64,000 nt of DNA from contig CAVQNG010000004.1 of assembly GCA_963713825.1 (NCBI GenBank), positions 1 through 64,000 on the forward strand. The letters run 5' to 3'. Both the position numbers and the translations under genes were made by a program. Source of the stretch: an uncultured Acidobacteriota bacterium (GTDB lineage Bacteria; Acidobacteriota; Thermoanaerobaculia; Multivoradales; JAHEKO01). The first letter of the stretch is position 1. Each line of letters opens with the position of its first letter. Below are positions 1 to 64,000 of this stretch, piece after piece. The notes beneath the pieces were generated by a model. That model did not search any database, had not been told where the DNA came from, and saw nothing but the letters and a program-made list of their open reading frames with translations.

Positions 1-1202
1 TCGGGCTTGGCTTCCTGACCAAGGGGCCCATGAACTTCCTTGTTCCGCTCAGCGCGGTCGTTCCCTACAGCATCTCGTTAGGGACCCGGCATAGGGTCTT
101 CGCGTGGCGCTGGCATTGTATCCCGGGCCTGGCGCTTGCCTTGGCTGTCGGGGGCTCATGGTTCGTTCTTCTGTTCAGGCAATATCCAGAACTGGTCGAC
201 TATTTCATCCGGTACGAGGTGATTGACCGCATCGCCAAGAATACGCACGACCGCGCCAAGCCTTTTTGGTACTACTCTGTTAATCTCCTCGTCGGGCTTC
301 TTCCCTGGTCACTGATGTTCCCAAGACTCTTAGGGCATTGGTGGGCTCACGGGAGAACCCGGGTGATCTCGACGGTGTGGCTGTTTGCTGTTTACCATCG
401 TGGGCGGTACTGCACCTGCGTGGTAGATCTGAGATGATCATCTTACCCGCTCCCCAGCCCGTGTTCGCCATGTTGTTCGCCTATCAATGGGAGCGATCGA
501 AGCGCCACTATACCATTGAGATTCGTGTGTTGTCCGCCGTGATGGCAACAGCGCTGGCCGGCATTCCTTTGGGTGCTCTTCTCGCCGAGAGGCACTACCA
601 ACAGCCGATACCCGTAGCTGGACGCTTCCTGGTGGTGCTTGTCGTGACCATCGCGGGTTGGCTCTGCGTGTACAGACTGGCCGGCATGGCCGTGTCTAAA
701 TCAAGGCAGCTGGTGGCGGTTTCCGCGATGATGCTGGCATCTATGCTTTTGCTGTTTTACCAGGCGGATACGTTGATGATCAGAAGCAATTCAAGCATTC
801 GCCCCATGGCGGAAGCCATCTTGAGGGAGCAGGCGTCCAAAGGAGGGTCCGATGTCTTCGTTTCCAGCGGCAGACATTACAGCCTGGAAGTCCACTCCTT
901 CAGCGGCTTCTGATCCGTACACGGGCTTGGTCGAGCTAGCCCTGCCCATTCCGGAGGATGCTCAATTCCGCTTTATTGAAGAGCCTTATGCCTACCTTAC
1001 CAACAACGTGGACCCCCGCTTACTGGTGGTAATCGACAGACGCCAAGAAGAAGCCGGACTGTTCAAAGACGGCTGGCTGACCTTGTACAAATACCATGGG
1101 CTCAGTCTGGTCAGGCGTGAAGGTGACCGAAGCTCCTTGCCTCCGGTGCTCCATGATGAAAGAAGACTTGGATATCTGAGTTGCTGCTGTGTGCCATCTT
1201 AG
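1..1202 (+). CDS. ArnT/PMT-family (GT39/GT83-like) membrane glycosyltransferase, 5'-partial, broken by frameshifts
   Basis: GLGFLTKGP motif at the window edge, then H-x-KPFWYY and hydrophobic helices, split over ORFs 30-437, 338-913 and 852-1202. Confidence 0.7.
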
Positions 1203-1516
1203 CTGGGCCGGCTGAATGCCCTCGGCCGTCAGTCCAACAGCGCCACTACGTCCATGATGACCTCCTGATGAAGCCAGAACCGTAACGCATTGACCCGCCG
1301 GCTGCGAGCGACAAACGGATGATCACAATGGGCGCCGGGGAACGGAAACGCCGCCGGGAGGGCCGGCACGCCCGCTCACGCCATAGCACGGGCCTCGGCC
1401 CGGACCTGCCGCCACTGGATATAGGGAAGGAACGCCGGAGGCATGTGACGGCACTCAACAACGGCGTTAGGGACACACCCTTTAAATCTTTGCAAGATCA
1501 TGGTAACTTTTTTTCA

Positions 1517-1550
1517 TTGCGTGATAGCGCATGATAGTATATGATCTCTC
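1517..1550 (+). promoter_or_regulatory. Sigma70-type promoter overlapped by three 10-bp-period direct repeats
   Basis: TTGCGT(1517-1522)-N17-TATGAT(1540-1545); repeats gTGATAGcgc / aTGATAGtat / aTGATCtctc at 1521-1550. Confidence 0.6.
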
Positions 1551-1579
1551 TTAGAACTTACGAGAGTACTGGAGGGGCG

Positions 1580-2060
1580 ATGAACCACGGCGATCAGGAA
1601 GACGACAGAATGAGGAGTCCGGGCCCTTCGGACCCTCACTGGTACACGATCGCGGAAGCGGTTGCAGTATCTTGATGTCGGCCAGCCCCGACCATATTCC
1701 GGTGGATGAAGCAGGGCGACATCTCATTGAACAAGATCGGGAAGGCGACCCGTTTCTCGAAAACAAATCTCGACGCCGATAGAGAAAGACGACCAGCGAA
1801 AATGAAGAACTTTCTTGCCTGTGCCGCACGGTCGCCGTCATCGTGCGGCCATAGCGAAATGGCCGAGGGGGAGCTGCAGGGCATCGGCAAGATGTATTTC
1901 CGCCGAAGAACACCGAAGTTCTGGATTCTCGAGGAGGCATTGGTTCCTACCCGCTGCCACGTATGTACGGCATGCGGTTACATGCAGATGCATGCCAAAA
2001 TCGAAAGCTGGCCGACTGATCCAACGCGAAGGGGAGGGTGTGGGCGATGACGGAGAGTAG
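1580..2060 (+). CDS. Excisionase-like (HTH_17/MerR-type) DNA-binding protein with C-terminal Cys-rich zinc-ribbon-like region; frameshifted
   Basis: Reconstructed WYTIAEA.QYLDVGQPTIFRWMKQGDISLNKIGKATRF, then ..CGH..RCHVCTACGYMQMHA; GGAGG upstream of ATG 1580. Confidence 0.6.
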
Positions 2061-2081
2061 GGAAGAAAAGGTGATGGAAAG

Positions 2082-3003
2082 ATGAAAGATGCTGATCGGA
2101 TTGAGGCCATCCAGCGGAACATCTGTCGTGTAATCCGGGGCAAGGACGAGGTGGTCCGGGTTCTGGTGGCGGCGTTGCTGGCCGGCGGGCACGTGCTGCT
2201 GGAAGACGTGCCCGGCGTGGGGACCTGCGTCGGCAAGGCGCTGGCCAAATCCGTATCGTCGGGCTGTTCCCGGATCCAGTTCACGCCCGATTTGCTTCCG
2301 GCCGACATCAGGCGGCAGGGATGATCTACCCCAAGACAGGCGAGTTCAACTTCGCGCGGGCCGATCTTCGCCAATGTCTGCTGGCCGACGAGATCAATCG
2401 CGCCTCGCCGCGGACTCAGTCGGCCCTGCTGGAGGCGATGAGCGAACGCCAGGTCTCGGTCGAGGACAAACACGTCCCTGCCCCGGCCGTTCATGGTGAT
2501 CGCCACGCAGAACCCGGTGGAATACCGGGGAACCTACCCTCTTCCGGAGGCCCAGCTTGATCGCTTTGCCGTGCGGCTGGAACTTGGCTATGGCGCGGAC
2601 GCCGAGTCGGAGATGGCCGTCGTCACCGACCAGCGCGAGCATCACCCCCTCAGCGACATCGACGCCGTTGTCACGACAGAGGACGTGTTGCTGTTGCAGG
2701 CACATGTGCGGGATGTGGCCGTGGAGGAGAGCGTATGCCGCGACATCGTCACACTCGTCCGGCAACGCGCGACGACGAGCGTGTCGCGCTGGCTGCCAGT
2801 CCCCGGGCCGCCCTCAACCCTCTACCCGATGAGCCAGGAGGCCCGTCGTCGACCGGCCGTATGTGACGCCGGACGACGTCAGGCTATGGCGCCGTCTGAC
2901 ATGGCCACACCGTTTTGCCCTGGATCTAAAATCGAAGCATGCCGGCGTGCACAGCCTGGCCGTTGTCAGGGATCTGCTCGAGCGGGTGCCCGTCCCGGCC
3001 TGA
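2082..3003 (+). CDS. moxR: MoxR-family AAA+ ATPase, frameshifted
   Basis: [72 protein letters not shown] across several frames. Confidence 0.9.
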
Positions 3004-3022
3004 GCAAAGGAGGTGATGCGGC

Positions 3023-4359
3023 GTGACTGACCCGTCACAGCGATGGCGTACCCGGTGGCGATGTGCGCTGGCCCGTTTCAAGGGCGGCCCGGATCACCTT
3101 GCCCGACGCGTCCACGGCGGACAAGCAGCCGATTGCTGACCGTTCTGGCGTTGCGCTGGTTACGCGCCTTCTCCGTATCACATTTCACGGCGCCGGGCGC
3201 CGTCCTCTTCTGCTATCATTCATGTTCGCCGTCTTTGTAATGGAGGCCGGACGATGGCGCCCCGGCCACCTGCCGCCATTGGCGATACTGGTTGTCTTCG
3301 TGGTCAACGCAGTCGTGGGCAGGATCTGCTTTCCCCGCCTGCGCATCGAACGGACCGTCCCCGGCAGCGTGATGGTGGGAGACACGCTCCCCGTCGATTA
3401 CCGGCTCTGCAATACCGGCCGCGTACCACTATGGAACCCCGACCTGGAAGCCCTACCGCTTCCTCGACCACATGACGTTTGTTGGCGACCGCCCTTCTCT
3501 CGACGCACTCCCGCCGGGAAAGGAGATCCACCTGCGAGTCGAAATCATTCCGCGGCGCCGCGGGCGCTACATGCTTGCCGTGCCACGCGTTGACTCCGCA
3601 TTTCCCTTCCAACTCTGGCGATGGGGATGCAATGGACAGGAGCGCGCAAGGTCGTCGTGTACCCCGCCTTCACACCCCTGCGTGATGTCGACATGTCATT
3701 TGGTCTCCGCTACCAGCCCGGTGGCGTTGCCCTCTCGTCCCATATCGGTGCATCAATGGAGTTCCTGTCATGCCGGGAATACCGCGACGGCGACGATCCC
3801 CGGCACCTGCACCCGCGCAGATCGGCCCGACTTGGGGTTCCGGTCGTTCGTGAGTTCCGCGAAGAGTACCTGTGTCGCACGGCCCTCGTGCTCGATACGT
3901 ACAGGCCCCGGCGTCGGATCGTCCCCACAATGTCCCATGAGGATCCCGTCCTGGAACGGCCATTTCGTTGTCTGCAGCGGTTGCTGATTACCTGGCCCGC
4001 AGTGAGTATCTGGTGGAGTTTTTCGCTGCCGGGCCCACGGTCTACCGCTTTGAGGCCGGACGCAGCCTGGCTTACTTCGAGGATATCCTGGATGTGCTGT
4101 CCTGCGTCGACGCCTGCCGCGTGGATCCGTTTGCGGAACTGTCTGCCGCGATCGAGATGAGAAGCTTCAGATGAGCAGTGCCATCCTGATTTTGCTCCAC
4201 TGGGATGCGGTGCGCGCCAACCTGGTCCGTGACCTGATGGACGCCGGCGTCGCCGTCAAAGCCGTTCTGCAGGACGGAAGAACGGCGGCAGATATGCCGG
4301 ATTTCGTCCAGCATGTAACCCGGGCGGATATCCAGGATGGAAAGTGCACCAGTATCTAG
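3023..4359 (+). CDS. DUF58 domain protein (MoxR partner), frameshifted
   Basis: [32 protein letters not shown] motif; PRRRGRY; located directly after moxR. Confidence 0.8.
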
Positions 4360-4368
4360 GAACTGAAG

Positions 4369-6461
4369 ATGTGGATTGATCGTCAACCAGAGCCCAGAAC
4401 ATGGCGGAAACGCCTGCTGGCAGCTTCCCTGCTGGTCTGTGGGGCCGTCGGCCTGGCAGCGATGCTGCTGGCAGGCGTCCTATGGTTTGCATTGCCGGTC
4501 GTCACTCCTGCCTCCTGCTGCCACGCCCTCTTGTTTACGTAAGATTGCGTGCCATATTGCTTGTGTTTGCCGCTGTGATCGCGTTCCTCATCATCCAGGC
4601 CCTGGCCCCGGCCTCGCAGTTTCAGCCCGAGCTTCTGGGGCAGCTTGACGTCGTTTGCCACATCCTTCTGTCCATCGGGGCCGTGGCGGCGCTCCACTCC
4701 TTCACAACGCTCAACACCTTGCTGCTCGTGGGAGTCGTCGTACGGCATGATCGTCCCGAGCGGCCTTGCCGGATGGCACTGGGGGGCGACGATGACGCTT
4801 CAGCATCGTGACCGGGACATACGTGCTGGTCCTGATCGCCTTCCCTGCACAGCATGCGCCGTCCTCGCCGTCTGGGTCGAACGGGGAGACGGCTCCGCAT
4901 TGTCCACCTGGCGCTTGGGACCGCCGTCATCATCATTTCCGTCGACCCTTCCGTTTGTACGGGATGGCGCGTTCACGCTGTACGGCCGCATGGTCTCAGC
5001 ATCGATGTTCATGCTGCGTGATGTCGTGGCGATGCGCAGCAGTCGTGTGCTGGATCTGTACCAGGTTGTGCCCAAGGATTTGGACAGCGTTCGGCCGTGT
5101 TGCTTCGCGTCGTGTCTGACGAGCTGCCGGGGTATCTGCGGGGAACGGTTACGATACGTACCGGAAGCCGCTGGTTCCGGGGTCTGTATTCATCCCCGTC
5201 CCGGGACATTCCGTGAACAGCAAGCTGAAGCGATTCCCTGTTGCCGCCTCCGGCGAGGTCGGTGCCACCCCGTCGTGTCGCACAATGACCATCCATCGCG
5301 CGCCTGGTTCTTCCCTTGACGTACTCCACCTGCCGGCGCAGACGGAAGAGCTGACCGTTCCGCTTGCCTCGTTACGTCGCGACGTCCATGGCACCGCGCT
5401 GCCGGGACACCGCCTGGCAAAGCCCTGCCGGTCCTACAGCCTGACCTATACGGCCGGGGCTGCTGGCGGCAAACCAGTCATCCTCGGACAGCGTCCCGGC
5501 TGACTGCCTCGACCTCCCGGAAGCCCTGAGCACGAACCTGCAACAAATCGCGGAGCCGATCTTCCGCCGGAACGGATGCAAGGCGGGACTAGGGAGCAAA
5601 ACTCCGGGCGTTGTCCGCGTTCTTCGCCGACAACTTCCGTTACGAGCTGGGTAGTTTCCATGTCTGGCGGACCGCGATCCCATTCTACAGTTTCTGCAGG
5701 ATGGTTGCCGCGGGCAACTGCCACATTCTTTGCATCCTCAACAGCGCTGCTGTTGAGAACGCAGGGCATTCCAACCCGCGTGGTGTCCGGTTTCGTCTGC
5801 GCTGAGCGCCATCCCGGCGGCAACTACTGGGTGGCGCGTGAACGGACAGCACATGCCTGGGTCGAAGCGTTCGTCAGGGAAAGCGGCCAATGGGTGCTGG
5901 TAGACAACACACCCGAGGATGGCCTGACCTCAACGCGACTCTCAATGAAGCTGACGCGTCAGCCTTGATGGACAGCATACGTTTCTGGTCGCGCAATGCG
6001 TGGCGACGCTTTTTCAGCAGCTTCCGCCGGGGGAGATCATGGCCCTTGCCGCAAGGCAGATTGCGGCTTGGGTCGGACCGCTTATTCGGGAGCGCGCGCC
6101 GAATCATCGCTATCGCGTTGCTCCTTGCCGCATGCGTGTCTCCCTCCGGCTTAATTCACGCCGCAAGGCCATGCCGTCACCAGTCGCCGCGAGTCACGCC
6201 GCATGCCTCAGAGAATTCGATCGCTTGCTGCGGCGGATTGGTATTCGCAGGAGTCCCCGTCAAACCGTTCGCCGAGCCGTAGAGGATGCGGCGGACCTGC
6301 CGCCGCCACTGCGCGCCGAAACCCTCTCGGCCGTTTCGCGTTACGAGGACCTGCGCTACCGTCCGGGAGGGGGGACCAATGGTGCCGCCCAGGCGCTGAA
6401 GGGGGACATCAGACGTATTGGACGCGAGCAAGCGCCATGCACCGGCCGGGACGATCCGTGA
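4369..6461 (+). CDS. Membrane transglutaminase-like protein (TgpA type), heavily frameshifted
   Basis: GNC, LLRTQGIPTRVVSGF, AHAWVEAF, WVLVDNTP (Cys-His-Asp triad); N-terminal TM helices; C-terminal YEDLRY; third gene of the moxR-DUF58 operon. Confidence 0.75.
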
Positions 6462-6860
6462 CTTTGCCGCCGGGACGGCTCTCCAGAATATGCTAACCAG
6501 GAACTTGGCAGGTGCTTGCTTGGAGACGGCGGTTAGCGGGGGCTTCACCAGTAGCGCGGACCTCCTGGTCGGCGGTCTCCATGCAGCACCAGCCCGGTGC
6601 TCGGGATGTGCCTGCCTGGACTGTTGCCCCTTCTGTTCGTAAGCCTGTAACCTTCTCATCCATATCCGGTACCCGTTAAAAACATAACGTTAAAAAATTA
6701 ACAGAACCACTTGACCCCTCTTGTCGATGCCTGATATGTTCTACGACTTGTTGTCAGGCACGGGCTCCGATTCATGTACGGCCCACCGGACTGGCGTACG
6801 GCCCGGTGGCGTCTTGCCGTGGTGACTTGTTCCCGTGCCCGCAGAGGAAGGCGTTGAATA

Positions 6861-8010
6861 ATGCTGAAGACTAAACTATTCAGAGGATTTGCAGTCCTGA
6901 TCGTGCTGTTCAGTCTGCTGTCGGCCGTCGTGGGGGTATTCGCACACTCCGCAGTCGTGTTATGGAGGAGGCCCAGACCCGCGTGCGGCTGGACCTGACG
7001 CGCTCGCCACGTCCTCGATTCACACGTGGACGAGATCCGTAATATCGTCCGTCTCGTGGCCAGCAAGCAGCTCGTCCAGGATGCAGCCCGTACCGGCGAC
7101 TGGAGTTCCGAAGACCTTGATGGTCCGTCCGGAGCGTCTTCGTGCGACGTTCGGCTTTGATTTTCTTGCGTTCGTGAACGAGGAGGGCAAGGTCATGATG
7201 AGAAGTTCCCCTCCGCAATGGCGGGGGACTACCGGATCAGGGATCGCTTTGTGGAGGCCGCGCTCAGCGGCAAGATCAAGGCCGGGCTGTCGCTGATGAC
7301 GCGCGAAGAACTCGCCTTCGAGGCCGACGGATTGGGGATCGGGCGTTCTTCGAACTGCGTGAGACGCCCCACGCGCGGCGTACGGCGCGACAGATAGAGG
7401 ATCGAGGGATGGTCATGATTGCGGCAGCCCCGATACAGGCGGGCCCCGCGATTCACGGTGCCGTGTATGGCGGCATGCTCGTGAACCGGAATCACGACTC
7501 GCGGACGCCATCCATGACATCGTATACGACGAAGAGAAATACAAAGAGGGTGTGCCAATTGGGACAGCCACTATTTTCCTGGACGACACGCGTATCGCGA
7601 CCACGGTCAGGGGGCTGGATGGTAACCGCGCGTTGGCCGACTCGCGTTTCACGGGAGGTTGCCGACCAGGTGCTCGACAACGGGACGCCCTGGGTCGGTG
7701 AGGCCTTCGTGGTCAAGGAGTGGTACCTGACGGCCTATGAACCGATCCGTGACGGCGGCGACCAGATCATCGGCATGGTCTTATGCGTCCGGATCTGGAA
7801 CGCCCGTTCCAGGACTATACCCGCAACATTGCCATTCGTTACCTCATCATCACGCTGCTCGCGCTGCTGGTGGGTCTTGCGCTTGCTTTCTATATGGCCG
7901 GGCGGCTGTCCCAGCCCATCCACTGCCTCGTGGAGGCATCAAACCGCATGCAACGAGGCGAGAAGCCCGGGCCGGTAGCATATGCAACGGAACCAAGCAG
8001 GACATACCAA
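6861..8010 (+). CDS. Cache-domain/HAMP membrane sensor (probable histidine kinase), frameshifted and 3'-truncated
   Basis: MLKTKLFRGFAVLIVLFSLLSAVVG TM1; GTATIFLDDTRIATTV; GEAFVVKEWYLTAYEPIRD; TM2 followed by HAMP-like RLSQPIHCLVEASNRM; no kinase core before the junction. Confidence 0.7.
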
Positions 8011-9653
8011 TTGCTGTGGCGAGCCAGGAACGCAGGGTAGTGCCGTCGGTCTGGGTTACATGAGTAGTGGGGATCACGTGGGGCTCAGCGAAGATCTCGA
8101 CACCCTCGGTTGTATTGGCCACCACACAGCCGGAAGCGCCTCCGGCAGCCACGTTGACGCACTTCATGATGCGGAGAGAGTGCCTCGATCACAGAGAACG
8201 ATCTCACCGTTGGTCCAGGTGCCAGCAGGGAACGGATTGAGACACTGCTGCGGGTTGGGATCACCGTTGGAGAAACTCCCTGCATAAACGATGGTCGCCG
8301 GACCGTAGCCACCGGTGCGAATCGCGCCCTGGATATTCGGCGGAGGCAACACGCCACCGGACATGTCAGCCAGTTCATTGAACACTCCGACCCGATCGTC
8401 AGTGCTGGCCGCCACCGACATGACCCAGGGTCCCAAATGTGCGACGGTGGCAGGAGATCCACTGTTGCCGGCGCTGGCCGCCACAATGCCGCCAGGATAG
8501 AGACTGAGGAAACAGCTATCCGGGTCGCCGTCACTCCAAGGTGAAGTACCGCCCGAGATTGAGAAGTTGATGACATCGACGCCGTCCAGCAGGCCCTGGT
8601 CAACCGCAGCCGAGATTGCTCAGTTGGGACATGTACCACCAAAGCACGTATCGAAGGTGATCAGATTGGCGTGTGGCGCTACTCCTGAGATGGCTGGCAT
8701 TGTCAAGATGTTTCCCGCAGCCGTGGAGGCCGTGTGACTGCCGTGTCCGTGCGTATCTTCTGGCCCATCGGCTTCATCGCACTCTTGCGGATTGGCGGCG
8801 CAATAGGCATCGGCATAATCCCACGCTCCGATGAGTTTGTCGTTGCAGACGAAGCTGGGGTCGAAGTGGGGATTGGAGGGGTCACACCAGCCCAGGAAGA
8901 TTCCGGAGCCGTTGGGGTTGGTGTGGGTGAATCCGTCACCCCCTGTCGCAGCAAAAGAGGGGTGGTCCATATTGACACCGGTATCGATCACCCCGACCAC
9001 GATGCCCTCGCCTTTGGTGCCAGGAAGTCCTCCGGTGTTCACTCCGTCCCAGATTCCGGGCGCTCCGATCCAGGTGGGGCCACGATCCGTGTGGAGATAC
9101 TCGACAGAGTCTGGAACCACTCGCACAACCCCCGGCAGGCTCTCAATGAGCTTGCCTTCCGCCCGGCTCATCTTGACGGCGACACCGTTGGCTGTCGCTT
9201 TGTAGCGAAAGATCACTTCTACATTGCGTGACAGGGCCTGCTCGATGCTGGCGAGGTGGTATGCCTGGCGCTCGTCGAGGTAGCGCAGGTACTGTTGACT
9301 CCTTGGGCTTTTCGCGTTCAGCTTGCGTTCGCCTAGTGCAATTGGGCTGGTGGCCTCCAAACCCGGGATGTCGCCCATGTACCGCAACAGTGGCTCCTCT
9401 GCGAAGTAGACGATGGCAGATTCCCGAAGGGGACCTGCTTGCCGGTCTGGGGCTTGGGTACCTCGACTGGCCGGGGAGCGGGGTCGTCCGGTGCGACCTG
9501 ACGCTGGGAGGTAGGAGCCTCCGGCCCAGGCGCAACGAACCCTGCCCTGGTGCCAATCTGCGCCTGCAAACCGGTGGTCAGAATCAACGTCGTGACCGCC
9601 AAGCTCACGTAAAGGATTCGCCTACAACCCAAGACCAATTGGCGTGATTTCAT
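8010..9653 (-). CDS. Secreted S8 subtilase (I9 prodomain, PA domain), frameshifted and 3'-truncated
   Basis: Signal peptide; GEGIVVGVIDTG (Asp); HGHGSHTASTAAG (His); DVINFSISG; AASAGNSG; IVLCDRG (PA domain). The catalytic Ser region is missing. Confidence 0.85.
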
Positions 9654-9849
9654 AGCCCCGACTCCTTTCTGTTGGGCTCTTCCCCCTATGCGGTTGGTCT
9701 TCCTGTCCCTCGGCAGCTCGGCGGTCTTCTTCTAGGAGGAGGACCCGTGGCTCTGTGTCCCTGGCTTTGGCCAGGTTTACCCTTGTCGAGGTATTTACGA
9801 CGCTACTCCTGCCCAACTGAGATATCAAGGGTAAGAGAACCCGGGCCGG

Positions 9850-10323
9850 GCACGATGCCCTGGCCAACGGCAGGACGCTTCGTATTTTCACCTTGATCGA
9901 TGTCCACACGCGCGAGTGCTTGGCCTTGAGGCCGGTCACTGGATTCAGCGGAGCCTCGGTGGCGCAGGTCCTGGCCGACGTGGCGACCCATCGACCGCTG
10001 CCTACGAGGATTCTGGTAGACAACGGGACCGAGTTCACTTCGAAAGCGCTGGATGCCTGGGCCTACTGGAACAAGGTGAAACTTGATTTTTCGCGTCGGG
10101 GCAAGCCAGGCGACAATGCCCACATCGAGGCCTTCAACAGCCTGGTTCGGCGAGAGTGTCTTTCGCAACATTGGTTTACGACTCTCGAGGAGGCGCGTGG
10201 CATCCTTGAGACCTGGAAGGAGGAGTACAACAACGACCGGCCCCATGGGAGTCATCACCGCTCAGGACCGAAACCAGCCCGAAACTCGCACATCGGGTGG
10301 ATCAGAAAAGGGGTGAGCTGCCA
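9850..10323 (+). mobile_element. IS3-family remnant (integrase-core OrfB fragment and probable right end)
   Basis: HDALANGRTLRIFTLID, ILVDNGTEFTS, GKPGDNAHIEAFNS, WKEEYNNDRPHGS; probable right inverted repeat ending ..GGATCAGAAAAGGGGTGAGCTGCCA; no OrfA or left end. Confidence 0.85.
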
Positions 10324-10403
10324 TCAGGTTGACCCACCGTTCCGCTTGGGGTCAATCAGGGGGTCAGGCGAGGACCCGCGCCACTACTTGCTTGGGACTT
10401 TCC

Positions 10404-11861
10404 TCAGGCGAATTTGGAGTCCGCGGCGGTGACAATGGCCGCCAGCTCGGTGAGCATGTCCTCCGCGATGGGCTCGCAGCGGTGCTCGGCGATCGCCTGC
10501 CTGGCGATCTCGCGGGCGTTGCCGCGGGCGGTCGGCTTGCCCGCCGCTTCCCAGCCCTGATAGGTCTGCCGGTCGAGCAACTGCGGCTGCCAGACCTCTT
10601 GAAGTGACGCAGGGTGTGCGGCTGCCGAGGAAATCGCCGCCCGGACCCGCCAGGTCGATCGTCTCCAGCGCCAGGGTCTCGGGATTGATCTCGAAGCCGT
10701 TCAGCAGGCGCCGCGCGTAGCTGACGATCTCGTCGCAAACGACGATCATCTCCGAGCGAGCAGGTCAGCCCCGACTCGACGTAGCCGAGATCGTGCACCA
10801 GGTTGGCGCCGCTCAGGGCGGTCCACAGGATCCACAGGGTGCTCTCGATGGCCGCCTGCAGATCGGGAAGCTTCGAATCGGAGCAACCGGAGAACCCCCA
10901 CACCGGCAGGTCGTAGCGGTAGTGGGCCAGCTCGGCAATGGCCATGCAGTGATGCATGAACTCCGGGCTGGCGTAGGTGCCCAGCGCCGAGCGCATGTCC
11001 AGAGGACCCGAGCCCGAGCCGAAGAGGAAGGGAGTGCCCGGCTTCTTGAGCTGCGCGATCGCCAGTCCGCTGAGGACTTCGGCATTGGCCATGGCCAGGC
11101 TGCCCGCCGAGGTGATGGGCGCCGAAGCCCCCTCGACCGGTCCGGGAGCATAGACGAAGGGCAGGCCGTGATCGATCATCATCATCATCTTGCGCATCAC
11201 CACATCGGAGTGCTGCAGCGGCGAGGTCGGCTCGAGATAGGCGAAGAGAAAAGGCTTGAGCGCCAGCTCGTCGCGTCCGCCGGCGACCGTCTCGGCCATG
11301 GCGATGATGTCCGCCAGGCCGTGCTCGTCCCAGGCCGTGAAGACGATCGGCTTGGTGGTGTTCGCCATCATGGCGAGGAAAGACTTACGGTCGGAGGTGG
11401 CGGCGGGAACGTCCGAAGCCTGGGCCATCGACATGACGAACTCGACATTGGGCAGGGAATCGACCAGACGGGCCATCTGCCCCGACGTCGGTGAGCAGCG
11501 AGGGCCGCCGCTCGCCGGTCTCGAGATCGAGGGTGTTCGGCAGGTCGGAGCCAGTCCCGAAGTAGCTGCGATGAGCCTCGAGATACATGGCGGGCTCGCC
11601 TGTGCGACTGCACAGCACGATGCGCGACGGGGCTGTGGAGCAAGGCCTCCTCGATGACCGCGGGCGGGAATCTTGACGAGGTCGCCGTCGGTCACCACGC
11701 CAGCCGGCGGCCGCGAGCAGCTCCAGCGCCTCGGCGTCGTAGACGCGAACGCCGGTTCGACGGAGGATCTCCAAGGAGGCAAGGTGGATCTGCTCGAACT
11801 GAGAGTCGGACAACAGACGAAAACTCGAAGGATTGGGATTGACCTCATCTGCTCGCGCCAT
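10404..11861 (-). CDS. mttB: MttB-superfamily (non-pyrrolysine) corrinoid methyltransferase, paralog 1, frameshifted
   Basis: EQIHLASLEILRRTGV, GASAPITSAGSLAMANAEVLSG, GCSDSKLPDLQAAIE, GANLVHDLGYVESG; AAGGAG ribosome-binding site before ATG 11861. Confidence 0.88.
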
Positions 11862-11887
11862 GGCCACGATCTCCTTTCGAAAAGCGC

Positions 11888-12511
11888 TCAACGCAGATGG
11901 CTTCTAGGTTCTTCGAGTCCCTCCACAACTTCCACCAATCGCTCTTCCAGGGCTCCCAGCCCTGACGGGCTGGACTTCGAGAGGAAGATCCACCGATTTG
12001 GCGATCTCCTCGGCTTTCCGCTCCAGTGCCTCATTCGGCTCCTGCTGTAGATAGACCATGCGCTCGAAGCCAGCGAACATCGTCGCGGTGTAGGAATCCC
12101 GCCACTTCGGATCCGTGTCGGCCAGGACGGTCGTCTCCCAATGACGCACCAGATAGTCGGTGATGAAGTAGGTCCCGGCACGGTCATGGGTGAGGCTTGT
12201 AAAGCTGGCACCGGCATACATCTCGTAGCAGTGCGGACCCGGGATCCGACTGACGCCTCGCTTCTCTAGCAGCTGATCGAGCGCCCCGGAGGTCCCACAG
12301 TCTCCGTAGACCAAGACGACCTTGTCGTACTTCCCCTCGAACGGTCCAACATCGATTCGACAGATTCGAGGATCCGAGGTGGCTGCGTGTGATGTCTCGC
12401 CGGGACGCCGTAGAAGTCGACGGACCAACCACGCTTGTCCGCGACCTGCTTGGCTTCCTTCATGAGCGCACCACAGACCACAAGTGCCAGCGGCTTGCGC
12501 TCCTGACCCAA
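11888..12511 (-). CDS. DUF1638 family protein, frameshifted
   Basis: LVVCGALMKE..H..P, YDKVVLVYGDCGT, GPHCYEMYAG, GTYFITDYLVRHW; typical neighbour of corrinoid methyltransferase genes. Confidence 0.75.
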
Positions 12512-12545
12512 CTGATGGGTCTGGCGAGCTGGCCGCGTGAGTCGT

Positions 12546-14369
12546 TCAAGTGCCTTCCTCCAGCGGGAAGCTCAGCTCGGTGAGATAGCGATCGTTGAAG
12601 TCCAGCATGGCTGAGAGCTCGACGTACTCCACTCTCGAAGGGATGTCTCGGGCCATTCGACGCTCCCGGAACGACAAGAGTGCCATCTTGGCTCCCTCGA
12701 GGGCCGTGTTACCCACCGATCGGATCTTCTCCAGATCGACTCGCGGAACGAGACCGAGGGCCCTGGCGCTGCGCGGGTCGATGGCAGAACCAAAAGACCC
12801 CGCCAGGTCAACCTCGTCGAGCTCGTCGATCCCAATCCCAGCGGTTTCGAGCAGCACCGCTACGCCCGTGCTGATGGCTCCCTTCGCCGCCTGCACCTCA
12901 CGAATGTCCACCTGGGTCAGCAGGACACTTTCAGCAAGTCGAAAGGCCCGGACTCCGTCGATCTCGACCAGGTTCGATACCAGAGGATGCTCCGAGACTT
13001 CATTCGGTCGGCGAAGGCGACCACTCGACTCGAGAAGACCGACTCTGCCCAGCTCGGCAATAGCCTGGATCAGGCCCGACCCACAGATTCCCTTCGGTGC
13101 TCCCTGTCCGACAACACTCAGGTCCACCTGATCACCCAGCACGACTTGGAAGATGGCCCCTTCAGAGGCCATCATGCCGTCACGGATTCGACCGCCTTCG
13201 AAGGCTGGTCCGGCCGGCGCCGAGCACGCCCAGACTCCCTTGGAGGTACCAAGAGCCATCTCACTGTTGGTGCCGATGTCGATGAAGAGACGGTTGTCCT
13301 CGGAGCGAAGTAGATCGGTGGCGTGAAGACCGCCAACGGTGTCAGCTCCCGCATAGGCACCGATAAAGGGCAGGGTCTGGACCCGAGCTTTCGGGTGGAT
13401 GGCGAGCTTCAGCTGCGCTGCTTGCAGATCCTGCTCACTGCTGAATGTAGTCACAAAGGGTGCCAGAGCAATGGGTTGCGCATCGATGCCCAGCAACAGA
13501 TGCAGCATCGTCGGATTGCCAACCACCACGGCCTGACAGATCTGACGCTCGTCGATCCCCGCCTCGTCGGCAAGTTGGATGATCAGCTGATTGAGGGTCT
13601 CGAGAGCTGCGATCTGCATCTCCTGACGACGGGTATCGCTGTCCGTCGTGTAGGCGATGCGCGAGATGACATCCGCCCCGAAGACGGCCTGGCGGTTCAA
13701 GAGCGATTTCTCGACCAGGACCTCGCCCTGCACCAGGTCGAGGAGGCTGCCCACGACCGTCGTGGTGCCGAGATCGATCGCCAGCCCGAAGCATCGGGAG
13801 GTCGTATCGCCAGGCTCCACGCAGACCAGGTGCTCATCACAGATCGTCAGGGTTATCTCGGATCCGGAGTCCTGCAGGAAGTCACTCGCTTGTTGCACCA
13901 CGTCGGGTGTGAGCTCGACCGAGCCGAGCCCCGAATCGGCGAGCACTCTTCGCAGCCCCCGGTCCACGACCTCCGCCGCGTGCTGCGAACTGCCAACGGC
14001 CAAAGTGACTGGTAGCTTTCTGACAGCCGGCTCGACTGCTACTGCCCTTCCCTTGCCTGCGATGGCCGACAACGGCATTCGCATGGGCTCGGGCACCAAA
14101 CACTCCAGGTCCTGGTGGGCTTCGGCCCTACAGGCGATCCGCCACCCTTCGCTGAGCTCCACTGGAGTCAGCCATTCCTGATCAACCGCATGAATGGGGA
14201 ACTCGTTGTCGCCGAGTTTCACTCGACAGCGACCACAGGTTCCGACACCACCACAAGTCGAGTCGATGGGAAGATCGACCCAGTGGGCAGCCACGAAGAG
14301 CGTGGTGCCTCGGGAGACTTTGGAAACCAGACCTTCCGGCAAGAAGGTAACCTGGACCTCGTCTGTCAC
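12546..14369 (-). CDS. ASKHA-domain reductive activator of corrinoid proteins (RACo/RamA-like) with N-terminal 2Fe-2S domain
   Basis: CGGVGTCGRC..RIAC 2Fe-2S motif; AIDLGTTTV; FGADVISRI; IDIGTNSE; SAPAGPAFEG; GICGSG. Confidence 0.9.
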   Translation of the reverse strand: MTDEVQVTFLPEGLVSKVSRGTTLFVAAHWVDLPIDSTCGGVGTCGRCRVKLGDNEFPIHAVDQEWLTPVELSEGWRIACRAEAHQDLECLVPEPMRMPLSAIAGKGRAVAVEPAVRKLPVTLAVGSSQHAAEVVDRGLRRVLADSGLGSVELTPDVVQQASDFLQDSGSEITLTICDEHLVCVEPGDTTSRCFGLAIDLGTTTVVGSLLDLVQGEVLVEKSLLNRQAVFGADVISRIAYTTDSDTRRQEMQIAALETLNQLIIQLADEAGIDERQICQAVVVGNPTMLHLLLGIDAQPIALAPFVTTFSSEQDLQAAQLKLAIHPKARVQTLPFIGAYAGADTVGGLHATDLLRSEDNRLFIDIGTNSEMALGTSKGVWACSAPAGPAFEGGRIRDGMMASEGAIFQVVLGDQVDLSVVGQGAPKGICGSGLIQAIAELGRVGLLESSGRLRRPNEVSEHPLVSNLVEIDGVRAFRLAESVLLTQVDIREVQAAKGAISTGVAVLLETAGIGIDELDEVDLAGSFGSAIDPRSARALGLVPRVDLEKIRSVGNTALEGAKMALLSFRERRMARDIPSRVEYVELSAMLDFNDRYLTELSFPLEEGT

Positions 14370-14373
14370 TGAA

Positions 14374-15214
14374 TCACTTCCGGTGCGCCTTGATCCAGTT
14401 CATACCGTACTCGTCGCGGGCCAGGAGCAAGTCACAGGCCATCAGTGTCATCGGGGTTTCGGGCACCAGTGGATTGGTGATCGCGGAAGTCAGGCCTGCC
14501 GACATCGCCAGCGCCAGGAACGAGGTAGTTGATGATCTTGCGCCCCGGCAGGCCGAAAGAGATGTTCGAGGCGCCGATGGTCATGTTGTTGCCGAGCTCC
14601 TGGCGAACCCGACGGATTGTCTCCAGAGCGACAACGGCCGCTTGCGGCTCGGCGCCCACAGTCATGGCGAGCGGATCGATGAGCACATCCTCTGGCGGGA
14701 TTCCGTGGTCCGCAGCCCGCTCGACGATCAGCTTGGCGATTCGGAAGCGCTCGTCTGGGTCCATCGAGGGACCGGCCTCGTCGAACGCCAGGCCGATGAC
14801 GGCCGCTCCCCGCTCCTTGATCAGAGGCAGGATCCTCTCGAGGCGTTCCTCCTCACCATTGACCGAGTTGACCAACGGTTTTCCCTGACAGACCGGCAGA
14901 GCCGCGGCCAGCGCGGAGTCCATCGCCGAGTCGATGGACAGCGGCGCTTCGGTCAGCTCCTGTACCAGCTCGACGAGACCCACCAACATCTTGGCCTCGT
15001 CCGCACCGGGTACGCCGGCATTGACGTCCAGCATCGCCGCTCCGGCCTCGACCTGGGAGACGGCATCCTGTTCCACCGTTGTGAAGTCTCCTGCCTCGAG
15101 CTGTGCCGCCAGGACCTTGCGCCCGGTGGGGTTGATCCTCTCGCCGATGATGACGAAGGGCTTGTCGGGGCCGATGACGACCTTCTTGCTCGCTGATTCG
15201 AGAACAGTATCCAT
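14374..15214 (-). CDS. Pterin-binding methyltetrahydrofolate:corrinoid methyltransferase (AcsE/MtgA-like), one frameshift near 14525
   Basis: IIGERINPTG, GAAMLDVN, PLSIDS, LVNSVNGE, DPLA, GASNISFGLP; the C-terminus continues in another frame to ..MNWIKAHRK*. Confidence 0.88.
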
Positions 15215-15252
15215 TCGTGCCTCCCCCGGCTTGGGAGCTAGAGCTTCTAGGA

Positions 15253-15900
15253 TCAGGCGGCCACTTGTGTCAGTTCCAGAGCCACCCGCACGGCTTCGGG
15301 AGCGTTGGGCGCGTAACCATCCGCACCGATCCGATCTGCCCACTCCTGGGTCACCGGAGCACCGCCCACCATGACTTTCACATTGGCGCGCAAGCCGGCC
15401 TCTTCCAGAGCCTTGATGACATTCTCCTGCTCGGGCATGGTCGTGGTCAGCAGGGCGCTCAGACCGATAATCTTGGGCTCGAGCTCTTTGACCGCCTCGA
15501 TGATCTTCTCGGTTGGAACGTTCTTCCCCAGGTCGTGAACCTCGAGACCGACGGTCTTCAACATGGCGCCGACGATGTTCTTGCCGAGGTCGTGAAGGTC
15601 ACCCTTGACCGTGGCGATGATCGCCTTGTCACTGACCTTGCGGTCGGCCTTGGCCAGCAGGGCAGGCTCCACGAGCTCGCTGCAGCGCTCGAAGATTCCG
15701 GCCGCGGCTACGACTTCCGGAAGGAAGGCCTCACCGCAATTCCATCGGCGACCAAGCTCCAGCAGAGCCTCGGTCATCCCGGACTCCAGGATCTCCTCGG
15801 GCTCCATACCTGAGTCGAGTAGATCCTGCGTTGCCGCGAGGGCGGTCTCTTCGTCGATCGTCAGAATGGCTTCCTGCAGACTCTTGAGCAAATCACTCAT
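15253..15900 (-). CDS. Corrinoid (B12-binding) methyl-acceptor protein (MttC/MtgC-like)
   Basis: TVKGDLHDLGKNIVG (DxHxxG), LSALLTTTM, VMVGGAPVT. Confidence 0.92.
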   Translation of the reverse strand: MSDLLKSLQEAILTIDEETALAATQDLLDSGMEPEEILESGMTEALLELGRRWNCGEAFLPEVVAAAGIFERCSELVEPALLAKADRKVSDKAIIATVKGDLHDLGKNIVGAMLKTVGLEVHDLGKNVPTEKIIEAVKELEPKIIGLSALLTTTMPEQENVIKALEEAGLRANVKVMVGGAPVTQEWADRIGADGYAPNAPEAVRVALELTQVAA

Positions 15901-17375
15901 CTTCGTTCCCTCCATCGCCTTGCTCGAAAGCATCGATGATACGGAGAATTTCATCCTCCACCCCGTCATCGAGGGGAGGGGGTTCATGAGTACTCAGTAG
16001 GCTCCGAACACGCTCGTTCGCCAACTCCTGTGGACCCGGTTGGCCAGCGCTCTCCCAATCCTCCCAACTCAGTCGATCAAAGAGCTTGGGCATCCACTGT
16101 TGTCGCATGTTCTGGAGTGTGTGCTTGTCGCTGAGGTAGTGGCCACCTGGCCCCACCGACTCGATGACTTCGGCGATGGAGTCGGAGAGGGACATGGCCG
16201 ACGTGTCTGTCAAATAGTGCAGGAGATTGAAGATCTCGGCATCCAGCACCATCTCGGCCAAAGAGTAGACCCGAGCTCCGAAGAGCAGCCCGGCGCCGCA
16301 CATCAGATCGGCACCAGCCAGCACACTCGCGAACCCCGACAAGCCATTCTCTAGTCCCGCTTGCCAGTCCGGAATCTTCGAGCCGGTGGCGAAGGTACCG
16401 ATGCTCGAGGGGACGCCGTAGTGCCGAGCCAACTGCGCCGACTGCCATCTGCAGGTAGAGATCCTCGGGACCACCGCAGGCGGCGGCTCCCGATCGCAGG
16501 TCCATGACCGTAGCGCAACAGCCGTAGAAAGTTGCAGCACCCGGGACCAGAGCCTGTAGGGCCGTGATTCCGGCCAGAATCTCGGCATTGGATTGCACCA
16601 ACGTGCCAGCCGCCGTCGCGGGCCCAGTGGCACAGGAGATCGGCATGACGACGAAGCCACAGGGAACGCCTGCCTCCGCATAGACCTGGGCCGCCTCCAA
16701 AGCACCCGCCTCGTACATCAGGGGACTCAAGCTGCACTCGAAAGCCGAAATGATCGGGCGCTGTCGAAGAGCCTCGCTGCCACCGGCTACGACTCGGGCG
16801 ATCTCCACCACTCCCCGAGCTACCTCCGGCGTGACAGCCGTCATCATCTGGATGTGTTTGCCGCTGTTGGTGAACTGGGCATGCAGCTCGTGCAGCGACT
16901 GCGACTTCCGGGGCACATCTCGAGCCGACATCGGCTGCCAGAGGATGCCGATCTCTGGAAGGGCATCGGCGAGCCGCATGGCCAGCTCCAGATCCCCCTT
17001 CGTCGAAGGACGACGTTCCCCCGTTTCATGGTCGAGGATCTCAGCCGCACAGCCATCCACGGCAAGGTAGCTGTGGTGGCCGTCGATGGACAGATCGAAA
17101 TCCGGTACGCGGGCTGCCAGGGTATAGGTTCGAGGAGCCTGTTCGAGGGCTCCTTCGACCATCTTCGCCGGCAAGCGAACTCGCTTCGCTGACAAATCCA
17201 CATCGGCCCCGGCGTCGGCGAGGGCTCGACACATGGCCTCTCCTCCGACGCCGACACCGACCTTCTCGAGAACGGCGATCGTCTGGTCATGGACCGCTTG
17301 GAGCGCCTCCGACGTCAGCGCCTCCGCCTGCAGTGTTCTGGGTAGTGAGCGAATGCTCGGAGCCTTTGGAGTCAC
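15893..17375 (-). CDS. mttB: MttB-superfamily (non-pyrrolysine) corrinoid methyltransferase, paralog 2, single frameshift near 16440
   Basis: VHDQTIAVLEKVGV, CATGPATAAGTLVQSNAEILAG, ATGSKIPDWQAGLE, VGPGGHYL; strong ribosome-binding site before GTG 17375. Confidence 0.9.
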
Positions 17376-17508
17376 AGTAGTCCCCCTCCTCCTGAGAACC
17401 GGTGAAGCCGCGCAACCAGACGCGGTTGCGAGCATGACAAAGCAAAGTGTATTTATCAAGCATTATTTTCTTGCAAAGTGATACGCAAATTCGCTAGATT
17501 GAAAACAA

Positions 17509-17967
17509 ATGCACGAAATAGACGCTACCGACCGTCAATTAATCAGCCTACTGCAGCGCGATGGGCGCATGGCCTACAGCCAGCTCGCAGCAGAAGCCGG
17601 CATTTCGAGAGCCGCAGCAACGTCTCGAGTGCGCTCGTTGATCAAGCACGGCGTTCTCGCCATTGTTGCCGCTACGGACCTGATGGATCTCGGCTACCTT
17701 GTCAGGACGATTCTCTGCAAGGTCGAAGGCGCCTCGCGGCAAAAGGCTGCGCGACATCTGGCTGCCCTTCCCGAAGTCACCTATTGCATCATCGGCGCCG
17801 GTACCGCCGATCTGCAGCTGGAGATCGCCTGCCGTGACCGGGAGCATCTCACCGAGGTTCTCGAGCGGATCGCAGCAGTCGAAGGGGTGAGGATCGCGGA
17901 GACCTTCGAGTTCCTGGAGATGGTCAAACAGTCCTACGGCTGGGAAGTGCCACCGCCGGAGGACTAG
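17509..17967 (+). CDS. Lrp/AsnC-family transcriptional regulator
   Basis: IDATDRQLISLLQRDGRMAYSQLA HTH plus RAM domain; divergent from the mttB operon. Confidence 0.9.
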   Translation: MHEIDATDRQLISLLQRDGRMAYSQLAAEAGISRAAATSRVRSLIKHGVLAIVAATDLMDLGYLVRTILCKVEGASRQKAARHLAALPEVTYCIIGAGTADLQLEIACRDREHLTEVLERIAAVEGVRIAETFEFLEMVKQSYGWEVPPPED

Positions 17968-18001
17968 GCGGTGGATCAGGTCCACCGCAGTCCTGGGACT
18001 T

Positions 18002-18067
18002 GGGGCTTGAGGGTTGAGGCGTCCGTCGTACCTCGGGCCGGTTCTTTGGGGGCTTGAGGCACTGAGG
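18002..18067. repeat. Degenerate ~47-bp repeat unit upstream of the Rieske gene
   Basis: GGGGCTTGAGGGTTGAGGC..GCCGGTTCTTTG then GGGGCTTGAGGC; similar units occur at 19239-19338. Confidence 0.55.
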
Positions 18068-18125
18068 TCTAGTTCCCAACGCAGCAGCGGGAATCGTCGA
18101 AAAGAAGACAGGAGACGACCAGAGT

Positions 18126-19238
18126 ATGAACAAGCGGACCGCGCATGGAGCCACCATGCTCGAGCAGAAGTACTACACGTCAGAGGAGGTGTTCCAGACG
18201 GAGATGGATCTCATCTTCACAAGGCAGTGGCTCTTCGCCGGGCACTTGAGTCAGATTCCAGAGGCTGGGGACTACTTCCTGTTCGAAATCGGCGGCGAGA
18301 GTCTGATCATCACGAGAGACCGTGAAGGCACAGTTCGGTCCTTTTTCAATATCTGCCGACACCGCGGCGCCAGAGTGTGCACCGAGACTGCTGGCACCTT
18401 CGTAGGTGGCATCCAATGCCCCTACCACGCCTGGACCTATGCCTTCGACGGAGGGCTCATGGGCGCCCCCCATATGGAAGAGGTCGACGGCTTCGAGAAA
18501 GGCGACTACCCTCTTCGACCCGTCTCAGTTGCGGTCTGGGAAGGCTTGATTTTCGTTAACCTGGCCGCTGCCCCAGACCCCTTCGACGAGTCGTTTGCCC
18601 CCCTGATGAACAAGTTCTCCCAGTGGCGCCTCGCCGAGCTCGAAAGGGTCCACCAGACGGTGTACGAGGTCGAAGCCAACTGGAAACTGCTCTTCCAGAA
18701 CTACTCCGAGTGCTACCACTGTCCAAGCGTGCATCCGGTGCTCAACAAGCTGACTCCGTATCGGAACAGCACCAACGATCTGGATGAAGGACCTTTTCTC
18801 GGCGGCCCGATGAAGATGTCGATGGCCGGCGGCAGTATGACGATGAACGGCCAGCGCTGCGCTCTGCCTCTCGGAGAGGTCTCGGGAGAGGACCTCGACC
18901 TCGTCTATTACTACACGATCTTCCCCAGCCTCTTTCTCAGCTTCCATCCCGACTACGTTCTGGTACACCGCGCCCAGCCCATCGCCGCGAACCAGACGAG
19001 GATCCTCTGCGAGTGGTTCTTCCATCCTGAAGCCATCGGGGAACCCGATTTCGATCCCAGTGGCGCAATCGAATTCTGGGACCTGACGAATCGCCAGGAT
19101 TGGCACCTATGCGCGATCTCCCAGCAGGGAATCTCGTCCCGTGGCTACGTCCCCGGGCCCTACTCAGAGATGGAGAGCCAGCTTGCAGCTTTCGACCGCG
19201 AGTACCTGAGCGTCATGGGGCATACGCCCCACGACTAG
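18126..19238 (+). CDS. Rieske non-heme iron oxygenase alpha subunit (GbcA/Stc2/choline-monooxygenase-like group)
   Basis: CRHRG..CPYHAW Rieske motif; ANWK..ECYHCPSVH and QD mononuclear Fe motifs; C-terminal PGPYS. Confidence 0.9.
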   Translation: MNKRTAHGATMLEQKYYTSEEVFQTEMDLIFTRQWLFAGHLSQIPEAGDYFLFEIGGESLIITRDREGTVRSFFNICRHRGARVCTETAGTFVGGIQCPYHAWTYAFDGGLMGAPHMEEVDGFEKGDYPLRPVSVAVWEGLIFVNLAAAPDPFDESFAPLMNKFSQWRLAELERVHQTVYEVEANWKLLFQNYSECYHCPSVHPVLNKLTPYRNSTNDLDEGPFLGGPMKMSMAGGSMTMNGQRCALPLGEVSGEDLDLVYYYTIFPSLFLSFHPDYVLVHRAQPIAANQTRILCEWFFHPEAIGEPDFDPSGAIEFWDLTNRQDWHLCAISQQGISSRGYVPGPYSEMESQLAAFDREYLSVMGHTPHD

Positions 19239-19395
19239 AGGGTTGAGGCGGCTGTCGCTTGCTCCAGCCGGTCCTTGAGGGCTTGGGGGTTGAGGCATCC
19301 GGTGCGTTGCACCAGCTGATCTTTGAGGGCGTGGGGGAACGCCGGCTCAAAACTTTATTTTCCCTGACCCTATGCCCCTAAGCCCTTAGGCCCCA
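19239..19395. repeat. Degenerate ~47-bp repeats plus an 8-bp tandem array
   Basis: AGGGTTGAGGC..GCCGGTCCTTG / AGGGCTTGGGGGTTGAGGC..GCTGATCTTTG / AGGGCGTGGGGG; then CCCTATGC CCCTAAGC CCTTAGGC. Confidence 0.6.
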
Positions 19396-19440
19396 TAGAA
19401 GTGCTGGGTGGTTCAATCAGGTTCCTCTCTTCAGTGATAC

Positions 19441-19469
19441 TTGACATACTGTTTCACACACAGTATGGT
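19441..19469 (+). promoter_or_regulatory. padR promoter with overlapping palindromic operator
   Basis: TTGACA(19441)-N17-TATGGT(19464); perfect inverted repeat CATACTGT-N7-ACAGTATG at 19445-19467. Confidence 0.7.
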
Positions 19470-19481
19470 AGCTCACCCAGC

Positions 19482-19832
19482 ATGAGCCCTTCGGCGAAAT
19501 CGGTGACCGACAACCTGGTGGCAGAGCTCCGACGAGGTGTTCTCGTTCTGGCGATCCTGACGCAGTTGGAGGACGAGCACTACGGCTACGCCCTTCGAGA
19601 GAACCTGTCTCAACAGGGGCTGAAGGTGCCCGAGGGGACGCTCTATCCCCTTCTCCGCCGACTCGAAACGCAAGGACTCCTGGAAAGTCGTTGGCAGCTC
19701 GGAGAAGGGCGGCCACGGCGGTACTACAAGACTTCCAAGGCGGGTCGGAAGACACTCGCCGGACTGACCAAAGAGTGGATCTTTCTCGAGAATGCCCTGA
19801 AACGCATTCGCCAGGGACAATCAGGGAGCTGA
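19482..19832 (+). CDS. PadR-family transcriptional regulator
   Basis: ELRRGVLVLAIL, YGYAL, EGTLYPLLRRLE, RPRRYY. Confidence 0.92.
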   Translation: MSPSAKSVTDNLVAELRRGVLVLAILTQLEDEHYGYALRENLSQQGLKVPEGTLYPLLRRLETQGLLESRWQLGEGRPRRYYKTSKAGRKTLAGLTKEWIFLENALKRIRQGQSGS

Positions 19833-19834
19833 CC

Positions 19835-20845
19835 ATGGAACTCATTGACCGCTACCTCCACGAAGTGTCGGCCTCGCTACCACGAAAGCTCCGCAAGGAT
19901 GTCGCCACTGAGCTGCGATCGACTCTCGAAGAGACTCTCGAGGCACGCCGCGATCGGTATCCTGCGGAAGACCCTGAAGACTCGGCGGTCGCCGTGCTGA
20001 AGGACTTCGGCCCTCCCAGAGAGCTCGCTTCGTCATATCAGCCGAAGGCGGACTACCTCGTAGGCCCGACGCTCTACCCCGCGTTCCGCACCACGATTCG
20101 TGTCTGCCTCTTCGGTCTCGTGGGCCTGATCCTTCTGGGGATCTTCACTGGTCTCGGAGATGGGCCACTACCCGTGAAGCGGCTGTTCGACAGTCTCCTC
20201 GAGTCTTTCGACAACTTCTTGACTGCCTTGTTGACTCTGATCGGTCTCGTGGTGGTCGTGTTTACCGTTATCGAACGGGCCTCCGGGGAGTCTCGGACTT
20301 CTGGCGTCGATTGGGACCCTCGGTCCCTGCCGAGTGAGAACGACCCCAACCGGGTCAATCGAGTGGCCATGACTTTCCGTCTGGCCGCCCTGATGCTCCT
20401 CTTCTACCTGGCCAACTTCGAGTCCCACAGGTTGGTCGGGTCCTTCCTCACCGATGGAGACAAGAGTGGCTGGGTGCCATTCCTCGGGGCTGGCTTTCGA
20501 GAGAGCCTCAATCTGCTGAACCTGGTTCTCGTCCTCGATATAACACTCGGCATCTGGGTCCTGCGGAAAGGCCGATGGCAGTCGCTCACCCGCTGGCTCG
20601 ACCTCGGAACGACGGTTCTGTTTGCCTATTTCCTGTTTCGAGTCGCGTTCGGACCGAGCCATGTCGAAGTCGATCCTCAGTGGATGGTTCAAAACGGCTG
20701 GTCCGCCGAAGCAGCGGCGCGGTATGTGAACCTCATCAACGAGACGATTGCACCGATGTTGGCCATCGCCCTCAAAATCGGCTTCCTGGGCACCTGCATC
20801 GGTGCCGTGATGCAGCTCAAGCAGCTATTGGTTGGCACGCGCTAG
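19835..20845 (+). CDS. PadR-associated membrane protein with HAAS-like N-terminus
   Basis: MELIDRYLHEVSASLP..VLKDFGPPRELASSY followed by several TM helices; directly downstream of padR. Confidence 0.75.
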   Translation: MELIDRYLHEVSASLPRKLRKDVATELRSTLEETLEARRDRYPAEDPEDSAVAVLKDFGPPRELASSYQPKADYLVGPTLYPAFRTTIRVCLFGLVGLILLGIFTGLGDGPLPVKRLFDSLLESFDNFLTALLTLIGLVVVVFTVIERASGESRTSGVDWDPRSLPSENDPNRVNRVAMTFRLAALMLLFYLANFESHRLVGSFLTDGDKSGWVPFLGAGFRESLNLLNLVLVLDITLGIWVLRKGRWQSLTRWLDLGTTVLFAYFLFRVAFGPSHVEVDPQWMVQNGWSAEAAARYVNLINETIAPMLAIALKIGFLGTCIGAVMQLKQLLVGTR

Positions 20846-20988
20846 CTTCTCTGCTCCTCGAGGTTCGACAACTCGAACCTCGGGCCTTGGCACCTTCCAA
20901 GGCCACCATTCGTTGCTAGGCAACCTGGTCCCTGACCAGGCTTCGAGAGGCTTTGCACCCCTTCTTTTAACTTTCTGACGATTGGCAC

Positions 20989-21125
20989 TTGACAAAACGT
21001 GCAAAACATTCATATAGTTCATTTGGCTCGACGAAGAGCAAGACAAACAATTCACTAAGCAACTTGACGATCCCACCAATGAGAACTCGAAAATCAGTCG
21101 ATACCATGAACATTCAAAACATTCA
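20989..21125 (+). promoter_or_regulatory. Carotenoid-operon promoter with 9-bp tandem repeats (candidate operator)
   Basis: TTGACA(20989)-N18-TATAGT(21013); the spacer is AAACGTGCA AAACATTCA; a second pair GAACATTCA AAACATTCA lies at 21108-21125. Confidence 0.7.
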
Positions 21126-21183
21126 ATCTGGCATCTCGACATCACGCAGCCAAGACGGAGTCGATCAACCGGAGGTGAACATC

Positions 21184-22791
21184 ATGCAGCGTAGGAGCGC
21201 TGGTCGAAGTGGAAGCAGAGGCAAGAAGGTCGTTATCGTGGGAGCGGGGCCCGGAGGCCTGGCCAACGCGATGCTACTGGCCCAGGCCGGGTTCGATGTG
21301 GAGGTTCTCGAGAAGCAAGCGCGCGTTGGGGGTAGAACCTCGACCATCTCGGAGAACGGATTCAACTTCGATCTGGGCCCCACGTTCTTTCTCTATCCGC
21401 AGGTCCTGGAGAGCATCTTCAGCAGCTGCGGGATGGACCTGAATGATGAAGTCGACCTGATCCGTCTCGACCCCCACTATCGGCTGCTCTTCGAGGAGGG
21501 TGGTGAGCTCGAGATCACACCCGACATCGAGCTCTTGAAGGAACGGGTCGCAGCTCTGGCTCCCGAAGATGCACCGAACCTAGACAAGTTCATGAGTGAC
21601 AACAGAGAGAAGCTAGCCGCGTTCAAGCCGATCCTCGAGTCACCAATGGAGAGCATCAAGGATCTGCTGGGGCTCTCGCTCTTCGAGATGCTGCCGCTCC
21701 TGCGGCCATGGAAGAGCGTCGACCAGGATCTGAGCACCTACTTCCAGGATCCCCGGGTCAGGCTGGCCTTCTCGTTCCAAAGCAAGTACCTGGGCATGTC
21801 GCCGTTTCGGTGCCCTAGCCTGTTTACCATTCTCTCGTTTCTGGAGTACGAGCATGGTGTGTTCCATCCCCGTGGTGGGTGTGGTGCTGTGAGCCAGGCC
21901 ATGGCCCGTGCAGCCGAGAAACTCGGCGCCCGGATCCATCTCAACGAGCCGGTCGAGGAGATCCTCTTCGAGGGTCGCAAGGCCGTCGGAGTTCGATCCA
22001 GCAGTGGCGTCCGAAAGTGCGACGCCCTCGTCGTCAACGCTGATTTCGCGCACGCCATGTCTCACCTGGTCCCGAACCACCTGCGCAAGCGGTGGACGGA
22101 CGAGAAGCTCGAGAGGAAGAAGTTCTCCTGCTCCACGTTCATGATGTACCTGGGAGTCGAGGGGCGCATGGACGACCTCGCCCACCACACGATCTATCTC
22201 GCCGACGACTACCGCCAGAACCTGCGAGAAATCGAAGACGATCACGTTCTGTCGGAGCAGCCCTCCTTTTATGTTCAGAACCCGACTGTGACCGACCCGA
22301 GCATGGCGCCACGAGACATGAGCTCACTGTACGTCCTGGTCCCGGTCACTCACCAGCACTCGAATGTCGATTGGGCCCGGGACACAGAGAGCTTTAGAAA
22401 AGTGGTCGTGAAACAGCTCGAGAAGGTCGGCATCGACGATCTCGATCGACGCATTCGGTACGAGAAGATCCTGACTCCGTCCCACTGGGAGACCGAGCAG
22501 GGTATCTATCGGGGAGCGACCTTCAACCTCGCTCATACGCTGGGTCAGATGCTCAACAGGAGGCCGCACAACCGGTTCGAGGACCTCGAGTCCGTCTATC
22601 TGGTCGGCGGAGGTACGCACCCAGGCAGCGGTCTGCCTGTCATCTTCGAGTCGGCGAAGATCACTTCGCAGCTGATCGAGGAAGACGCTCAGGGGGTGGA
22701 AAAGACTACCTTCCTGCCCTTCCGAGGTGTAACCAAGGTGATCCCCGCTTGGAAGCAGTCCACCACGAGCCGACTGAGCAAGACTGCCTGA
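21184..22791 (+). CDS. crtN: Phytoene desaturase (CrtI) family protein, CrtN-like
   Basis: VIVGAGPGGL FAD motif, FDLGPT, SFQSKYLGMSP, LYVLVPV, YLVGGGTHPGSGLP; GGAGG ribosome-binding site. Confidence 0.85.
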   Translation: MQRRSAGRSGSRGKKVVIVGAGPGGLANAMLLAQAGFDVEVLEKQARVGGRTSTISENGFNFDLGPTFFLYPQVLESIFSSCGMDLNDEVDLIRLDPHYRLLFEEGGELEITPDIELLKERVAALAPEDAPNLDKFMSDNREKLAAFKPILESPMESIKDLLGLSLFEMLPLLRPWKSVDQDLSTYFQDPRVRLAFSFQSKYLGMSPFRCPSLFTILSFLEYEHGVFHPRGGCGAVSQAMARAAEKLGARIHLNEPVEEILFEGRKAVGVRSSSGVRKCDALVVNADFAHAMSHLVPNHLRKRWTDEKLERKKFSCSTFMMYLGVEGRMDDLAHHTIYLADDYRQNLREIEDDHVLSEQPSFYVQNPTVTDPSMAPRDMSSLYVLVPVTHQHSNVDWARDTESFRKVVVKQLEKVGIDDLDRRIRYEKILTPSHWETEQGIYRGATFNLAHTLGQMLNRRPHNRFEDLESVYLVGGGTHPGSGLPVIFESAKITSQLIEEDAQGVEKTTFLPFRGVTKVIPAWKQSTTSRLSKTA

Positions 22792-22807
22792 GGCGACAGG
22801 ATTCGGT

Positions 22808-24301
22808 ATGGCTATTCAATTCCAGAAGTCCGACGGCACGCCAGCCGCTCGCACGCCATCGCTGCATTCAGTAGCGCGGGCACGACGGGCGCAGCGACAC
22901 TGGTCGCAAGTCGGCGTCGGGCAGCGTTTGGAAGTCATCCAGAACTTCCGTTGGGCTCTTGCCGAGCAGGGATCCGAGTTGGCCCGCACCGTCGAGCTGG
23001 ACCGGTCTGGAGGCCTTGCGGAAACGCTGTCGGCTGAGATCTTGCCCCTGGCAGACGCGTGTCGTTTTCTCGAAGACGAAGCCACCACCCTGCTGCGCCC
23101 TCGTAGGTTGACCAGCAGAGGTCGACCGCTTTGGCTCTTCGGCACCTCGAGTGAGGTGCAACGCCAGCCCCTGGGAGTCGTCTTGATCATCGCGGCTTCG
23201 AACTATCCCCTGCTGCTGCCGGGAGTCCAAACGATCCAAGCCCTGGTCGCTGGCAACGCCGTGCTCCTGAAGCCAGGCCGAGACTGTTCGCAGGCCGCCC
23301 AAGCTCTGGTGAATATGCTCGTCGAATGCGGACTGCCCAAAGACCTGGTGGCGATCCTCGACGAGTCACCTGCGGCGGCACAGTGGGCGATGGACGCCGG
23401 GGTCGACAAGGTCCTTCTCACCGGCTCTTTGACCACGGGCCGTGAGGTTCTCGCTCGGCTCGTTCCGAACGTGACACCAGCCATCGTGGAGCTCTCGGGA
23501 TGCGATGCGGTGTTCGTTCTACCCAACGCCGACCTGAATCTCGTGGCGCGAGCTCTGGCCTTCGGCCTGAGGTTGAACGGCGGCGCGACGTGCATTGCTC
23601 CACGTCGGGTGTTTGTTCCCAAGAGCCGTCTCTACGCCCTCCAGCATCAACTGGAGAATGCACTGATCGACTCTCCGACCTTCGAGGTCGACTCGGCCAT
23701 AGCGTCTCTCGTCACCGACCTCATCGCCGAAGCCCAGGCGGAAGGTGCGACGGTGGCCTGCGGCGATGTCCCGAGCGAGAATCGTATGCGCCCGCTGGTC
23801 GTCAGCAACGCCACACCCGACATGCGACTCCTGCGCACAGATGTCTTCGCCCCTGTCCTTTCGTTGGTGGGTGTCAACGACGCGGAGGAGGCGTTGGCCC
23901 TCGACGCTCAGTGCCCGTATGCCCTCGGAGCGAGCGTCTTTGGCCCGACAGCCGAGGCCCAGCGCTTCGCAAAGCGGGTGCAAGCCGGAGTGGTCGTCGT
24001 CAACGACATGATCGCACCGACGGCTGATCCCCGCTTACCGTTTGGTGGCAGGGGCTCGAGTGGCTTCGGTTCGACACGAGGAGCGGAAGGGCTACTCGAG
24101 CTCACGGCGCCGCGCGTCGTCATTCAGCGCCACGCGAAAACGCATCCGCATTTCGAAACACTGCAGCCGGGCGATGAACGGCTGTTCGAGTCCTACCTGA
24201 AGGCAACACATTCCAGGCGTTGGAGTGACCGCTTCAACGGCTGGCGCAATTTGATTCGTGACCTGCGGCGCAAGAGCCGCGTCAAGAAGGAGGAGAAATG
24301 A
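22808..24301 (+). CDS. Aldehyde dehydrogenase (CrtNc/AldH-like carotenoid-aldehyde oxidase by context)
   Basis: SNYP, LLTGS, ELSGCD, NGGATC (catalytic Cys), PFGGRGSSGFG; lies between two desaturase-family genes. Confidence 0.8.
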   Translation: MAIQFQKSDGTPAARTPSLHSVARARRAQRHWSQVGVGQRLEVIQNFRWALAEQGSELARTVELDRSGGLAETLSAEILPLADACRFLEDEATTLLRPRRLTSRGRPLWLFGTSSEVQRQPLGVVLIIAASNYPLLLPGVQTIQALVAGNAVLLKPGRDCSQAAQALVNMLVECGLPKDLVAILDESPAAAQWAMDAGVDKVLLTGSLTTGREVLARLVPNVTPAIVELSGCDAVFVLPNADLNLVARALAFGLRLNGGATCIAPRRVFVPKSRLYALQHQLENALIDSPTFEVDSAIASLVTDLIAEAQAEGATVACGDVPSENRMRPLVVSNATPDMRLLRTDVFAPVLSLVGVNDAEEALALDAQCPYALGASVFGPTAEAQRFAKRVQAGVVVVNDMIAPTADPRLPFGGRGSSGFGSTRGAEGLLELTAPRVVIQRHAKTHPHFETLQPGDERLFESYLKATHSRRWSDRFNGWRNLIRDLRRKSRVKKEEK

Positions 24302-25833
24302 GCCTCTTGAAACATCGAGAACCCCGAGTCGGAATCGTTGGCGGAGGTCTGGGTGGATTGGCTGCGGCCTGCACTCTGGCGGCCCGAGGACACAACGTAA
24401 CCCTGCTCGAGAAGAACGCCTGGCTGGGCGGCAAGGCCGCGGTTCTGCAGGAACAGGGCTACCGCTTCGATATGGGGCCGACGATCCTCACCGTGCCCAA
24501 GGTCCTGGAGAGGATCTTCGCCGAAGCGGGCAAGAACCTCCATGACGAATTGGATCTGGTTCGGCTGGACCCCCAGTGGAGGTGCTTCTACGAGGATGGC
24601 TCGGTCCTCGATCTACTGCAAGACACGGCGCAGATGGCTCAGAGGATCGGCGAGTTCTCTTCAACTTCGGGTGATGAATCCAGCTACACCGATTTCCTCA
24701 AGCTGTCCGAGGAACTGCATGACATCTCTGATCGCTTCTTCTTCTGGAAATCGGTCGAAGACATTCAGGACACCATGGACCTGAAGGCGACGTTCAATCT
24801 GAGCGCGCTGCGCGACCTGGTAAGGCTGCGTATGGGTCGCTCGGTCGCCGGCACGATTCGAGGGCATATCGACGACCACCGGGTGGCCCAGATGCTGGAT
24901 CACTTCACACAATACGTCGGGTCCTCGCCGTACGAGTCGCCCGCGGTTCTGTGCAGCATCGCCCACATGCAGACCGAGGGCGGAGTCTGGTATCCGATCG
25001 GCGGCACGAGGGCGGTACCCGAGGCTCTGGCTCGCCTGGCCGAAAGCCTGGGCGTCGAAGTGCGGACCGAGACCGGCGTCCAGCGCATTCTCACCGACAA
25101 CGGCAAGGTGACCGGAATTCTCACCGACAGCGGTGAGACCCTCCCCTTCTCCACCGTGGTGTCCAATATGGACTCGGTGCGAACCTATCGCGAGCTCGTG
25201 GGAGGCGAGGTCGGAGAGCACTTCGACCAACGCCGCCGTTTCAAGCCGGCCTGCTCGGGAGTCGTTCTGTATCTCGGTCTGGATCGTGCTTACGAGCACC
25301 TGATGCACCACAACTTCGTCTTCTCGCGCGATCCGGAAGAGGAGTTCGACTGGATCTACAACCAGGGAGAGCCCGCACCCGATCCGACCTGCTATGTCGC
25401 AGCGCCTTCCCGCACTGAGGCGGCAGTCGCGCCGCCTGGAGGCGAGGCTCTGTACGTCCTGGTGCACACACCCTTTCTGGGTGCCCACCACGACTGGCGT
25501 CAGATGTTGCCAGACTACCGGCAGGTGATTCTGGACAAGCTCAAGAGCTGTGGTGGAATGGAGGACATCGAAGAGAGAATCGTGGTCGAACAGGCCCTGA
25601 CGCCACAGGACATTCACGATCGCTATAACGTCCTCAAAGGTGCGATCTACGGTCTCGCCAGTCACGGTCGCTTTCTGGGCGCCTTCAAACCAGGCAATCG
25701 GAGTCGGGAGATCGAGGGTCTGTATCTTGCTGGTGGAGCAGCTCACCCCGGCCCGGGCATGCCGATGGTGATGATGTCGGGCTGGATCGCGGCCGACTCG
25801 CTCGATAAGGACCAGCAACCCATCGCGGCCTGA
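24298..25833 (+). CDS. crtNb: Second CrtI-family FAD oxidoreductase, CrtNb/CrtP-like (diapolycopene oxygenase)
   Basis: GIVGGGLGGL, FDMGPTILT, HFTQYVGSSP, GAIYGLASHG, HPGPGMPMVMMSG. Confidence 0.75.
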   Translation: MSLLKHREPRVGIVGGGLGGLAAACTLAARGHNVTLLEKNAWLGGKAAVLQEQGYRFDMGPTILTVPKVLERIFAEAGKNLHDELDLVRLDPQWRCFYEDGSVLDLLQDTAQMAQRIGEFSSTSGDESSYTDFLKLSEELHDISDRFFFWKSVEDIQDTMDLKATFNLSALRDLVRLRMGRSVAGTIRGHIDDHRVAQMLDHFTQYVGSSPYESPAVLCSIAHMQTEGGVWYPIGGTRAVPEALARLAESLGVEVRTETGVQRILTDNGKVTGILTDSGETLPFSTVVSNMDSVRTYRELVGGEVGEHFDQRRRFKPACSGVVLYLGLDRAYEHLMHHNFVFSRDPEEEFDWIYNQGEPAPDPTCYVAAPSRTEAAVAPPGGEALYVLVHTPFLGAHHDWRQMLPDYRQVILDKLKSCGGMEDIEERIVVEQALTPQDIHDRYNVLKGAIYGLASHGRFLGAFKPGNRSREIEGLYLAGGAAHPGPGMPMVMMSGWIAADSLDKDQQPIAA

Positions 25834-25894
25834 CCGCCATCGGACCGCTGAAGAGAATCGGAATCCAACGATCAGATCCAAGGGACCCAGAACG

Positions 25895-26713
25895 ATGTCG
25901 GAGACAACCACCAACTCACCGGCGAGCGACCAGAACATGCCCGCAGTTTCTCCTCGGCTAGTGACGTGGTTCGCGCGCTACCTGCGGCGCTACTTCGCCC
26001 GCAGCTTCGACGCGATTCGGGTCAGCGGAGAGGATGTCCTCTCCGAGGTCGACAGCGGTCCACTGGTGATCTATTCCAACCATCCGTCCTGGTGGGATCC
26101 GATTCTCTTCATGCTTCTCAGCCAGGATCTCATCCCCGGTAGGCACGCCTACGGACCGATGGATTCCGAAGCTCTCGAGAAGTATCGGTTCCTGGCCAGG
26201 CTGGGTGTCTTCGGAGTCGAGCAGGGGACTCGTGCCGGGGCGGTCCAGTTTCTCAACACCGGAGAGGCCATCCTGCGTCGCCCCGATGCCGCTCTCTGGA
26301 TCACCGCTGAAGGCAGATTCACGGATCCCCGGCAGCGTCCCGTGAGACTTCGACCTGGGTTGAGTCACCTGATTCGACGAGTTGGCGCGGTCACGGCAAT
26401 TCCTCTCGCGGTCGAGTACACCTTCTGGAATGAGCGACTGCCCGAGATCCTGGTTCGCTTCGGAGACCCGGTCGAGTTCACAGCAGACGACCGACAAACG
26501 CCTATCACCGAGTTGACGATGCGTCTGGAGCAGGGGCTCGAATCGACTCTGGACCACCTCGAGACCTTGGCCCTGGAAAGAGATTCCTCAGCGTTCGGGA
26601 CCCTGCTGCTTGGCCGCAGCGGGGTCACCGGAATCTACGACTGGTGGCGCCGTCTGATCGCCAACCTGCAAGGCAAACCATTCGACGCCTCCCATGGTGG
26701 GGACCACTCATGA
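25895..26713 (+). CDS. PlsC-type acyltransferase, probable carotenoid acyltransferase
   Basis: NHPSWWD (HxxxxD) and ITAEG motifs; inside the carotenoid operon. Confidence 0.8.
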   Translation: MSETTTNSPASDQNMPAVSPRLVTWFARYLRRYFARSFDAIRVSGEDVLSEVDSGPLVIYSNHPSWWDPILFMLLSQDLIPGRHAYGPMDSEALEKYRFLARLGVFGVEQGTRAGAVQFLNTGEAILRRPDAALWITAEGRFTDPRQRPVRLRPGLSHLIRRVGAVTAIPLAVEYTFWNERLPEILVRFGDPVEFTADDRQTPITELTMRLEQGLESTLDHLETLALERDSSAFGTLLLGRSGVTGIYDWWRRLIANLQGKPFDASHGGDHS

Positions 26714-27837
26714 CCTTGGAACTTCTGGCGATTGCGGCGTGCGTCCTGGCGAGCGTTCCGGCCCTCAATGTCGCTGTGAACCTGCTTTTCTATCGGCCAG
26801 TCCCGAAAAGCGGTCAGCCCGGAGGCGAGATGCCTTCGGTGTCCGTGCTGATTCCAGCCCGCGACGAGGAGTCGAACATCCACAACGCCGCCTCCAGGGT
26901 GCTCTCGAACCGCTCGCGCGACCTCGAGCTGATCGTCGTCGACGACGACTCCCGCGATAGGACAGCCGAGCTCGTCGAGCAGTTCTCCGCTCAGGACTCG
27001 AGAGTCCGACTGCTCCGTGCGCCCCGACTTCCGGACGAGTGGGGTGGCAAGCCGCACTCCTGCTTCACCGGAGCGGCCAGTGCTGTCGGCGACTACTTCG
27101 TCTTCGTCGATGCAGACGTGGCCCTGGAGCCTGACGCCATCGAGCGCCTCGTCGCATTCATGGACAAGACCCGAGCCGACCTGGCGAGCGGCATCCCACG
27201 CCAGGTGACGAAGACCCTCACCGAGAAGTTGGTCATACCCTTGATTCACTTTGTCCTGCTGGGCTTCCTCCCGATGATGGGCATGCGATGGACCCGCAGG
27301 CCGGCCTTCGCAGCCGGCTGTGGACAGCTGTTCATCGCCAGGCGCACCGCCTACGAGGAGACCGGAGGTCACCAGGCCGTCAAGGCCTCGCGACACGATG
27401 GTCTCGAGCTGCCCAGGGCCTTTCGCAGGCGCGGCTTGAAGACGGAGCTGTTCGACGCAACAGACTTGGCGACCTGCCGCATGTACCACAATGGGACGGA
27501 AGTCTGGAACGGTTTCGCGAAGAACGCCACGGAGGGCATGGCCACTCCGACCGCCATCGTGCCCTGGACCCTCCTGCTCGTCGGAGGCCAGATCTTGCCT
27601 CCCCTCCTCTTGCTGACGGCCTGGCTGACCCATGCTGGAAGTTCGACGGTAGCGTTGGCCGCCGCCGCTACGGCCATGGCCTTCGTCACTCGACTGGTCC
27701 TGGCTTGGAGATTCGAACAATCTCTCCTCGGTGCCCTGCTCCATCCGGTGGGGATCGCAATCCTCGTTGCCGTGCAATGGTTCGCCTTGGTTCGTGAATC
27801 GCTGGGGCGCCCTCTCGCCTGGAAAGGCCGCACCTGA
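26710..27837 (+). CDS. GT2 glycosyltransferase (CrtQ-like)
   Basis: VSVLIPARDEE, VVDDDS, WGGKPHSC, FVDAD, CGQ, CRMY; overlaps the acyltransferase stop codon (ATGA). Confidence 0.85.
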   Translation: MTLELLAIAACVLASVPALNVAVNLLFYRPVPKSGQPGGEMPSVSVLIPARDEESNIHNAASRVLSNRSRDLELIVVDDDSRDRTAELVEQFSAQDSRVRLLRAPRLPDEWGGKPHSCFTGAASAVGDYFVFVDADVALEPDAIERLVAFMDKTRADLASGIPRQVTKTLTEKLVIPLIHFVLLGFLPMMGMRWTRRPAFAAGCGQLFIARRTAYEETGGHQAVKASRHDGLELPRAFRRRGLKTELFDATDLATCRMYHNGTEVWNGFAKNATEGMATPTAIVPWTLLLVGGQILPPLLLLTAWLTHAGSSTVALAAAATAMAFVTRLVLAWRFEQSLLGALLHPVGIAILVAVQWFALVRESLGRPLAWKGRT

Positions 27838-28784
27838 TGTCGATCGCGGTCGATGACGCGACAGCACCGTCACTCTCCGTGCGCCATGTGCGCAAGCGCT
27901 TCGGAACCGTACAGGCTCTCGACGGAGTCTCGTTCGACCTGAATCCCCAAGAGTGGATCGGACTGCTCGGTCCCAATGGGGCTGGCAAGACCACTCTGAT
28001 GAGCTCGATTGCCGGCCTGCTGCGACCCGACGAGGGTGAGTTCGAGCTCTTCGGCCAGCGGGTCAACCCCTGGGCCTCGAGCCGCGCCCGCGCGCTGCTC
28101 GGTATCGTGCCGCAGGAGATCGCCCTCTACTCACTCCTCTCTTCCCGGGAGAACCTGGAAGTCTTCGGTCGGCTGCATGGGTTGGCAGGCCCCGATCTCT
28201 ACCAGCGAGTCCGGTGGGCTCTGGGGTGGACTGGACTGGCGAACCGAGCCGACGAGCAGATCGGAGGATTCTCTGGCGGCATGAAGCGACGCCTCAACAT
28301 CGCCTGCGCCGTGCTGCACGAACCGCGAGTGGTGCTGCTGGACGAGCCGACAGTTGGCGTCGATCCCCAGGGTCGAAGCAAAATCTGGCACATGCTGGAC
28401 GAGCTCCGCAACAATGGCGCCGCCCTGATTCACAGCTCTCACCAGCTGCAGGAGATCGAAACCACCTGCGACAGGGTCATGATTCTGGATCACGGATCCC
28501 TCGTGGCATCGGGGCGGGTGGGCGATCTGGCCGACACCCTCGCTGCGGGACGCAAGACCGTCACCATCCTCTTCAATCGGGCTCCCGAATCACTGGATCT
28601 GGGAGAAGGATTCGTGATTCAAGGACGAATCGGCGAAGGCTCGGTGCGTGACGCCGGGCGCGAGCTGCCCGATCTACTGGCTCGCATCTCCTCCGAGGGC
28701 CTGGACATCGTCAGCCTCGAGGTCTCGACACCCGACCTTGAAGCAGTCTTCAGCGGTCTGACGGGAACGGAGCTGAGAGATTGA
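27837..28784 (+). CDS. ABC-2 type exporter ATP-binding protein
   Basis: [23 protein letters not shown]. Confidence 0.92.
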
Positions 28785-29947
28785 TCTGGACCATCTTCAG
28801 GCTCGGTTGGCTGCATCTGAAACGCGATCGAGTGGCGCTGCTGCTGACGTTCGCTTTGCCGATCGTGTTCTTTTCCATCTTTGCGGCTGTCTTCAGTGAT
28901 CTCGACACCGACCACCTGGAGAAGCTGGAGGCGGTCCTGGTCCTCGAGGATGAAGGGACGATTGCAGAGAGATTCGCCACCCTGCTCGAGCAGGAACCTG
29001 CACTGCTGATCCATCGGCTCGAGACTGGCGAAGGCCGAGCACTCCGAGAGTTCGCTGCCGAGCAAGTCCGGGAGCGTCAGGTGGACGTGGGAATTGTTGT
29101 TCCCTCTGGATTCGCCGATCGCCTCTCGGACTCGAGCAGCGAGGCTCGACCAGTCCAGGTGCTGGCCGACTCCTCCAATCCTCTCGTTGGCGAGCTGGCT
29201 GCGGGAATCCTGAACGCTGTGACGGTTCGCCTCACCTTCGAAGAGCTGGGCATGATCGACGATGGCAGCGCTGGCGAAGCACTCGAGTCTCCCTTCTCCT
29301 TCGAGATCGCCGATGTCGTTGGCGACGATGACGACAAATCCGCTGTCGCTTTCTTCTCGGCGGGCATCGGAGTCATGTTCCTTCTGTTCGCAGTCAGCGG
29401 GCGTAGCGGCATCCTGATTGACGAAAAAGAGAGTGGTGTCTTGAGGCGGGTCCTGGCGTCCAGACTGGGGCTGGGACAGCTCCTCATCGGGCACTGGCTG
29501 TTTCTCGCCGCCCTCGGCTTCGTACAGGTAACAGTGATGTTCGTCTGGGCATGGGCGGCCTTTGGCCTGGACCTTTGGACCGCCGCGCACCTCACTGGCT
29601 TCGTCATCATGACGGCAGTCTCGGCGGCGGCCGCTGCAGCCTTCGGACTCTTCCTTGCATCCGTCTGCAGGACCCGCATTCAGCTCGCAGGCGTCTCGGC
29701 CGTTGTCATTCTCGTCATGTCGGCCTTGGGAGGCAGTATGTTTCCACGCTACCTGATGCCGGAGGGGTTGAAGAAGCTGGGCCTGCTGACCTTCAACGCC
29801 TGGGCCCTGGACGGTTATCAGAAGGTCTTCTGGTATGAGACGGGCCTCGCCGATCTGATGCCTCAGGTGATGGTTCTGGTAGCGGTCACCCTCGCCTTTC
29901 TGCTCGCGACCCGAGTGCTCGCATCGAGACTGGTCCGCGATTCGTAA
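28781..29947 (+). CDS. ABC-2 type exporter permease
   Basis: N-terminal TM, extracytoplasmic domain, EKESG motif, C-terminal TMs with GGSMFP..MP; coupled to the ATPase gene. Confidence 0.85.
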   Translation: MIWTIFRLGWLHLKRDRVALLLTFALPIVFFSIFAAVFSDLDTDHLEKLEAVLVLEDEGTIAERFATLLEQEPALLIHRLETGEGRALREFAAEQVRERQVDVGIVVPSGFADRLSDSSSEARPVQVLADSSNPLVGELAAGILNAVTVRLTFEELGMIDDGSAGEALESPFSFEIADVVGDDDDKSAVAFFSAGIGVMFLLFAVSGRSGILIDEKESGVLRRVLASRLGLGQLLIGHWLFLAALGFVQVTVMFVWAWAAFGLDLWTAAHLTGFVIMTAVSAAAAAAFGLFLASVCRTRIQLAGVSAVVILVMSALGGSMFPRYLMPEGLKKLGLLTFNAWALDGYQKVFWYETGLADLMPQVMVLVAVTLAFLLATRVLASRLVRDS

Positions 29948-29962
29948 TCAGGAGTGACCCAC

Positions 29963-31357
29963 ATGACCGATCAGATCTTCGAGAAGACCAGTCGAATCGA
30001 AGCCAGTGCACAGGAGCTCTATGCGTGGCATTCGCGCTCAGGCGCCTTCACAAGGCTCTCACCTCCTTGGCAGCAGGTTCGGCTTCTCGCCGGCAGCACA
30101 GGTCTGCGCGAAGGCTCCCGCGTCGTTCTGGAGCTCAAATCCGGTCCCTTCCGCAAGATCTGGAAGGCCGAGCACCGCAATGTCCGGCCCGGGCTCGGCT
30201 TTCAGGATATTCAACTCGAAGGGCCCTTCGCTCGATGGGAGCACACCCATGAGTTCTCTCCGGTCAACGACACCAGCAGCGAGCTGAGAGATCGTATCTC
30301 CTTCCAGCTGCCGGCCGGGACCATCGGCAACCTCGCGGGCAAGGACTTCGTCCGGCGTCAGCTGGAACGCGTCTTCGCCTACCGCCACAGCACCACGGCG
30401 GACGACCTCCGACTTCTCGCCAAGTTTCAACACCTACCTCGCTTGAAGATCGCAGTGACAGGAAGCACCGGATTCATCGGCAGCGCTTTCACCCACCTGC
30501 TGACCACACAGGGTCACACCGTCTTGCCAATGGCCCGTGCGACGTCGGTGCAGAACCCAAATCTGGCGACCTGGAACACAGAGGATGGCGTCTTGAACCC
30601 GCAGAGCCTGGAAGGCGTCCATGCCGTAGTCCACTTGGCGGGAGAAAGCGTCAGCGACGGTCGTTGGAGTCGCACCAAGAAGGAACGAATTCTCGCGAGC
30701 CGGGGGCTGGGCACGACTCGGCTGGTCGATTCCCTTGTCGCCTTGAACGAACCTCCCAAGGTCCTGGTCTCGGCCTCGGCCATCGGCTTCTATGGCAATC
30801 GCGAAGACCAGATTCTCAATGAGCAAAGCGCCAGTGGTACAGGGTTTATCGCCGACGTAGCCGAGGCCTGGGAGGCAGCCTCCCAGAGTGCCTCCCAAGC
30901 CGGCATTCGGGTCGTCAATCCTCGATTCGGAGTCGTGCTTTCGCCGACAGGCGGTGCCCTGGCCAAGATGCTCCCACTGTTTCAGGTAGGCGCTGGAGGT
31001 GTCCTCGGTAGCGGCAAGCAATGGGTGAGTTGGATCTCTCTCGACGACGCCATCGCATCACTATTGCATGCGATCATGCGCCCCGACCTGCGAGGCCCCG
31101 TCAATATCACGTCACCGAGTCCCGTGACCAACCGGGAACTGACGGGGGTTCTCGCCAGGGTCGTGCGACGTCCAGCCCTTGCCAGAGTGCCCTCCATCGC
31201 CGCCAAGGTGGCCTTCGGAGAAATGGCTGAAGCGATGCTCCTGGCCAGCACCCGAGTGATGCCAGAGAGCCTCGAGGACGACGGCTTCGAGTTTCGACAT
31301 CCGGATCTGGAGACCGCATTGCGGCATGTTCTGGGCAGAACAACACTGGCTACATGA
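29963..31357 (+). CDS. SRPBCC domain fused to TIGR01777 (YfcH-like) NAD-dependent oxidoreductase
   Basis: N-terminal AFTRLSPPW..GPFARWEHTHEF; C-terminal VTGSTGFIG, VHLAGE, SASAIGFYG, WISLDD. Confidence 0.85.
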   Translation: MTDQIFEKTSRIEASAQELYAWHSRSGAFTRLSPPWQQVRLLAGSTGLREGSRVVLELKSGPFRKIWKAEHRNVRPGLGFQDIQLEGPFARWEHTHEFSPVNDTSSELRDRISFQLPAGTIGNLAGKDFVRRQLERVFAYRHSTTADDLRLLAKFQHLPRLKIAVTGSTGFIGSAFTHLLTTQGHTVLPMARATSVQNPNLATWNTEDGVLNPQSLEGVHAVVHLAGESVSDGRWSRTKKERILASRGLGTTRLVDSLVALNEPPKVLVSASAIGFYGNREDQILNEQSASGTGFIADVAEAWEAASQSASQAGIRVVNPRFGVVLSPTGGALAKMLPLFQVGAGGVLGSGKQWVSWISLDDAIASLLHAIMRPDLRGPVNITSPSPVTNRELTGVLARVVRRPALARVPSIAAKVAFGEMAEAMLLASTRVMPESLEDDGFEFRHPDLETALRHVLGRTTLAT

Positions 31358-31866
31358 TCGACCCGAACCACAACCCATCGAGATCCGAGGTGGTCGCAAA
31401 GCCTCGGGGCCTGGAGATAGAGCACAGCTTCGAGATTCCCGATCAAGCCACCGAGGCGGTGTTCGAGCTGTTCTGTGACCCCCGAAGACTGAATGCCCTA
31501 ACGCCTCCGTGGTTCAGTCTGATCGTCCGCGGCTCCTATTCGCCTCCGGTTCGACTCGATTCCAGAATCGAATATCGACTGCGGTGGCGGGGTCTGCCTT
31601 TGGCCTGGCGCAGCGTCATCACCGAGCTGCAGCCACCGAACTGGCTTGTCTATGAGCAAGCTCAGGGGCCGTTTCGGCGCTTTCGACACGAGCACTCTTT
31701 TGATCCGTCCCGGCAGGGTGTCGTCATCACCGACCGCATCCTTTACAGCGTCTTTGGCGGCTCCTGGATCGACCGCACACTGGTTGGCCCTGATCTGCGT
31801 CGGATCCTGCGCTACAGGGAGCGCGCCGCCACGGAGATCCTCCGCCAGCAGGCGCAGCCCAAATAG
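31354..31866 (+). CDS. SRPBCC-family protein
   Basis: FCDPRRLNALTPPW, WRSVITE, EQAQGPFRRFRHEHSF, ILRYR. Confidence 0.8.
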   Translation: MIDPNHNPSRSEVVAKPRGLEIEHSFEIPDQATEAVFELFCDPRRLNALTPPWFSLIVRGSYSPPVRLDSRIEYRLRWRGLPLAWRSVITELQPPNWLVYEQAQGPFRRFRHEHSFDPSRQGVVITDRILYSVFGGSWIDRTLVGPDLRRILRYRERAATEILRQQAQPK

Positions 31867-32008
31867 AGTCCCGATTCACCCGAGATCGTGGATGTCGCGG
31901 TCTCTGCTCTGGTTCATCTTGGAATCGCTATCGATCCAGCCTGGCGACTGGATGGCAAACCGATCTTGCAGTATCGGGATTGAGCTCCACCAAGCCCGCC
32001 GGACAAGA

Positions 32009-32926
32009 TCAGGCGACGTCGGCCTGCACTCGACCCTGCGCCTCGGCTTCGGTCGCTCCAAGACGCAACCCCTTCACCAGCGCCTCGAGCTCGCCCATGG
32101 TCGTTCCGACATGCAGATGTGGGACGTCGGGTAGGCCGAGCTGATCCGCTTTCTGCCCTCCGATGACCAGTGGGAGTCCCTTGTCCTCGAGGGCTTCGAC
32201 GAACTCGACCAGCTGCGCCTGCAACTTTTCCCGGTCCTCGATGGCAGTCACGCTCAGCCATAGCAAGCTGGCATCCATCGACTCCGCTGCCAATTGCAGC
32301 GATTCGAGAGGTGTCTCCGGGCCCAGGTTGACCGCATTCAGACCACGGGACTCGAGCACTGCAGCAGCTGCCAGAGATGGCAGTAGATAAGGGTCACCCG
32401 AGGGAGCACCGCCAACCGCAACCGGAGAACCTGGCTGGCTCGGGATCAAAAGACGCAGCCGCGTCAAGGCCTGAATGGCGATGTCAGTGGCCCTGTGCTC
32501 TTGGAAGACTCCCGCGGTCTCATTGCCCTCGAACCACAGCTTCCCGAGACGCTCCATGGCCGTCTGCACGGGACCATCGATGATCTGGGCAATGCTCCGG
32601 CCACTGAGATAGAGACTCTGGATCAGTCCCCTGGCGTGCTCTGCCCTGCCACTCTCGAGGAAGTCGAAGAGGGTATCTCCGACATCCCCTCCTATTGGTA
32701 GGTCTCCACCGAGCGCCGAGACATCCGGCAATCCGAAGATGTCCGGGTGTAAAAGTGGCGTCTTCGTTTCTCGCAGGAAGCGAACGGCTTCGCTCATGGC
32801 GATCCTGCGATGCCCACCAGCGGTCTTGCTGGCGGGAATCGTCCCCGAATCGACCCATCGCTTGATCGAGGATTCGCTGACTCCGATCGCCTGGGCGAAC
32901 TCTTTTGGGCTCAAGACATCCTTCAT
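32009..32926 (-). CDS. CarH/LitR-like regulator: MerR/HTH_17 DNA-binding domain plus B12-binding-like domain lacking the canonical His
   Basis: LSPKEFAQAIGVSESSIKRWVDSG..TAGGHRR; cap helix GKLW..QEHRAT; Rossmann domain with GDPYLLP in place of GExHxxG, then NLGPETP, WLSVT, VIGG. Confidence 0.8.
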   Translation of the reverse strand: MKDVLSPKEFAQAIGVSESSIKRWVDSGTIPASKTAGGHRRIAMSEAVRFLRETKTPLLHPDIFGLPDVSALGGDLPIGGDVGDTLFDFLESGRAEHARGLIQSLYLSGRSIAQIIDGPVQTAMERLGKLWFEGNETAGVFQEHRATDIAIQALTRLRLLIPSQPGSPVAVGGAPSGDPYLLPSLAAAAVLESRGLNAVNLGPETPLESLQLAAESMDASLLWLSVTAIEDREKLQAQLVEFVEALEDKGLPLVIGGQKADQLGLPDVPHLHVGTTMGELEALVKGLRLGATEAEAQGRVQADVA

Positions 32927-33006
32927 CGTGGAATTTCCTATTGCTTGACGATTTGAGTGTTTAACAATCAGCGATCCGACTGCTTAACCCTGCTCTGAAC
33001 AAGCCA

Positions 33007-33106
33007 ACTATGCCAGTAAATACAGTTAAAGTCAACCTTCACAGCAACCCCCGGAGATCCTTGACAAGTTGAGTTCCTTTTCTTAATATGAATGTTATGA
33101 CTGTTT
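33007..33106. promoter_or_regulatory. Divergent promoters (regulator and photolyase) with 9-bp repeats
   Basis: Minus strand TTGACT(33035-33030)-N17-CATAGT; plus strand TTGACA(33061)-N17-TAATAT; TGAATGTTA TGACTGTTT at 33089-33106. Confidence 0.65.
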
Positions 33107-33137
33107 GCGTAGCCTCACTCATGCTCTCCAAACGCTC

Positions 33138-33283
33138 CGCGATGGTGCAGGCCCTCGGCGAATCGCCTACCCAGTGCCTTACCCTGCTTCTGCTGTTCTT
33201 GCTGCAGCCCTCCCTCCAGGCGACCCGACAGGAAAGGCACTCCCGGACTCGCCTCGCCTCTGCCGAGGGTCTGCACGATCGCG
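33138..33283 (+). ncRNA. Candidate structured RNA or leader element upstream of the photolyase gene
   Basis: 22-bp stem 33138-33159/33262-33283 (one mismatch, one G-U); inner stem AGTGCCTT/AAGGCACT; apical C-rich loop. Confidence 0.4.
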
Positions 33284-33323
33284 TAGACTTCTGAAAGGCT
33301 CCCAACCCAAAGGAGGAGCTACG

Positions 33324-34748
33324 ATGAAATCCCTTGTCTGGTTTCGATCCGACCTCCGACTTGAAGACAATCCGGCACTCTTTCACGCCTGTCGCGACTC
33401 CGCGGCTGGCCTGATTGCTGTATTCCTGATCTCCCCGAACCAATGGCACAGCCATGATTGGGGAGCTCGGAAGATCGCCTACCTCCTGCAGGGCCTCGAG
33501 AGCCTCGGCAAGGACCTGGCAGCGATCGGAATTCCCCTGGTTATCGAAGAGGCGCCCGGATTCTCCGATGCGCCGAAGGCCCTCGAAAGACTCCTGGAGC
33601 GACACCGGTGCGAGGCGCTCTACTTCAATCGCGAGTACGAGTTCAACGAGGCGAGTCGTGACGAACTGCTCTCGCGTCGCCTGCAGAGTCAGGGAATCGA
33701 GGTGCGAGCGTTCGACGACCAGATGATCGTGGAGCCCGGTACGATCCGAACGCAGAAGGGTGAGCCCTACTCTGTCTTCACACCCTTCTGGAGGAACTGG
33801 TCCAAGCATCTGGAGAATCAGCCCCCTGCACCTCTTCCAAGGCCTGCGCCTCTAGGCGCGGACTTTCTCCTGGACTTTTGCCTGCCCGAGTTCGCGGCCA
33901 CGCAAAACACAGGCTCACACTCAGATTCTGAGTGGACAGTTGGCGAGACGGCCGCCAAAGAGCAATTGATGACCTTTCTCGCGTCGGCCGCTTCGGGCTA
34001 CCACCGATTGCGAGACGACCCTTCGGCCAAGGGTACGAGTCGTCTTTCTGCCGCCCTGGCAGTCGGAGCTCTATCTCCACGGACCTGCCTCGATCGGGCA
34101 ATTAGTGCTAACGACGGATTCCTCACTGGCGACTCAGAGGGAATCCAGGCCTGGATTCGTCAACTCGCTTGGCGCGACTTCTACCGCCAAGTGCTGATCT
34201 CCTTTCCAAGGGTCAGCCGGGGCAGAAGTTTCCTCGAGTGGACGGAGCGGGTCGAGTGGAGAGACAGTCCGCATGATTTCAACGCTTGGCAAAGCGGTCA
34301 GACAGGTGTGCCACTCGTCGATGCCGGAATGAGACAACTGCGAGAAACGGGCTGGCTTCACAATCGCGTTCGGATGGTAACCGCTATGTACCTTGCCAAG
34401 GACCTCCTTCTCGACTGGCGCCAGGGCGAGGCGCACTTCATGCGCGAGCTCGTGGATGGCGATTTTGCGAACAACAACGGGGGCTGGCAGTGGTCCGCAT
34501 CGACAGGCGTCGATGCGGCACCCTACTTTCGAATCATGAACCCCTGGACCCAAGCCAAGCGTTTCGATCCCTACGGCGAGTACATCAAGACCTGGGTCCC
34601 CGAGATTCGCCAAGTCGCTTCTCGGAGCCTCCATGACCCAAAGAAGCTCACAGAGTTGATCCACGCAGGCCTCGACTACCCCGAGCCCTTGGTCGATCAT
34701 CGGGCGGCCAGAATCAGAGCTGTCACTGCTTTCGAGCGCGCCAAGTAA
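33324..34748 (+). CDS. phrB: Class I deoxyribodipyrimidine (CPD) photolyase
   Basis: WFRSDLRLEDNPAL, YSVFTPF, TSRLS, WRDFY, GQTGVPLVDAGMRQL, HNRVRM, NNGGWQW, FRIMNP; AGGAGG ribosome-binding site. Confidence 0.95.
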   Translation: MKSLVWFRSDLRLEDNPALFHACRDSAAGLIAVFLISPNQWHSHDWGARKIAYLLQGLESLGKDLAAIGIPLVIEEAPGFSDAPKALERLLERHRCEALYFNREYEFNEASRDELLSRRLQSQGIEVRAFDDQMIVEPGTIRTQKGEPYSVFTPFWRNWSKHLENQPPAPLPRPAPLGADFLLDFCLPEFAATQNTGSHSDSEWTVGETAAKEQLMTFLASAASGYHRLRDDPSAKGTSRLSAALAVGALSPRTCLDRAISANDGFLTGDSEGIQAWIRQLAWRDFYRQVLISFPRVSRGRSFLEWTERVEWRDSPHDFNAWQSGQTGVPLVDAGMRQLRETGWLHNRVRMVTAMYLAKDLLLDWRQGEAHFMRELVDGDFANNNGGWQWSASTGVDAAPYFRIMNPWTQAKRFDPYGEYIKTWVPEIRQVASRSLHDPKKLTELIHAGLDYPEPLVDHRAARIRAVTAFERAK

Positions 34749-34763
34749 CTTCGAACATCCTGC

Positions 34764-34793
34764 CTTCCCCTCGCCCCACTTCCCCTCGCCCCA
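34764..34793. repeat. 15-bp tandem duplication (four G4 runs on the minus strand)
   Basis: CTTCCCCTCGCCCCA x2. Confidence 0.7.
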
Positions 34794-34867
34794 GGAACGA
34801 TCGGGGACCACAAACCCGGTCTCGAGCCGATGGACGCAGGCGGCTGACACCTTTCTCGAGAAAGCCC

Positions 34868-34925
34868 TTGACAAACCTGAAGCCATAGATTACTGTTTTG
34901 AACGTTGTGAATGTTTTGAATGCTT
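34868..34925 (+). promoter_or_regulatory. Promoter with four 9-bp tandem repeats
   Basis: TTGACA(34868)-N17-TACTGT; TTACTGTTT TGAACGTTG TGAATGTTT TGAATGCTT at 34890-34925. Confidence 0.7.
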
Positions 34926-34971
34926 CATCGAGTCAACCATGACTCTTCAATCACGAAGAAAGGAGCCGCAA

Positions 34972-35649
34972 ATGACTGGAATCCGTACGCTACTCACCCT
35001 CGTCCTGGTGCTGCTGCTGGCACCCCTCGCAGCCTCGGCCCAGAACTTCACCCTTTTTGTCACCCATGGCATTCCCGGCGACGATGGCATCTTCCCCGTC
35101 GACATCGAGGTCGGCGACCTCGGATGCGCTATTGAGAACCTCGAATTCGGCACCATCCTCGGTCCTCTGGATCTGCCCGCTGACACCTACGACATCACGA
35201 TCCACGCAGGCGGCACCAACTGCGGCGACCCCGTCCTCGGGCCGATTACCGATACCTTCGAAGAGGGTCAGAACGTATCCCTCGTCGCCCATTTGACCGA
35301 GTCAGGGGACCCGACGGTCAGCAAGTTCTTCAACGACTTTTCCAAGGCGTACGGTCGGAACAGGGTTACCGTCCATCACGTCGCGGCGGCCGGAGACGTT
35401 GACGTGATCTTCGGCCGAAACAAGAAGCGGAAAGACTTCGTCATCAACCAGTTGTCCAACGGTGAGCAGGTCGGCGCTGAGCTCACGCCTGGCAACAGAT
35501 TCCTGACGATTACTGGTTCGATCGGTGGCCCAAAGGTGCTTGGACCCGCTGCCATCAAGCTGCGACCCTGGCTCGTCACCCTGGCTTACGCGGTCGGCGT
35601 ACCCGGGGAGAGTTTTACGGTCATTTCCAAGTCGTTCTACAACAGGTAG
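34972..35649 (+). CDS. Secreted DUF4397-like protein
   Basis: Signal peptide ending ASA; two repeats with V.H..P/A..VD motifs (VTHGIPG..PVDI; VHHVAAAGDVDV). Confidence 0.7.
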   Translation: MTGIRTLLTLVLVLLLAPLAASAQNFTLFVTHGIPGDDGIFPVDIEVGDLGCAIENLEFGTILGPLDLPADTYDITIHAGGTNCGDPVLGPITDTFEEGQNVSLVAHLTESGDPTVSKFFNDFSKAYGRNRVTVHHVAAAGDVDVIFGRNKKRKDFVINQLSNGEQVGAELTPGNRFLTITGSIGGPKVLGPAAIKLRPWLVTLAYAVGVPGESFTVISKSFYNR

Positions 35650-35697
35650 GCGTTTCCCCCTCCTTACGTCTGTCTGAGCACGACTGGATTGACAATA

Positions 35698-35750
35698 CCG
35701 GGGCGGGCGGCGGTTCTTCGGAGCTGCTTCTCGCCCCGGACTTCTTCTTG
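35698..35750 (+). terminator. Probable intrinsic terminator
   Basis: CCGGGGCG..C(TTCG)G..CGCCCCGG hairpin followed by CTTCTTCTT. Confidence 0.55.
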
Positions 35751-35857
35751 CTGGCTCAACCTACGCAGTCCAACAACACAAATCGACCGCTGAAACCCCC
35801 TGAGCTCCCCCGATCCTCCTGACCCACAAGAGCCTTGCCTGCGGGTATGATCGAGGC

Positions 35858-37009
35858 ATGCCGAAACCGACGATCCTGGTGATCGGCCTCGGGCACCTGG
35901 GCGGTGTGGTGCTCGAGCTCCTGGCGCGCCAGGAATGGGTTGGAAGAATTGTCGGCGCCAGCCGCCACCCGGAACGAGGGGTGGCGCGATGCAATCTGGC
36001 CCGGCTCGGCGCCATGGCACAGGGCTATTCGACGGACATCGAGTACCAAGAGATCGATCTCCGAGACGTCGATCGGGTGGCCGAATCGATTGACGAGCTC
36101 GAACCCGACCTCATCCTCAGCACGGCCAGCCTGCAGACCTGGTGGCTGACCGAGTTGCTGCCTGCCGTGGCAGCCGCCCGCTTGTCGCGAGCTCGTTTCG
36201 GCGCCTGGCTGCCCATCCATCTGACCCTGACCCTGGATTTGATGCGAGCCGTCAAGGCCAGCGGCTTCCCAGGTCCCGTTCTGACCGCTCCGTTCCCGGA
36301 TGTCGTGAACTGCATTCTCGACCGACTGGGTGTGGCACCGACCTGCGGCGTTGGCAACATCGATGAAGTCGTGCCCAAGGTGCGCTGGCTTGCAGCTGAG
36401 AGTCTGCAGGTACCGAGCCGCGAAATCGAAGTGACAATGGTCGCCCATCACGCGCTGCAGAAGGCGGTCTTTCGCTCTCCGCAAGACGACGTTCCATCCG
36501 CCGTGCCCCCTTTCCACCTGCGGATCGATCACCTGGGCGAGGATGTCACCGATGAGGTAGGTGGTCGGGACCTCCTGCTCGCTCCCTCTCCACTACCCGG
36601 AGGACCAGCTTGGGGCTTTCTGACCTCCGGCTCCGCCGTCCGGCTCGTCGAGGCATTTCTATCGCCTCGGGAGTCTTTGCTGCACGCCCCTTCCCCTGGA
36701 GGACTACCAGGTGGCTACCCGGTCCTTGTGGGCAATGGTCGAGTCCGCTACCGCCCCCTCCCCGACCTCTCCCGCGGTGAGGCCATCCGGATCAACGAGC
36801 GGTCTCAGCCTTTCGATGGCATTCATGCCATCCAAGACGACGGCACCACCGTCTTCGAGCCGGTGACCGTTCAGGTGATGCGGCAGGAGTTGGGCTACGA
36901 CTGCGAGCGCCTGGCGCCTCATGAAGCGACCGAGCGTGCACAAGAGCTCCTGGCTCGCTTCCGCGAGTATGCTCAGGGCTTGGGCATCGACCTTGAACGA
37001 CCAGCTTGA
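35858..37009 (+). CDS. NAD(P)-binding Rossmann protein (saccharopine-dehydrogenase-like N-terminus), function unknown
   Basis: ILVIGLGHLGG; FPDVVN; GVGN; PGGLPGGYPV. Confidence 0.55.
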   Translation: MPKPTILVIGLGHLGGVVLELLARQEWVGRIVGASRHPERGVARCNLARLGAMAQGYSTDIEYQEIDLRDVDRVAESIDELEPDLILSTASLQTWWLTELLPAVAAARLSRARFGAWLPIHLTLTLDLMRAVKASGFPGPVLTAPFPDVVNCILDRLGVAPTCGVGNIDEVVPKVRWLAAESLQVPSREIEVTMVAHHALQKAVFRSPQDDVPSAVPPFHLRIDHLGEDVTDEVGGRDLLLAPSPLPGGPAWGFLTSGSAVRLVEAFLSPRESLLHAPSPGGLPGGYPVLVGNGRVRYRPLPDLSRGEAIRINERSQPFDGIHAIQDDGTTVFEPVTVQVMRQELGYDCERLAPHEATERAQELLARFREYAQGLGIDLERPA

Positions 37010-37018
37010 GGTGCAAGC

Positions 37019-37771
37019 ATGAAGGGATTGAGTGGAAAGAGAGCTCTGGTAACCGGCGGCGCCAGCGGGATTGGTGCTGCCACTGCCAAGAGATTCCTCG
37101 AAGAAGGGTGCCAGGTCGCCGTCCTGGATCGCGACCCGGAATCCCAACAGCGACTCGAGACCGAGCTTCCAAGTCTTGCTGGAGTCTACGAGGCCGACGT
37201 CGCCGACCTCACCCAGGTTCGAGCGGCCTTCGAGGAGGCCATCCTCGATATGGGCGGCGTCGATATCCTGATCAACAACGCGGGGATCAGCATCCGCCAT
37301 CCGTTCACCGAGATCACGCCCGAGGACTGGGAGCGGGTCCTGGCCGTCAATCTCACTGGGGTCTTCTACGTGGCCCAGGCAGCGGCTCGACATATGCTGG
37401 AGAGAGGGTCCGGGGTGATTCTCAACACGGCCTCGACGAACGGTTTCATGGGCTACCCCCTCTACGCCGACTACAACGCCAGCAAAGCGGGCGTCATCGA
37501 GCTGACCCGATCGATGGCCCTGGAGCTAGCCCCGACCGTGCGAGTCAACGCTGTGGCCCCGGGCTATGTGCTCACCCCGATGCAGCGGGCCGAGTACACC
37601 GATGCAATGCTTTCGGAAGTGAATTCCAAGATTCCCATGGGGCGCCATGCTCAGCCAGAGGAAATCGCTGGCCTGTTCGCCTTCCTCGCCTCGGAAGAGG
37701 CGGCCTTCGTCAGTGGCCAGGTCTTCACCATCGATGGAGGCGAAACCGCTGGCAGCCTGGCCAGCCGATAG
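37019..37771 (+). CDS. SDR oxidoreductase
   Basis: TGGASGIG, NNAG, YNASK. Confidence 0.92.
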   Translation: MKGLSGKRALVTGGASGIGAATAKRFLEEGCQVAVLDRDPESQQRLETELPSLAGVYEADVADLTQVRAAFEEAILDMGGVDILINNAGISIRHPFTEITPEDWERVLAVNLTGVFYVAQAAARHMLERGSGVILNTASTNGFMGYPLYADYNASKAGVIELTRSMALELAPTVRVNAVAPGYVLTPMQRAEYTDAMLSEVNSKIPMGRHAQPEEIAGLFAFLASEEAAFVSGQVFTIDGGETAGSLASR

Positions 37772-37781
37772 GGACCCCACA

Positions 37782-39107
37782 ATGACCAGACAGACGAAGC
37801 GATCCGAAGAGCTCTTTCGCCGCTCGCTCGATTCCATGATCGAGGGTGGCAGCTCGCCCTCCCGCGGCCCGGCCAACTACGGGGACTATCCGCTCTTCAT
37901 GGAGCGCGCCGAGGGTGCCCACATCTTCGACGTCGACGGCAATCGATATCTCGACTGGATGATGTCCTACGGCGCCTTGCCCCTGGGTCACGCTCATGCG
38001 GAAGTCGTGGCGGCGATTCAGCAGGCGGCGGCGGAGGGAACCCATTTTGCCTCAGCGACCGAGATCGAAATCGAAGTGGCCGAGCTGCTCCAGAAGATGA
38101 TTCCGGGGGCAGAGCGAGTTCGGTTCGCGAACACCGGCACCGAGGCCACGATGGCCGCCATACGGCTGGCCCGGGGATACACGGGCCGTCCCAAATTCGT
38201 CAAGTTCGAAGGCCAGTATCACGGCTGGTTCGACGACTTCCTGGTCAACTCCCACCCGCACCCCATCGCCTCACTGGGTCACCGCAACGACCCCGTCAAG
38301 ATTCCCGACAGCTCCGGGCTCAACCGCCACGCTCTCGACGACACGATCCTCCTGCCCTGGAACGACATGACCGCGGTCGAGAGAGCCTTCGAGACCTGGG
38401 GTGGTCAGATTGCCGCCGTGATTACCGAGGGCGTCATCGCCAACATGGGCGTCATTCCCCCAGCACCCGGCTATCTCAAGGCAGTCCGCCAACTGACTCG
38501 CCAGCACGATACCCTCTTGATCCTGGACGAAACGGTGACCGGCTGCCGAGTGGCGCCTGGTGGATGCCAGGAGTACTACGAGGTCCACGCCGACATCGTG
38601 ACCCTGGGCAAGGGGCTCGGTGCCGGCCTGCCAGTCGCGGCCTTCGTCGGCAGGGCTCAGGTGATGGAGGCGCTGGCCTGGGGAGGAGTCCTCCACTATG
38701 GGACCCAGAACGCCTCCCGCATTGGGATGCATGCGGCCCGCGCCAATCTGGAGTGTCTGCTGCGAGACGATGGCGCCGCCATCAAACACACATGGAGAAT
38801 CGGCGAAGCACTCTGCAACGGCCTCAGCGAGATTTTCGAGCGGACTTCGACACCGGCCATCGTCCAGCACGTCGGGCCGATGCTGCAGATACTGTTTACG
38901 GAGAAACGTACGATCGGCGACTATCGGGAGTTCTGCTCCTTCGTCGACCGTGATCGATACCGTCGCTTCGCCCTGGCCCTGTTCGAGCATGGGGTCTATA
39001 TGACGCCCTCCGCTGCACTCCACTCCGTCGCATCGTTGGCCCACACGGACGACGACGTGGCTTTCACGCTCGAGGCCGTCGACAAAGTCCTGTCGAGCGC
39101 TGGATGA
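37782..39107 (+). CDS. Class III PLP aminotransferase (GSA-aminomutase-like, probably not HemL)
   Basis: DVDGNRYLD, NTGTEAT, FEGQYHG, LILDET.TG, LGKGLGAG. Confidence 0.85.
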   Translation: MTRQTKRSEELFRRSLDSMIEGGSSPSRGPANYGDYPLFMERAEGAHIFDVDGNRYLDWMMSYGALPLGHAHAEVVAAIQQAAAEGTHFASATEIEIEVAELLQKMIPGAERVRFANTGTEATMAAIRLARGYTGRPKFVKFEGQYHGWFDDFLVNSHPHPIASLGHRNDPVKIPDSSGLNRHALDDTILLPWNDMTAVERAFETWGGQIAAVITEGVIANMGVIPPAPGYLKAVRQLTRQHDTLLILDETVTGCRVAPGGCQEYYEVHADIVTLGKGLGAGLPVAAFVGRAQVMEALAWGGVLHYGTQNASRIGMHAARANLECLLRDDGAAIKHTWRIGEALCNGLSEIFERTSTPAIVQHVGPMLQILFTEKRTIGDYREFCSFVDRDRYRRFALALFEHGVYMTPSAALHSVASLAHTDDDVAFTLEAVDKVLSSAG

Positions 39108-39117
39108 GGAGCGCGTG

Positions 39118-39891
39118 ATGGACGAAACCGATCTGCAAGGGAGGACAGCCCTGATCACCGGCGCGGCCTCCGGCATTGGTCGTGCGATGGCGGAGCTCTT
39201 CGCTCATCACGGCGCTGCCATCTGCGCGGTGGATCTCGACGCTTCCGGCGCCAGGAAGGTGGCCAACCGCATCGCCAGTTCAGGTGGCGCCGCTCGAGCC
39301 GTCACCGCCGACGTGACTCGGAGCTCGGATTGCGAGAGGGCCGTCGAGGCGGCCCTGGAGCTCGGAAAAGGGCTCCATGTCCTCATCAACAACGCCGGCA
39401 TCATCCGGCGGGCTTCGGTTCTCGACACCGCGGAGGAGGACTGGGACCGGGTCATGGAGGTCAACGTCAAATCGATCTTCCTGATGTCGAAAGCCGCCAT
39501 CCCGCACCTGCAGAAGGCCGGTGGCGGCGCCATCATCAACACCTCCTCCGGCTGGGGACTTGTGGCCGGACCCCAGGCAGCTGCCTACTGCGCATCCAAA
39601 GGTGCTGTCGTTCAGCTCACGAAAGCCATGGCGATCGACCACGGGCCCGATGGCATTCGTGTCAACTGCATCTGCCCCGGCGACACCGACACGCCGCTAC
39701 TGCACCAAGAAGCCCGAGAGCTCGGCGAACCTGAAGCGAGCTTTCTCGCCGGGGCCGCGAGCCGCCCCCTGCAAAGGGTCGGCTCTCCTGAGGAGATCGC
39801 TCAGGCGGCCCTCTTCCTGGGCAGTGACGCCTCGTCTTTTGTCACCGGAGCTGCGCTGGTCGTGGACGGCGGCGGGCTCGCCGGTGGTTGA
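39118..39891 (+). CDS. SDR oxidoreductase
   Basis: TGAASGIG, NNAG, YCASK, VNCICPG. Confidence 0.92.
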   Translation: MDETDLQGRTALITGAASGIGRAMAELFAHHGAAICAVDLDASGARKVANRIASSGGAARAVTADVTRSSDCERAVEAALELGKGLHVLINNAGIIRRASVLDTAEEDWDRVMEVNVKSIFLMSKAAIPHLQKAGGGAIINTSSGWGLVAGPQAAAYCASKGAVVQLTKAMAIDHGPDGIRVNCICPGDTDTPLLHQEARELGEPEASFLAGAASRPLQRVGSPEEIAQAALFLGSDASSFVTGAALVVDGGGLAGG

Positions 39892-39893
39892 TA

Positions 39894-39951
39894 GCCCTGC
39901 CCCTACTGCCCTAAGCCCCTACTGCCCTAGGCCCCTAAGCCCTTAAGCCCT
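39894..39951. repeat. 8-bp tandem array between convergent genes
   Basis: CCCTACTG CCCTAAGC CCCTACTG CCCTAGGC CCCTAAGC CCTTAAGC CCT. Confidence 0.8.
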
Positions 39952-39953
39952 GG

Positions 39954-41330
39954 TCAAGCCAACCCGAGGTCCTCGAGCGCCAGGGCCGTTTCTCCCAGAA
40001 TCTCCTCGTCGGACTCTTCTGCACCGAGGTCGAAGAGGGCCTCTCCGACTTCACCCACGATCGTTTCCTGAACACTGGGAGATTCGTTCACCAGGGCTTG
40101 ATTCAGCCATCCAACGGATCGCCTCGGCTTGCACGCGGAGAGACGCTGAATCGCTTGTATGTAACGCTCCGCTACCCGATCCGGAGCGTGCTGAGCCAGG
40201 ACCCAACGTCTCGCGTTCGCTCCCAACTGAGCTCGGAGGGCCGGCTCCTCGGCCAGCGCCCAGAGGGCAGCCAGGAGAAGCTTTTCCTCGTGGTCGTCCA
40301 CCGGCACTCTGACGACAGAATCATCCGGTACTTCGCCCAACCATCCCACATCCGACACGATCACTGCCTGCCCAAGGCCCAACAAGCGCAATGCTGTCCC
40401 TGAAGTCTCGCCTCCAGAGGGGTGCCGCAAATTCACAGCTACGTCGACCGCCTGCATGTACTCGACGAAGCGGTCCATGCCCTGCCTCCCCGTCACCACG
40501 ACACCTTGCCCGAGGTCGCCCGCCAACAGGCTCTCGAGACCCTGGAACGGAGAGGTGTCACCCACCAGGTAGAGACGGGCCTCGGCGACTCTCCGGCGCA
40601 GACTGGCAAAGGACGCCAGTACCACCTCCAACCGCTTGGCTTCGGACATCAGACCGAAGGAGGCGACGACGAATGCCGACTCGGGTATGCCGAGTCGCTG
40701 CCGGAGAGCCGTGCGCTCACCTGCCGGAAGAGGATCCATCGAGCTGTCGCGCAGTAGAAGGTGCGGCACCACCTCGATCTTCGCCTTGGGCCGACTGGCT
40801 CGAATCCTGTCCCGGGCCGTCTGGTTGTGCACGATAACGCCCTGGCTGACATCCACAATAGGCTCGAAGAGTGGATAGCCCCAGAGGTCGCGCTGCGCAC
40901 CGGTTCCCAGGTATCGACGAGCCAGGGACTCGCCTTTCTCGCCATAGACGGCCCGCATGAGTCCGACCCATTCCGGCGCTCGACGACGATCGATCGTGAT
41001 GCCCCGGATCAGATGCTGCAGCATGAACTCGTGGAGCACGACGATGCCAGGCTCTTGCAGTGCCATCTCATAGATCGCACCGTGGAAGCCGGGCTCGTTG
41101 CCGATCTGGTAGAGCGTCGCGTCGCGCTGGGTCCAACTCGTCAGCTCCGACAGGGGCGCCACCGTGTATCGGCGTTGCAGCGCGGTGGACACCGGGGCGC
41201 CTCCAGCGCTGAACAGCCGTATCTCCGCGCAATGCGGCTCGAGCTCCGAAAGGAGTCCGGCGCTGTAGTCCGCAATCCCCGAATGGGCCGGCGGCAGCGG
41301 ACTGCAGTAGGCAAGGCGTAAGGAGCTCAT
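39954..41330 (-). CDS. GT4-family glycosyltransferase
   Basis: SPLPPAHSGIADYS, YQIGNE, VVLHE, NLRHPSGGETSG. Confidence 0.85.
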   Translation of the reverse strand: MSSLRLAYCSPLPPAHSGIADYSAGLLSELEPHCAEIRLFSAGGAPVSTALQRRYTVAPLSELTSWTQRDATLYQIGNEPGFHGAIYEMALQEPGIVVLHEFMLQHLIRGITIDRRRAPEWVGLMRAVYGEKGESLARRYLGTGAQRDLWGYPLFEPIVDVSQGVIVHNQTARDRIRASRPKAKIEVVPHLLLRDSSMDPLPAGERTALRQRLGIPESAFVVASFGLMSEAKRLEVVLASFASLRRRVAEARLYLVGDTSPFQGLESLLAGDLGQGVVVTGRQGMDRFVEYMQAVDVAVNLRHPSGGETSGTALRLLGLGQAVIVSDVGWLGEVPDDSVVRVPVDDHEEKLLLAALWALAEEPALRAQLGANARRWVLAQHAPDRVAERYIQAIQRLSACKPRRSVGWLNQALVNESPSVQETIVGEVGEALFDLGAEESDEEILGETALALEDLGLA

Positions 41331-42373
41331 ACCGGCAAGGTTGCGGTCAGCCCATCGATCACCCGATCCCAGGAGACATCGGCGATCGCCTCCTTGCCCT
41401 TCTCACCCATCGTCTGAGCCCGGGAGCGGTCCTCGAACAGCGCATCGAAGGCGCGGGCGAAGTGCCTCGGCTCCGCGGCACTGCAGATCCAGCCGTTGAC
41501 GCCGTCACGCACGAATTCCAGAACGCCACCGGAATCAGCTGCCGCAACGACGGGTTTCAGCGCACCGAAGGCCTCCAGCGTTACGAAGCCATAGTCTTCA
41601 TCGTAGGGAGCGTGAAAGACACCGAGGCACTGGGCATAGTGATCCAGGAGCTCCTCATCGTCGACCCAACCCAGTAGCTCGACTTTGTCACCGAGCCCCT
41701 CTGCGGTGATCAGTGACGCCAGTGTCTCGCCGAGCGGACCGGTTCCAGCGATCTTGCCCTTGACGCCGGACCGGGTGTACTTGAAGGCTCGGACCATGGC
41801 CTCGACCCGCTTCATGTCGTCCAGTCTGCCGGCAAAGAACACGTAGTCCCCGTAGCCATCGCATCGCAACTGATCCGCGAGCTTCGGTGGCGGGTACAGA
41901 GTCTCCGCTTCCAGACCGTTGTGCGCTTCGAGCCGACGCGCCACGTTGTGGGCGATCGCGAAGAGACCCCGCGCCTCACCCAAACCACGCCGATCCATCG
42001 CATGAATCGTCTCGACGACCGACCGGCTCTCAGGTCCGTGATCGAAGAATCCGTAGCGCGTTCCATCGAGATCGTACGCCTGGCGAAACTGGTGGTAGAG
42101 CCAGACGACTTTGTTTCTGTGGCGGATAAGGTAGGAAGGAAAGCGGGTCGCGATCACCAGATCGATCTCTTCACCTGCCGCCGTCTTGAGGTCGATCAGG
42201 CGCCAGGCCAGGCCACTCTTCAAGAGCTCCTGCTGACTGGACCAGTTGAAGGGGAGACGAATGTGATCGACTTCGAAACCTCGCCGCGACAACTCCTGTT
42301 CGAGAGTCTCGTCGAGAATCTCGGCGCCTCCATAAGAGAATGGAATCTTCGTCGAGCAGATGCAGACCCGCAT
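41327..42373 (-). CDS. GT4-family glycosyltransferase
   Basis: GGAE, ATRFPSY, GRLDDMKR, EDYGFVTLEA. Confidence 0.88.
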   Translation of the reverse strand: MRVCICSTKIPFSYGGAEILDETLEQELSRRGFEVDHIRLPFNWSSQQELLKSGLAWRLIDLKTAAGEEIDLVIATRFPSYLIRHRNKVVWLYHQFRQAYDLDGTRYGFFDHGPESRSVVETIHAMDRRGLGEARGLFAIAHNVARRLEAHNGLEAETLYPPPKLADQLRCDGYGDYVFFAGRLDDMKRVEAMVRAFKYTRSGVKGKIAGTGPLGETLASLITAEGLGDKVELLGWVDDEELLDHYAQCLGVFHAPYDEDYGFVTLEAFGALKPVVAAADSGGVLEFVRDGVNGWICSAAEPRHFARAFDALFEDRSRAQTMGEKGKEAIADVSWDRVIDGLTATLPV

Positions 42374-42762
42374 TAGTCGCGTTCTCGCTCCAACGCCTCC
42401 ACTCGACGCTGCAGGTCACTGACTTCCCGCTGGAGTCGCTGGTTTCTCTTCACGACGTCACCGAAGCTCAGCGTGACATTGCGATTGAAGCCATTCTGCT
42501 GCCGCAAAAGAGGAACCGTGTACCACTTCAGGAAGAGATGCCGAAACAGCTTGCGGGAAAAGACGATCAGACCGCCGATGCCAGGCCTCGCGGAGACCGC
42601 TGGAGGCTCTTCCAGAAACTGACTGCTATCGAGCTCGTGCAGGCCGCTGCCATCCAAGGTCGGGTTCTGCCCAGCCAGCTGGGACCGTCGGCGCTCGATG
42701 CCTTCGCGGAGTCGCTCGACGACTGCGCTGTCGGTCTGGTCGCTACTGGACTCGTCCATCAC
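42373..42762 (-). CDS. Small hypothetical protein with C-terminal coiled coil, coupled to the glycosyltransferase genes
   Basis: WY..P...QQ..FN motif, then heptad-like LQREVSDLQRRVEALE; its stop overlaps the GT start. Confidence 0.6.
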   Translation of the reverse strand: MMDESSSDQTDSAVVERLREGIERRRSQLAGQNPTLDGSGLHELDSSQFLEEPPAVSARPGIGGLIVFSRKLFRHLFLKWYTVPLLRQQNGFNRNVTLSFGDVVKRNQRLQREVSDLQRRVEALERERD

Positions 42763-42824
42763 GTCTCTTTCTCAGGCCGAGTCATTGTAGCAGCGGGCGG
42801 CAACCCCACTGCCTCAATGCCCCG

Positions 42825-43931
42825 CTATGCCAGCTCGATCTGAATCCGGCGCAAGCCCTCTTTCAGATACTCCGGCTTGCCGCCCAACCAGATCCGCAGA
42901 TAGCCCTCCATGCCCAGATAGCTGCCCGGTACGACAAGCGTGTTCTGCCGCTGGCGAATCCGCTCACTGAGCTCGAGACTGGGGTAGTCGCCCGGATACT
43001 GCATGAAACAGATGGCCCCAGCCTGCGGCGCCACAAAAGAGAATCCTGCGCCCAGACCAGCCACCCATTCCGTCACGATCGCGAGATTCTCCTGCAGCAG
43101 AGCTCTGCCCCGATTGTAGAGAGCCTCCCGGTTCTTCTCGTCGACCGCGATGCGGGCGATGGCGTCGGAGAGCTTGCTCGGACAAATGGTCAGCGAGTCG
43201 TGCTGGGTCCAACACTCCTGCACAATCTCGTGTGGCCCAACGATCCAGCCAATGCGGGCACCGGGTATTCCATAGGCCTTCGACAGCCCACTATTGACGA
43301 TCACCCTGTCGCTCATCCCCCAGAAGCTCGTCGTCCGCTCACTGTGAATCTCGGCTCCCAGATACACCTCGTCGGCGATCAGGTAGGCCTCCATCTCCTC
43401 ACAGCGGGCCACGATCCGCTCCATGGCCGACTTCGACAGGACGGACCCGGTGGGATTGTTGGGATTGGACACATAGACCAGGCGAGTTCTGGGGTTGACC
43501 GCGGCCTCGAACTCCTCCCAATCAGGCTCCCAACCGTTCCTCTGAAGAAGATGGAACTTGTTGACCTTGCCGCCTAGACTGCGTGGCACTCCCCAGAGCT
43601 GCATGTAGTTGGGAACTTCGAGAGCGAACTCGTCCCCCTCCTCCATGAGACTCAGGGTGACCATGAAGTTGGCCTCCGAGGTGCCGTTCGTGACTTCGAT
43701 ATCGTCGATGCCGGCGCCTGGATAGAGCTTGGACAGAGCTTCTCGAAGCTCTGGAGTCCCGTTACCCTGACTGTAGGTGAGCGGCGTGTCGAGAGCCCAA
43801 TCGAGATCGAACCCCATTTCGACCAGTTCCCGGAGCGAGACCGGTAGAACACCACTCTCGCTCAAGTCGTACTCGACCACATTCTCCCAGGTCGACTGCA
43901 TGCGTTCCATCTCGAAAACTTCAATCTTCAT
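42825..43931 (-). CDS. Class I/II PLP aminotransferase
   Basis: NPNNPTG, ADEVY, SGLSKAYGIPGARIGW. Confidence 0.9.
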   Translation of the reverse strand: MKIEVFEMERMQSTWENVVEYDLSESGVLPVSLRELVEMGFDLDWALDTPLTYSQGNGTPELREALSKLYPGAGIDDIEVTNGTSEANFMVTLSLMEEGDEFALEVPNYMQLWGVPRSLGGKVNKFHLLQRNGWEPDWEEFEAAVNPRTRLVYVSNPNNPTGSVLSKSAMERIVARCEEMEAYLIADEVYLGAEIHSERTTSFWGMSDRVIVNSGLSKAYGIPGARIGWIVGPHEIVQECWTQHDSLTICPSKLSDAIARIAVDEKNREALYNRGRALLQENLAIVTEWVAGLGAGFSFVAPQAGAICFMQYPGDYPSLELSERIRQRQNTLVVPGSYLGMEGYLRIWLGGKPEYLKEGLRRIQIELA

Positions 43932-43933
43932 TT

Positions 43934-45013
43934 CTATCTCCCCCCAGTATCGTCGCCTAAGGACTCAGTAACGGTGATGAGATCGCCCAGCACTCCGTAG
44001 ACGGTGTCTTTGACGCTGGGATTATCTTGTACCACCACGATCGGCGCCATCAGATCGGTCGAGATTCGCAACGCGTTGCCGGTTCCCGAGATCGACCACA
44101 GCGGATGTCCGACCGGCACAGTCTCGACGCCAACCTTCGCCGCCACGCCGCCGTCCTGGCGCCAAGCTCGACAGATCAGCTTGAGCTTGTCGCCTCGCAC
44201 GCCGACTTCCTGCAGGTCAGCGAGAGTCACATCCTCGATACCTCTGCGCTCCACCTGCGAGGGATCGATGTCCGCCCCCATGAAGGCATTGGCCAGAACG
44301 CAGGTCTTCGCCGTCGCATCCCAGCCTTGCAGATCGAGAGTCGGATCGGCCTCTGCAAAGCCCTGCAGCTGGGCCAGCTCCACTGCCTCTTGAAGGCCAA
44401 GGCCCTCTTCCATGCGCGACAGAACATAGTTGGTCGTCGAGTTCAGGATGCCCTCCAGGGCCTCGATTCGACAGCCTCTCAAGGTGTGGCGGACCAGGTT
44501 CAGCACTGGTGCTCCGTCCATGACGGTGGACTCATGGAGGAGCAGCACCCCTCGTGATGCGGCCAGGTTCATGAGGTCCCGATAGGCATACGCGAAGGGC
44601 CCCTTGTTGGCGGTGACCACGTGCCTCGAGCGCTCGAGAGCAGCACGAATGTGGGAGATGGCGGGCTCTCCTCTATGCTCGATGGAGAGAGGAGTCAGCT
44701 CGACCAGGGTGTCGTAGTCGAGCTCCTGAGCCGCTCGCAGGCTATCGAGCGCCGCGGTGTCGGGATTCTGGACCGAGAAGCGGCCCGCCCCTTCGAGCTC
44801 CGAGAGGGCCCGCACTAGATCGACACCCGATTCACACGCTACCGAGCCTCGGGTCCCCGTGGTGATGCCGACAATCTGGATGTCCAGGGATGCCAAGCCC
44901 GGATATCGATCTCGCTCGATCGCCAGCGTTCGAATCAGGCCCCGCCCCACATTGCCACACCCCAAGAGCAGGATCTTCAGAGGAGCTTTCCGAGCGTTTT
45001 CCAATCGACACAT
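43934..45013 (-). CDS. hom: Homoserine dehydrogenase (short form, no ACT domain)
   Basis: GCGNVG, VVTANKGP, GILNSTTNYVL, GFAEADPTLD, DATAK. Confidence 0.8.
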   Translation of the reverse strand: MCRLENARKAPLKILLLGCGNVGRGLIRTLAIERDRYPGLASLDIQIVGITTGTRGSVACESGVDLVRALSELEGAGRFSVQNPDTAALDSLRAAQELDYDTLVELTPLSIEHRGEPAISHIRAALERSRHVVTANKGPFAYAYRDLMNLAASRGVLLLHESTVMDGAPVLNLVRHTLRGCRIEALEGILNSTTNYVLSRMEEGLGLQEAVELAQLQGFAEADPTLDLQGWDATAKTCVLANAFMGADIDPSQVERRGIEDVTLADLQEVGVRGDKLKLICRAWRQDGGVAAKVGVETVPVGHPLWSISGTGNALRISTDLMAPIVVVQDNPSVKDTVYGVLGDLITVTESLGDDTGGR

Positions 45014-45121
45014 CCCCTTTTCACGGCCTCTTCCCCAACGCAACTACGACGCCAGCGCGACGCACAGTTCTTGTAGACTTGCATCTCCTGCTAGGACGTT
45101 CAAGGGGGGGCTTCTCGAGTC

Positions 45122-45991
45122 ATGTCCAAATCCTTCGGTGGCCAGAACATGTTCGAACCACTACGGCGGGTCCTGGTCAAGCGCCCGGACAAAGCCTTCG
45201 CAGTCGAAGACCCCGACCGCTGGCACTACGTTGCCGGTCCTGACCTGGAGCGTGCCCAGCAAGAACACGACTCCTTGGTGGAGACCCTGCGCCAAGCGGG
45301 CACCGAAGTCCTGCCCCACGAGGAGCTTCAACCCGATCGAGCCGACGCCATCTACGTGTTCGATCCGATCCTGCTCACCGATCACGGAGCCGTGGTGCTC
45401 AGCATGGGCAAGGACCTGAGACGAGGGGAGGAGGAGTGCCTGGCCCAACGCCTGAGGGAGCTGGGTGTTCCGACCCTCTTCAGCCTCGAAGGCGACGCCC
45501 GCGCCGAGGGTGGCGACCTACTGTGGCTGGATGAAACGACCTTGGCCGCCGGAATCGGGTTTCGGACGAACCAGGAAGGTGTTCGGCAACTGAGAACCGG
45601 CCTCGAGCCCTTACGTATCGAGGTCAGAGCGTTCGAGTTGCCCTACTTCACCGGCCCCGAGGCCTGCCTGCATCTGCTGTCGCTCATCAGCCTTCTCGAT
45701 CACGATCTGGCCGTTGTCTACCCACCCCTGATGCCAGTTCCCTTTTGGCAGGAGCTCGAAGCGAGAGGATTCCAACTCGTCATCGTGCCCGAGGAGGAGT
45801 TCGAAACCATGGGTACCAATGTGCTGGCTCTGGGACCCAGAGACTGTCTGGTCCTCGAAGGCAATCCGGTGACTCGAGAGCGCCTCGAAGAGGCCGGCTG
45901 TCGCGTCGTCTCCTATCAGGGCAACGAGATTTCCCTGAAGTGCGAGGGAGGGCCGACCTGTCTGACACGGCCTCTGCTTCGGCGACCCTGA
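45122..45991 (+). CDS. Amidinotransferase/DDAH (pentein) family protein
   Basis: DAIYVFDP, RRGE, AEGGD, CLHL, GGPTCLT (catalytic Cys). Confidence 0.85.
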   Translation: MSKSFGGQNMFEPLRRVLVKRPDKAFAVEDPDRWHYVAGPDLERAQQEHDSLVETLRQAGTEVLPHEELQPDRADAIYVFDPILLTDHGAVVLSMGKDLRRGEEECLAQRLRELGVPTLFSLEGDARAEGGDLLWLDETTLAAGIGFRTNQEGVRQLRTGLEPLRIEVRAFELPYFTGPEACLHLLSLISLLDHDLAVVYPPLMPVPFWQELEARGFQLVIVPEEEFETMGTNVLALGPRDCLVLEGNPVTRERLEEAGCRVVSYQGNEISLKCEGGPTCLTRPLLRRP

Positions 45992-46021
45992 CGTCGCTCT
46001 ACCGGCAAGCCCCGAGCCTCC

Positions 46022-47287
46022 ATGAACTCCCTCGAGAAGCAAGTCCTCGACGCCATCGACTTCGAGGGCCTGCTGAGCTTTCTGGAGCGCCTGATCGCCA
46101 TTCCGAGCTGTGACGGCCGGGAGACTTCGGCTCAGGAGGCGGTGGCGCTCCACATGGAGGCTTGCGGCCTGGAAGTCGATACCTGGGAGCTCGACTTCGA
46201 ACAACTGCAGAAGCACCCAGCTTGCTTCCAGGAAGTCCACCGTGAGCATGGACTCGGTGTCGTCGGCAGCCTCGGCGGGGTGGGTGCTGGTTCGGACCTG
46301 ATCTTCAACGGCCACATCGATGTCGTACCGGCAGGCGATCCGACGAATTGGAGCTGCCCGCCCTGGCGAGGCACCCTGAGTTCGAACCAGATGTATGGTC
46401 GGGGCGCGGCGGACATGAAGGGAGGGCTCTCCTGCGGCATCTATGCAGCCAAGGCCCTCCTCGATGCCGGAATCCGCCTCAATGGACGACTGCTCGTCGA
46501 AAGCGTGATCGGTGAGGAGGACGGCGGGGTCGGCACGCTCGCCACCCTCCTCCGGGGTCACCGAGCCGACGCGGCCATCATCATGGAACCGACCCGGCTG
46601 GCCGTCATCCCCGCCCAGGCGGGAGCCCTGAATTTCAGACTGACCGTCAAGGGGTTGTCGGCCCATGGCTGTGTGCGGGACGAAGGCGTCAGCGCCATCG
46701 AAAAGTTCCAGCCGATCTTCTCCGGCCTTCGCACCTTCGAGCTGAGGCGCAACAGGGGCAATAGCGACCCCCTTTTCGCCAACTACGCCCTCCCCTACCC
46801 CATCTCCATCGGGACCGTCTCGGCTGGCGACTGGGCCTCGACCGTACCGGAACAACTGGTGTGTGAGGGCCGCTACGGAGTTCGGCTCGACGAGGACCTG
46901 GGAACGGCGCGTCAGCAATTCGAAGAGACCCTGGCCCAGATCGCCAGTGAGGATCCGTGGCTGGCCGACCATCCGCCCGAGATCGAATGGTGGGGCGGCC
47001 AGTTCGCACCGGCGGAGACACCTCGAGATCACGCCATTCTCGAGAGCGTCTCCGAGGTCATTCGGGAGCTCACCGGCTCCAGTCCGCCCGTGGAAGGGGT
47101 GCCGTACGGCGCCGACATGAGGCTGCTGGTCAATGAAGGTAGGATCCCCACCATTCTATTTGGACCGGGGGACGTCCGACAGTCCCATCGCCCCGACGAG
47201 TTCGTGCCTTTGGACGATTTGCTACTGGCCACACGTGCTTTGACCCTGACAGCGATGCGGTACTGCGGCGTTGCTCAGGAAGGATGA
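46022..47287 (+). CDS. M20 ArgE/DapE-family deacylase
   Basis: FNGHIDVVP, GRGAADMKGG, GEEDGG, EPT, SHRPDE. Confidence 0.88.
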   Translation: MNSLEKQVLDAIDFEGLLSFLERLIAIPSCDGRETSAQEAVALHMEACGLEVDTWELDFEQLQKHPACFQEVHREHGLGVVGSLGGVGAGSDLIFNGHIDVVPAGDPTNWSCPPWRGTLSSNQMYGRGAADMKGGLSCGIYAAKALLDAGIRLNGRLLVESVIGEEDGGVGTLATLLRGHRADAAIIMEPTRLAVIPAQAGALNFRLTVKGLSAHGCVRDEGVSAIEKFQPIFSGLRTFELRRNRGNSDPLFANYALPYPISIGTVSAGDWASTVPEQLVCEGRYGVRLDEDLGTARQQFEETLAQIASEDPWLADHPPEIEWWGGQFAPAETPRDHAILESVSEVIRELTGSSPPVEGVPYGADMRLLVNEGRIPTILFGPGDVRQSHRPDEFVPLDDLLLATRALTLTAMRYCGVAQEG

Positions 47288-47339
47288 AGGAAGCATCCGC
47301 CGCCGTCAGGGCGGCATCTGTTGATTCCAGGAGGGAACC

Positions 47340-49934
47340 ATGAACTGCTACTCGATCAACCGCAGAAACAACTCGAGCCCGGCGTTGAAGTCGGCGGTAG
47401 CCATCGTGTTCTGCCTTGTCTGGATGACCTCGGCAGCCTGCCAGAGAAAGTCAGCGGACGACACCTCTGGCGACTTTCCGACGGCTGCCATCGAGGCTCT
47501 CTTCACTCCATTCAACGACGGTAGCTCGCCGGGTGTCGCCGTAGCTGTCGTCAAAGACGGGCAGGTCGCTTTCATGGACGGTTTTGGCCTGGCCGACTTG
47601 CAATCCGGAGCTCCGATCGAGCCCCGATCACAGTTCCGCCTGGCCTCCGTCTCGAAGCAGTTCGCCGGCATGGCCATCATGCTGCTGGACGAGGAGGGTG
47701 TCCTCGACTACGACGATCCGATCACCAGCTATCTGCCGGAGCTGTCGCGAATCGGTGCGGCGGTCACGATCCGGCAGTTGCTGCAGCACACCGGTGGCCT
47801 GCCCGACTACTACGAGGCCCTGACGGCCGCCACGGGAGATGAATGGCCGACCAACGAGGACGCCGTGAAGTTCTTTGCTGAATGGGGTGAGCCCCTATTC
47901 CCGCCGGGCGAGCGATGGGAGTACAGCAACCCCGGCTACGAGATGCTCGCCGCGATCGTCGCCCGCGCCACCGGCAGCTCTTTCAGCTCGTTCATGGCCG
48001 AGAGGATCTTCGAGCCATTGGGAATGACCAACACTCTCGTCTTCGATGAGCGAGACCCTGAGATTCCGCACCGCGCCTACGGCTACTCCAAGGATGAGGA
48101 CGGCTCCTTCGGTCTCAACGACGAAGACCCACTGAACTTCTTGACGGGCTCGGGAGGAATCTACTCGACCGTGGAAGACCTCGTTGCCTGGGATCGGGCC
48201 CTCGATGGCCAGGACCTGGTGCCGAGCTCGACCCTCGACCTGGCCTTTACTCCCACTGTCTTCAGTAGTGGCGACACCTACCCGTATGGTTTCGGCTGGA
48301 CTGTCGGCTCCGACCCCGCACTGGGTACGGTCCAAATGCACTCGGGAGGCTGGGTCGGCTTCAGTACCCAGATCGTGCGCTACCCGGACGTCGATTTCAG
48401 CGTCATCCTGCTGTCCAACCTCGATACGTTTCATGGCGCCGGCTACGCCCGTCGGATTGCCGATCTGGTCTTTCCTCCCGCTCCTGTCCTGATTACGGGA
48501 GCCAGAGTCATCGACGGCACCGGCAGTCCTTCTCAGTCGGTAAGTGTTCGCGTGGAGGGAGATCGCATCGAGGCCGTCGGGCAGCTCGAGCCGCGCCCAG
48601 GCGACCTGGTCATGAATGCGGACGGCCTGGTTCTGGCGCCGGGATTCATCGACACCCACAGCCACGGCGACTCTGCCGAGCCCTCTGTTCTAGCCGCGGC
48701 CGAGGGTGCGGTCAGCCAAGGTGTGACCACTCTTGCTGGAGGGCCCGACGGCTACTCCCTGTTCCCGTTGAGCGATTTCTTCGATCGTTTGGATGCTGCC
48801 CCACCTGCAGTGAACATGCTGTCCTATGTCGGTCATGGCACATTGCGAGAGCAGGTCATGGGTGACGATTTCCGCCGGGCAGCGACCGAGGCCGAGATCG
48901 AGACCATGATAGGCCTGTTGAAACAGGAAATGGAATCCGGAGCCTGGGGATTGTCAACAGGACTGGAGTACGACCCGGGGATCTACTCCGAGACCGACGA
49001 AGTAGTAGCACTGGCTCGGGAAGCTGAATCCTACGGCGGCCGATACACGAGCCACATTCGAAGCGAGGACCGCTACTTCTGGGAAGCCATCGACGAGATT
49101 CTCACCATCGGGAGAGAGGCCGGGATTCCGGTCAACATCACGCACATCAAGCTCGCCATGCAGAGCTCCCACGGCAGGGCCGAGGAGCTGCTCCAGATCC
49201 TCGATGAAGCGCGGGCCAACGGCATCGAGGTGACGGCCGACATCTATCCCTACACCTATTGGCAGTCAACTCTGACAGTCCTGTTTCCCGAGCGCGATTT
49301 TCAGAACCTCGAAGCCGCCGAGTTCGCCGTGACAGAGATCGCCCCACCCGACGGCATGCTCATCCCTCAGTTCGCTCCCGAGCCTGCCCTCGAAGGCAAG
49401 ACCCTGGCTGAGATCGCGACGCTCAGAGGCACGGGTCCAGCCCGTACCCTGATGGATCTGATCGCCGAGGCCGAGGCTTTTCAGAAGGATAATGGGGAGG
49501 AAGATGTCGAGACCGTCATCGCAGTCAGCATGAGTGAGGAGGACATCGAGCGACTCATGCAATGGCCTTGGAGCAACATCTGCACCGACGGCGAGCTCTG
49601 GGGAGCACACCCACGGGGATTCGGGACATTTACCAGAGTGCTGGGACGCTATGTCCGTGACCGGCAGGTGCTGACTCTCGAGGACGCGATCCACAAGATG
49701 ACGGGCCTGTCTGCGACCACCCTGGGGTTGAAGGACCGTGGGCGCATCGAGCCCGGACTCATGGCTGATCTCGTGCTCTTCGATGCCGACACCGTTCTCG
49801 ACCGAGCCACTACCGATTACCCGCACGATGTCTCGCGCGGGATCGAGACGGTCTGGGTCAATGGCAGCGTGGTGTGGCACGACAGCCTTTCTACAAACCG
49901 AGCTCCTGGAAGGGCCCTGAGGCGGGCACAGTGA
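47340..49934 (+). CDS. Exported fusion: beta-lactamase-like serine hydrolase plus D-aminoacylase-type amidohydrolase
   Basis: Lipoprotein-like SAAC; SVSK, YSN, HSGG; then PGFIDTHSH, SHIRSE, HIK, CTDG..HPRGFG. Confidence 0.85.
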   Translation: MNCYSINRRNNSSPALKSAVAIVFCLVWMTSAACQRKSADDTSGDFPTAAIEALFTPFNDGSSPGVAVAVVKDGQVAFMDGFGLADLQSGAPIEPRSQFRLASVSKQFAGMAIMLLDEEGVLDYDDPITSYLPELSRIGAAVTIRQLLQHTGGLPDYYEALTAATGDEWPTNEDAVKFFAEWGEPLFPPGERWEYSNPGYEMLAAIVARATGSSFSSFMAERIFEPLGMTNTLVFDERDPEIPHRAYGYSKDEDGSFGLNDEDPLNFLTGSGGIYSTVEDLVAWDRALDGQDLVPSSTLDLAFTPTVFSSGDTYPYGFGWTVGSDPALGTVQMHSGGWVGFSTQIVRYPDVDFSVILLSNLDTFHGAGYARRIADLVFPPAPVLITGARVIDGTGSPSQSVSVRVEGDRIEAVGQLEPRPGDLVMNADGLVLAPGFIDTHSHGDSAEPSVLAAAEGAVSQGVTTLAGGPDGYSLFPLSDFFDRLDAAPPAVNMLSYVGHGTLREQVMGDDFRRAATEAEIETMIGLLKQEMESGAWGLSTGLEYDPGIYSETDEVVALAREAESYGGRYTSHIRSEDRYFWEAIDEILTIGREAGIPVNITHIKLAMQSSHGRAEELLQILDEARANGIEVTADIYPYTYWQSTLTVLFPERDFQNLEAAEFAVTEIAPPDGMLIPQFAPEPALEGKTLAEIATLRGTGPARTLMDLIAEAEAFQKDNGEEDVETVIAVSMSEEDIERLMQWPWSNICTDGELWGAHPRGFGTFTRVLGRYVRDRQVLTLEDAIHKMTGLSATTLGLKDRGRIEPGLMADLVLFDADTVLDRATTDYPHDVSRGIETVWVNGSVVWHDSLSTNRAPGRALRRAQ

Positions 49935-50995
49935 TGGAGAGCGCTGTCATTCTCACCAACGGGATGCTGCAGACGCCGTTCGCCAAAACGACGCATGGCC
50001 TGGTGAGAGGACCCAGTCGTTTCGAGATTCTGGGCGTCATCGATCCACCCTTCGCGGGACAGGACGCCGGCGCCCTGCTCGATGGGCGCCCTCGGAACAT
50101 CCCGATCTTCACCTCCGTCTCCACTTGCCTGGAGGCACTGGACAGAAAGCCTGACTACTGCATCGTCGGCGTAGCCACTGTCGGTGGAGTGCTACCACAG
50201 GCCATCCGAGCGGGGTTGCTCGAGGCGGCGGCGGCGGGCCTGTCGCTGGTCAATGGACTGCACCGCCTCCTGGCGGACGACTCGGAACTGTCGGAGCTCG
50301 TAAGGCAGCACAATGCGTCGATCATCGACATTCGCAGACCCAAACCCATTGACGAGCTTCGCTTCTGGTCAGGAGAGGTTCTCAGCCTGCCGGCACTGAA
50401 AATCGCTGTCTTGGGAACCGATTGTGCGCTCGGCAAACGCACCACCTGTGAGCTTCTGAGGCAGGCCTGCCAGGAGGACGGAATCTCTGCCGAGATGATC
50501 TACACCGGCCAGACAGGGTGGCTACAAGGGACTCCCCACGGCTTCATCTTCGATGCCACACCCAACGACTTCGTCTGCGGAGAGCTGGAACGGGCCATCC
50601 TCGAGTGCCACGCAGCTACATCTCCCGACGTCATCCTCCTCGAGGGGCAGAGCGGGCTGCGGAATCCCTCAGGCCCCTGCGGATCCGAGTTGGTCCTCGC
50701 CGGCGGCAGCGACGCGGTCATCCTGCAGCATGCACCGGGACGTGAGTTCTATGAGGATTTCGAGGAGTTGGGTTGCCGGATTCCCCCGGTGAGCGAGGAG
50801 ATCGAGATGATCCGGCTCATGGGAGCCGAGGTGATGGCCGTGACCCTGAACCACGAGAACTTGGATGAGGCGCAGTTGAGGACCGAGCAGGAGAAACTCC
50901 AGGCAGAGTTGAAACTGCCCGTCATCCATCCCCTGAGGGATGGGCTGTCTGCACTGATCGGGCCGATTCGTCAGCGACTCTCAGCGAGGACATGA
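49934..50995 (+). CDS. DUF1611 family protein (DgcN-like D-amino-acid N-acetyltransferase)
   Basis: AKTTHGLVR, NGLH, GTDCALGKRTT, TGQTGW, EGQS. Confidence 0.85.
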   Translation: MESAVILTNGMLQTPFAKTTHGLVRGPSRFEILGVIDPPFAGQDAGALLDGRPRNIPIFTSVSTCLEALDRKPDYCIVGVATVGGVLPQAIRAGLLEAAAAGLSLVNGLHRLLADDSELSELVRQHNASIIDIRRPKPIDELRFWSGEVLSLPALKIAVLGTDCALGKRTTCELLRQACQEDGISAEMIYTGQTGWLQGTPHGFIFDATPNDFVCGELERAILECHAATSPDVILLEGQSGLRNPSGPCGSELVLAGGSDAVILQHAPGREFYEDFEELGCRIPPVSEEIEMIRLMGAEVMAVTLNHENLDEAQLRTEQEKLQAELKLPVIHPLRDGLSALIGPIRQRLSART

Positions 50996-50998
50996 GAC

Positions 50999-52084
50999 AT
51001 GAAGATCGAGACGATTCAGACCTGGAAAGAGACGATCGAGTTGACGCGGCCCTATGCGATCTCCAGTCGGTCGATGTCGGCCGTCGATCTCTTCTTCGTG
51101 CGCATTCTGACCGACAGCGGCCACGAAGGGGTCGGATCGGGCTCTCCCGCCGAAGAGGTCACGGGCGAGTCTCCTGAGAGCACTGCCGTCGCTCTCGGAG
51201 AGATGGCCGATGGCCTACTGATCGGCGAGGATCCTCGACACCTCGGCACCCTCTGCCGCCGTCTCCGCGACAAGCTCAGCGCCACCCCGGCGGCCCATGC
51301 GGCCCTGGACATGGCGCTCCACGATCTGTTCTGCAGGATCATGGACGTTCCTCTGGTGGATCTGCTTGGCCGCTCTCACACCTCCCTGCCCACCTCGATC
51401 ACCATCGGCATCAAGTCGGTCGAAGAGTCTCTAGCCGAGGCCGACGAGTACCTGGAACGGGGCTTCCGCAGCCTCAAGGTCAAGGTCGGACGCTCCATCG
51501 ACGAGGAGATCGAAATGCTGCATCGACTGCGCGAGAGAGTCGGGCAGGATATCGAGATCCGCGTCGATGCCAACCAGGGCTATGGCTTGGAGGAGACGAA
51601 TCAGCTCTGGCAGCAGCAGGAAGTGCTCCGGCTCGAGCTCATCGAGCAGCCGCTGCCGGCAGAGACTCTGATCGACCTACGGTCGCTGTCGCAAGATCTC
51701 CGCCAGCTGGTGGCTGCCGATGAAAGCCTGCACGATGCCGGCGACGCGGCGACCCTGGCACATCCACCGGCGGTTTGCGGCATACTCAACATCAAGCTCA
51801 TGAAGTGTGGAGGCGTTTCCCCTGCCCTCGCCATCGGACAGGTCGCCGAAGCGACAGGTCTCGAGCTCATGTGGGGCTGCATGGACGAGAGCGTCATCAG
51901 CATCTCGGCAGCTCTGCATGCGGCCTTCGCCTGTCCTCAGACCCGCTACCTGGATCTGGATGGCAGCCTCGACCTGGCGAAAGACCCCGCGCAGGGCGGC
52001 TTCACACTCGAAGACGGCGAGCTGCGCACCCTGGACAGGCCTGGATTGGGTGTGACCCTGGGGCCGCCAAGTAGAATGCCCTGA
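50999..52084 (+). CDS. Enolase-superfamily dipeptide epimerase / N-acyl-amino-acid racemase (DgcA/AEE-like)
   Basis: KVK, RVDANQG, IEQP, ADES, NIKLMKCGG, GCMDE, DLDG. Confidence 0.9.
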   Translation: MKIETIQTWKETIELTRPYAISSRSMSAVDLFFVRILTDSGHEGVGSGSPAEEVTGESPESTAVALGEMADGLLIGEDPRHLGTLCRRLRDKLSATPAAHAALDMALHDLFCRIMDVPLVDLLGRSHTSLPTSITIGIKSVEESLAEADEYLERGFRSLKVKVGRSIDEEIEMLHRLRERVGQDIEIRVDANQGYGLEETNQLWQQQEVLRLELIEQPLPAETLIDLRSLSQDLRQLVAADESLHDAGDAATLAHPPAVCGILNIKLMKCGGVSPALAIGQVAEATGLELMWGCMDESVISISAALHAAFACPQTRYLDLDGSLDLAKDPAQGGFTLEDGELRTLDRPGLGVTLGPPSRMP

Positions 52085-52108
52085 CTTCTCAGGAAAGAAG
52101 GAGCCCCC

Positions 52109-53587
52109 GTGGCAGAGACCAACACCAGCCCAAACGAATCTGAATCCAAGCCCGAGCGGACTCGTTTCCGGAAGATTATCGCCTGGACGTTTATCGCCCT
52201 TCGCGTCCTCGGAGTCTTCTCTGCGGTCGACGCGGTCATGTCGAACCGCACCGCTACGGGAGCCGTCGCCTGGTCCCTCAGTCTGGTGACTGTCCCCATC
52301 GTCGCCCTACCGGCATATTGGGTCTTTGGGCGCAGCAAGTTCGAGGGCTATCTCGAAGCCCGAAGGGAGAACCAGGAGGAGATCGACGAGCTCATCGACG
52401 AGATCCATTCCAACCTGGACTCCTCCGCCTACGAGTTCGAAGCAGCCAACCCGGCCTACGATGCCCTCCGCGAGCTTTCGAGATTTCGGATGACCCACGG
52501 CAACAAGGTCGAGTTGTTGGTCGACGGAGAAGCGACTTTCGACAGCATCATCGAAGGGATCGGCCAAGCCGAGGATTATGTGCTCGTCCAGTTCTACATC
52601 GTGCACGACGACGGGCTGGGACGTCGCCTGAAGGACGCCATGATCGAACGGGCGTTGGCGGATGTGGATGTGTTCTTCCTCTATGACGAAGTCGGCAGCT
52701 CCAAGCTGACGGATGAGTATCAGGACGATTTACGAGCGGCCGGGGTCAAGGTGTCGAATTTCAATACCACCCAGGGCCGTCGCAACAAGTTCCAATTGAA
52801 CTTTCGCAACCACCGGAAAGTCGTGGTTGTCGATGGCAAGACAGCCTGGATCGGTGGCCACAACGTCGGCGACGAGTACCTCGGCCTCGATCCGGAGTTC
52901 AGTCCCTGGCGCGATACGCACGTTCGTCTGGATGGGCCCGTCGCGATGCACGCGCAGGCGTGGGTGGCTTCAGACTGGTACTGGGCGCAGCGTGAGCTTC
53001 TCGATCTGAACTGGGTGCCCGAACTGGTTCCGGACTCCGACGTAAACGCCATGGTCCTTGCCACCGGGCCCGCGGACCCACTCGAGACGGCCGGGATGTT
53101 CTTCGTGCATGCACTGAGCTCGGCGAAGGACCGTATCTGGATCACAGCACCCTATTTCGTTCCCGATGACGCGATCGTCAAGGCGTTGATGCTCGCGACC
53201 CTACGTGGTGTCGATGTTCGGATCCTGGTCCCCGCCAAGGGCGACAGCGTGCCTGTACAAATGGCTTCGTACTACTTCATGGACCTGCTGGCAGGGTCGG
53301 AGGTGAAGTTCTGCGAATGGGGTCCCGGATTCATGCACCAAAAAGTCATGCTCGTCGACCAGAAGTCGTCGGTGATCGGCACCCACAACTTCGACAACCG
53401 GTCGTTTCGACTGAACTTCGAGATCGCCGCAGTGATCCACGATGAGGAGTTCAACGACGAACTGGAAGCAATGTTCAATGACGACTTTCGCCAGTGCAAG
53501 CCAATCGACCCAGCGACTTTCGCAGACAACCCCTGGTACTGGCACTTCGGTGTGAACCTGTCGCGCCTGTTGGCGCCGATCCTCTAG
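52109..53587 (+). CDS. cls: Cardiolipin synthase
   Basis: Two N-terminal TMs; two HKD motifs (NHRKVVVVDG, MHQKVMLVD); NFDNRSFRLNFE. Confidence 0.92.
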   Translation: MAETNTSPNESESKPERTRFRKIIAWTFIALRVLGVFSAVDAVMSNRTATGAVAWSLSLVTVPIVALPAYWVFGRSKFEGYLEARRENQEEIDELIDEIHSNLDSSAYEFEAANPAYDALRELSRFRMTHGNKVELLVDGEATFDSIIEGIGQAEDYVLVQFYIVHDDGLGRRLKDAMIERALADVDVFFLYDEVGSSKLTDEYQDDLRAAGVKVSNFNTTQGRRNKFQLNFRNHRKVVVVDGKTAWIGGHNVGDEYLGLDPEFSPWRDTHVRLDGPVAMHAQAWVASDWYWAQRELLDLNWVPELVPDSDVNAMVLATGPADPLETAGMFFVHALSSAKDRIWITAPYFVPDDAIVKALMLATLRGVDVRILVPAKGDSVPVQMASYYFMDLLAGSEVKFCEWGPGFMHQKVMLVDQKSSVIGTHNFDNRSFRLNFEIAAVIHDEEFNDELEAMFNDDFRQCKPIDPATFADNPWYWHFGVNLSRLLAPIL

Positions 53588-53602
53588 TCCTGTCGACGGC
53601 TC

Positions 53603-55021
53603 ATGACTGATCCCGGCTGGTACTCCATCCTGCCTCCGATCCTGGCGATCGTTCTGGCCATCTGGAGCAAGCAGGTCATCCCGTCACTATTTGCCGGCAT
53701 CTGGACGGGCTTCACCCTGCTCAGTGGGTTCAACCCCATCATCGGTGCGACCGAGAGTCTAGAGGGAATCGTCCATGTGTTTACCGATCCGGGAGACACG
53801 CGTGTCCTGATCTTCACGCTGCTCATCGGGTCGATGATCGCCACGATCGAGTTTTCGGGCGGCGTGCGGGGCTTCGTGCACTTTCTCGAGACCCGACGCT
53901 GGGTCCACACCGGCAAGCGGGCCCAGATCCTCGCCTGGGTCACTGGGATCATCATCTTCATCGAATCCAACATCACATTGCTTGTGGCGGGCTCCGTCTG
54001 CAGGCCTCTGTTCGATCGCTACAAGATCTCACGCGAGAAGCTGGCCTATCTCATCGATGCAACCTCCGCTCCGGTCTGCATCATGATTCCGCTCAACGCA
54101 TGGGGTGCGATCATTATCGGCCTTGTCGCCTCGACCGGCGTGGACAATCCACTCGAGACGTTCATCGCGTCGATTCCCTACAACCTCTATTCGATCGTCG
54201 CGATCCTGCTGGCAGCGGTCGTCATTTGGAAGGACCTGAATATCGGCCCCATGAGGGCGGCCGAAGAACGAACGCGCGGCGGCCGGCTCTTGTGGCCAGA
54301 CGCCACGCCTCTGGTGGATACGTCTGCAGAGGTGAGCCCGGAGGGTGAGAGACCAGAAGATATTCCGTCCGCAGCCTACATGGTGCTACCGATCCTGGTC
54401 ATGATCCTGATGATGCCGGTTTCTCTCTACATCACCGGGGATGGCGACATCATCGAGGGCTCAGGGTCCATCTCCGTCCTTTGGTCTGTCAGCGCCGCGG
54501 TGGTGACGACCTGGATCATGCTTCTCGCAGGCCGCAAGGCCTCGCTGTACGACCTGATGCGGATGTTCATGAAAGGCGCCAAGGACCTTCTGCCGATAGC
54601 GACGATTCTGCTGCTGGCTCTGGCCCTGGGCGATGTCGCCCAGCTGCTCGGAACCGGGCAATACGTAGCCGGCATCGCGAGTGCCACCGTTCCCCAGTTC
54701 CTGCTGGCGCCGCTCGTCTTTCTCGTCTCAGCCTTTATCGCCTTCTCCGTCGGTTCGAGCTGGGGGACTTTCGCGATCATGATCCCAATCGCGATTCCGA
54801 TTGCGACGACGCTCGGCCTACCCGTTCCGCTCTTGCTGGGAGCCGCGACATCCGGCGCGATCTTTGGCGACCACGCATCGCCGATCAGTGACACGACGGT
54901 CGTCGCTTCGATGGCTTCGGCTACCGATCACATCGATCACGTGCGCACGCAGCTGCCCTATGCGCTGCTCGCCGCTGGCATCGCCACCACCGGTTTCCTG
55001 ATTCTCAGTCTTATCGGGTAG
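53603..55021 (+). CDS. NhaC-family ion/amino-acid transporter
   Basis: SREKLAYLIDATSAP, GSSWGTFAIM, FGDHASPISDTT, HVRTQLPY. Confidence 0.88.
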   Translation: MTDPGWYSILPPILAIVLAIWSKQVIPSLFAGIWTGFTLLSGFNPIIGATESLEGIVHVFTDPGDTRVLIFTLLIGSMIATIEFSGGVRGFVHFLETRRWVHTGKRAQILAWVTGIIIFIESNITLLVAGSVCRPLFDRYKISREKLAYLIDATSAPVCIMIPLNAWGAIIIGLVASTGVDNPLETFIASIPYNLYSIVAILLAAVVIWKDLNIGPMRAAEERTRGGRLLWPDATPLVDTSAEVSPEGERPEDIPSAAYMVLPILVMILMMPVSLYITGDGDIIEGSGSISVLWSVSAAVVTTWIMLLAGRKASLYDLMRMFMKGAKDLLPIATILLLALALGDVAQLLGTGQYVAGIASATVPQFLLAPLVFLVSAFIAFSVGSSWGTFAIMIPIAIPIATTLGLPVPLLLGAATSGAIFGDHASPISDTTVVASMASATDHIDHVRTQLPYALLAAGIATTGFLILSLIG

Positions 55022-55052
55022 GTCCGCAGGACCCTAGCGCATCTGCCGCGGT

Positions 55053-55994
55053 CTAGCTGAGCTCGCGAGCGATCTCTCTGGCTTCTTCTTCGGTGTCGAT
55101 GTCCTTGGCCATGGAAAGGGCGTGCATGAGGGGCAGGCGGCCCTTACGATCAGGGTACTTCCTGCGGTGCTTGAAAGAGACGAAGATGCGGCGCAACCGC
55201 TCTGCCATCTCGTCGGAGGTGACCACCCCATCCTGCAGATGGAAGCCCATCATGACCCCATTGGTGATCACAGTCGCAGTGAGATCCGGCAATCGAAACG
55301 CGAAGATGTGCTTGATGTCCTGCACGACCAGACCAAGGAGGATATGAGTGGCAATCAGCCACAATCGGTAAAGCACGCCACGATTACGGCTGCGATAGGC
55401 CAGGTCGAAGGTGCGGTAGACAAGGGGCAATCGAATGGCATTGGTGTCGGCCAGGACAAAGTGACCCGGAAGCAGGATCGTAGGCTCGGACTCGGGTGTC
55501 GGCTGTACCTGGTACTTGGGCTTCCAGGCCGAGGCCCCCATCTCGGTCGGTCGTTCAGGAGCGAGGATCAAGGGCGCCCAGAAGTCCAGCGGAGCATGCT
55601 GATAGTAGTCCTCCATCAGTCGCCGCAGCTCATCGCCTTCCGGCAGAATGTCACAAGTCGTAACCGCCACTATGCCGCCCGGGGAGAGGGGTGCGACGGC
55701 GGTCACAGCAACTTCGATGTTCTTGCCAAACGTGGAGTTGGTGTCGATGACCCGCGCTCCACTGCGAGATTCACCATAGACCCGAGCTGGGCCAGCGATG
55801 TACACCGGGTCGAAGCAGCCGCTCTCTTCGACCCGCTCGAGAAGCAGGTCGATGATCGGACGACCACCGATCCTCAGGTCCATGCCCTTGGCGCCCTTGA
55901 TCGGATGCAGGTCCGCTCCCGCTTCCGGCAGCGCCGCCGGCTCCGGATCGCTCCCAGCCAGAATGATCAGTGGTATGGGGTCATGCTTCGCCAT
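55053..55994 (-). CDS. NTP-transferase/GT-A-fold-like hypothetical protein
   Basis: IILAG, K..LRIGGRPII, TCDILP, C-terminal DIDTEEE. Confidence 0.5.
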   Translation of the reverse strand: MAKHDPIPLIILAGSDPEPAALPEAGADLHPIKGAKGMDLRIGGRPIIDLLLERVEESGCFDPVYIAGPARVYGESRSGARVIDTNSTFGKNIEVAVTAVAPLSPGGIVAVTTCDILPEGDELRRLMEDYYQHAPLDFWAPLILAPERPTEMGASAWKPKYQVQPTPESEPTILLPGHFVLADTNAIRLPLVYRTFDLAYRSRNRGVLYRLWLIATHILLGLVVQDIKHIFAFRLPDLTATVITNGVMMGFHLQDGVVTSDEMAERLRRIFVSFKHRRKYPDRKGRLPLMHALSMAKDIDTEEEAREIARELS

Positions 55995-56177
55995 TGCAAC
56001 TCCAACGCCCATCAGGTCGAGATGAAGATTGTACCCAACCGGTTGGCGCTCACCGAATCTGTTCCCATTCACCTCTATCGTAGCCCGGCAACATCGATAG
56101 GTGCCACCGTCGTCACCTCGACTCCTGGCCGAGCTGCTAGAGTTTCGGGCTAGCTCGCGCCACACCGCCCCGAGATC

Positions 56178-56945
56178 ATGAACAGCCCATCTCCCTCGCC
56201 CCCTGTAAAACAACGCTTCGGCCCCGCCTGGGCGGCCGCAGTGACCGTGATCGCGGTCGTCGCCATCCTGGTCGGCGCCGGACTCTACGTCTTTCGATCG
56301 ATTCGAGAGCTGCCGAGCGAGGCCGCCAGGGGCACACTCAGGGCGATCGAAGAGATCAAGGAAGTCGCGGCGGCCTTTCGCCAGGGAACGATCCAGACGG
56401 AATTCACCAGCTACGCGACCACCGTTACTGGCAGCAACTATCTTCAATTCGCCACGCTGCGGCAGACCGAGGTGTTCACCCGCACAGACAAGAGCGCGGT
56501 TCTCTGGGGAGGCCTTGAACTACCCGAAGTGGTCGTCTCGGCGACGGCTCCCGTCGTCTACACCACCTATCTCGATTTCAACGAGGAGTGGCATTTCACT
56601 TCGACGGGTCAGACCCTCGAGGTCGTGGCACCGCCGATTCGCTTCAATCTACCCGCCATCGACGCTTCCCAGATTCGCTATGAGGTTCGACAGGGAAGCC
56701 TGCTTCGCAACGAGGATGAATCGCTCGAGGATCTCAAACGGAGTCTTACCCAGATGTCCATCCGCCGGTCGCGCGATCACCTGCCGCTGGTGCGGGAGGT
56801 TGGGCGGCGCAAGACGCAGGAGTTCGTCGAGAATTGGCTCGCACAGAGCTTTGGCGATGGACTGGACTACTACGTGCGGGTCGTCTTCGCCGACGAGGTC
56901 GAGCCGGCCGACGATCGGGGTCTTCGACTCCCTGAAGGACCCTGA
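56178..56945 (+). CDS. Membrane-anchored hypothetical protein (DUF4230-like)
   Basis: Single N-terminal TM followed by a beta-rich domain; clean ORF. Confidence 0.5.
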   Translation: MNSPSPSPPVKQRFGPAWAAAVTVIAVVAILVGAGLYVFRSIRELPSEAARGTLRAIEEIKEVAAAFRQGTIQTEFTSYATTVTGSNYLQFATLRQTEVFTRTDKSAVLWGGLELPEVVVSATAPVVYTTYLDFNEEWHFTSTGQTLEVVAPPIRFNLPAIDASQIRYEVRQGSLLRNEDESLEDLKRSLTQMSIRRSRDHLPLVREVGRRKTQEFVENWLAQSFGDGLDYYVRVVFADEVEPADDRGLRLPEGP

Positions 56946-56952
56946 ACCAACC

Positions 56953-57702
56953 TCAAGACAGCTCGAATTCTGCGATCAGGGGCCGATGGTCGCTGGCCAC
57001 TCGAGCCGCCGCGTGTTGGCACCGGTAGGCCCACAGCAACCGCAGTCCACCGCGGTAGTAGATCCGATCCAATCCACCCCGCGGCGAGATCGAGGGATAG
57101 GTCTTGATCGCTCGCGGGCCTCGTTGGGTCTGGTGGTCTGAGGCACAATGGAACCTCAACGCTTCGATGAAGAAGACCCGGAGCAGCGACCGCCAGTCGT
57201 TGAAGTCCCCTCCCAGGATGCACGACGTTTCCGGTTCCATCTTGGCGATCTCTTGGGAGCGGGAGAGAATGCCGGCCTGGCGCTCGCGCTCCCTGGCCGA
57301 CAGCCCGAGATGGAGATTGAACACCTCCAGCCGGTGAGTGTGCCCCGTCATCTTCTCCACCAGGATCGAGGTGTGCTGGCAGCCTCGTCGCTTGCGATTG
57401 CCGACTGTCAGATCGATGTTTCGCTCGCGCTGGATTGGGTACCGGCTCAGGGTCGCATTGCCGTACCAGCCCTTGCGTAAGCTGACGTTGTGGCCGATCG
57501 CCCAATAGGGATAGCCCAGACGCTCCGCCAGGTTCTCTGCCAGGTGCAGCTCTCTCGATCGAGGCACCCCCTCGTCCACCTCCTGCAATAGAACGATGTC
57601 GGGATCATGATCCGCCAGGATCTCGGCGATGCGATCCGGTCGGAAACGGCGGTCGACACCAATCGCCCGATGGATGTTGTAGGTGGCAAGGCGTAGCCTC
57701 AT
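56953..57702 (-). CDS. Endonuclease/exonuclease/phosphatase family protein (YbhP-like)
   Basis: TYNIH, LQEVD, GNATLS, HLGL, GDFN, LDRI, SDHRP. Confidence 0.9.
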   Translation of the reverse strand: MRLRLATYNIHRAIGVDRRFRPDRIAEILADHDPDIVLLQEVDEGVPRSRELHLAENLAERLGYPYWAIGHNVSLRKGWYGNATLSRYPIQRERNIDLTVGNRKRRGCQHTSILVEKMTGHTHRLEVFNLHLGLSARERERQAGILSRSQEIAKMEPETSCILGGDFNDWRSLLRVFFIEALRFHCASDHQTQRGPRAIKTYPSISPRGGLDRIYYRGGLRLLWAYRCQHAAARVASDHRPLIAEFELS

Positions 57703-57824
57703 GCCTCAATCCTATCCGGGCAGTGGCTCTCTGGCCTAGCTGGCGTAGTCCTTCAAAAAGGTGTCCAGACAGCGATACACTCTCCCTCTCTCGCAGCACA
57801 GCTCTCTGCCACGAACCCAATCCG

Positions 57825-59135
57825 ATGCCTCGACAGGAACTTCGTGCAGCACGCCAGTGGCGGTCGGAGCCGGCCTCCAAGCGTCGCTCCTGCGGCCTCC
57901 TTCTGGTCGTTGGCATGGTTTTCCTGGGTGCCTGCGCAGGCTCCTCGAAGGGCCTGGACACCAAGAGTCAGAGCCCCGCGGAAAGTACCACCCTGATCCT
58001 CATCAGCCTCGATGGCTTCCGCTGGGACTTCATGGAACTGGCGGAGACACCCACCCTGGATCGACTGGCGGCTTCTGGCGTTCGAGCCCAGCGCCTGATC
58101 CCCGTGTTTCCGACCAAGACCTTCCCGAATCACTACAGCATCGCGACAGGGCTCTATCCGGAGCATCACGGAATCGTGGCCAACAACTTCTACGACCCAG
58201 CCTTCGACGCCAGCTTCATGCTCGCCGAACCCGCTACCCATTCCGCCGCACACTGGTGGGAAGGGGAACCGATCTGGGTGACGGCGGAAAGGCAGGGCCT
58301 GACCGCCGCGACCTACTTCTGGCCCGGCTCCGAAGAGGAGTTCGATGGCATCCGGCCGAGCCATTGGAAACCCTACGATCAAGAGGTGCCCTACGAGGAG
58401 CGCATCGACCAGGTACTGACGTGGCTGGATTCCGATAAGAACGATCGGCCCGACTTCATTGCCCTCTACATAGACTTGATCGACACGGTCTCCCACTCCC
58501 ACAACCCCGAATCATCGCCGGAGGTCGCCGCAGCCATTCGCACAGTGGATGGCCTTCTGGGTCGCCTTCTCGAGGGTCTCGAGCTCTCGGGACATCTCGA
58601 CCGGGTCAATCTGATGGTGGTCTCGGATCACGGCATGGCGTCCACTTCGCCGGACCGGGTCATCTTCCTGGACGACTATCTGGCCACGGAAGAGCTCCGT
58701 ATCCTGGACTGGGACCCAGTTCTCTCGATCTGGACCGATCCCGGAGAGGAAGACGAGGTCTACGACACCCTGGCAGGAGCTCACCCCCATCTGAGAATCC
58801 TCCGGAAGGACGACATCCCAGACGAATGGCACTACCGGGACCATAGGAGAATCCCACCGATTCTTGGCGTCGCAGACGAGGGCTGGTCGATAACCTCTCG
58901 CCCCTTCTACGCCAGCAACCCAGCCTTCTTCGAGGGAGCCAACCACGGCTACGAACCCTCGATCGATTCGATGGGCGCTCTGTTCCTCGCCAACGGACCA
59001 GCCTTCGAAGAGGGCCTCATTGTTCCCCCGGTCGAAGCCGTAGACCTCTACGAGCTCATGTGCTCGATTCTCGGTCTTGAACCGGCCATGAACGACGGTG
59101 ATCTGGCGAGAGCTCAGCACCTTTTGCATCATTGA
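57825..59135 (+). CDS. Alkaline-phosphatase superfamily nucleotide pyrophosphatase/phosphodiesterase, probable lipoprotein (start uncertain)
   Basis: LGAC lipobox, SLDGFR, PTKTFPNH, SDHGM, HGY. Confidence 0.9.
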   Translation: MPRQELRAARQWRSEPASKRRSCGLLLVVGMVFLGACAGSSKGLDTKSQSPAESTTLILISLDGFRWDFMELAETPTLDRLAASGVRAQRLIPVFPTKTFPNHYSIATGLYPEHHGIVANNFYDPAFDASFMLAEPATHSAAHWWEGEPIWVTAERQGLTAATYFWPGSEEEFDGIRPSHWKPYDQEVPYEERIDQVLTWLDSDKNDRPDFIALYIDLIDTVSHSHNPESSPEVAAAIRTVDGLLGRLLEGLELSGHLDRVNLMVVSDHGMASTSPDRVIFLDDYLATEELRILDWDPVLSIWTDPGEEDEVYDTLAGAHPHLRILRKDDIPDEWHYRDHRRIPPILGVADEGWSITSRPFYASNPAFFEGANHGYEPSIDSMGALFLANGPAFEEGLIVPPVEAVDLYELMCSILGLEPAMNDGDLARAQHLLHH

Positions 59136-59245
59136 CGCCCTCCGGTGTGCAGTCCGTCACACATCTGTGACCGACTCCACTGCTGGTCCGACGGATTCTG
59201 GCTACATTGGTCTCGGTTCAGCATCCTCCTTTCTTCCCCCATACC

Positions 59246-59289
59246 GGCGATGGATCTCCCCTCCTTGATCCATCGCCACCTTTTTATTT
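59246..59289 (+). terminator. Intrinsic terminator
   Basis: 11-bp stem GGCGATGGATC/GATCCATCGCC, then ACC and TTTTTATTT. Confidence 0.7.
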
Positions 59290-59382
59290 GGCCCCGGCCT
59301 CCCGCACGGGAACTTTTCGCCCACAACGTCGTAGACTTGGGCAGCGAGCGCAAGAGTAGAGTCAAGAGACAAGGAGGTCGTC

Positions 59383-59598
59383 GTGCCCAATCCAAGGAAC
59401 CCACTTCGAAGGTCTCGAAGCCATCGGATGATCGCCGGGGTCTGCGGCGGCCTCGCCGATTGGCTCGGCTGGGACGTGACTCTGGTCCGGGTCCTCTACA
59501 TCATCGTGTCGATTCTCTCAGCGGCCTTTCCAGGCCTGCTGGCCTATGTCATCCTCTGGATCATCATGCCCGACGGCGAGCCAGCAACCACGGCATGA
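59383..59598 (+). CDS. pspC: PspC domain protein
   Basis: LRRSRSHRMIAGVCGGLADWLG..VRV..YVILWIIMP; AAGGAGG ribosome-binding site. Confidence 0.9.
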   Translation: MPNPRNPLRRSRSHRMIAGVCGGLADWLGWDVTLVRVLYIIVSILSAAFPGLLAYVILWIIMPDGEPATTA

Positions 59599-59666
59599 TC
59601 GGGACGATCGCGTTGACCACGGTTACCCGCTCAGTGGCCTTGCATAGCAGTCGGAGCAGTATCTAG

Positions 59667-60809
59667 ATGTTCGGCAAGCGAATCGAGCTGTTTCGGCTGT
59701 TCGGAATCCCCCTTCGAATCGACCTGAGCTGGTTCATCATCGCCGCCTTCCTTACCTGGTCGCTGGCCGAGAGCTTCTTCCCATCTCTAGCCGTGGGTCT
59801 GGCGCCAGCGACTTACTGGGCCATGGGAGTCCTGGGAGCTCTGGGGTTGTTCGCCTCCGTCGTGCTTCACGAACTGGCACATGCTTTGGTGGCTCGCCGC
59901 TACGGCATGTCGATCCGCGGCATCACTCTGTTCATTTTTGGTGGTGTCGCCGAGTTGGAGACCGAGCCACCCAGCGCCAAGGCCGAGTTCATGGTCGCCA
60001 TCGCCGGACCCATCGCCAGCGTGTTGATCGCCGCCACCTGCTTTCTGCTCATCGCCGCCCCATGGGGATTCTCTGGCACATCGATCGCGTTCGCTGTTTT
60101 GACCTACTTGGCCTTCATCAATCGAATGCTGGTCTTTTTCAACATGATCCCGGCCTTCCCCCTCGATGGCGGGAGAGTTCTCCGCTCCGTGCTCTGGCAG
60201 TGGAAGGGCGACCTGCCCTGGGCCACCTCCATCACCTCGCGAATCGGCAGCGGTTTCGGAATCGCCCTTATCGCGCTCGGCGGATTGCTGATGGTCCTCG
60301 GCCAGAGCGGTTTCAGCGGCCTGTGGTACATCCTGATCGGCATGTTCCTGCGCAACGCCGCTCGCATGTCGTACAAGCAGGTGATGCTGCGCAACGCGCT
60401 GGAAGGAGAGCTTGTCAGCCGCTTCCTGCGGCCCGAGCTGCTGGGCGCACCGCGTTCCATTTCTGTGGCCGAGCTGGTCGAAAACTACTTCAACCGCTAT
60501 CCAGTGCAGTCGATACCAGTCCTCGACGGGGCGCGTCTCCTGGGCTGCGTCTCAATCGAACAGATCAAGGAGCTCTCCCCCGACGAGTGGAGCGGACTGA
60601 CAGCTGGAGCCATTGCCGTCCCGTGCCCGCCGCAGCGTTTGATCACCCCCGATGGTGACGCGATGGCAGCATTGACGCGAATGAGTCAGAGCAAGAGCTC
60701 TCATCTCATGGTGGTCGAAGAAGATCGGTTTCTCGGCATTGTGGCGGCGCAGGATCTGCTTGAATTCCTGGCATCGCAGACCAAACTCGAGGCCTCTGAG
60801 GTTGCTTGA
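59667..60809 (+). CDS. Site-2 protease (M50) with CBS domains
   Basis: HELAH, AGP, NMIPAFPLDGG; C-terminal CBS pair. Confidence 0.92.
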   Translation: MFGKRIELFRLFGIPLRIDLSWFIIAAFLTWSLAESFFPSLAVGLAPATYWAMGVLGALGLFASVVLHELAHALVARRYGMSIRGITLFIFGGVAELETEPPSAKAEFMVAIAGPIASVLIAATCFLLIAAPWGFSGTSIAFAVLTYLAFINRMLVFFNMIPAFPLDGGRVLRSVLWQWKGDLPWATSITSRIGSGFGIALIALGGLLMVLGQSGFSGLWYILIGMFLRNAARMSYKQVMLRNALEGELVSRFLRPELLGAPRSISVAELVENYFNRYPVQSIPVLDGARLLGCVSIEQIKELSPDEWSGLTAGAIAVPCPPQRLITPDGDAMAALTRMSQSKSSHLMVVEEDRFLGIVAAQDLLEFLASQTKLEASEVA

Positions 60810-60893
60810 CACCCCAGTGGATCACGGGATAGCCTGCCGCCCAACCACGCTAGAGAGAGTTCACCTCATCAGTACGATCATGGAGGCCAGAGA

Positions 60894-62453
60894 TTGAGCG
60901 TTGAGGGACAAGCCCGAGAACAATGGGGCACGAGAATAGGCTTGGTTCTGGCCATGGCCGGCAATGCCGTGGGGCTGGGCAACTTCCTGCGATTCCCGGT
61001 GCAAGCTGCCCAGAACGGTGGCGGCACCTTCATGATCCCGTACTTCATTTCGTTCCTACTGCTGGGCATCCCCATGATGTGGATCGAATGGGGAATCGGC
61101 CGCTACGGCGGTACTCACGGCCACGGGTCGGTACCCGGCATGTTCGATTTGTTGACCGATCGCAAGAAGCCCTGGGCCAAGTACCTCGGCATTCTGGGCG
61201 TTGTCATGCCTTTGGTGGTCTTCATTTACTACACCTATGTCGTGTCGTGGATGATGGGCTTCAGCTTCTTCAGCCTCACCGGCGACTTCTTCGGACTCGA
61301 CAACGTCGATGACATGCGCAACTACCTGTACTCCTACCAAAACATCTTCGAAACCTCCTCACATGGAGGTTGGGTTGCGCTGCTCTTCTTCCTGATCACC
61401 ATCAGCTTTCTGGGTTGGGTCCTGGCGCGCGGCATCAGCGCCGGGATCGAAAAGCTGGCACTGATTGGCATGCCCATCCTCTTCCTGTTCGCCTTCCTGC
61501 TGCTGGCGCGGGTCTTGACTCTGCCTCCCGTAGAAGCCTCGCCAGCCGAGGGTCTCAACTTCATCTGGAATCCCGACTGGAAGAGCCTCGGTAACGCCAA
61601 GGTATGGCTCGCCGCAGCAGGCCAGATGTTCTTCACCCTTTCGGTCGGAATGGGAAGCATCCAGACCTATGCCTCGTACCTCCGCAAGAAAGACGATGTA
61701 GCACTGACCGGTCTCTCCACGGCCTCGACGAACGAGTTCGCAGAGGTCGTTCTGGGTGGCACCATCGCCATTCCGGCAGCAGTCGTCTTCTTCGGAGTAG
61801 CGGGTGCAACGGCCATCGCCAACCGGGGATCCTACGACCTCGGAATCGTTGCCATGGGGGTCGTGTTTCAAGGTCTTCCGGGCCCCCAGATTCTGGGTCA
61901 GTTGGCGGCCTTCCTGTGGTTCTTCCTGCTCTTCATTGCGGGAGTCACTTCCTGCGTCGCGCTCGCCAGTCCGACGATCGCCTTTCTGCAGGAAGAGATC
62001 GGCCTGACGCGACGCAACGCCGCCAGGTCTGTAGCGGCACTCGGATTGGTGCTCGGCCTGTTTCATGTCGTCTTCTACCAGAAGGGTGTCTTGGACGAGT
62101 GGGATTACTGGGCTGGAACGTTCGGCCTGGTGCTCTTCGCGACGATCGAGATCATCCTCTTTTCCTTCGTCTTCGGTATCGACCGCGGTTGGGACGAGCT
62201 GCATGAGGGTGCCGACATCAAGATCCCCAGAATCTACAAGCCGATCATGAAGTGGGTGACACCCCTGTTTCTCATCACCCTGTTGACCTGGTGGACGGTG
62301 ACCGAGGCCATTCCGAATGTTCTGATGAAAGGGGTGACCGAGGCCGGTAACATCCCATACCTCTGGCTCGCGCGTATCCTCATGATCGCCCTGGTGGTCG
62401 TCGGGGCGATATTGATTCGGCGGTCGTGGGTTCACAGGACCATGGATTCGTAG
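60894..62453 (+). CDS. NSS/SNF-family sodium-dependent transporter (LeuT-like)
   Basis: AGNAVGLGNFLRFP, GGGTFMIPY, AAGQMFFTLSVG. Confidence 0.93.
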   Translation: MSVEGQAREQWGTRIGLVLAMAGNAVGLGNFLRFPVQAAQNGGGTFMIPYFISFLLLGIPMMWIEWGIGRYGGTHGHGSVPGMFDLLTDRKKPWAKYLGILGVVMPLVVFIYYTYVVSWMMGFSFFSLTGDFFGLDNVDDMRNYLYSYQNIFETSSHGGWVALLFFLITISFLGWVLARGISAGIEKLALIGMPILFLFAFLLLARVLTLPPVEASPAEGLNFIWNPDWKSLGNAKVWLAAAGQMFFTLSVGMGSIQTYASYLRKKDDVALTGLSTASTNEFAEVVLGGTIAIPAAVVFFGVAGATAIANRGSYDLGIVAMGVVFQGLPGPQILGQLAAFLWFFLLFIAGVTSCVALASPTIAFLQEEIGLTRRNAARSVAALGLVLGLFHVVFYQKGVLDEWDYWAGTFGLVLFATIEIILFSFVFGIDRGWDELHEGADIKIPRIYKPIMKWVTPLFLITLLTWWTVTEAIPNVLMKGVTEAGNIPYLWLARILMIALVVVGAILIRRSWVHRTMDS

Positions 62454-62489
62454 GTAACACGGGCGACCATCCACACTCGGGAGCACTCC

Positions 62490-62606
62490 ATGACGCCATT
62501 CGCTCTGTTCTTCATGTTCACCAGCATGGCCTGTGTCACGCTTCTGGCCGGCTGGTGTCTTTACCGAATCCTCACCACCCCTGCCAAGCCGGACGATGGG
62601 GACTGA
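62490..62606 (+). CDS. 38-aa single-TM protein, candidate small subunit of the NSS transporter
   Basis: MTPFALFFMFTSMACVTLLAGWCLYRILTTPAKPDDGD*; GGGAG ribosome-binding site; not in the ORF track. Confidence 0.65.
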   Translation: MTPFALFFMFTSMACVTLLAGWCLYRILTTPAKPDDGD

Positions 62607-62640
62607 CCTCGGGCACCGGCCCGAACCTGGAGCTTCGACC

Positions 62641-63072
62641 ATGAAAAAGACAGCGGCGGCGGCCACAGTCTTGGTCCTCGGAATAGTCCTGATCAACAGC
62701 TGCGGAGGTACAGAGGCTCCGGAGTCCGACGTGCCGCCGAGGTCCTACGAAATGCGAGGCATGGTCCGCCAGATCTCGACGCCGGACGCCGCAGAGCGCC
62801 AGATCTGGATCCACCACGAAGCCATCCCCGAGTTTGTCGACATTCGCGGTAACACGGCACCCATGGATGCCATGACCATGCCCTTCCACCTCACTGAAGC
62901 CGTGGATCTGTCGGAAGTAGAGGTGGGAGACAAGGTGAGCTTCCGCCTCGACGTCGACTGGGGTGCCGGCGTGCCGGCCCGCATCGGAAATCTGGAAGTA
63001 CTAGAGCCCGACACTCCTCTCGCCTTCGAGGAAGCCGGCACCGAAGAGTCCGCCGAGCACGGCGACCACTGA
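62641..63072 (+). CDS. CusF-like copper-binding lipoprotein
   Basis: Lipobox-like INSC; IHHEAIP..MDAMTMPF; VGDKVSF. Confidence 0.75.
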   Translation: MKKTAAAATVLVLGIVLINSCGGTEAPESDVPPRSYEMRGMVRQISTPDAAERQIWIHHEAIPEFVDIRGNTAPMDAMTMPFHLTEAVDLSEVEVGDKVSFRLDVDWGAGVPARIGNLEVLEPDTPLAFEEAGTEESAEHGDH

Positions 63073-63112
63073 TCACCTGCCCGGACAACCTGCCTCTGGA
63101 TGGACTCCGACC

Positions 63113-63781
63113 TCAGCCTGCTGCGGCGAGGCTGTCGAGGAAACCCTGGCAACGAGTCCTGAATTCGTCGGTCCACTCGTGACCGCCGGAGAAGAGCTCC
63201 ACATCGGCCTCACAACCCAGGGAACGCAGGATCTCGAGGTCCGATTCGAGCTTCTCCTCGCTGTACCACTCGTCCGAAAGGCCCCGGCCGATCAGCACTC
63301 GTGGCCTGGACGCCAGGTCCCTGCCGGCCAGCTCGGGAGGAACGTCCCCGCCCAAGGCCACAACGCCGTGACAGAGATGGTCGACACCTGCGGCGGCTCG
63401 GTATGCCATGGCGGTCCCTTGTGAGAAGCCGAGGTAGACGAGCGGTGCGGCGATCTGCTCTGTTTCGACGACCCGAGCGACGACATCACCGACGAACGCA
63501 ATGTTGTCAGCGATGGCGAGCTCTCTGTCCTGTCGGGTCATCCAGCTGGCCACGACCTCCTGAGACCGGGTGTTGTAGAACCGATTCAAGCCCTGGATCG
63601 AAACCACGGTCCAGGCTCCGATGCCCGGAATGGTTTCGACCTCGGCCAGCATGTCGGCGGCGCTCATTCCATAGCCATGCGTCGCAATCAGCAGGCCGTG
63701 GGAACCGCTCTTCGCTTGACGTATCAGATATCGGCCGTGTACGCGGGCTGGTAGGACTTCGACCCTGGCTTCACTTCCCAT
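63113..63781 (-). CDS. Phospholipase/carboxylesterase (alpha/beta hydrolase)
   Basis: HGYG, GFSQG, DEWY, GGH. Confidence 0.85.
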
Positions 63782-64000
63782 CCGCGGCCTTCCGGCGGCG
63801 CTTGGACCGATCGAGTCCGGCCGCCAGTCGTTCGACTTCGCCCGCGAGTAACTCTGGGAGATCCTCTCTACCGTGATTCTCCTCGACCAACCGAACCAGG
63901 GCGCTGCCGACGACGACCCCATCCGCCACCTTGCCGACTGCAGACACCTGCTCCGGAGAGGAGATCCCGAAGCCGACCGCCAGAGGCAGGTCCACCTTGC
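63771..64000 (-). CDS. trpA: Tryptophan synthase alpha chain, 3' part (window edge)
   Basis: [26 protein letters not shown]. Confidence 0.9.

Follow-up and report, generated by a model that had tools for sequence, protein, structure and literature searches.

A predicted CarH/CtMerR-like repressor with tyrosine at the cobalt-ligand position in a photoprotection locus of an uncultured Acidobacteriota bacterium

The locus and its predicted operators

The window analysed here comprises 64,000 nucleotides of contig CAVQNG010000004.1 from the 5.4-Mb genome of an uncultured Acidobacteriota bacterium (GCA_963713825.1). It contains the gene of a predicted transcriptional regulator that lies, as the initial annotation had stated, between carotenoid genes and a photolyase gene. 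The genes considered here are:

21184..31866, plus strand: carotenoid operon, predicted target (Pfam; TIGR02734 with 540 and 416 bits, TIGR01777 with 315 bits)
32009..32926, minus strand: regulator gene, 305 aa, predicted Tyr-variant CtMerR/CarH-like repressor (ORF with ATG start, Pfam, match to 8jbs, AF2 model, Foldseek)
33324..34748, plus strand: class I CPD photolyase, predicted target, divergent from the regulator (PRK10674, 545.9 bits with a cut-off of 506)
34939..35649, plus strand: DUF4397 protein, predicted target (Pfam; operator directly upstream)

The carotenoid operon encodes a CrtI-family desaturase, an aldehyde dehydrogenase, a second CrtI-family enzyme, an acyltransferase, a GT2 protein, an ABC ATPase and permease, an SRPBCC-TIGR01777 oxidoreductase and an SRPBCC protein, a set that we take to resemble a pathway for glycosylated, acylated C30 carotenoids. 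The operon presumably starts at 21184; the listed open reading frame begins with a TTG at 20989 that coincides with the -35 box. The photolyase gene is the sole member of the photolyase/cryptochrome family in this genome. Promoter-like sites and predicted operators are located as follows:

20989..21021, plus strand: promoter-like site of the carotenoid operon, TTGACA, 18-nt spacer, TATAGT, 11 of 12 matches (promoter scan)
20995-21021, plus strand: three tandem 9-bp operator repeats that fill the spacer and the -10 box of the carotenoid promoter (PWM sites at 20995 with 24.5 bits and at 21004 with 23.6 bits)
21108..21125, plus strand: second predicted operator, within the carotenoid operon leader, 23.4 bits (PWM scan)
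32945..32962, minus strand: weak predicted operator of two 9-bp repeats, 15.6 bits, 19 nt upstream of the regulator start codon (PWM scan)
33007..33089, both strands: back-to-back promoter-like sites, for the regulator on the minus strand from 33035 to 33007, for the photolyase on the plus strand from 33061 to 33089
33089..33106, minus strand: predicted operator at the photolyase promoter, in contact with its -10 box and start region, 22.5 bits (PWM scan)
34899..34925, minus strand: predicted operator of three 9-bp repeats in tandem (25.7 and 21.6 bits), shortly before the DUF4397 start at 34939 (PWM scan)

The likely operator, judged from comparative analysis of the loci, consists of two or three 9-bp direct repeats, AAWCGTTCA, in a row. 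TGAACG is present in 71 of 80 upstream regions versus 5 of 80 coding controls, tandem runs of at least two half-sites were found in 70 of 80 regions versus none of 80 shuffled ones, and the best site has the same orientation as the regulator in 74 of 80 cases. Across the family, these sites concentrate around -20 to -45. With a PWM derived from the very loci by which the family is defined, only 14 sites in the 5.4-Mb genome reach 21 bits, and six of these fall within the window, at promoters. Predicted operators elsewhere in the genome precede fasciclin, NmrA-DUF2867/SOUL and YceI/MFS genes as well as a radical-SAM/unknown pair. In the spacer between regulator and photolyase, the promoter scan found two sites versus 0.3 expected, both as consensus matches only; that of the photolyase reads TTGACA at 33061, a 17-nt spacer and TAATAT ending at 33089. 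The block at the weak operator in front of the regulator gene is conserved and shared with the ortholog locus L001, and autoregulation via this site is probable. A 15-nt direct repeat in the same spacer, CTTGACNRNTTGAGT, had also been considered as operator. Its two window sites correspond to chance (2.17 expected with two mismatches), and this candidate was replaced by the comparative 9-bp motif. One copy of the repeat, at 32944, overlaps the weak operator at 32945-32962. Overall, we regard the predicted repressor function of the regulator as well supported.

The proximity to photoprotection genes recurs in homologs, where the initial annotation had suggested looking for a link to crt and phr genes. 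At least one light-stress gene lies within 10 kb, mostly divergent and adjacent, in 69 of 80 loci (the best 80 of 533); these counts were obtained by tblastn without a formal background control and cover photolyase, folE, CFA-synthase/amine-oxidase/DUF1295, fasciclin, NmrA-DUF2867, SRPBCC-epimerase and crt genes. A neighbour cluster without Pfam hit ('unk18') was dropped as an opposite-strand shadow of the fasciclin gene. The regulator could also be a general stress or metabolic repressor, sensing B12 availability for example, that merely happens to lie next to photoprotection genes. Some predicted operators indeed precede genes without an obvious role in light (YceI/MFS and the radical-SAM/unknown pair). 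However, the association with photolyase, folE, CFA synthase, carotenoid and fasciclin genes in those 69 loci spans several phyla, and members of the same gene families that are not linked to the regulator gene bear a predicted operator in the genome as well. In addition, the gene set matches published light-induced regulons (PMC9758184). We consider a regulator unrelated to light highly improbable.

Tyrosine at the cobalt-ligand position

The initial annotation had described an HTH, a B12 cap and a Rossmann domain with the loop GDPYLLP and a phenylalanine after the cap tryptophan, and the reading frame, Pfam and our alignments gave the same picture. The parts of the protein are encoded as follows:

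32768..32917, minus strand: N-terminal excisionase/BldC-like winged HTH, residues 4-53 (HTH_17 E 3.1e-9; TIGR01764; BldC-DNA structures)
32456..32677, minus strand: four-helix-bundle B12 cap, residues 84-157 (B12-binding_2 E 8.2e-7; W131 at 32534-32536, E143-H144 at 32495-32500)
32102..32434, minus strand: Rossmann-like module, approximately residues 165-275 (weak PF02310 match, motif reading, AF2 strands and helices)
32387..32389, minus strand: codon TAT of Tyr180, which replaces the cobalt-ligand His (alignment to 8jbs, 3whp and 5c8d)

The head scores 37.4 bits with HTH_17 (cut-off 27; Pfam, residues 4-53) and 31.6 bits with TIGR01764 excise (cut-off 28.8) and stays under the cut-off of HTH_BldC (30.7 bits versus 77, E 2.1e-7), and the BldC-DNA structures 6ama/6amk match it with E values of 0.002-0.003 (HMMER against solved structures). 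The cap reads W131-F132...Q142-E143-H144. The Rossmann-like module reads D178-P-Y180-L-L-P183, x41, S225-V-T227, x28, G256-G257, and of the classic B12 motif D/ExHx2G/P-x41-SxT/V-x22-27-GG (PMC9304148) the SxT and GG elements are present at the right spacing. The match to the PF02310 B12-binding domain is weak (residues 178-259, E 0.037, 14.3 bits versus a cut-off of 32.1), and His-bearing members of the family also remain below this cut-off with 15-31 bits. As an internal contrast, the initial annotation had pointed to a corrinoid protein in the window, which is real (GDLHDLG, 104 bits on PF02310) but extends over 15253-15987 on the minus strand rather than ending at 15900. This protein belongs to a corrinoid methyltransferase cluster and not to regulation.

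A comparison with CarH at the level of structure had been proposed as well: CarH and CtMerR are the top Foldseek matches of the AF2 model of the regulator (pLDDT 95.1, pTM 0.91). The predicted homodimer scores 0.45 (best control 0.00), above a mark that is reached by 20 of 30 proteins whose solved structures are pairs of the same chain and by 1 of 23 whose solved structures are single chains, a pass that may reflect solved CarH complexes memorised by the predictor and shows likeness only because similar complexes have already been solved. The runs share at least 90% of contacts with a partner pLDDT of at least 81. The predicted interface is formed by residues 137-159 against 199-216 plus 179 and 181, in a head-to-tail arrangement like that of CarH.

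In the loop G177-D-P-Y180-L-L-P183, Tyr180 aligns with the cobalt-ligand His of CtMerR (GDLHEI) and Thermus CarH (GERHEI) (HMMER, solved structures). Because this His is replaced by Tyr, B12 binding in the His-on mode is impossible by sequence, as the initial annotation had concluded; without a His ligand and with Phe132 instead of His after the Trp, a bis-His light state is impossible, too. The codons of the two residues are a single transition apart (TAT to CAT). Sequence comparison shows Tyr180 to be neither a sequencing error nor a private change, both of which the initial annotation had left to be excluded: Tyr is present in 120 of the 120 closest homologs. Among 150 representatives at 50% identity, the position is occupied by Tyr in 121, Ser in 10, His in 8, Gly, Ala and Phe in 3 each, and Thr and Cys in one each. 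The eight His rows are scattered over the tree and require eight changes, and a sister pair of one Y and one H row is supported at 96%; this tree was built with a quick method after exclusion of four rows outside 260-340 aa, has low resolution (8 of 144 inner branches starred) and does not give the direction of change. The residue counts and the scattered His rows show that the ligand site tolerates His as well as non-ligands while the surrounding loop is fixed. A protein search of the own genome for a second, His-type paralog returned only the regulator gene itself.

The B12-contact motifs other than the His, G128xxW131, E143-H144, G202xxxP206, S225xT227 and G256-G257, are conserved. In 77 genome loci, G128, E143, H144, D178, G202, P206 and G257 are found in all 77, W131 and G256 in 76 and Tyr180 in 74, and G128, W131, E143 and H144 are kept in 94-99% of 151 alignment rows. 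This conservation persists to about 40% identity and across phyla. The spacing from Trp to EH is W-x11-EH in the regulator and its nearest relatives and W-x9-EH in the remaining family. Three of the four elements of the light-sensing signature (GxxW, EH, GxxH, GxxxP) are present in the regulator, and GxxH reads G177-D-P-Y180.

The family comprises 616 clusters at 50% identity (E up to 1e-30), with 533 matching stretches in species-representative genomes, and is carried mainly by uncultured Acidobacteriota and Planctomycetota. Our literature searches, which covered openly accessible text and included one preprint checked for Tyr, His-off or base-off binding, returned no description of a Tyr-variant CarH/CtMerR family. 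We place the regulator in a large undescribed branch of CtMerR/CarH-type B12 photoreceptor-regulators. The described B12 photoreceptors CarH/LitR, AerR and CtMerR hold cobalt via His, and published searches demand this residue; the signature filter of the CtMerR paper would not retrieve the Tyr forms because it requires GxxH.

Cofactor and mode of sensing

Since all other B12-contact motifs are conserved, we favour cobalamin, held without a His ligand, over either heme or the absence of a cofactor and infer that this is the most likely mode of sensing. The full model, to which we assign about an even chance, is that of a repressor responding to light or photo-oxidative stress that acts on the 9-bp repeats, binds cobalamin without a His ligand and derepresses its targets in the light. 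The BldC/excisionase-like heads would sit head-to-tail on tandem 9-bp direct repeats (AAWCGTTCA); the predicted operators cover core promoter elements of both the carotenoid operon and the photolyase gene and precede the DUF4397 gene and the regulator itself. This part of the model is based on comparative evidence. The C-terminal module would most likely still bind cobalamin, probably adenosylcobalamin, whose nucleotide tail would occupy the Rossmann pocket and whose adenosyl group would be covered by the W/EH cap. Beneath the cobalt, Tyr180 would take the place of the His and either coordinate the metal weakly through its oxygen or cover it as a lid without coordination (base-off, His-off). 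Without light, the cofactor would keep the protein bound to the operators as a head-to-tail dimer or tetramer of the CarH type; illumination would break the Co-C bond and loosen the oligomer, and the genes would be turned on. The genome contains a cobalamin riboswitch, a PduO-type adenosyltransferase and seven B12-domain proteins. A PduO-type adenosyltransferase is present in 36 of 40 host genomes and a CobA-type enzyme in two of the other four; this co-occurrence fits the use of B12 but does not discriminate, since many control genomes have such an enzyme.

Alternatively, the regulator could be a B12-independent repressor whose C-terminal module serves as an oligomerisation scaffold, with Tyr180 filling the cobalt site. 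Light or singlet-oxygen input would then come from a factor encoded elsewhere, be it an antirepressor, another photoreceptor or a sigma/anti-sigma pair; Myxococcus (CarA/CarS) and Pseudomonas (class II LitR plus a short LOV protein) offer comparable arrangements. In canonical CarH, loss of the His suffices to kill B12 binding, as the H177A variant of the Thermus protein does not bind B12 and stays monomeric (PMC8221060, PMC4557120). CarA provides a precedent for lost B12 dependence (PMC9304148), and class II LitR governs photolyase, folE and a furan-fatty-acid synthase through its LOV partner (PMC9758184). The sub-threshold PF02310 match also points in this direction, and the conservation of the Tyr180 loop could serve oligomerisation alone since the loop lies within the predicted dimer interface. 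On the other hand, the relatives known to have become independent of B12 also lost cofactor motifs, namely the Trp in CarA and the recognisable Rossmann module in class II LitR, whereas in the present family W, EH, GxxxP, SxT and GG hardly vary from phylum to phylum and His forms recur. Clustering of ORFs of at least 90 aa around the 80 loci yielded no conserved antirepressor, photoreceptor or other partner gene. One short BLUF ORF in the own genome could provide an input. However, BLUF as obligate partner was rejected: only 4 of 40 regulator-bearing genomes have BLUF, the two closest relatives not being among them, and no operator is found near the BLUF ORF of the own genome. Overall, we regard independence from B12 as rather unlikely. 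The EH pair is kept also in the B12-independent CarA and so counts against the cobalamin reading, as do the diverged Rossmann module and the x11 spacing.

Tyr is a common heme ligand, and heme-binding B12-like domains exist, for example the SCHIC domain of AppA. On these precedents, the module could bind heme, protoporphyrin IX or a bilin, with Tyr180 in an axial or stacking position, and report photosensitiser load or redox state instead of light absorbed by B12. A gene of the SOUL heme-binding family with an upstream operator belongs to the predicted regulon, and photocobilins pair cobalamin- with bilin-binding domains (PMC11796333). Still, the conservation of SxT/GG (the nucleotide-tail pocket) and W/EH (the adenosyl cap) would serve no obvious heme or porphyrin purpose, and no heme-related domain is among the Pfam matches of the regulator. 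An essential Tyr-metal bond is argued against because Ser, Gly, Ala and Phe also occur at the ligand position. A ligand other than cobalamin thus appears improbable.

Returning to cobalamin bound without a His ligand, the Tyr-type proteins might in general be true B12 photoreceptors that hold AdoCbl base-off/His-off with Tyr (or Ser/Phe) under the cobalt and form the usual photoprotection switch in Acidobacteriota and Planctomycetota. We offer this generalisation tentatively, as a possibility with the balance somewhat against it. If true, absorption spectrum, redox behaviour and photoproduct should differ from those of His-on CarH. Free base-off alkylcobalamins absorb near 460 nm and not at about 525 nm, and the family could thus supply optogenetics with a new scaffold in the form of a B12 sensor that is blue-shifted by nature. 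Should the family bind B12, the recognition rules for B12 light sensors would need widening and a new coordination chemistry would be at hand; should it not, it would offer a clear natural example of a photoreceptor scaffold that has been put to use for a different input. The defined operator and regulon make the sensing question directly testable. In both cases, the family also predicts how many uncultured Acidobacteriota and Planctomycetota of soil and water turn on carotenoids and DNA repair.

Comparison with known systems

CtMerR of Chloracidobacterium thermophilum has been shown by experiment to be an AdoCbl photoreceptor (PDB 8JBS dark, 8JBT light; Yu et al., FEBS J 2024, PMC11796333). 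It is the best solved sequence match of the regulator (8jbs, E 6.3e-23, residues 5-258), matches its fold with a TM score of 0.78 normalised to the target and shares the order of excisionase-type HTH, four-helix cap and Rossmann module. GxxW, EH and GxxxP are common to both proteins, and neither has a His after the Trp. They differ at the cobalt-ligand position: CtMerR binds AdoCbl with His204 as lower ligand and responds to light (PMC11796333), whereas the regulator has Tyr180.

CarH and class I LitR proteins (Thermus thermophilus, Myxococcus xanthus, Bacillus megaterium) repress carotenoid and photoprotection genes and carry a B12-type C-terminal module, as is predicted for the regulator. 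A W...EH cap (spaced x11 in the regulator and x9 in the CarH motif), direct-repeat operators over promoters (predicted here) and a head-to-tail dimer (modelled here) are further points of resemblance. However, sequence similarity to CarH is low (E 1.1e-8), and the regulator scores 48.2 bits with NCBIfam NF052513 TransRegCarH versus a cut-off of 400. CarH has a canonical MerR head, whereas that of the regulator is HTH_17/BldC-like as in CtMerR. The operator repeats of CarH have a period of 11 bp, compared with 9 bp in the predicted operators of the regulator. CarH has a His ligand where the regulator has none, and the regulator carries Phe132 instead of the His after the Trp.

CarA of Myxococcus xanthus, a B12-independent paralog of CarH, keeps the His motif and EH without the Trp and flanking residues (PMC9304148). 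The loss in the regulator family is the opposite one, with Trp and EH retained and the His missing. Class II LitR of Pseudomonas (PplR/PmlR) has a similar regulon and a B12-binding_2-like bundle without demonstrated B12 use, together with a MerR head, a C-terminus without recognisable B12 Rossmann motif and an adjoining LOV partner gene (PMC9758184). Unlike class II LitR, the regulator retains the Rossmann fold with SxT and GG and has no photoreceptor gene adjacent to it.

The head of the regulator resembles BldC of Streptomyces, although BldC has only 68 residues and no sensor domain and the regulator stays below the BldC family cut-off. BldC binds head-to-tail on direct repeats with the 9-bp unit AATTxxxx(C) (PMC5859096; PDB 6AMA/6AMK), a unit that matches the AAWCGTTCA repeats of the operators predicted for the regulator.

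Tyr at the ligand position of the regulator

32009-32926, reverse strand: regulator ORF, 305 aa, ATG start
32387-32389, reverse strand: Tyr180 codon TAT, within the loop G-D-P-Y-L-L-P

The regulator combines an excisionase-type HTH (residues 4-53, HTH_17, Pfam E 3.1e-9), of the BldC/excisionase kind and not the classical MerR type, with a four-helix B12 cap (residues 84-157, B12-binding_2, E 8.2e-7; spacing W-x11-EH) and a B12 Rossmann domain whose Pfam match is sub-threshold (residues 178-259, 14.3 bits vs cut-off 32.1). The NCBIfam CarH model scored it at 48 bits, below the cut-off of 400. By sequence, solved structures ranked with CtMerR of Chloracidobacterium thermophilum first (8jbs, E 6.3e-23) and Thermus CarH/LitR next (E 1.1e-8), and in both alignments Tyr180 faces the cobalt-ligand His. 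Pfam, the structure alignments and the TAT codon thus bear out both the domain layout and the GDPYLLP loop with Tyr for His that the initial annotation had described. AlphaFold2 yielded a confident model (40 family sequences as input, pLDDT 95.1, pTM 0.91), for which Foldseek ranked CarH and CtMerR top.

That close homologues might all carry His did not hold: Tyr occupies the ligand column in 120/120 best matches from a 5.8-billion-protein collection (49-97% identity), and the loop triplet, whose conservation had been in question, is DPY in 99 of 121 rows including the query (DRY 17, others 5). HMMER, run exhaustively over 1.84 billion cluster representatives, returned 3563 matches at E <=0.001 and 616 at E <=1e-30; in the best 150 of these the ligand residue is Tyr (121), Ser (10), His (8), Gly, Ala and Phe (3 each) or Thr and Cys (1 each). 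Among the 77 of the best 80 genome loci whose alignment covers the site, 74 have Tyr and one each His, Cys and Ser. A quick maximum-likelihood tree, calculated for 147 rows after omission of 4 whose length fell outside 260-340 aa, is poorly resolved; its eight His rows are scattered and require 8 changes, as many as with shuffled labels, and a Tyr/His sister pair is supported at 96%. A single transition separates the Tyr and His codons. Pro179 is absent from all His rows and present in most Tyr rows. Judged from these sequences, Tyr at the ligand position is a trait of the family.

The B12 site and its possible ligand

The classic B12 motif D/ExHx2G/P-x41-SxT/V-x22-27-GG (PMC9304148) reads D178-P-Y-L-L-P183, x41, S225-V-T227, x28 and G256-G257 in the regulator. 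The light-sensing signature GxxW, EH, GxxH and GxxxP (PMC11796333) reads G128xxW131, E143-H144, G177xxY180 and G202xxxP206; in CtMerR these elements touch both the corrin and the adenosyl group, some of the contacts coming from the adjacent subunit (PMC11796333). G128, W131, E143, H144, D178, G202, P206, G256 and G257 each recur at 76-77 of the 77 genome loci and across 94-99% of the 151 family rows. Since the Rossmann module falls under the Pfam cut-off in His-bearing (15-31 bits) and Tyr-bearing members alike, its divergence is a trait of the whole family and not decay after His loss.

Homodimer prediction scored 0.45 against 0.00 for the best control, a mark reached by 20/30 proteins solved as same-chain pairs and 1/23 solved as single chains; runs agreed in at least 90% of contacts, with partner pLDDT at least 81. 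In the predicted dimer cap helix 137-159 packs against the partner's loop/helix 199-216 and residues 179 and 181, the head-to-tail arrangement of CarH and CtMerR. The score may reflect memory of these solved complexes and indicates likeness only.

Read most economically, the pocket would still hold a corrinoid that has no His ligand. This is suggested by the strictly kept tail pocket and adenosyl cap, by the relaxed ligand position (mostly Y, with S, H, G, A or F less often) and by the recurring His forms. Iron-sulphur corrinoid methyltransferases bind their corrinoid in a base-off, His-off state. Some corrinoid proteins of the Rossmann type do lack the His motif, and these methyltransferases are named as the exception to the consensus (PMC4915002). 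Against this reading, Thermus CarH H177A bound no B12 (PMC8221060, PMC4557120), EH is retained in B12-independent CarA (PMC9304148), and dimer contacts in the model may explain why the Tyr loop is conserved. A cofactor-free scaffold that takes its sensory input from an unlinked factor we consider rather unlikely; another tetrapyrrole as ligand appears quite improbable. For His-off cobalamin sensing we regard the chances as about evenly balanced.

The host genome encodes a PduO-type adenosyltransferase, seven B12-domain proteins above cut-off and one cobalamin riboswitch, and the cell can make adenosylcobalamin. A protein search of this genome found no second CarH-like gene. PduO-type adenosyltransferase is present in 36/40 other regulator-bearing genomes and the CobA type in 2 of the remaining 4, which is compatible with B12 use and does not discriminate. 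A corrinoid methyl-transfer cluster (12546-17459, reverse strand), unrelated to the regulator, indicates that the cell uses corrinoids:

12546-14369, reverse strand: RACo-type reductive activase
14432-15343, reverse strand: pterin-binding methyltransferase
15253-15987, reverse strand: MtbC-like corrinoid protein, PF02310 at 104 bits
15893-17459, reverse strand: MttB-family methyltransferase, split over two overlapping frames

The MtbC-like protein, put forward earlier as a contrast to the Tyr loop, does carry GDLHDLG; its end lies at 15987, not 15900. The MttB ORFs 16077-17459 and 15893-16705 cover PF06253 positions 21-330 and 316-492, which indicates a frameshift near 16.4 kb, be it a pseudogene, an assembly error or recoding.

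Neighbouring genes, predicted operator and regulon

In species-representative genomes, 533 loci of the family were detected by a genome scan. The best 80 lie nearly all in metagenome-assembled genomes of Thermoanaerobaculia and other Acidobacteriota, Phycisphaerae, Planctomycetales and a few other groups. Their neighbouring ORFs were clustered, named by Pfam and searched by tblastn over all 80 loci, giving as raw counts NmrA-DUF2867 oxidoreductase and fasciclin-domain protein (31 each), GTP cyclohydrolase I (folE) and SRPBCC-epimerase-DUF1731 (19 each), photolyase, amine oxidase and DUF1295 (15 each), CFA synthase (14) and a carotenoid gene set (6). The family is linked, as had been suggested, to carotenoid and photolyase genes. 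Most of these genes sit immediately upstream of the regulator and divergent from it; at least one occurs at 69/80 loci (raw count), and the remaining 11 include several short contigs. Some genomes hold two Tyr-type copies (loci L008 and L013 on the same contig, L016 and L017 in the same MAG), in one case on either side of a carotenoid gene set on a 13.9-kb contig. The neighbour set corresponds to the singlet-oxygen regulon known from Rhodobacter. The same set, with photolyase, folE and furan-fatty-acid synthase, is described as light-induced in Pseudomonas (PMC9758184).

Upstream regions of 79 loci and the window were searched for an operator (L002, without upstream sequence, was omitted). TGAACG occurs in 71/80 regions vs 5/80 coding controls, as part of tandem direct repeats with the 9-bp unit AAWCGTTCA. 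At least two in-phase units are present in 70/80 regions (two in 53, three in 16, four in 1) vs 0/80 shuffled, and at least two separate clusters in 44/80. The best site is co-oriented with the regulator gene in 74/80, and positions cluster about 20-45 nt and 160-200 nt ahead of the start codon. BldC, whose head domain resembles that of the regulator, binds direct repeats of a 9-bp unit, AATTxxxx(C), head-to-tail (PMC5859096); by analogy, the regulator likely does the same.

Scanned with the PWM, the 5.42-Mb assembly yields 32 sites of at least 14 bits and 14 of at least 21 bits, compared with 0-1 and 0 in shuffled 1-Mb samples. Six of the 14 strong sites fall in the window. Predicted sites include:

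20995-21021: three tandem units filling the spacer and -10 box of the carotenoid-operon promoter-like site
21108-21125: further pair ahead of the carotenoid operon
33089-33106: site touching the -10 box of the predicted photolyase promoter
34899-34925: three units directly ahead of the DUF4397 gene
19 nt ahead of the regulator's own start: weaker site, 15.6 bits
Outside the window, strong: ahead of a fasciclin gene
Outside the window, strong: ahead of an NmrA-DUF2867 operon ending in a SOUL-family gene
Outside the window, strong: ahead of a YceI/MFS pair
Outside the window, strong: ahead of a radical-SAM/unknown pair

The carotenoid promoter-like site is near-consensus (TTGACA, 18 nt, TATAGT), and operators over core promoters indicate repression. 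The fasciclin and NmrA-DUF2867 genes, regulator-linked in other genomes, are unlinked in the host and still have the operator, which supports the assignment. That the regulator is a repressor with a 9-bp-repeat operator is a well-supported prediction. One site internal to a DUF1302 gene may be a false positive.

Further features were observed:

33096-33323, forward strand: photolyase leader of ~230 nt with a long imperfect hairpin (arms 33124-33159 / 33262-33297, 78% complementary; MFE -86 kcal/mol vs shuffle mean -72, z = -3.0)
35858-37785, forward strand: two ORFs (383 aa, 259 aa) downstream of the DUF4397 gene, no Pfam/NCBIfam match
9708-9790, reverse strand: c-di-GMP-I-GGC riboswitch aptamer RF03167, 69.1 bits vs gathering score 59; Rfam matches nothing else in the window

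The listed photolyase ORF runs through the leader from TTG 33105, and its family-like N-terminus begins at ATG 33324. The two ORFs may share a light-regulated unit with the DUF4397 gene. A BLUF partner for the regulator is unlikely, as BLUF occurs in only 4/40 regulator-bearing genomes. The sole BLUF gene of the host is a short ORF (contig C3:476089-476358, forward strand; open frame 162 aa), near which the PWM scan of the assembly found no operator.

Relation to described regulators

Family proteins bear only the source names 'excisionase family DNA binding protein', 'helix-turn-helix domain-containing protein' or 'MtbC1', and their Atlas clusters are labelled 'hypothetical' or 'MerR family'. 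Full-text searches of the open literature turned up neither a Tyr-variant CarH/CtMerR family nor the 9-bp operator. The putative sensing chemistry of the regulator is directly testable. CarA has lost the Trp (PMC9304148), whereas this family keeps W131, and class II LitR is described as without a recognisable Rossmann motif (PMC9758184), whereas the SxT and GG elements are retained here. Among described proteins CtMerR stands closest; the mining signature of its authors demands GxxH (PMC11796333) and would exclude the regulator family.
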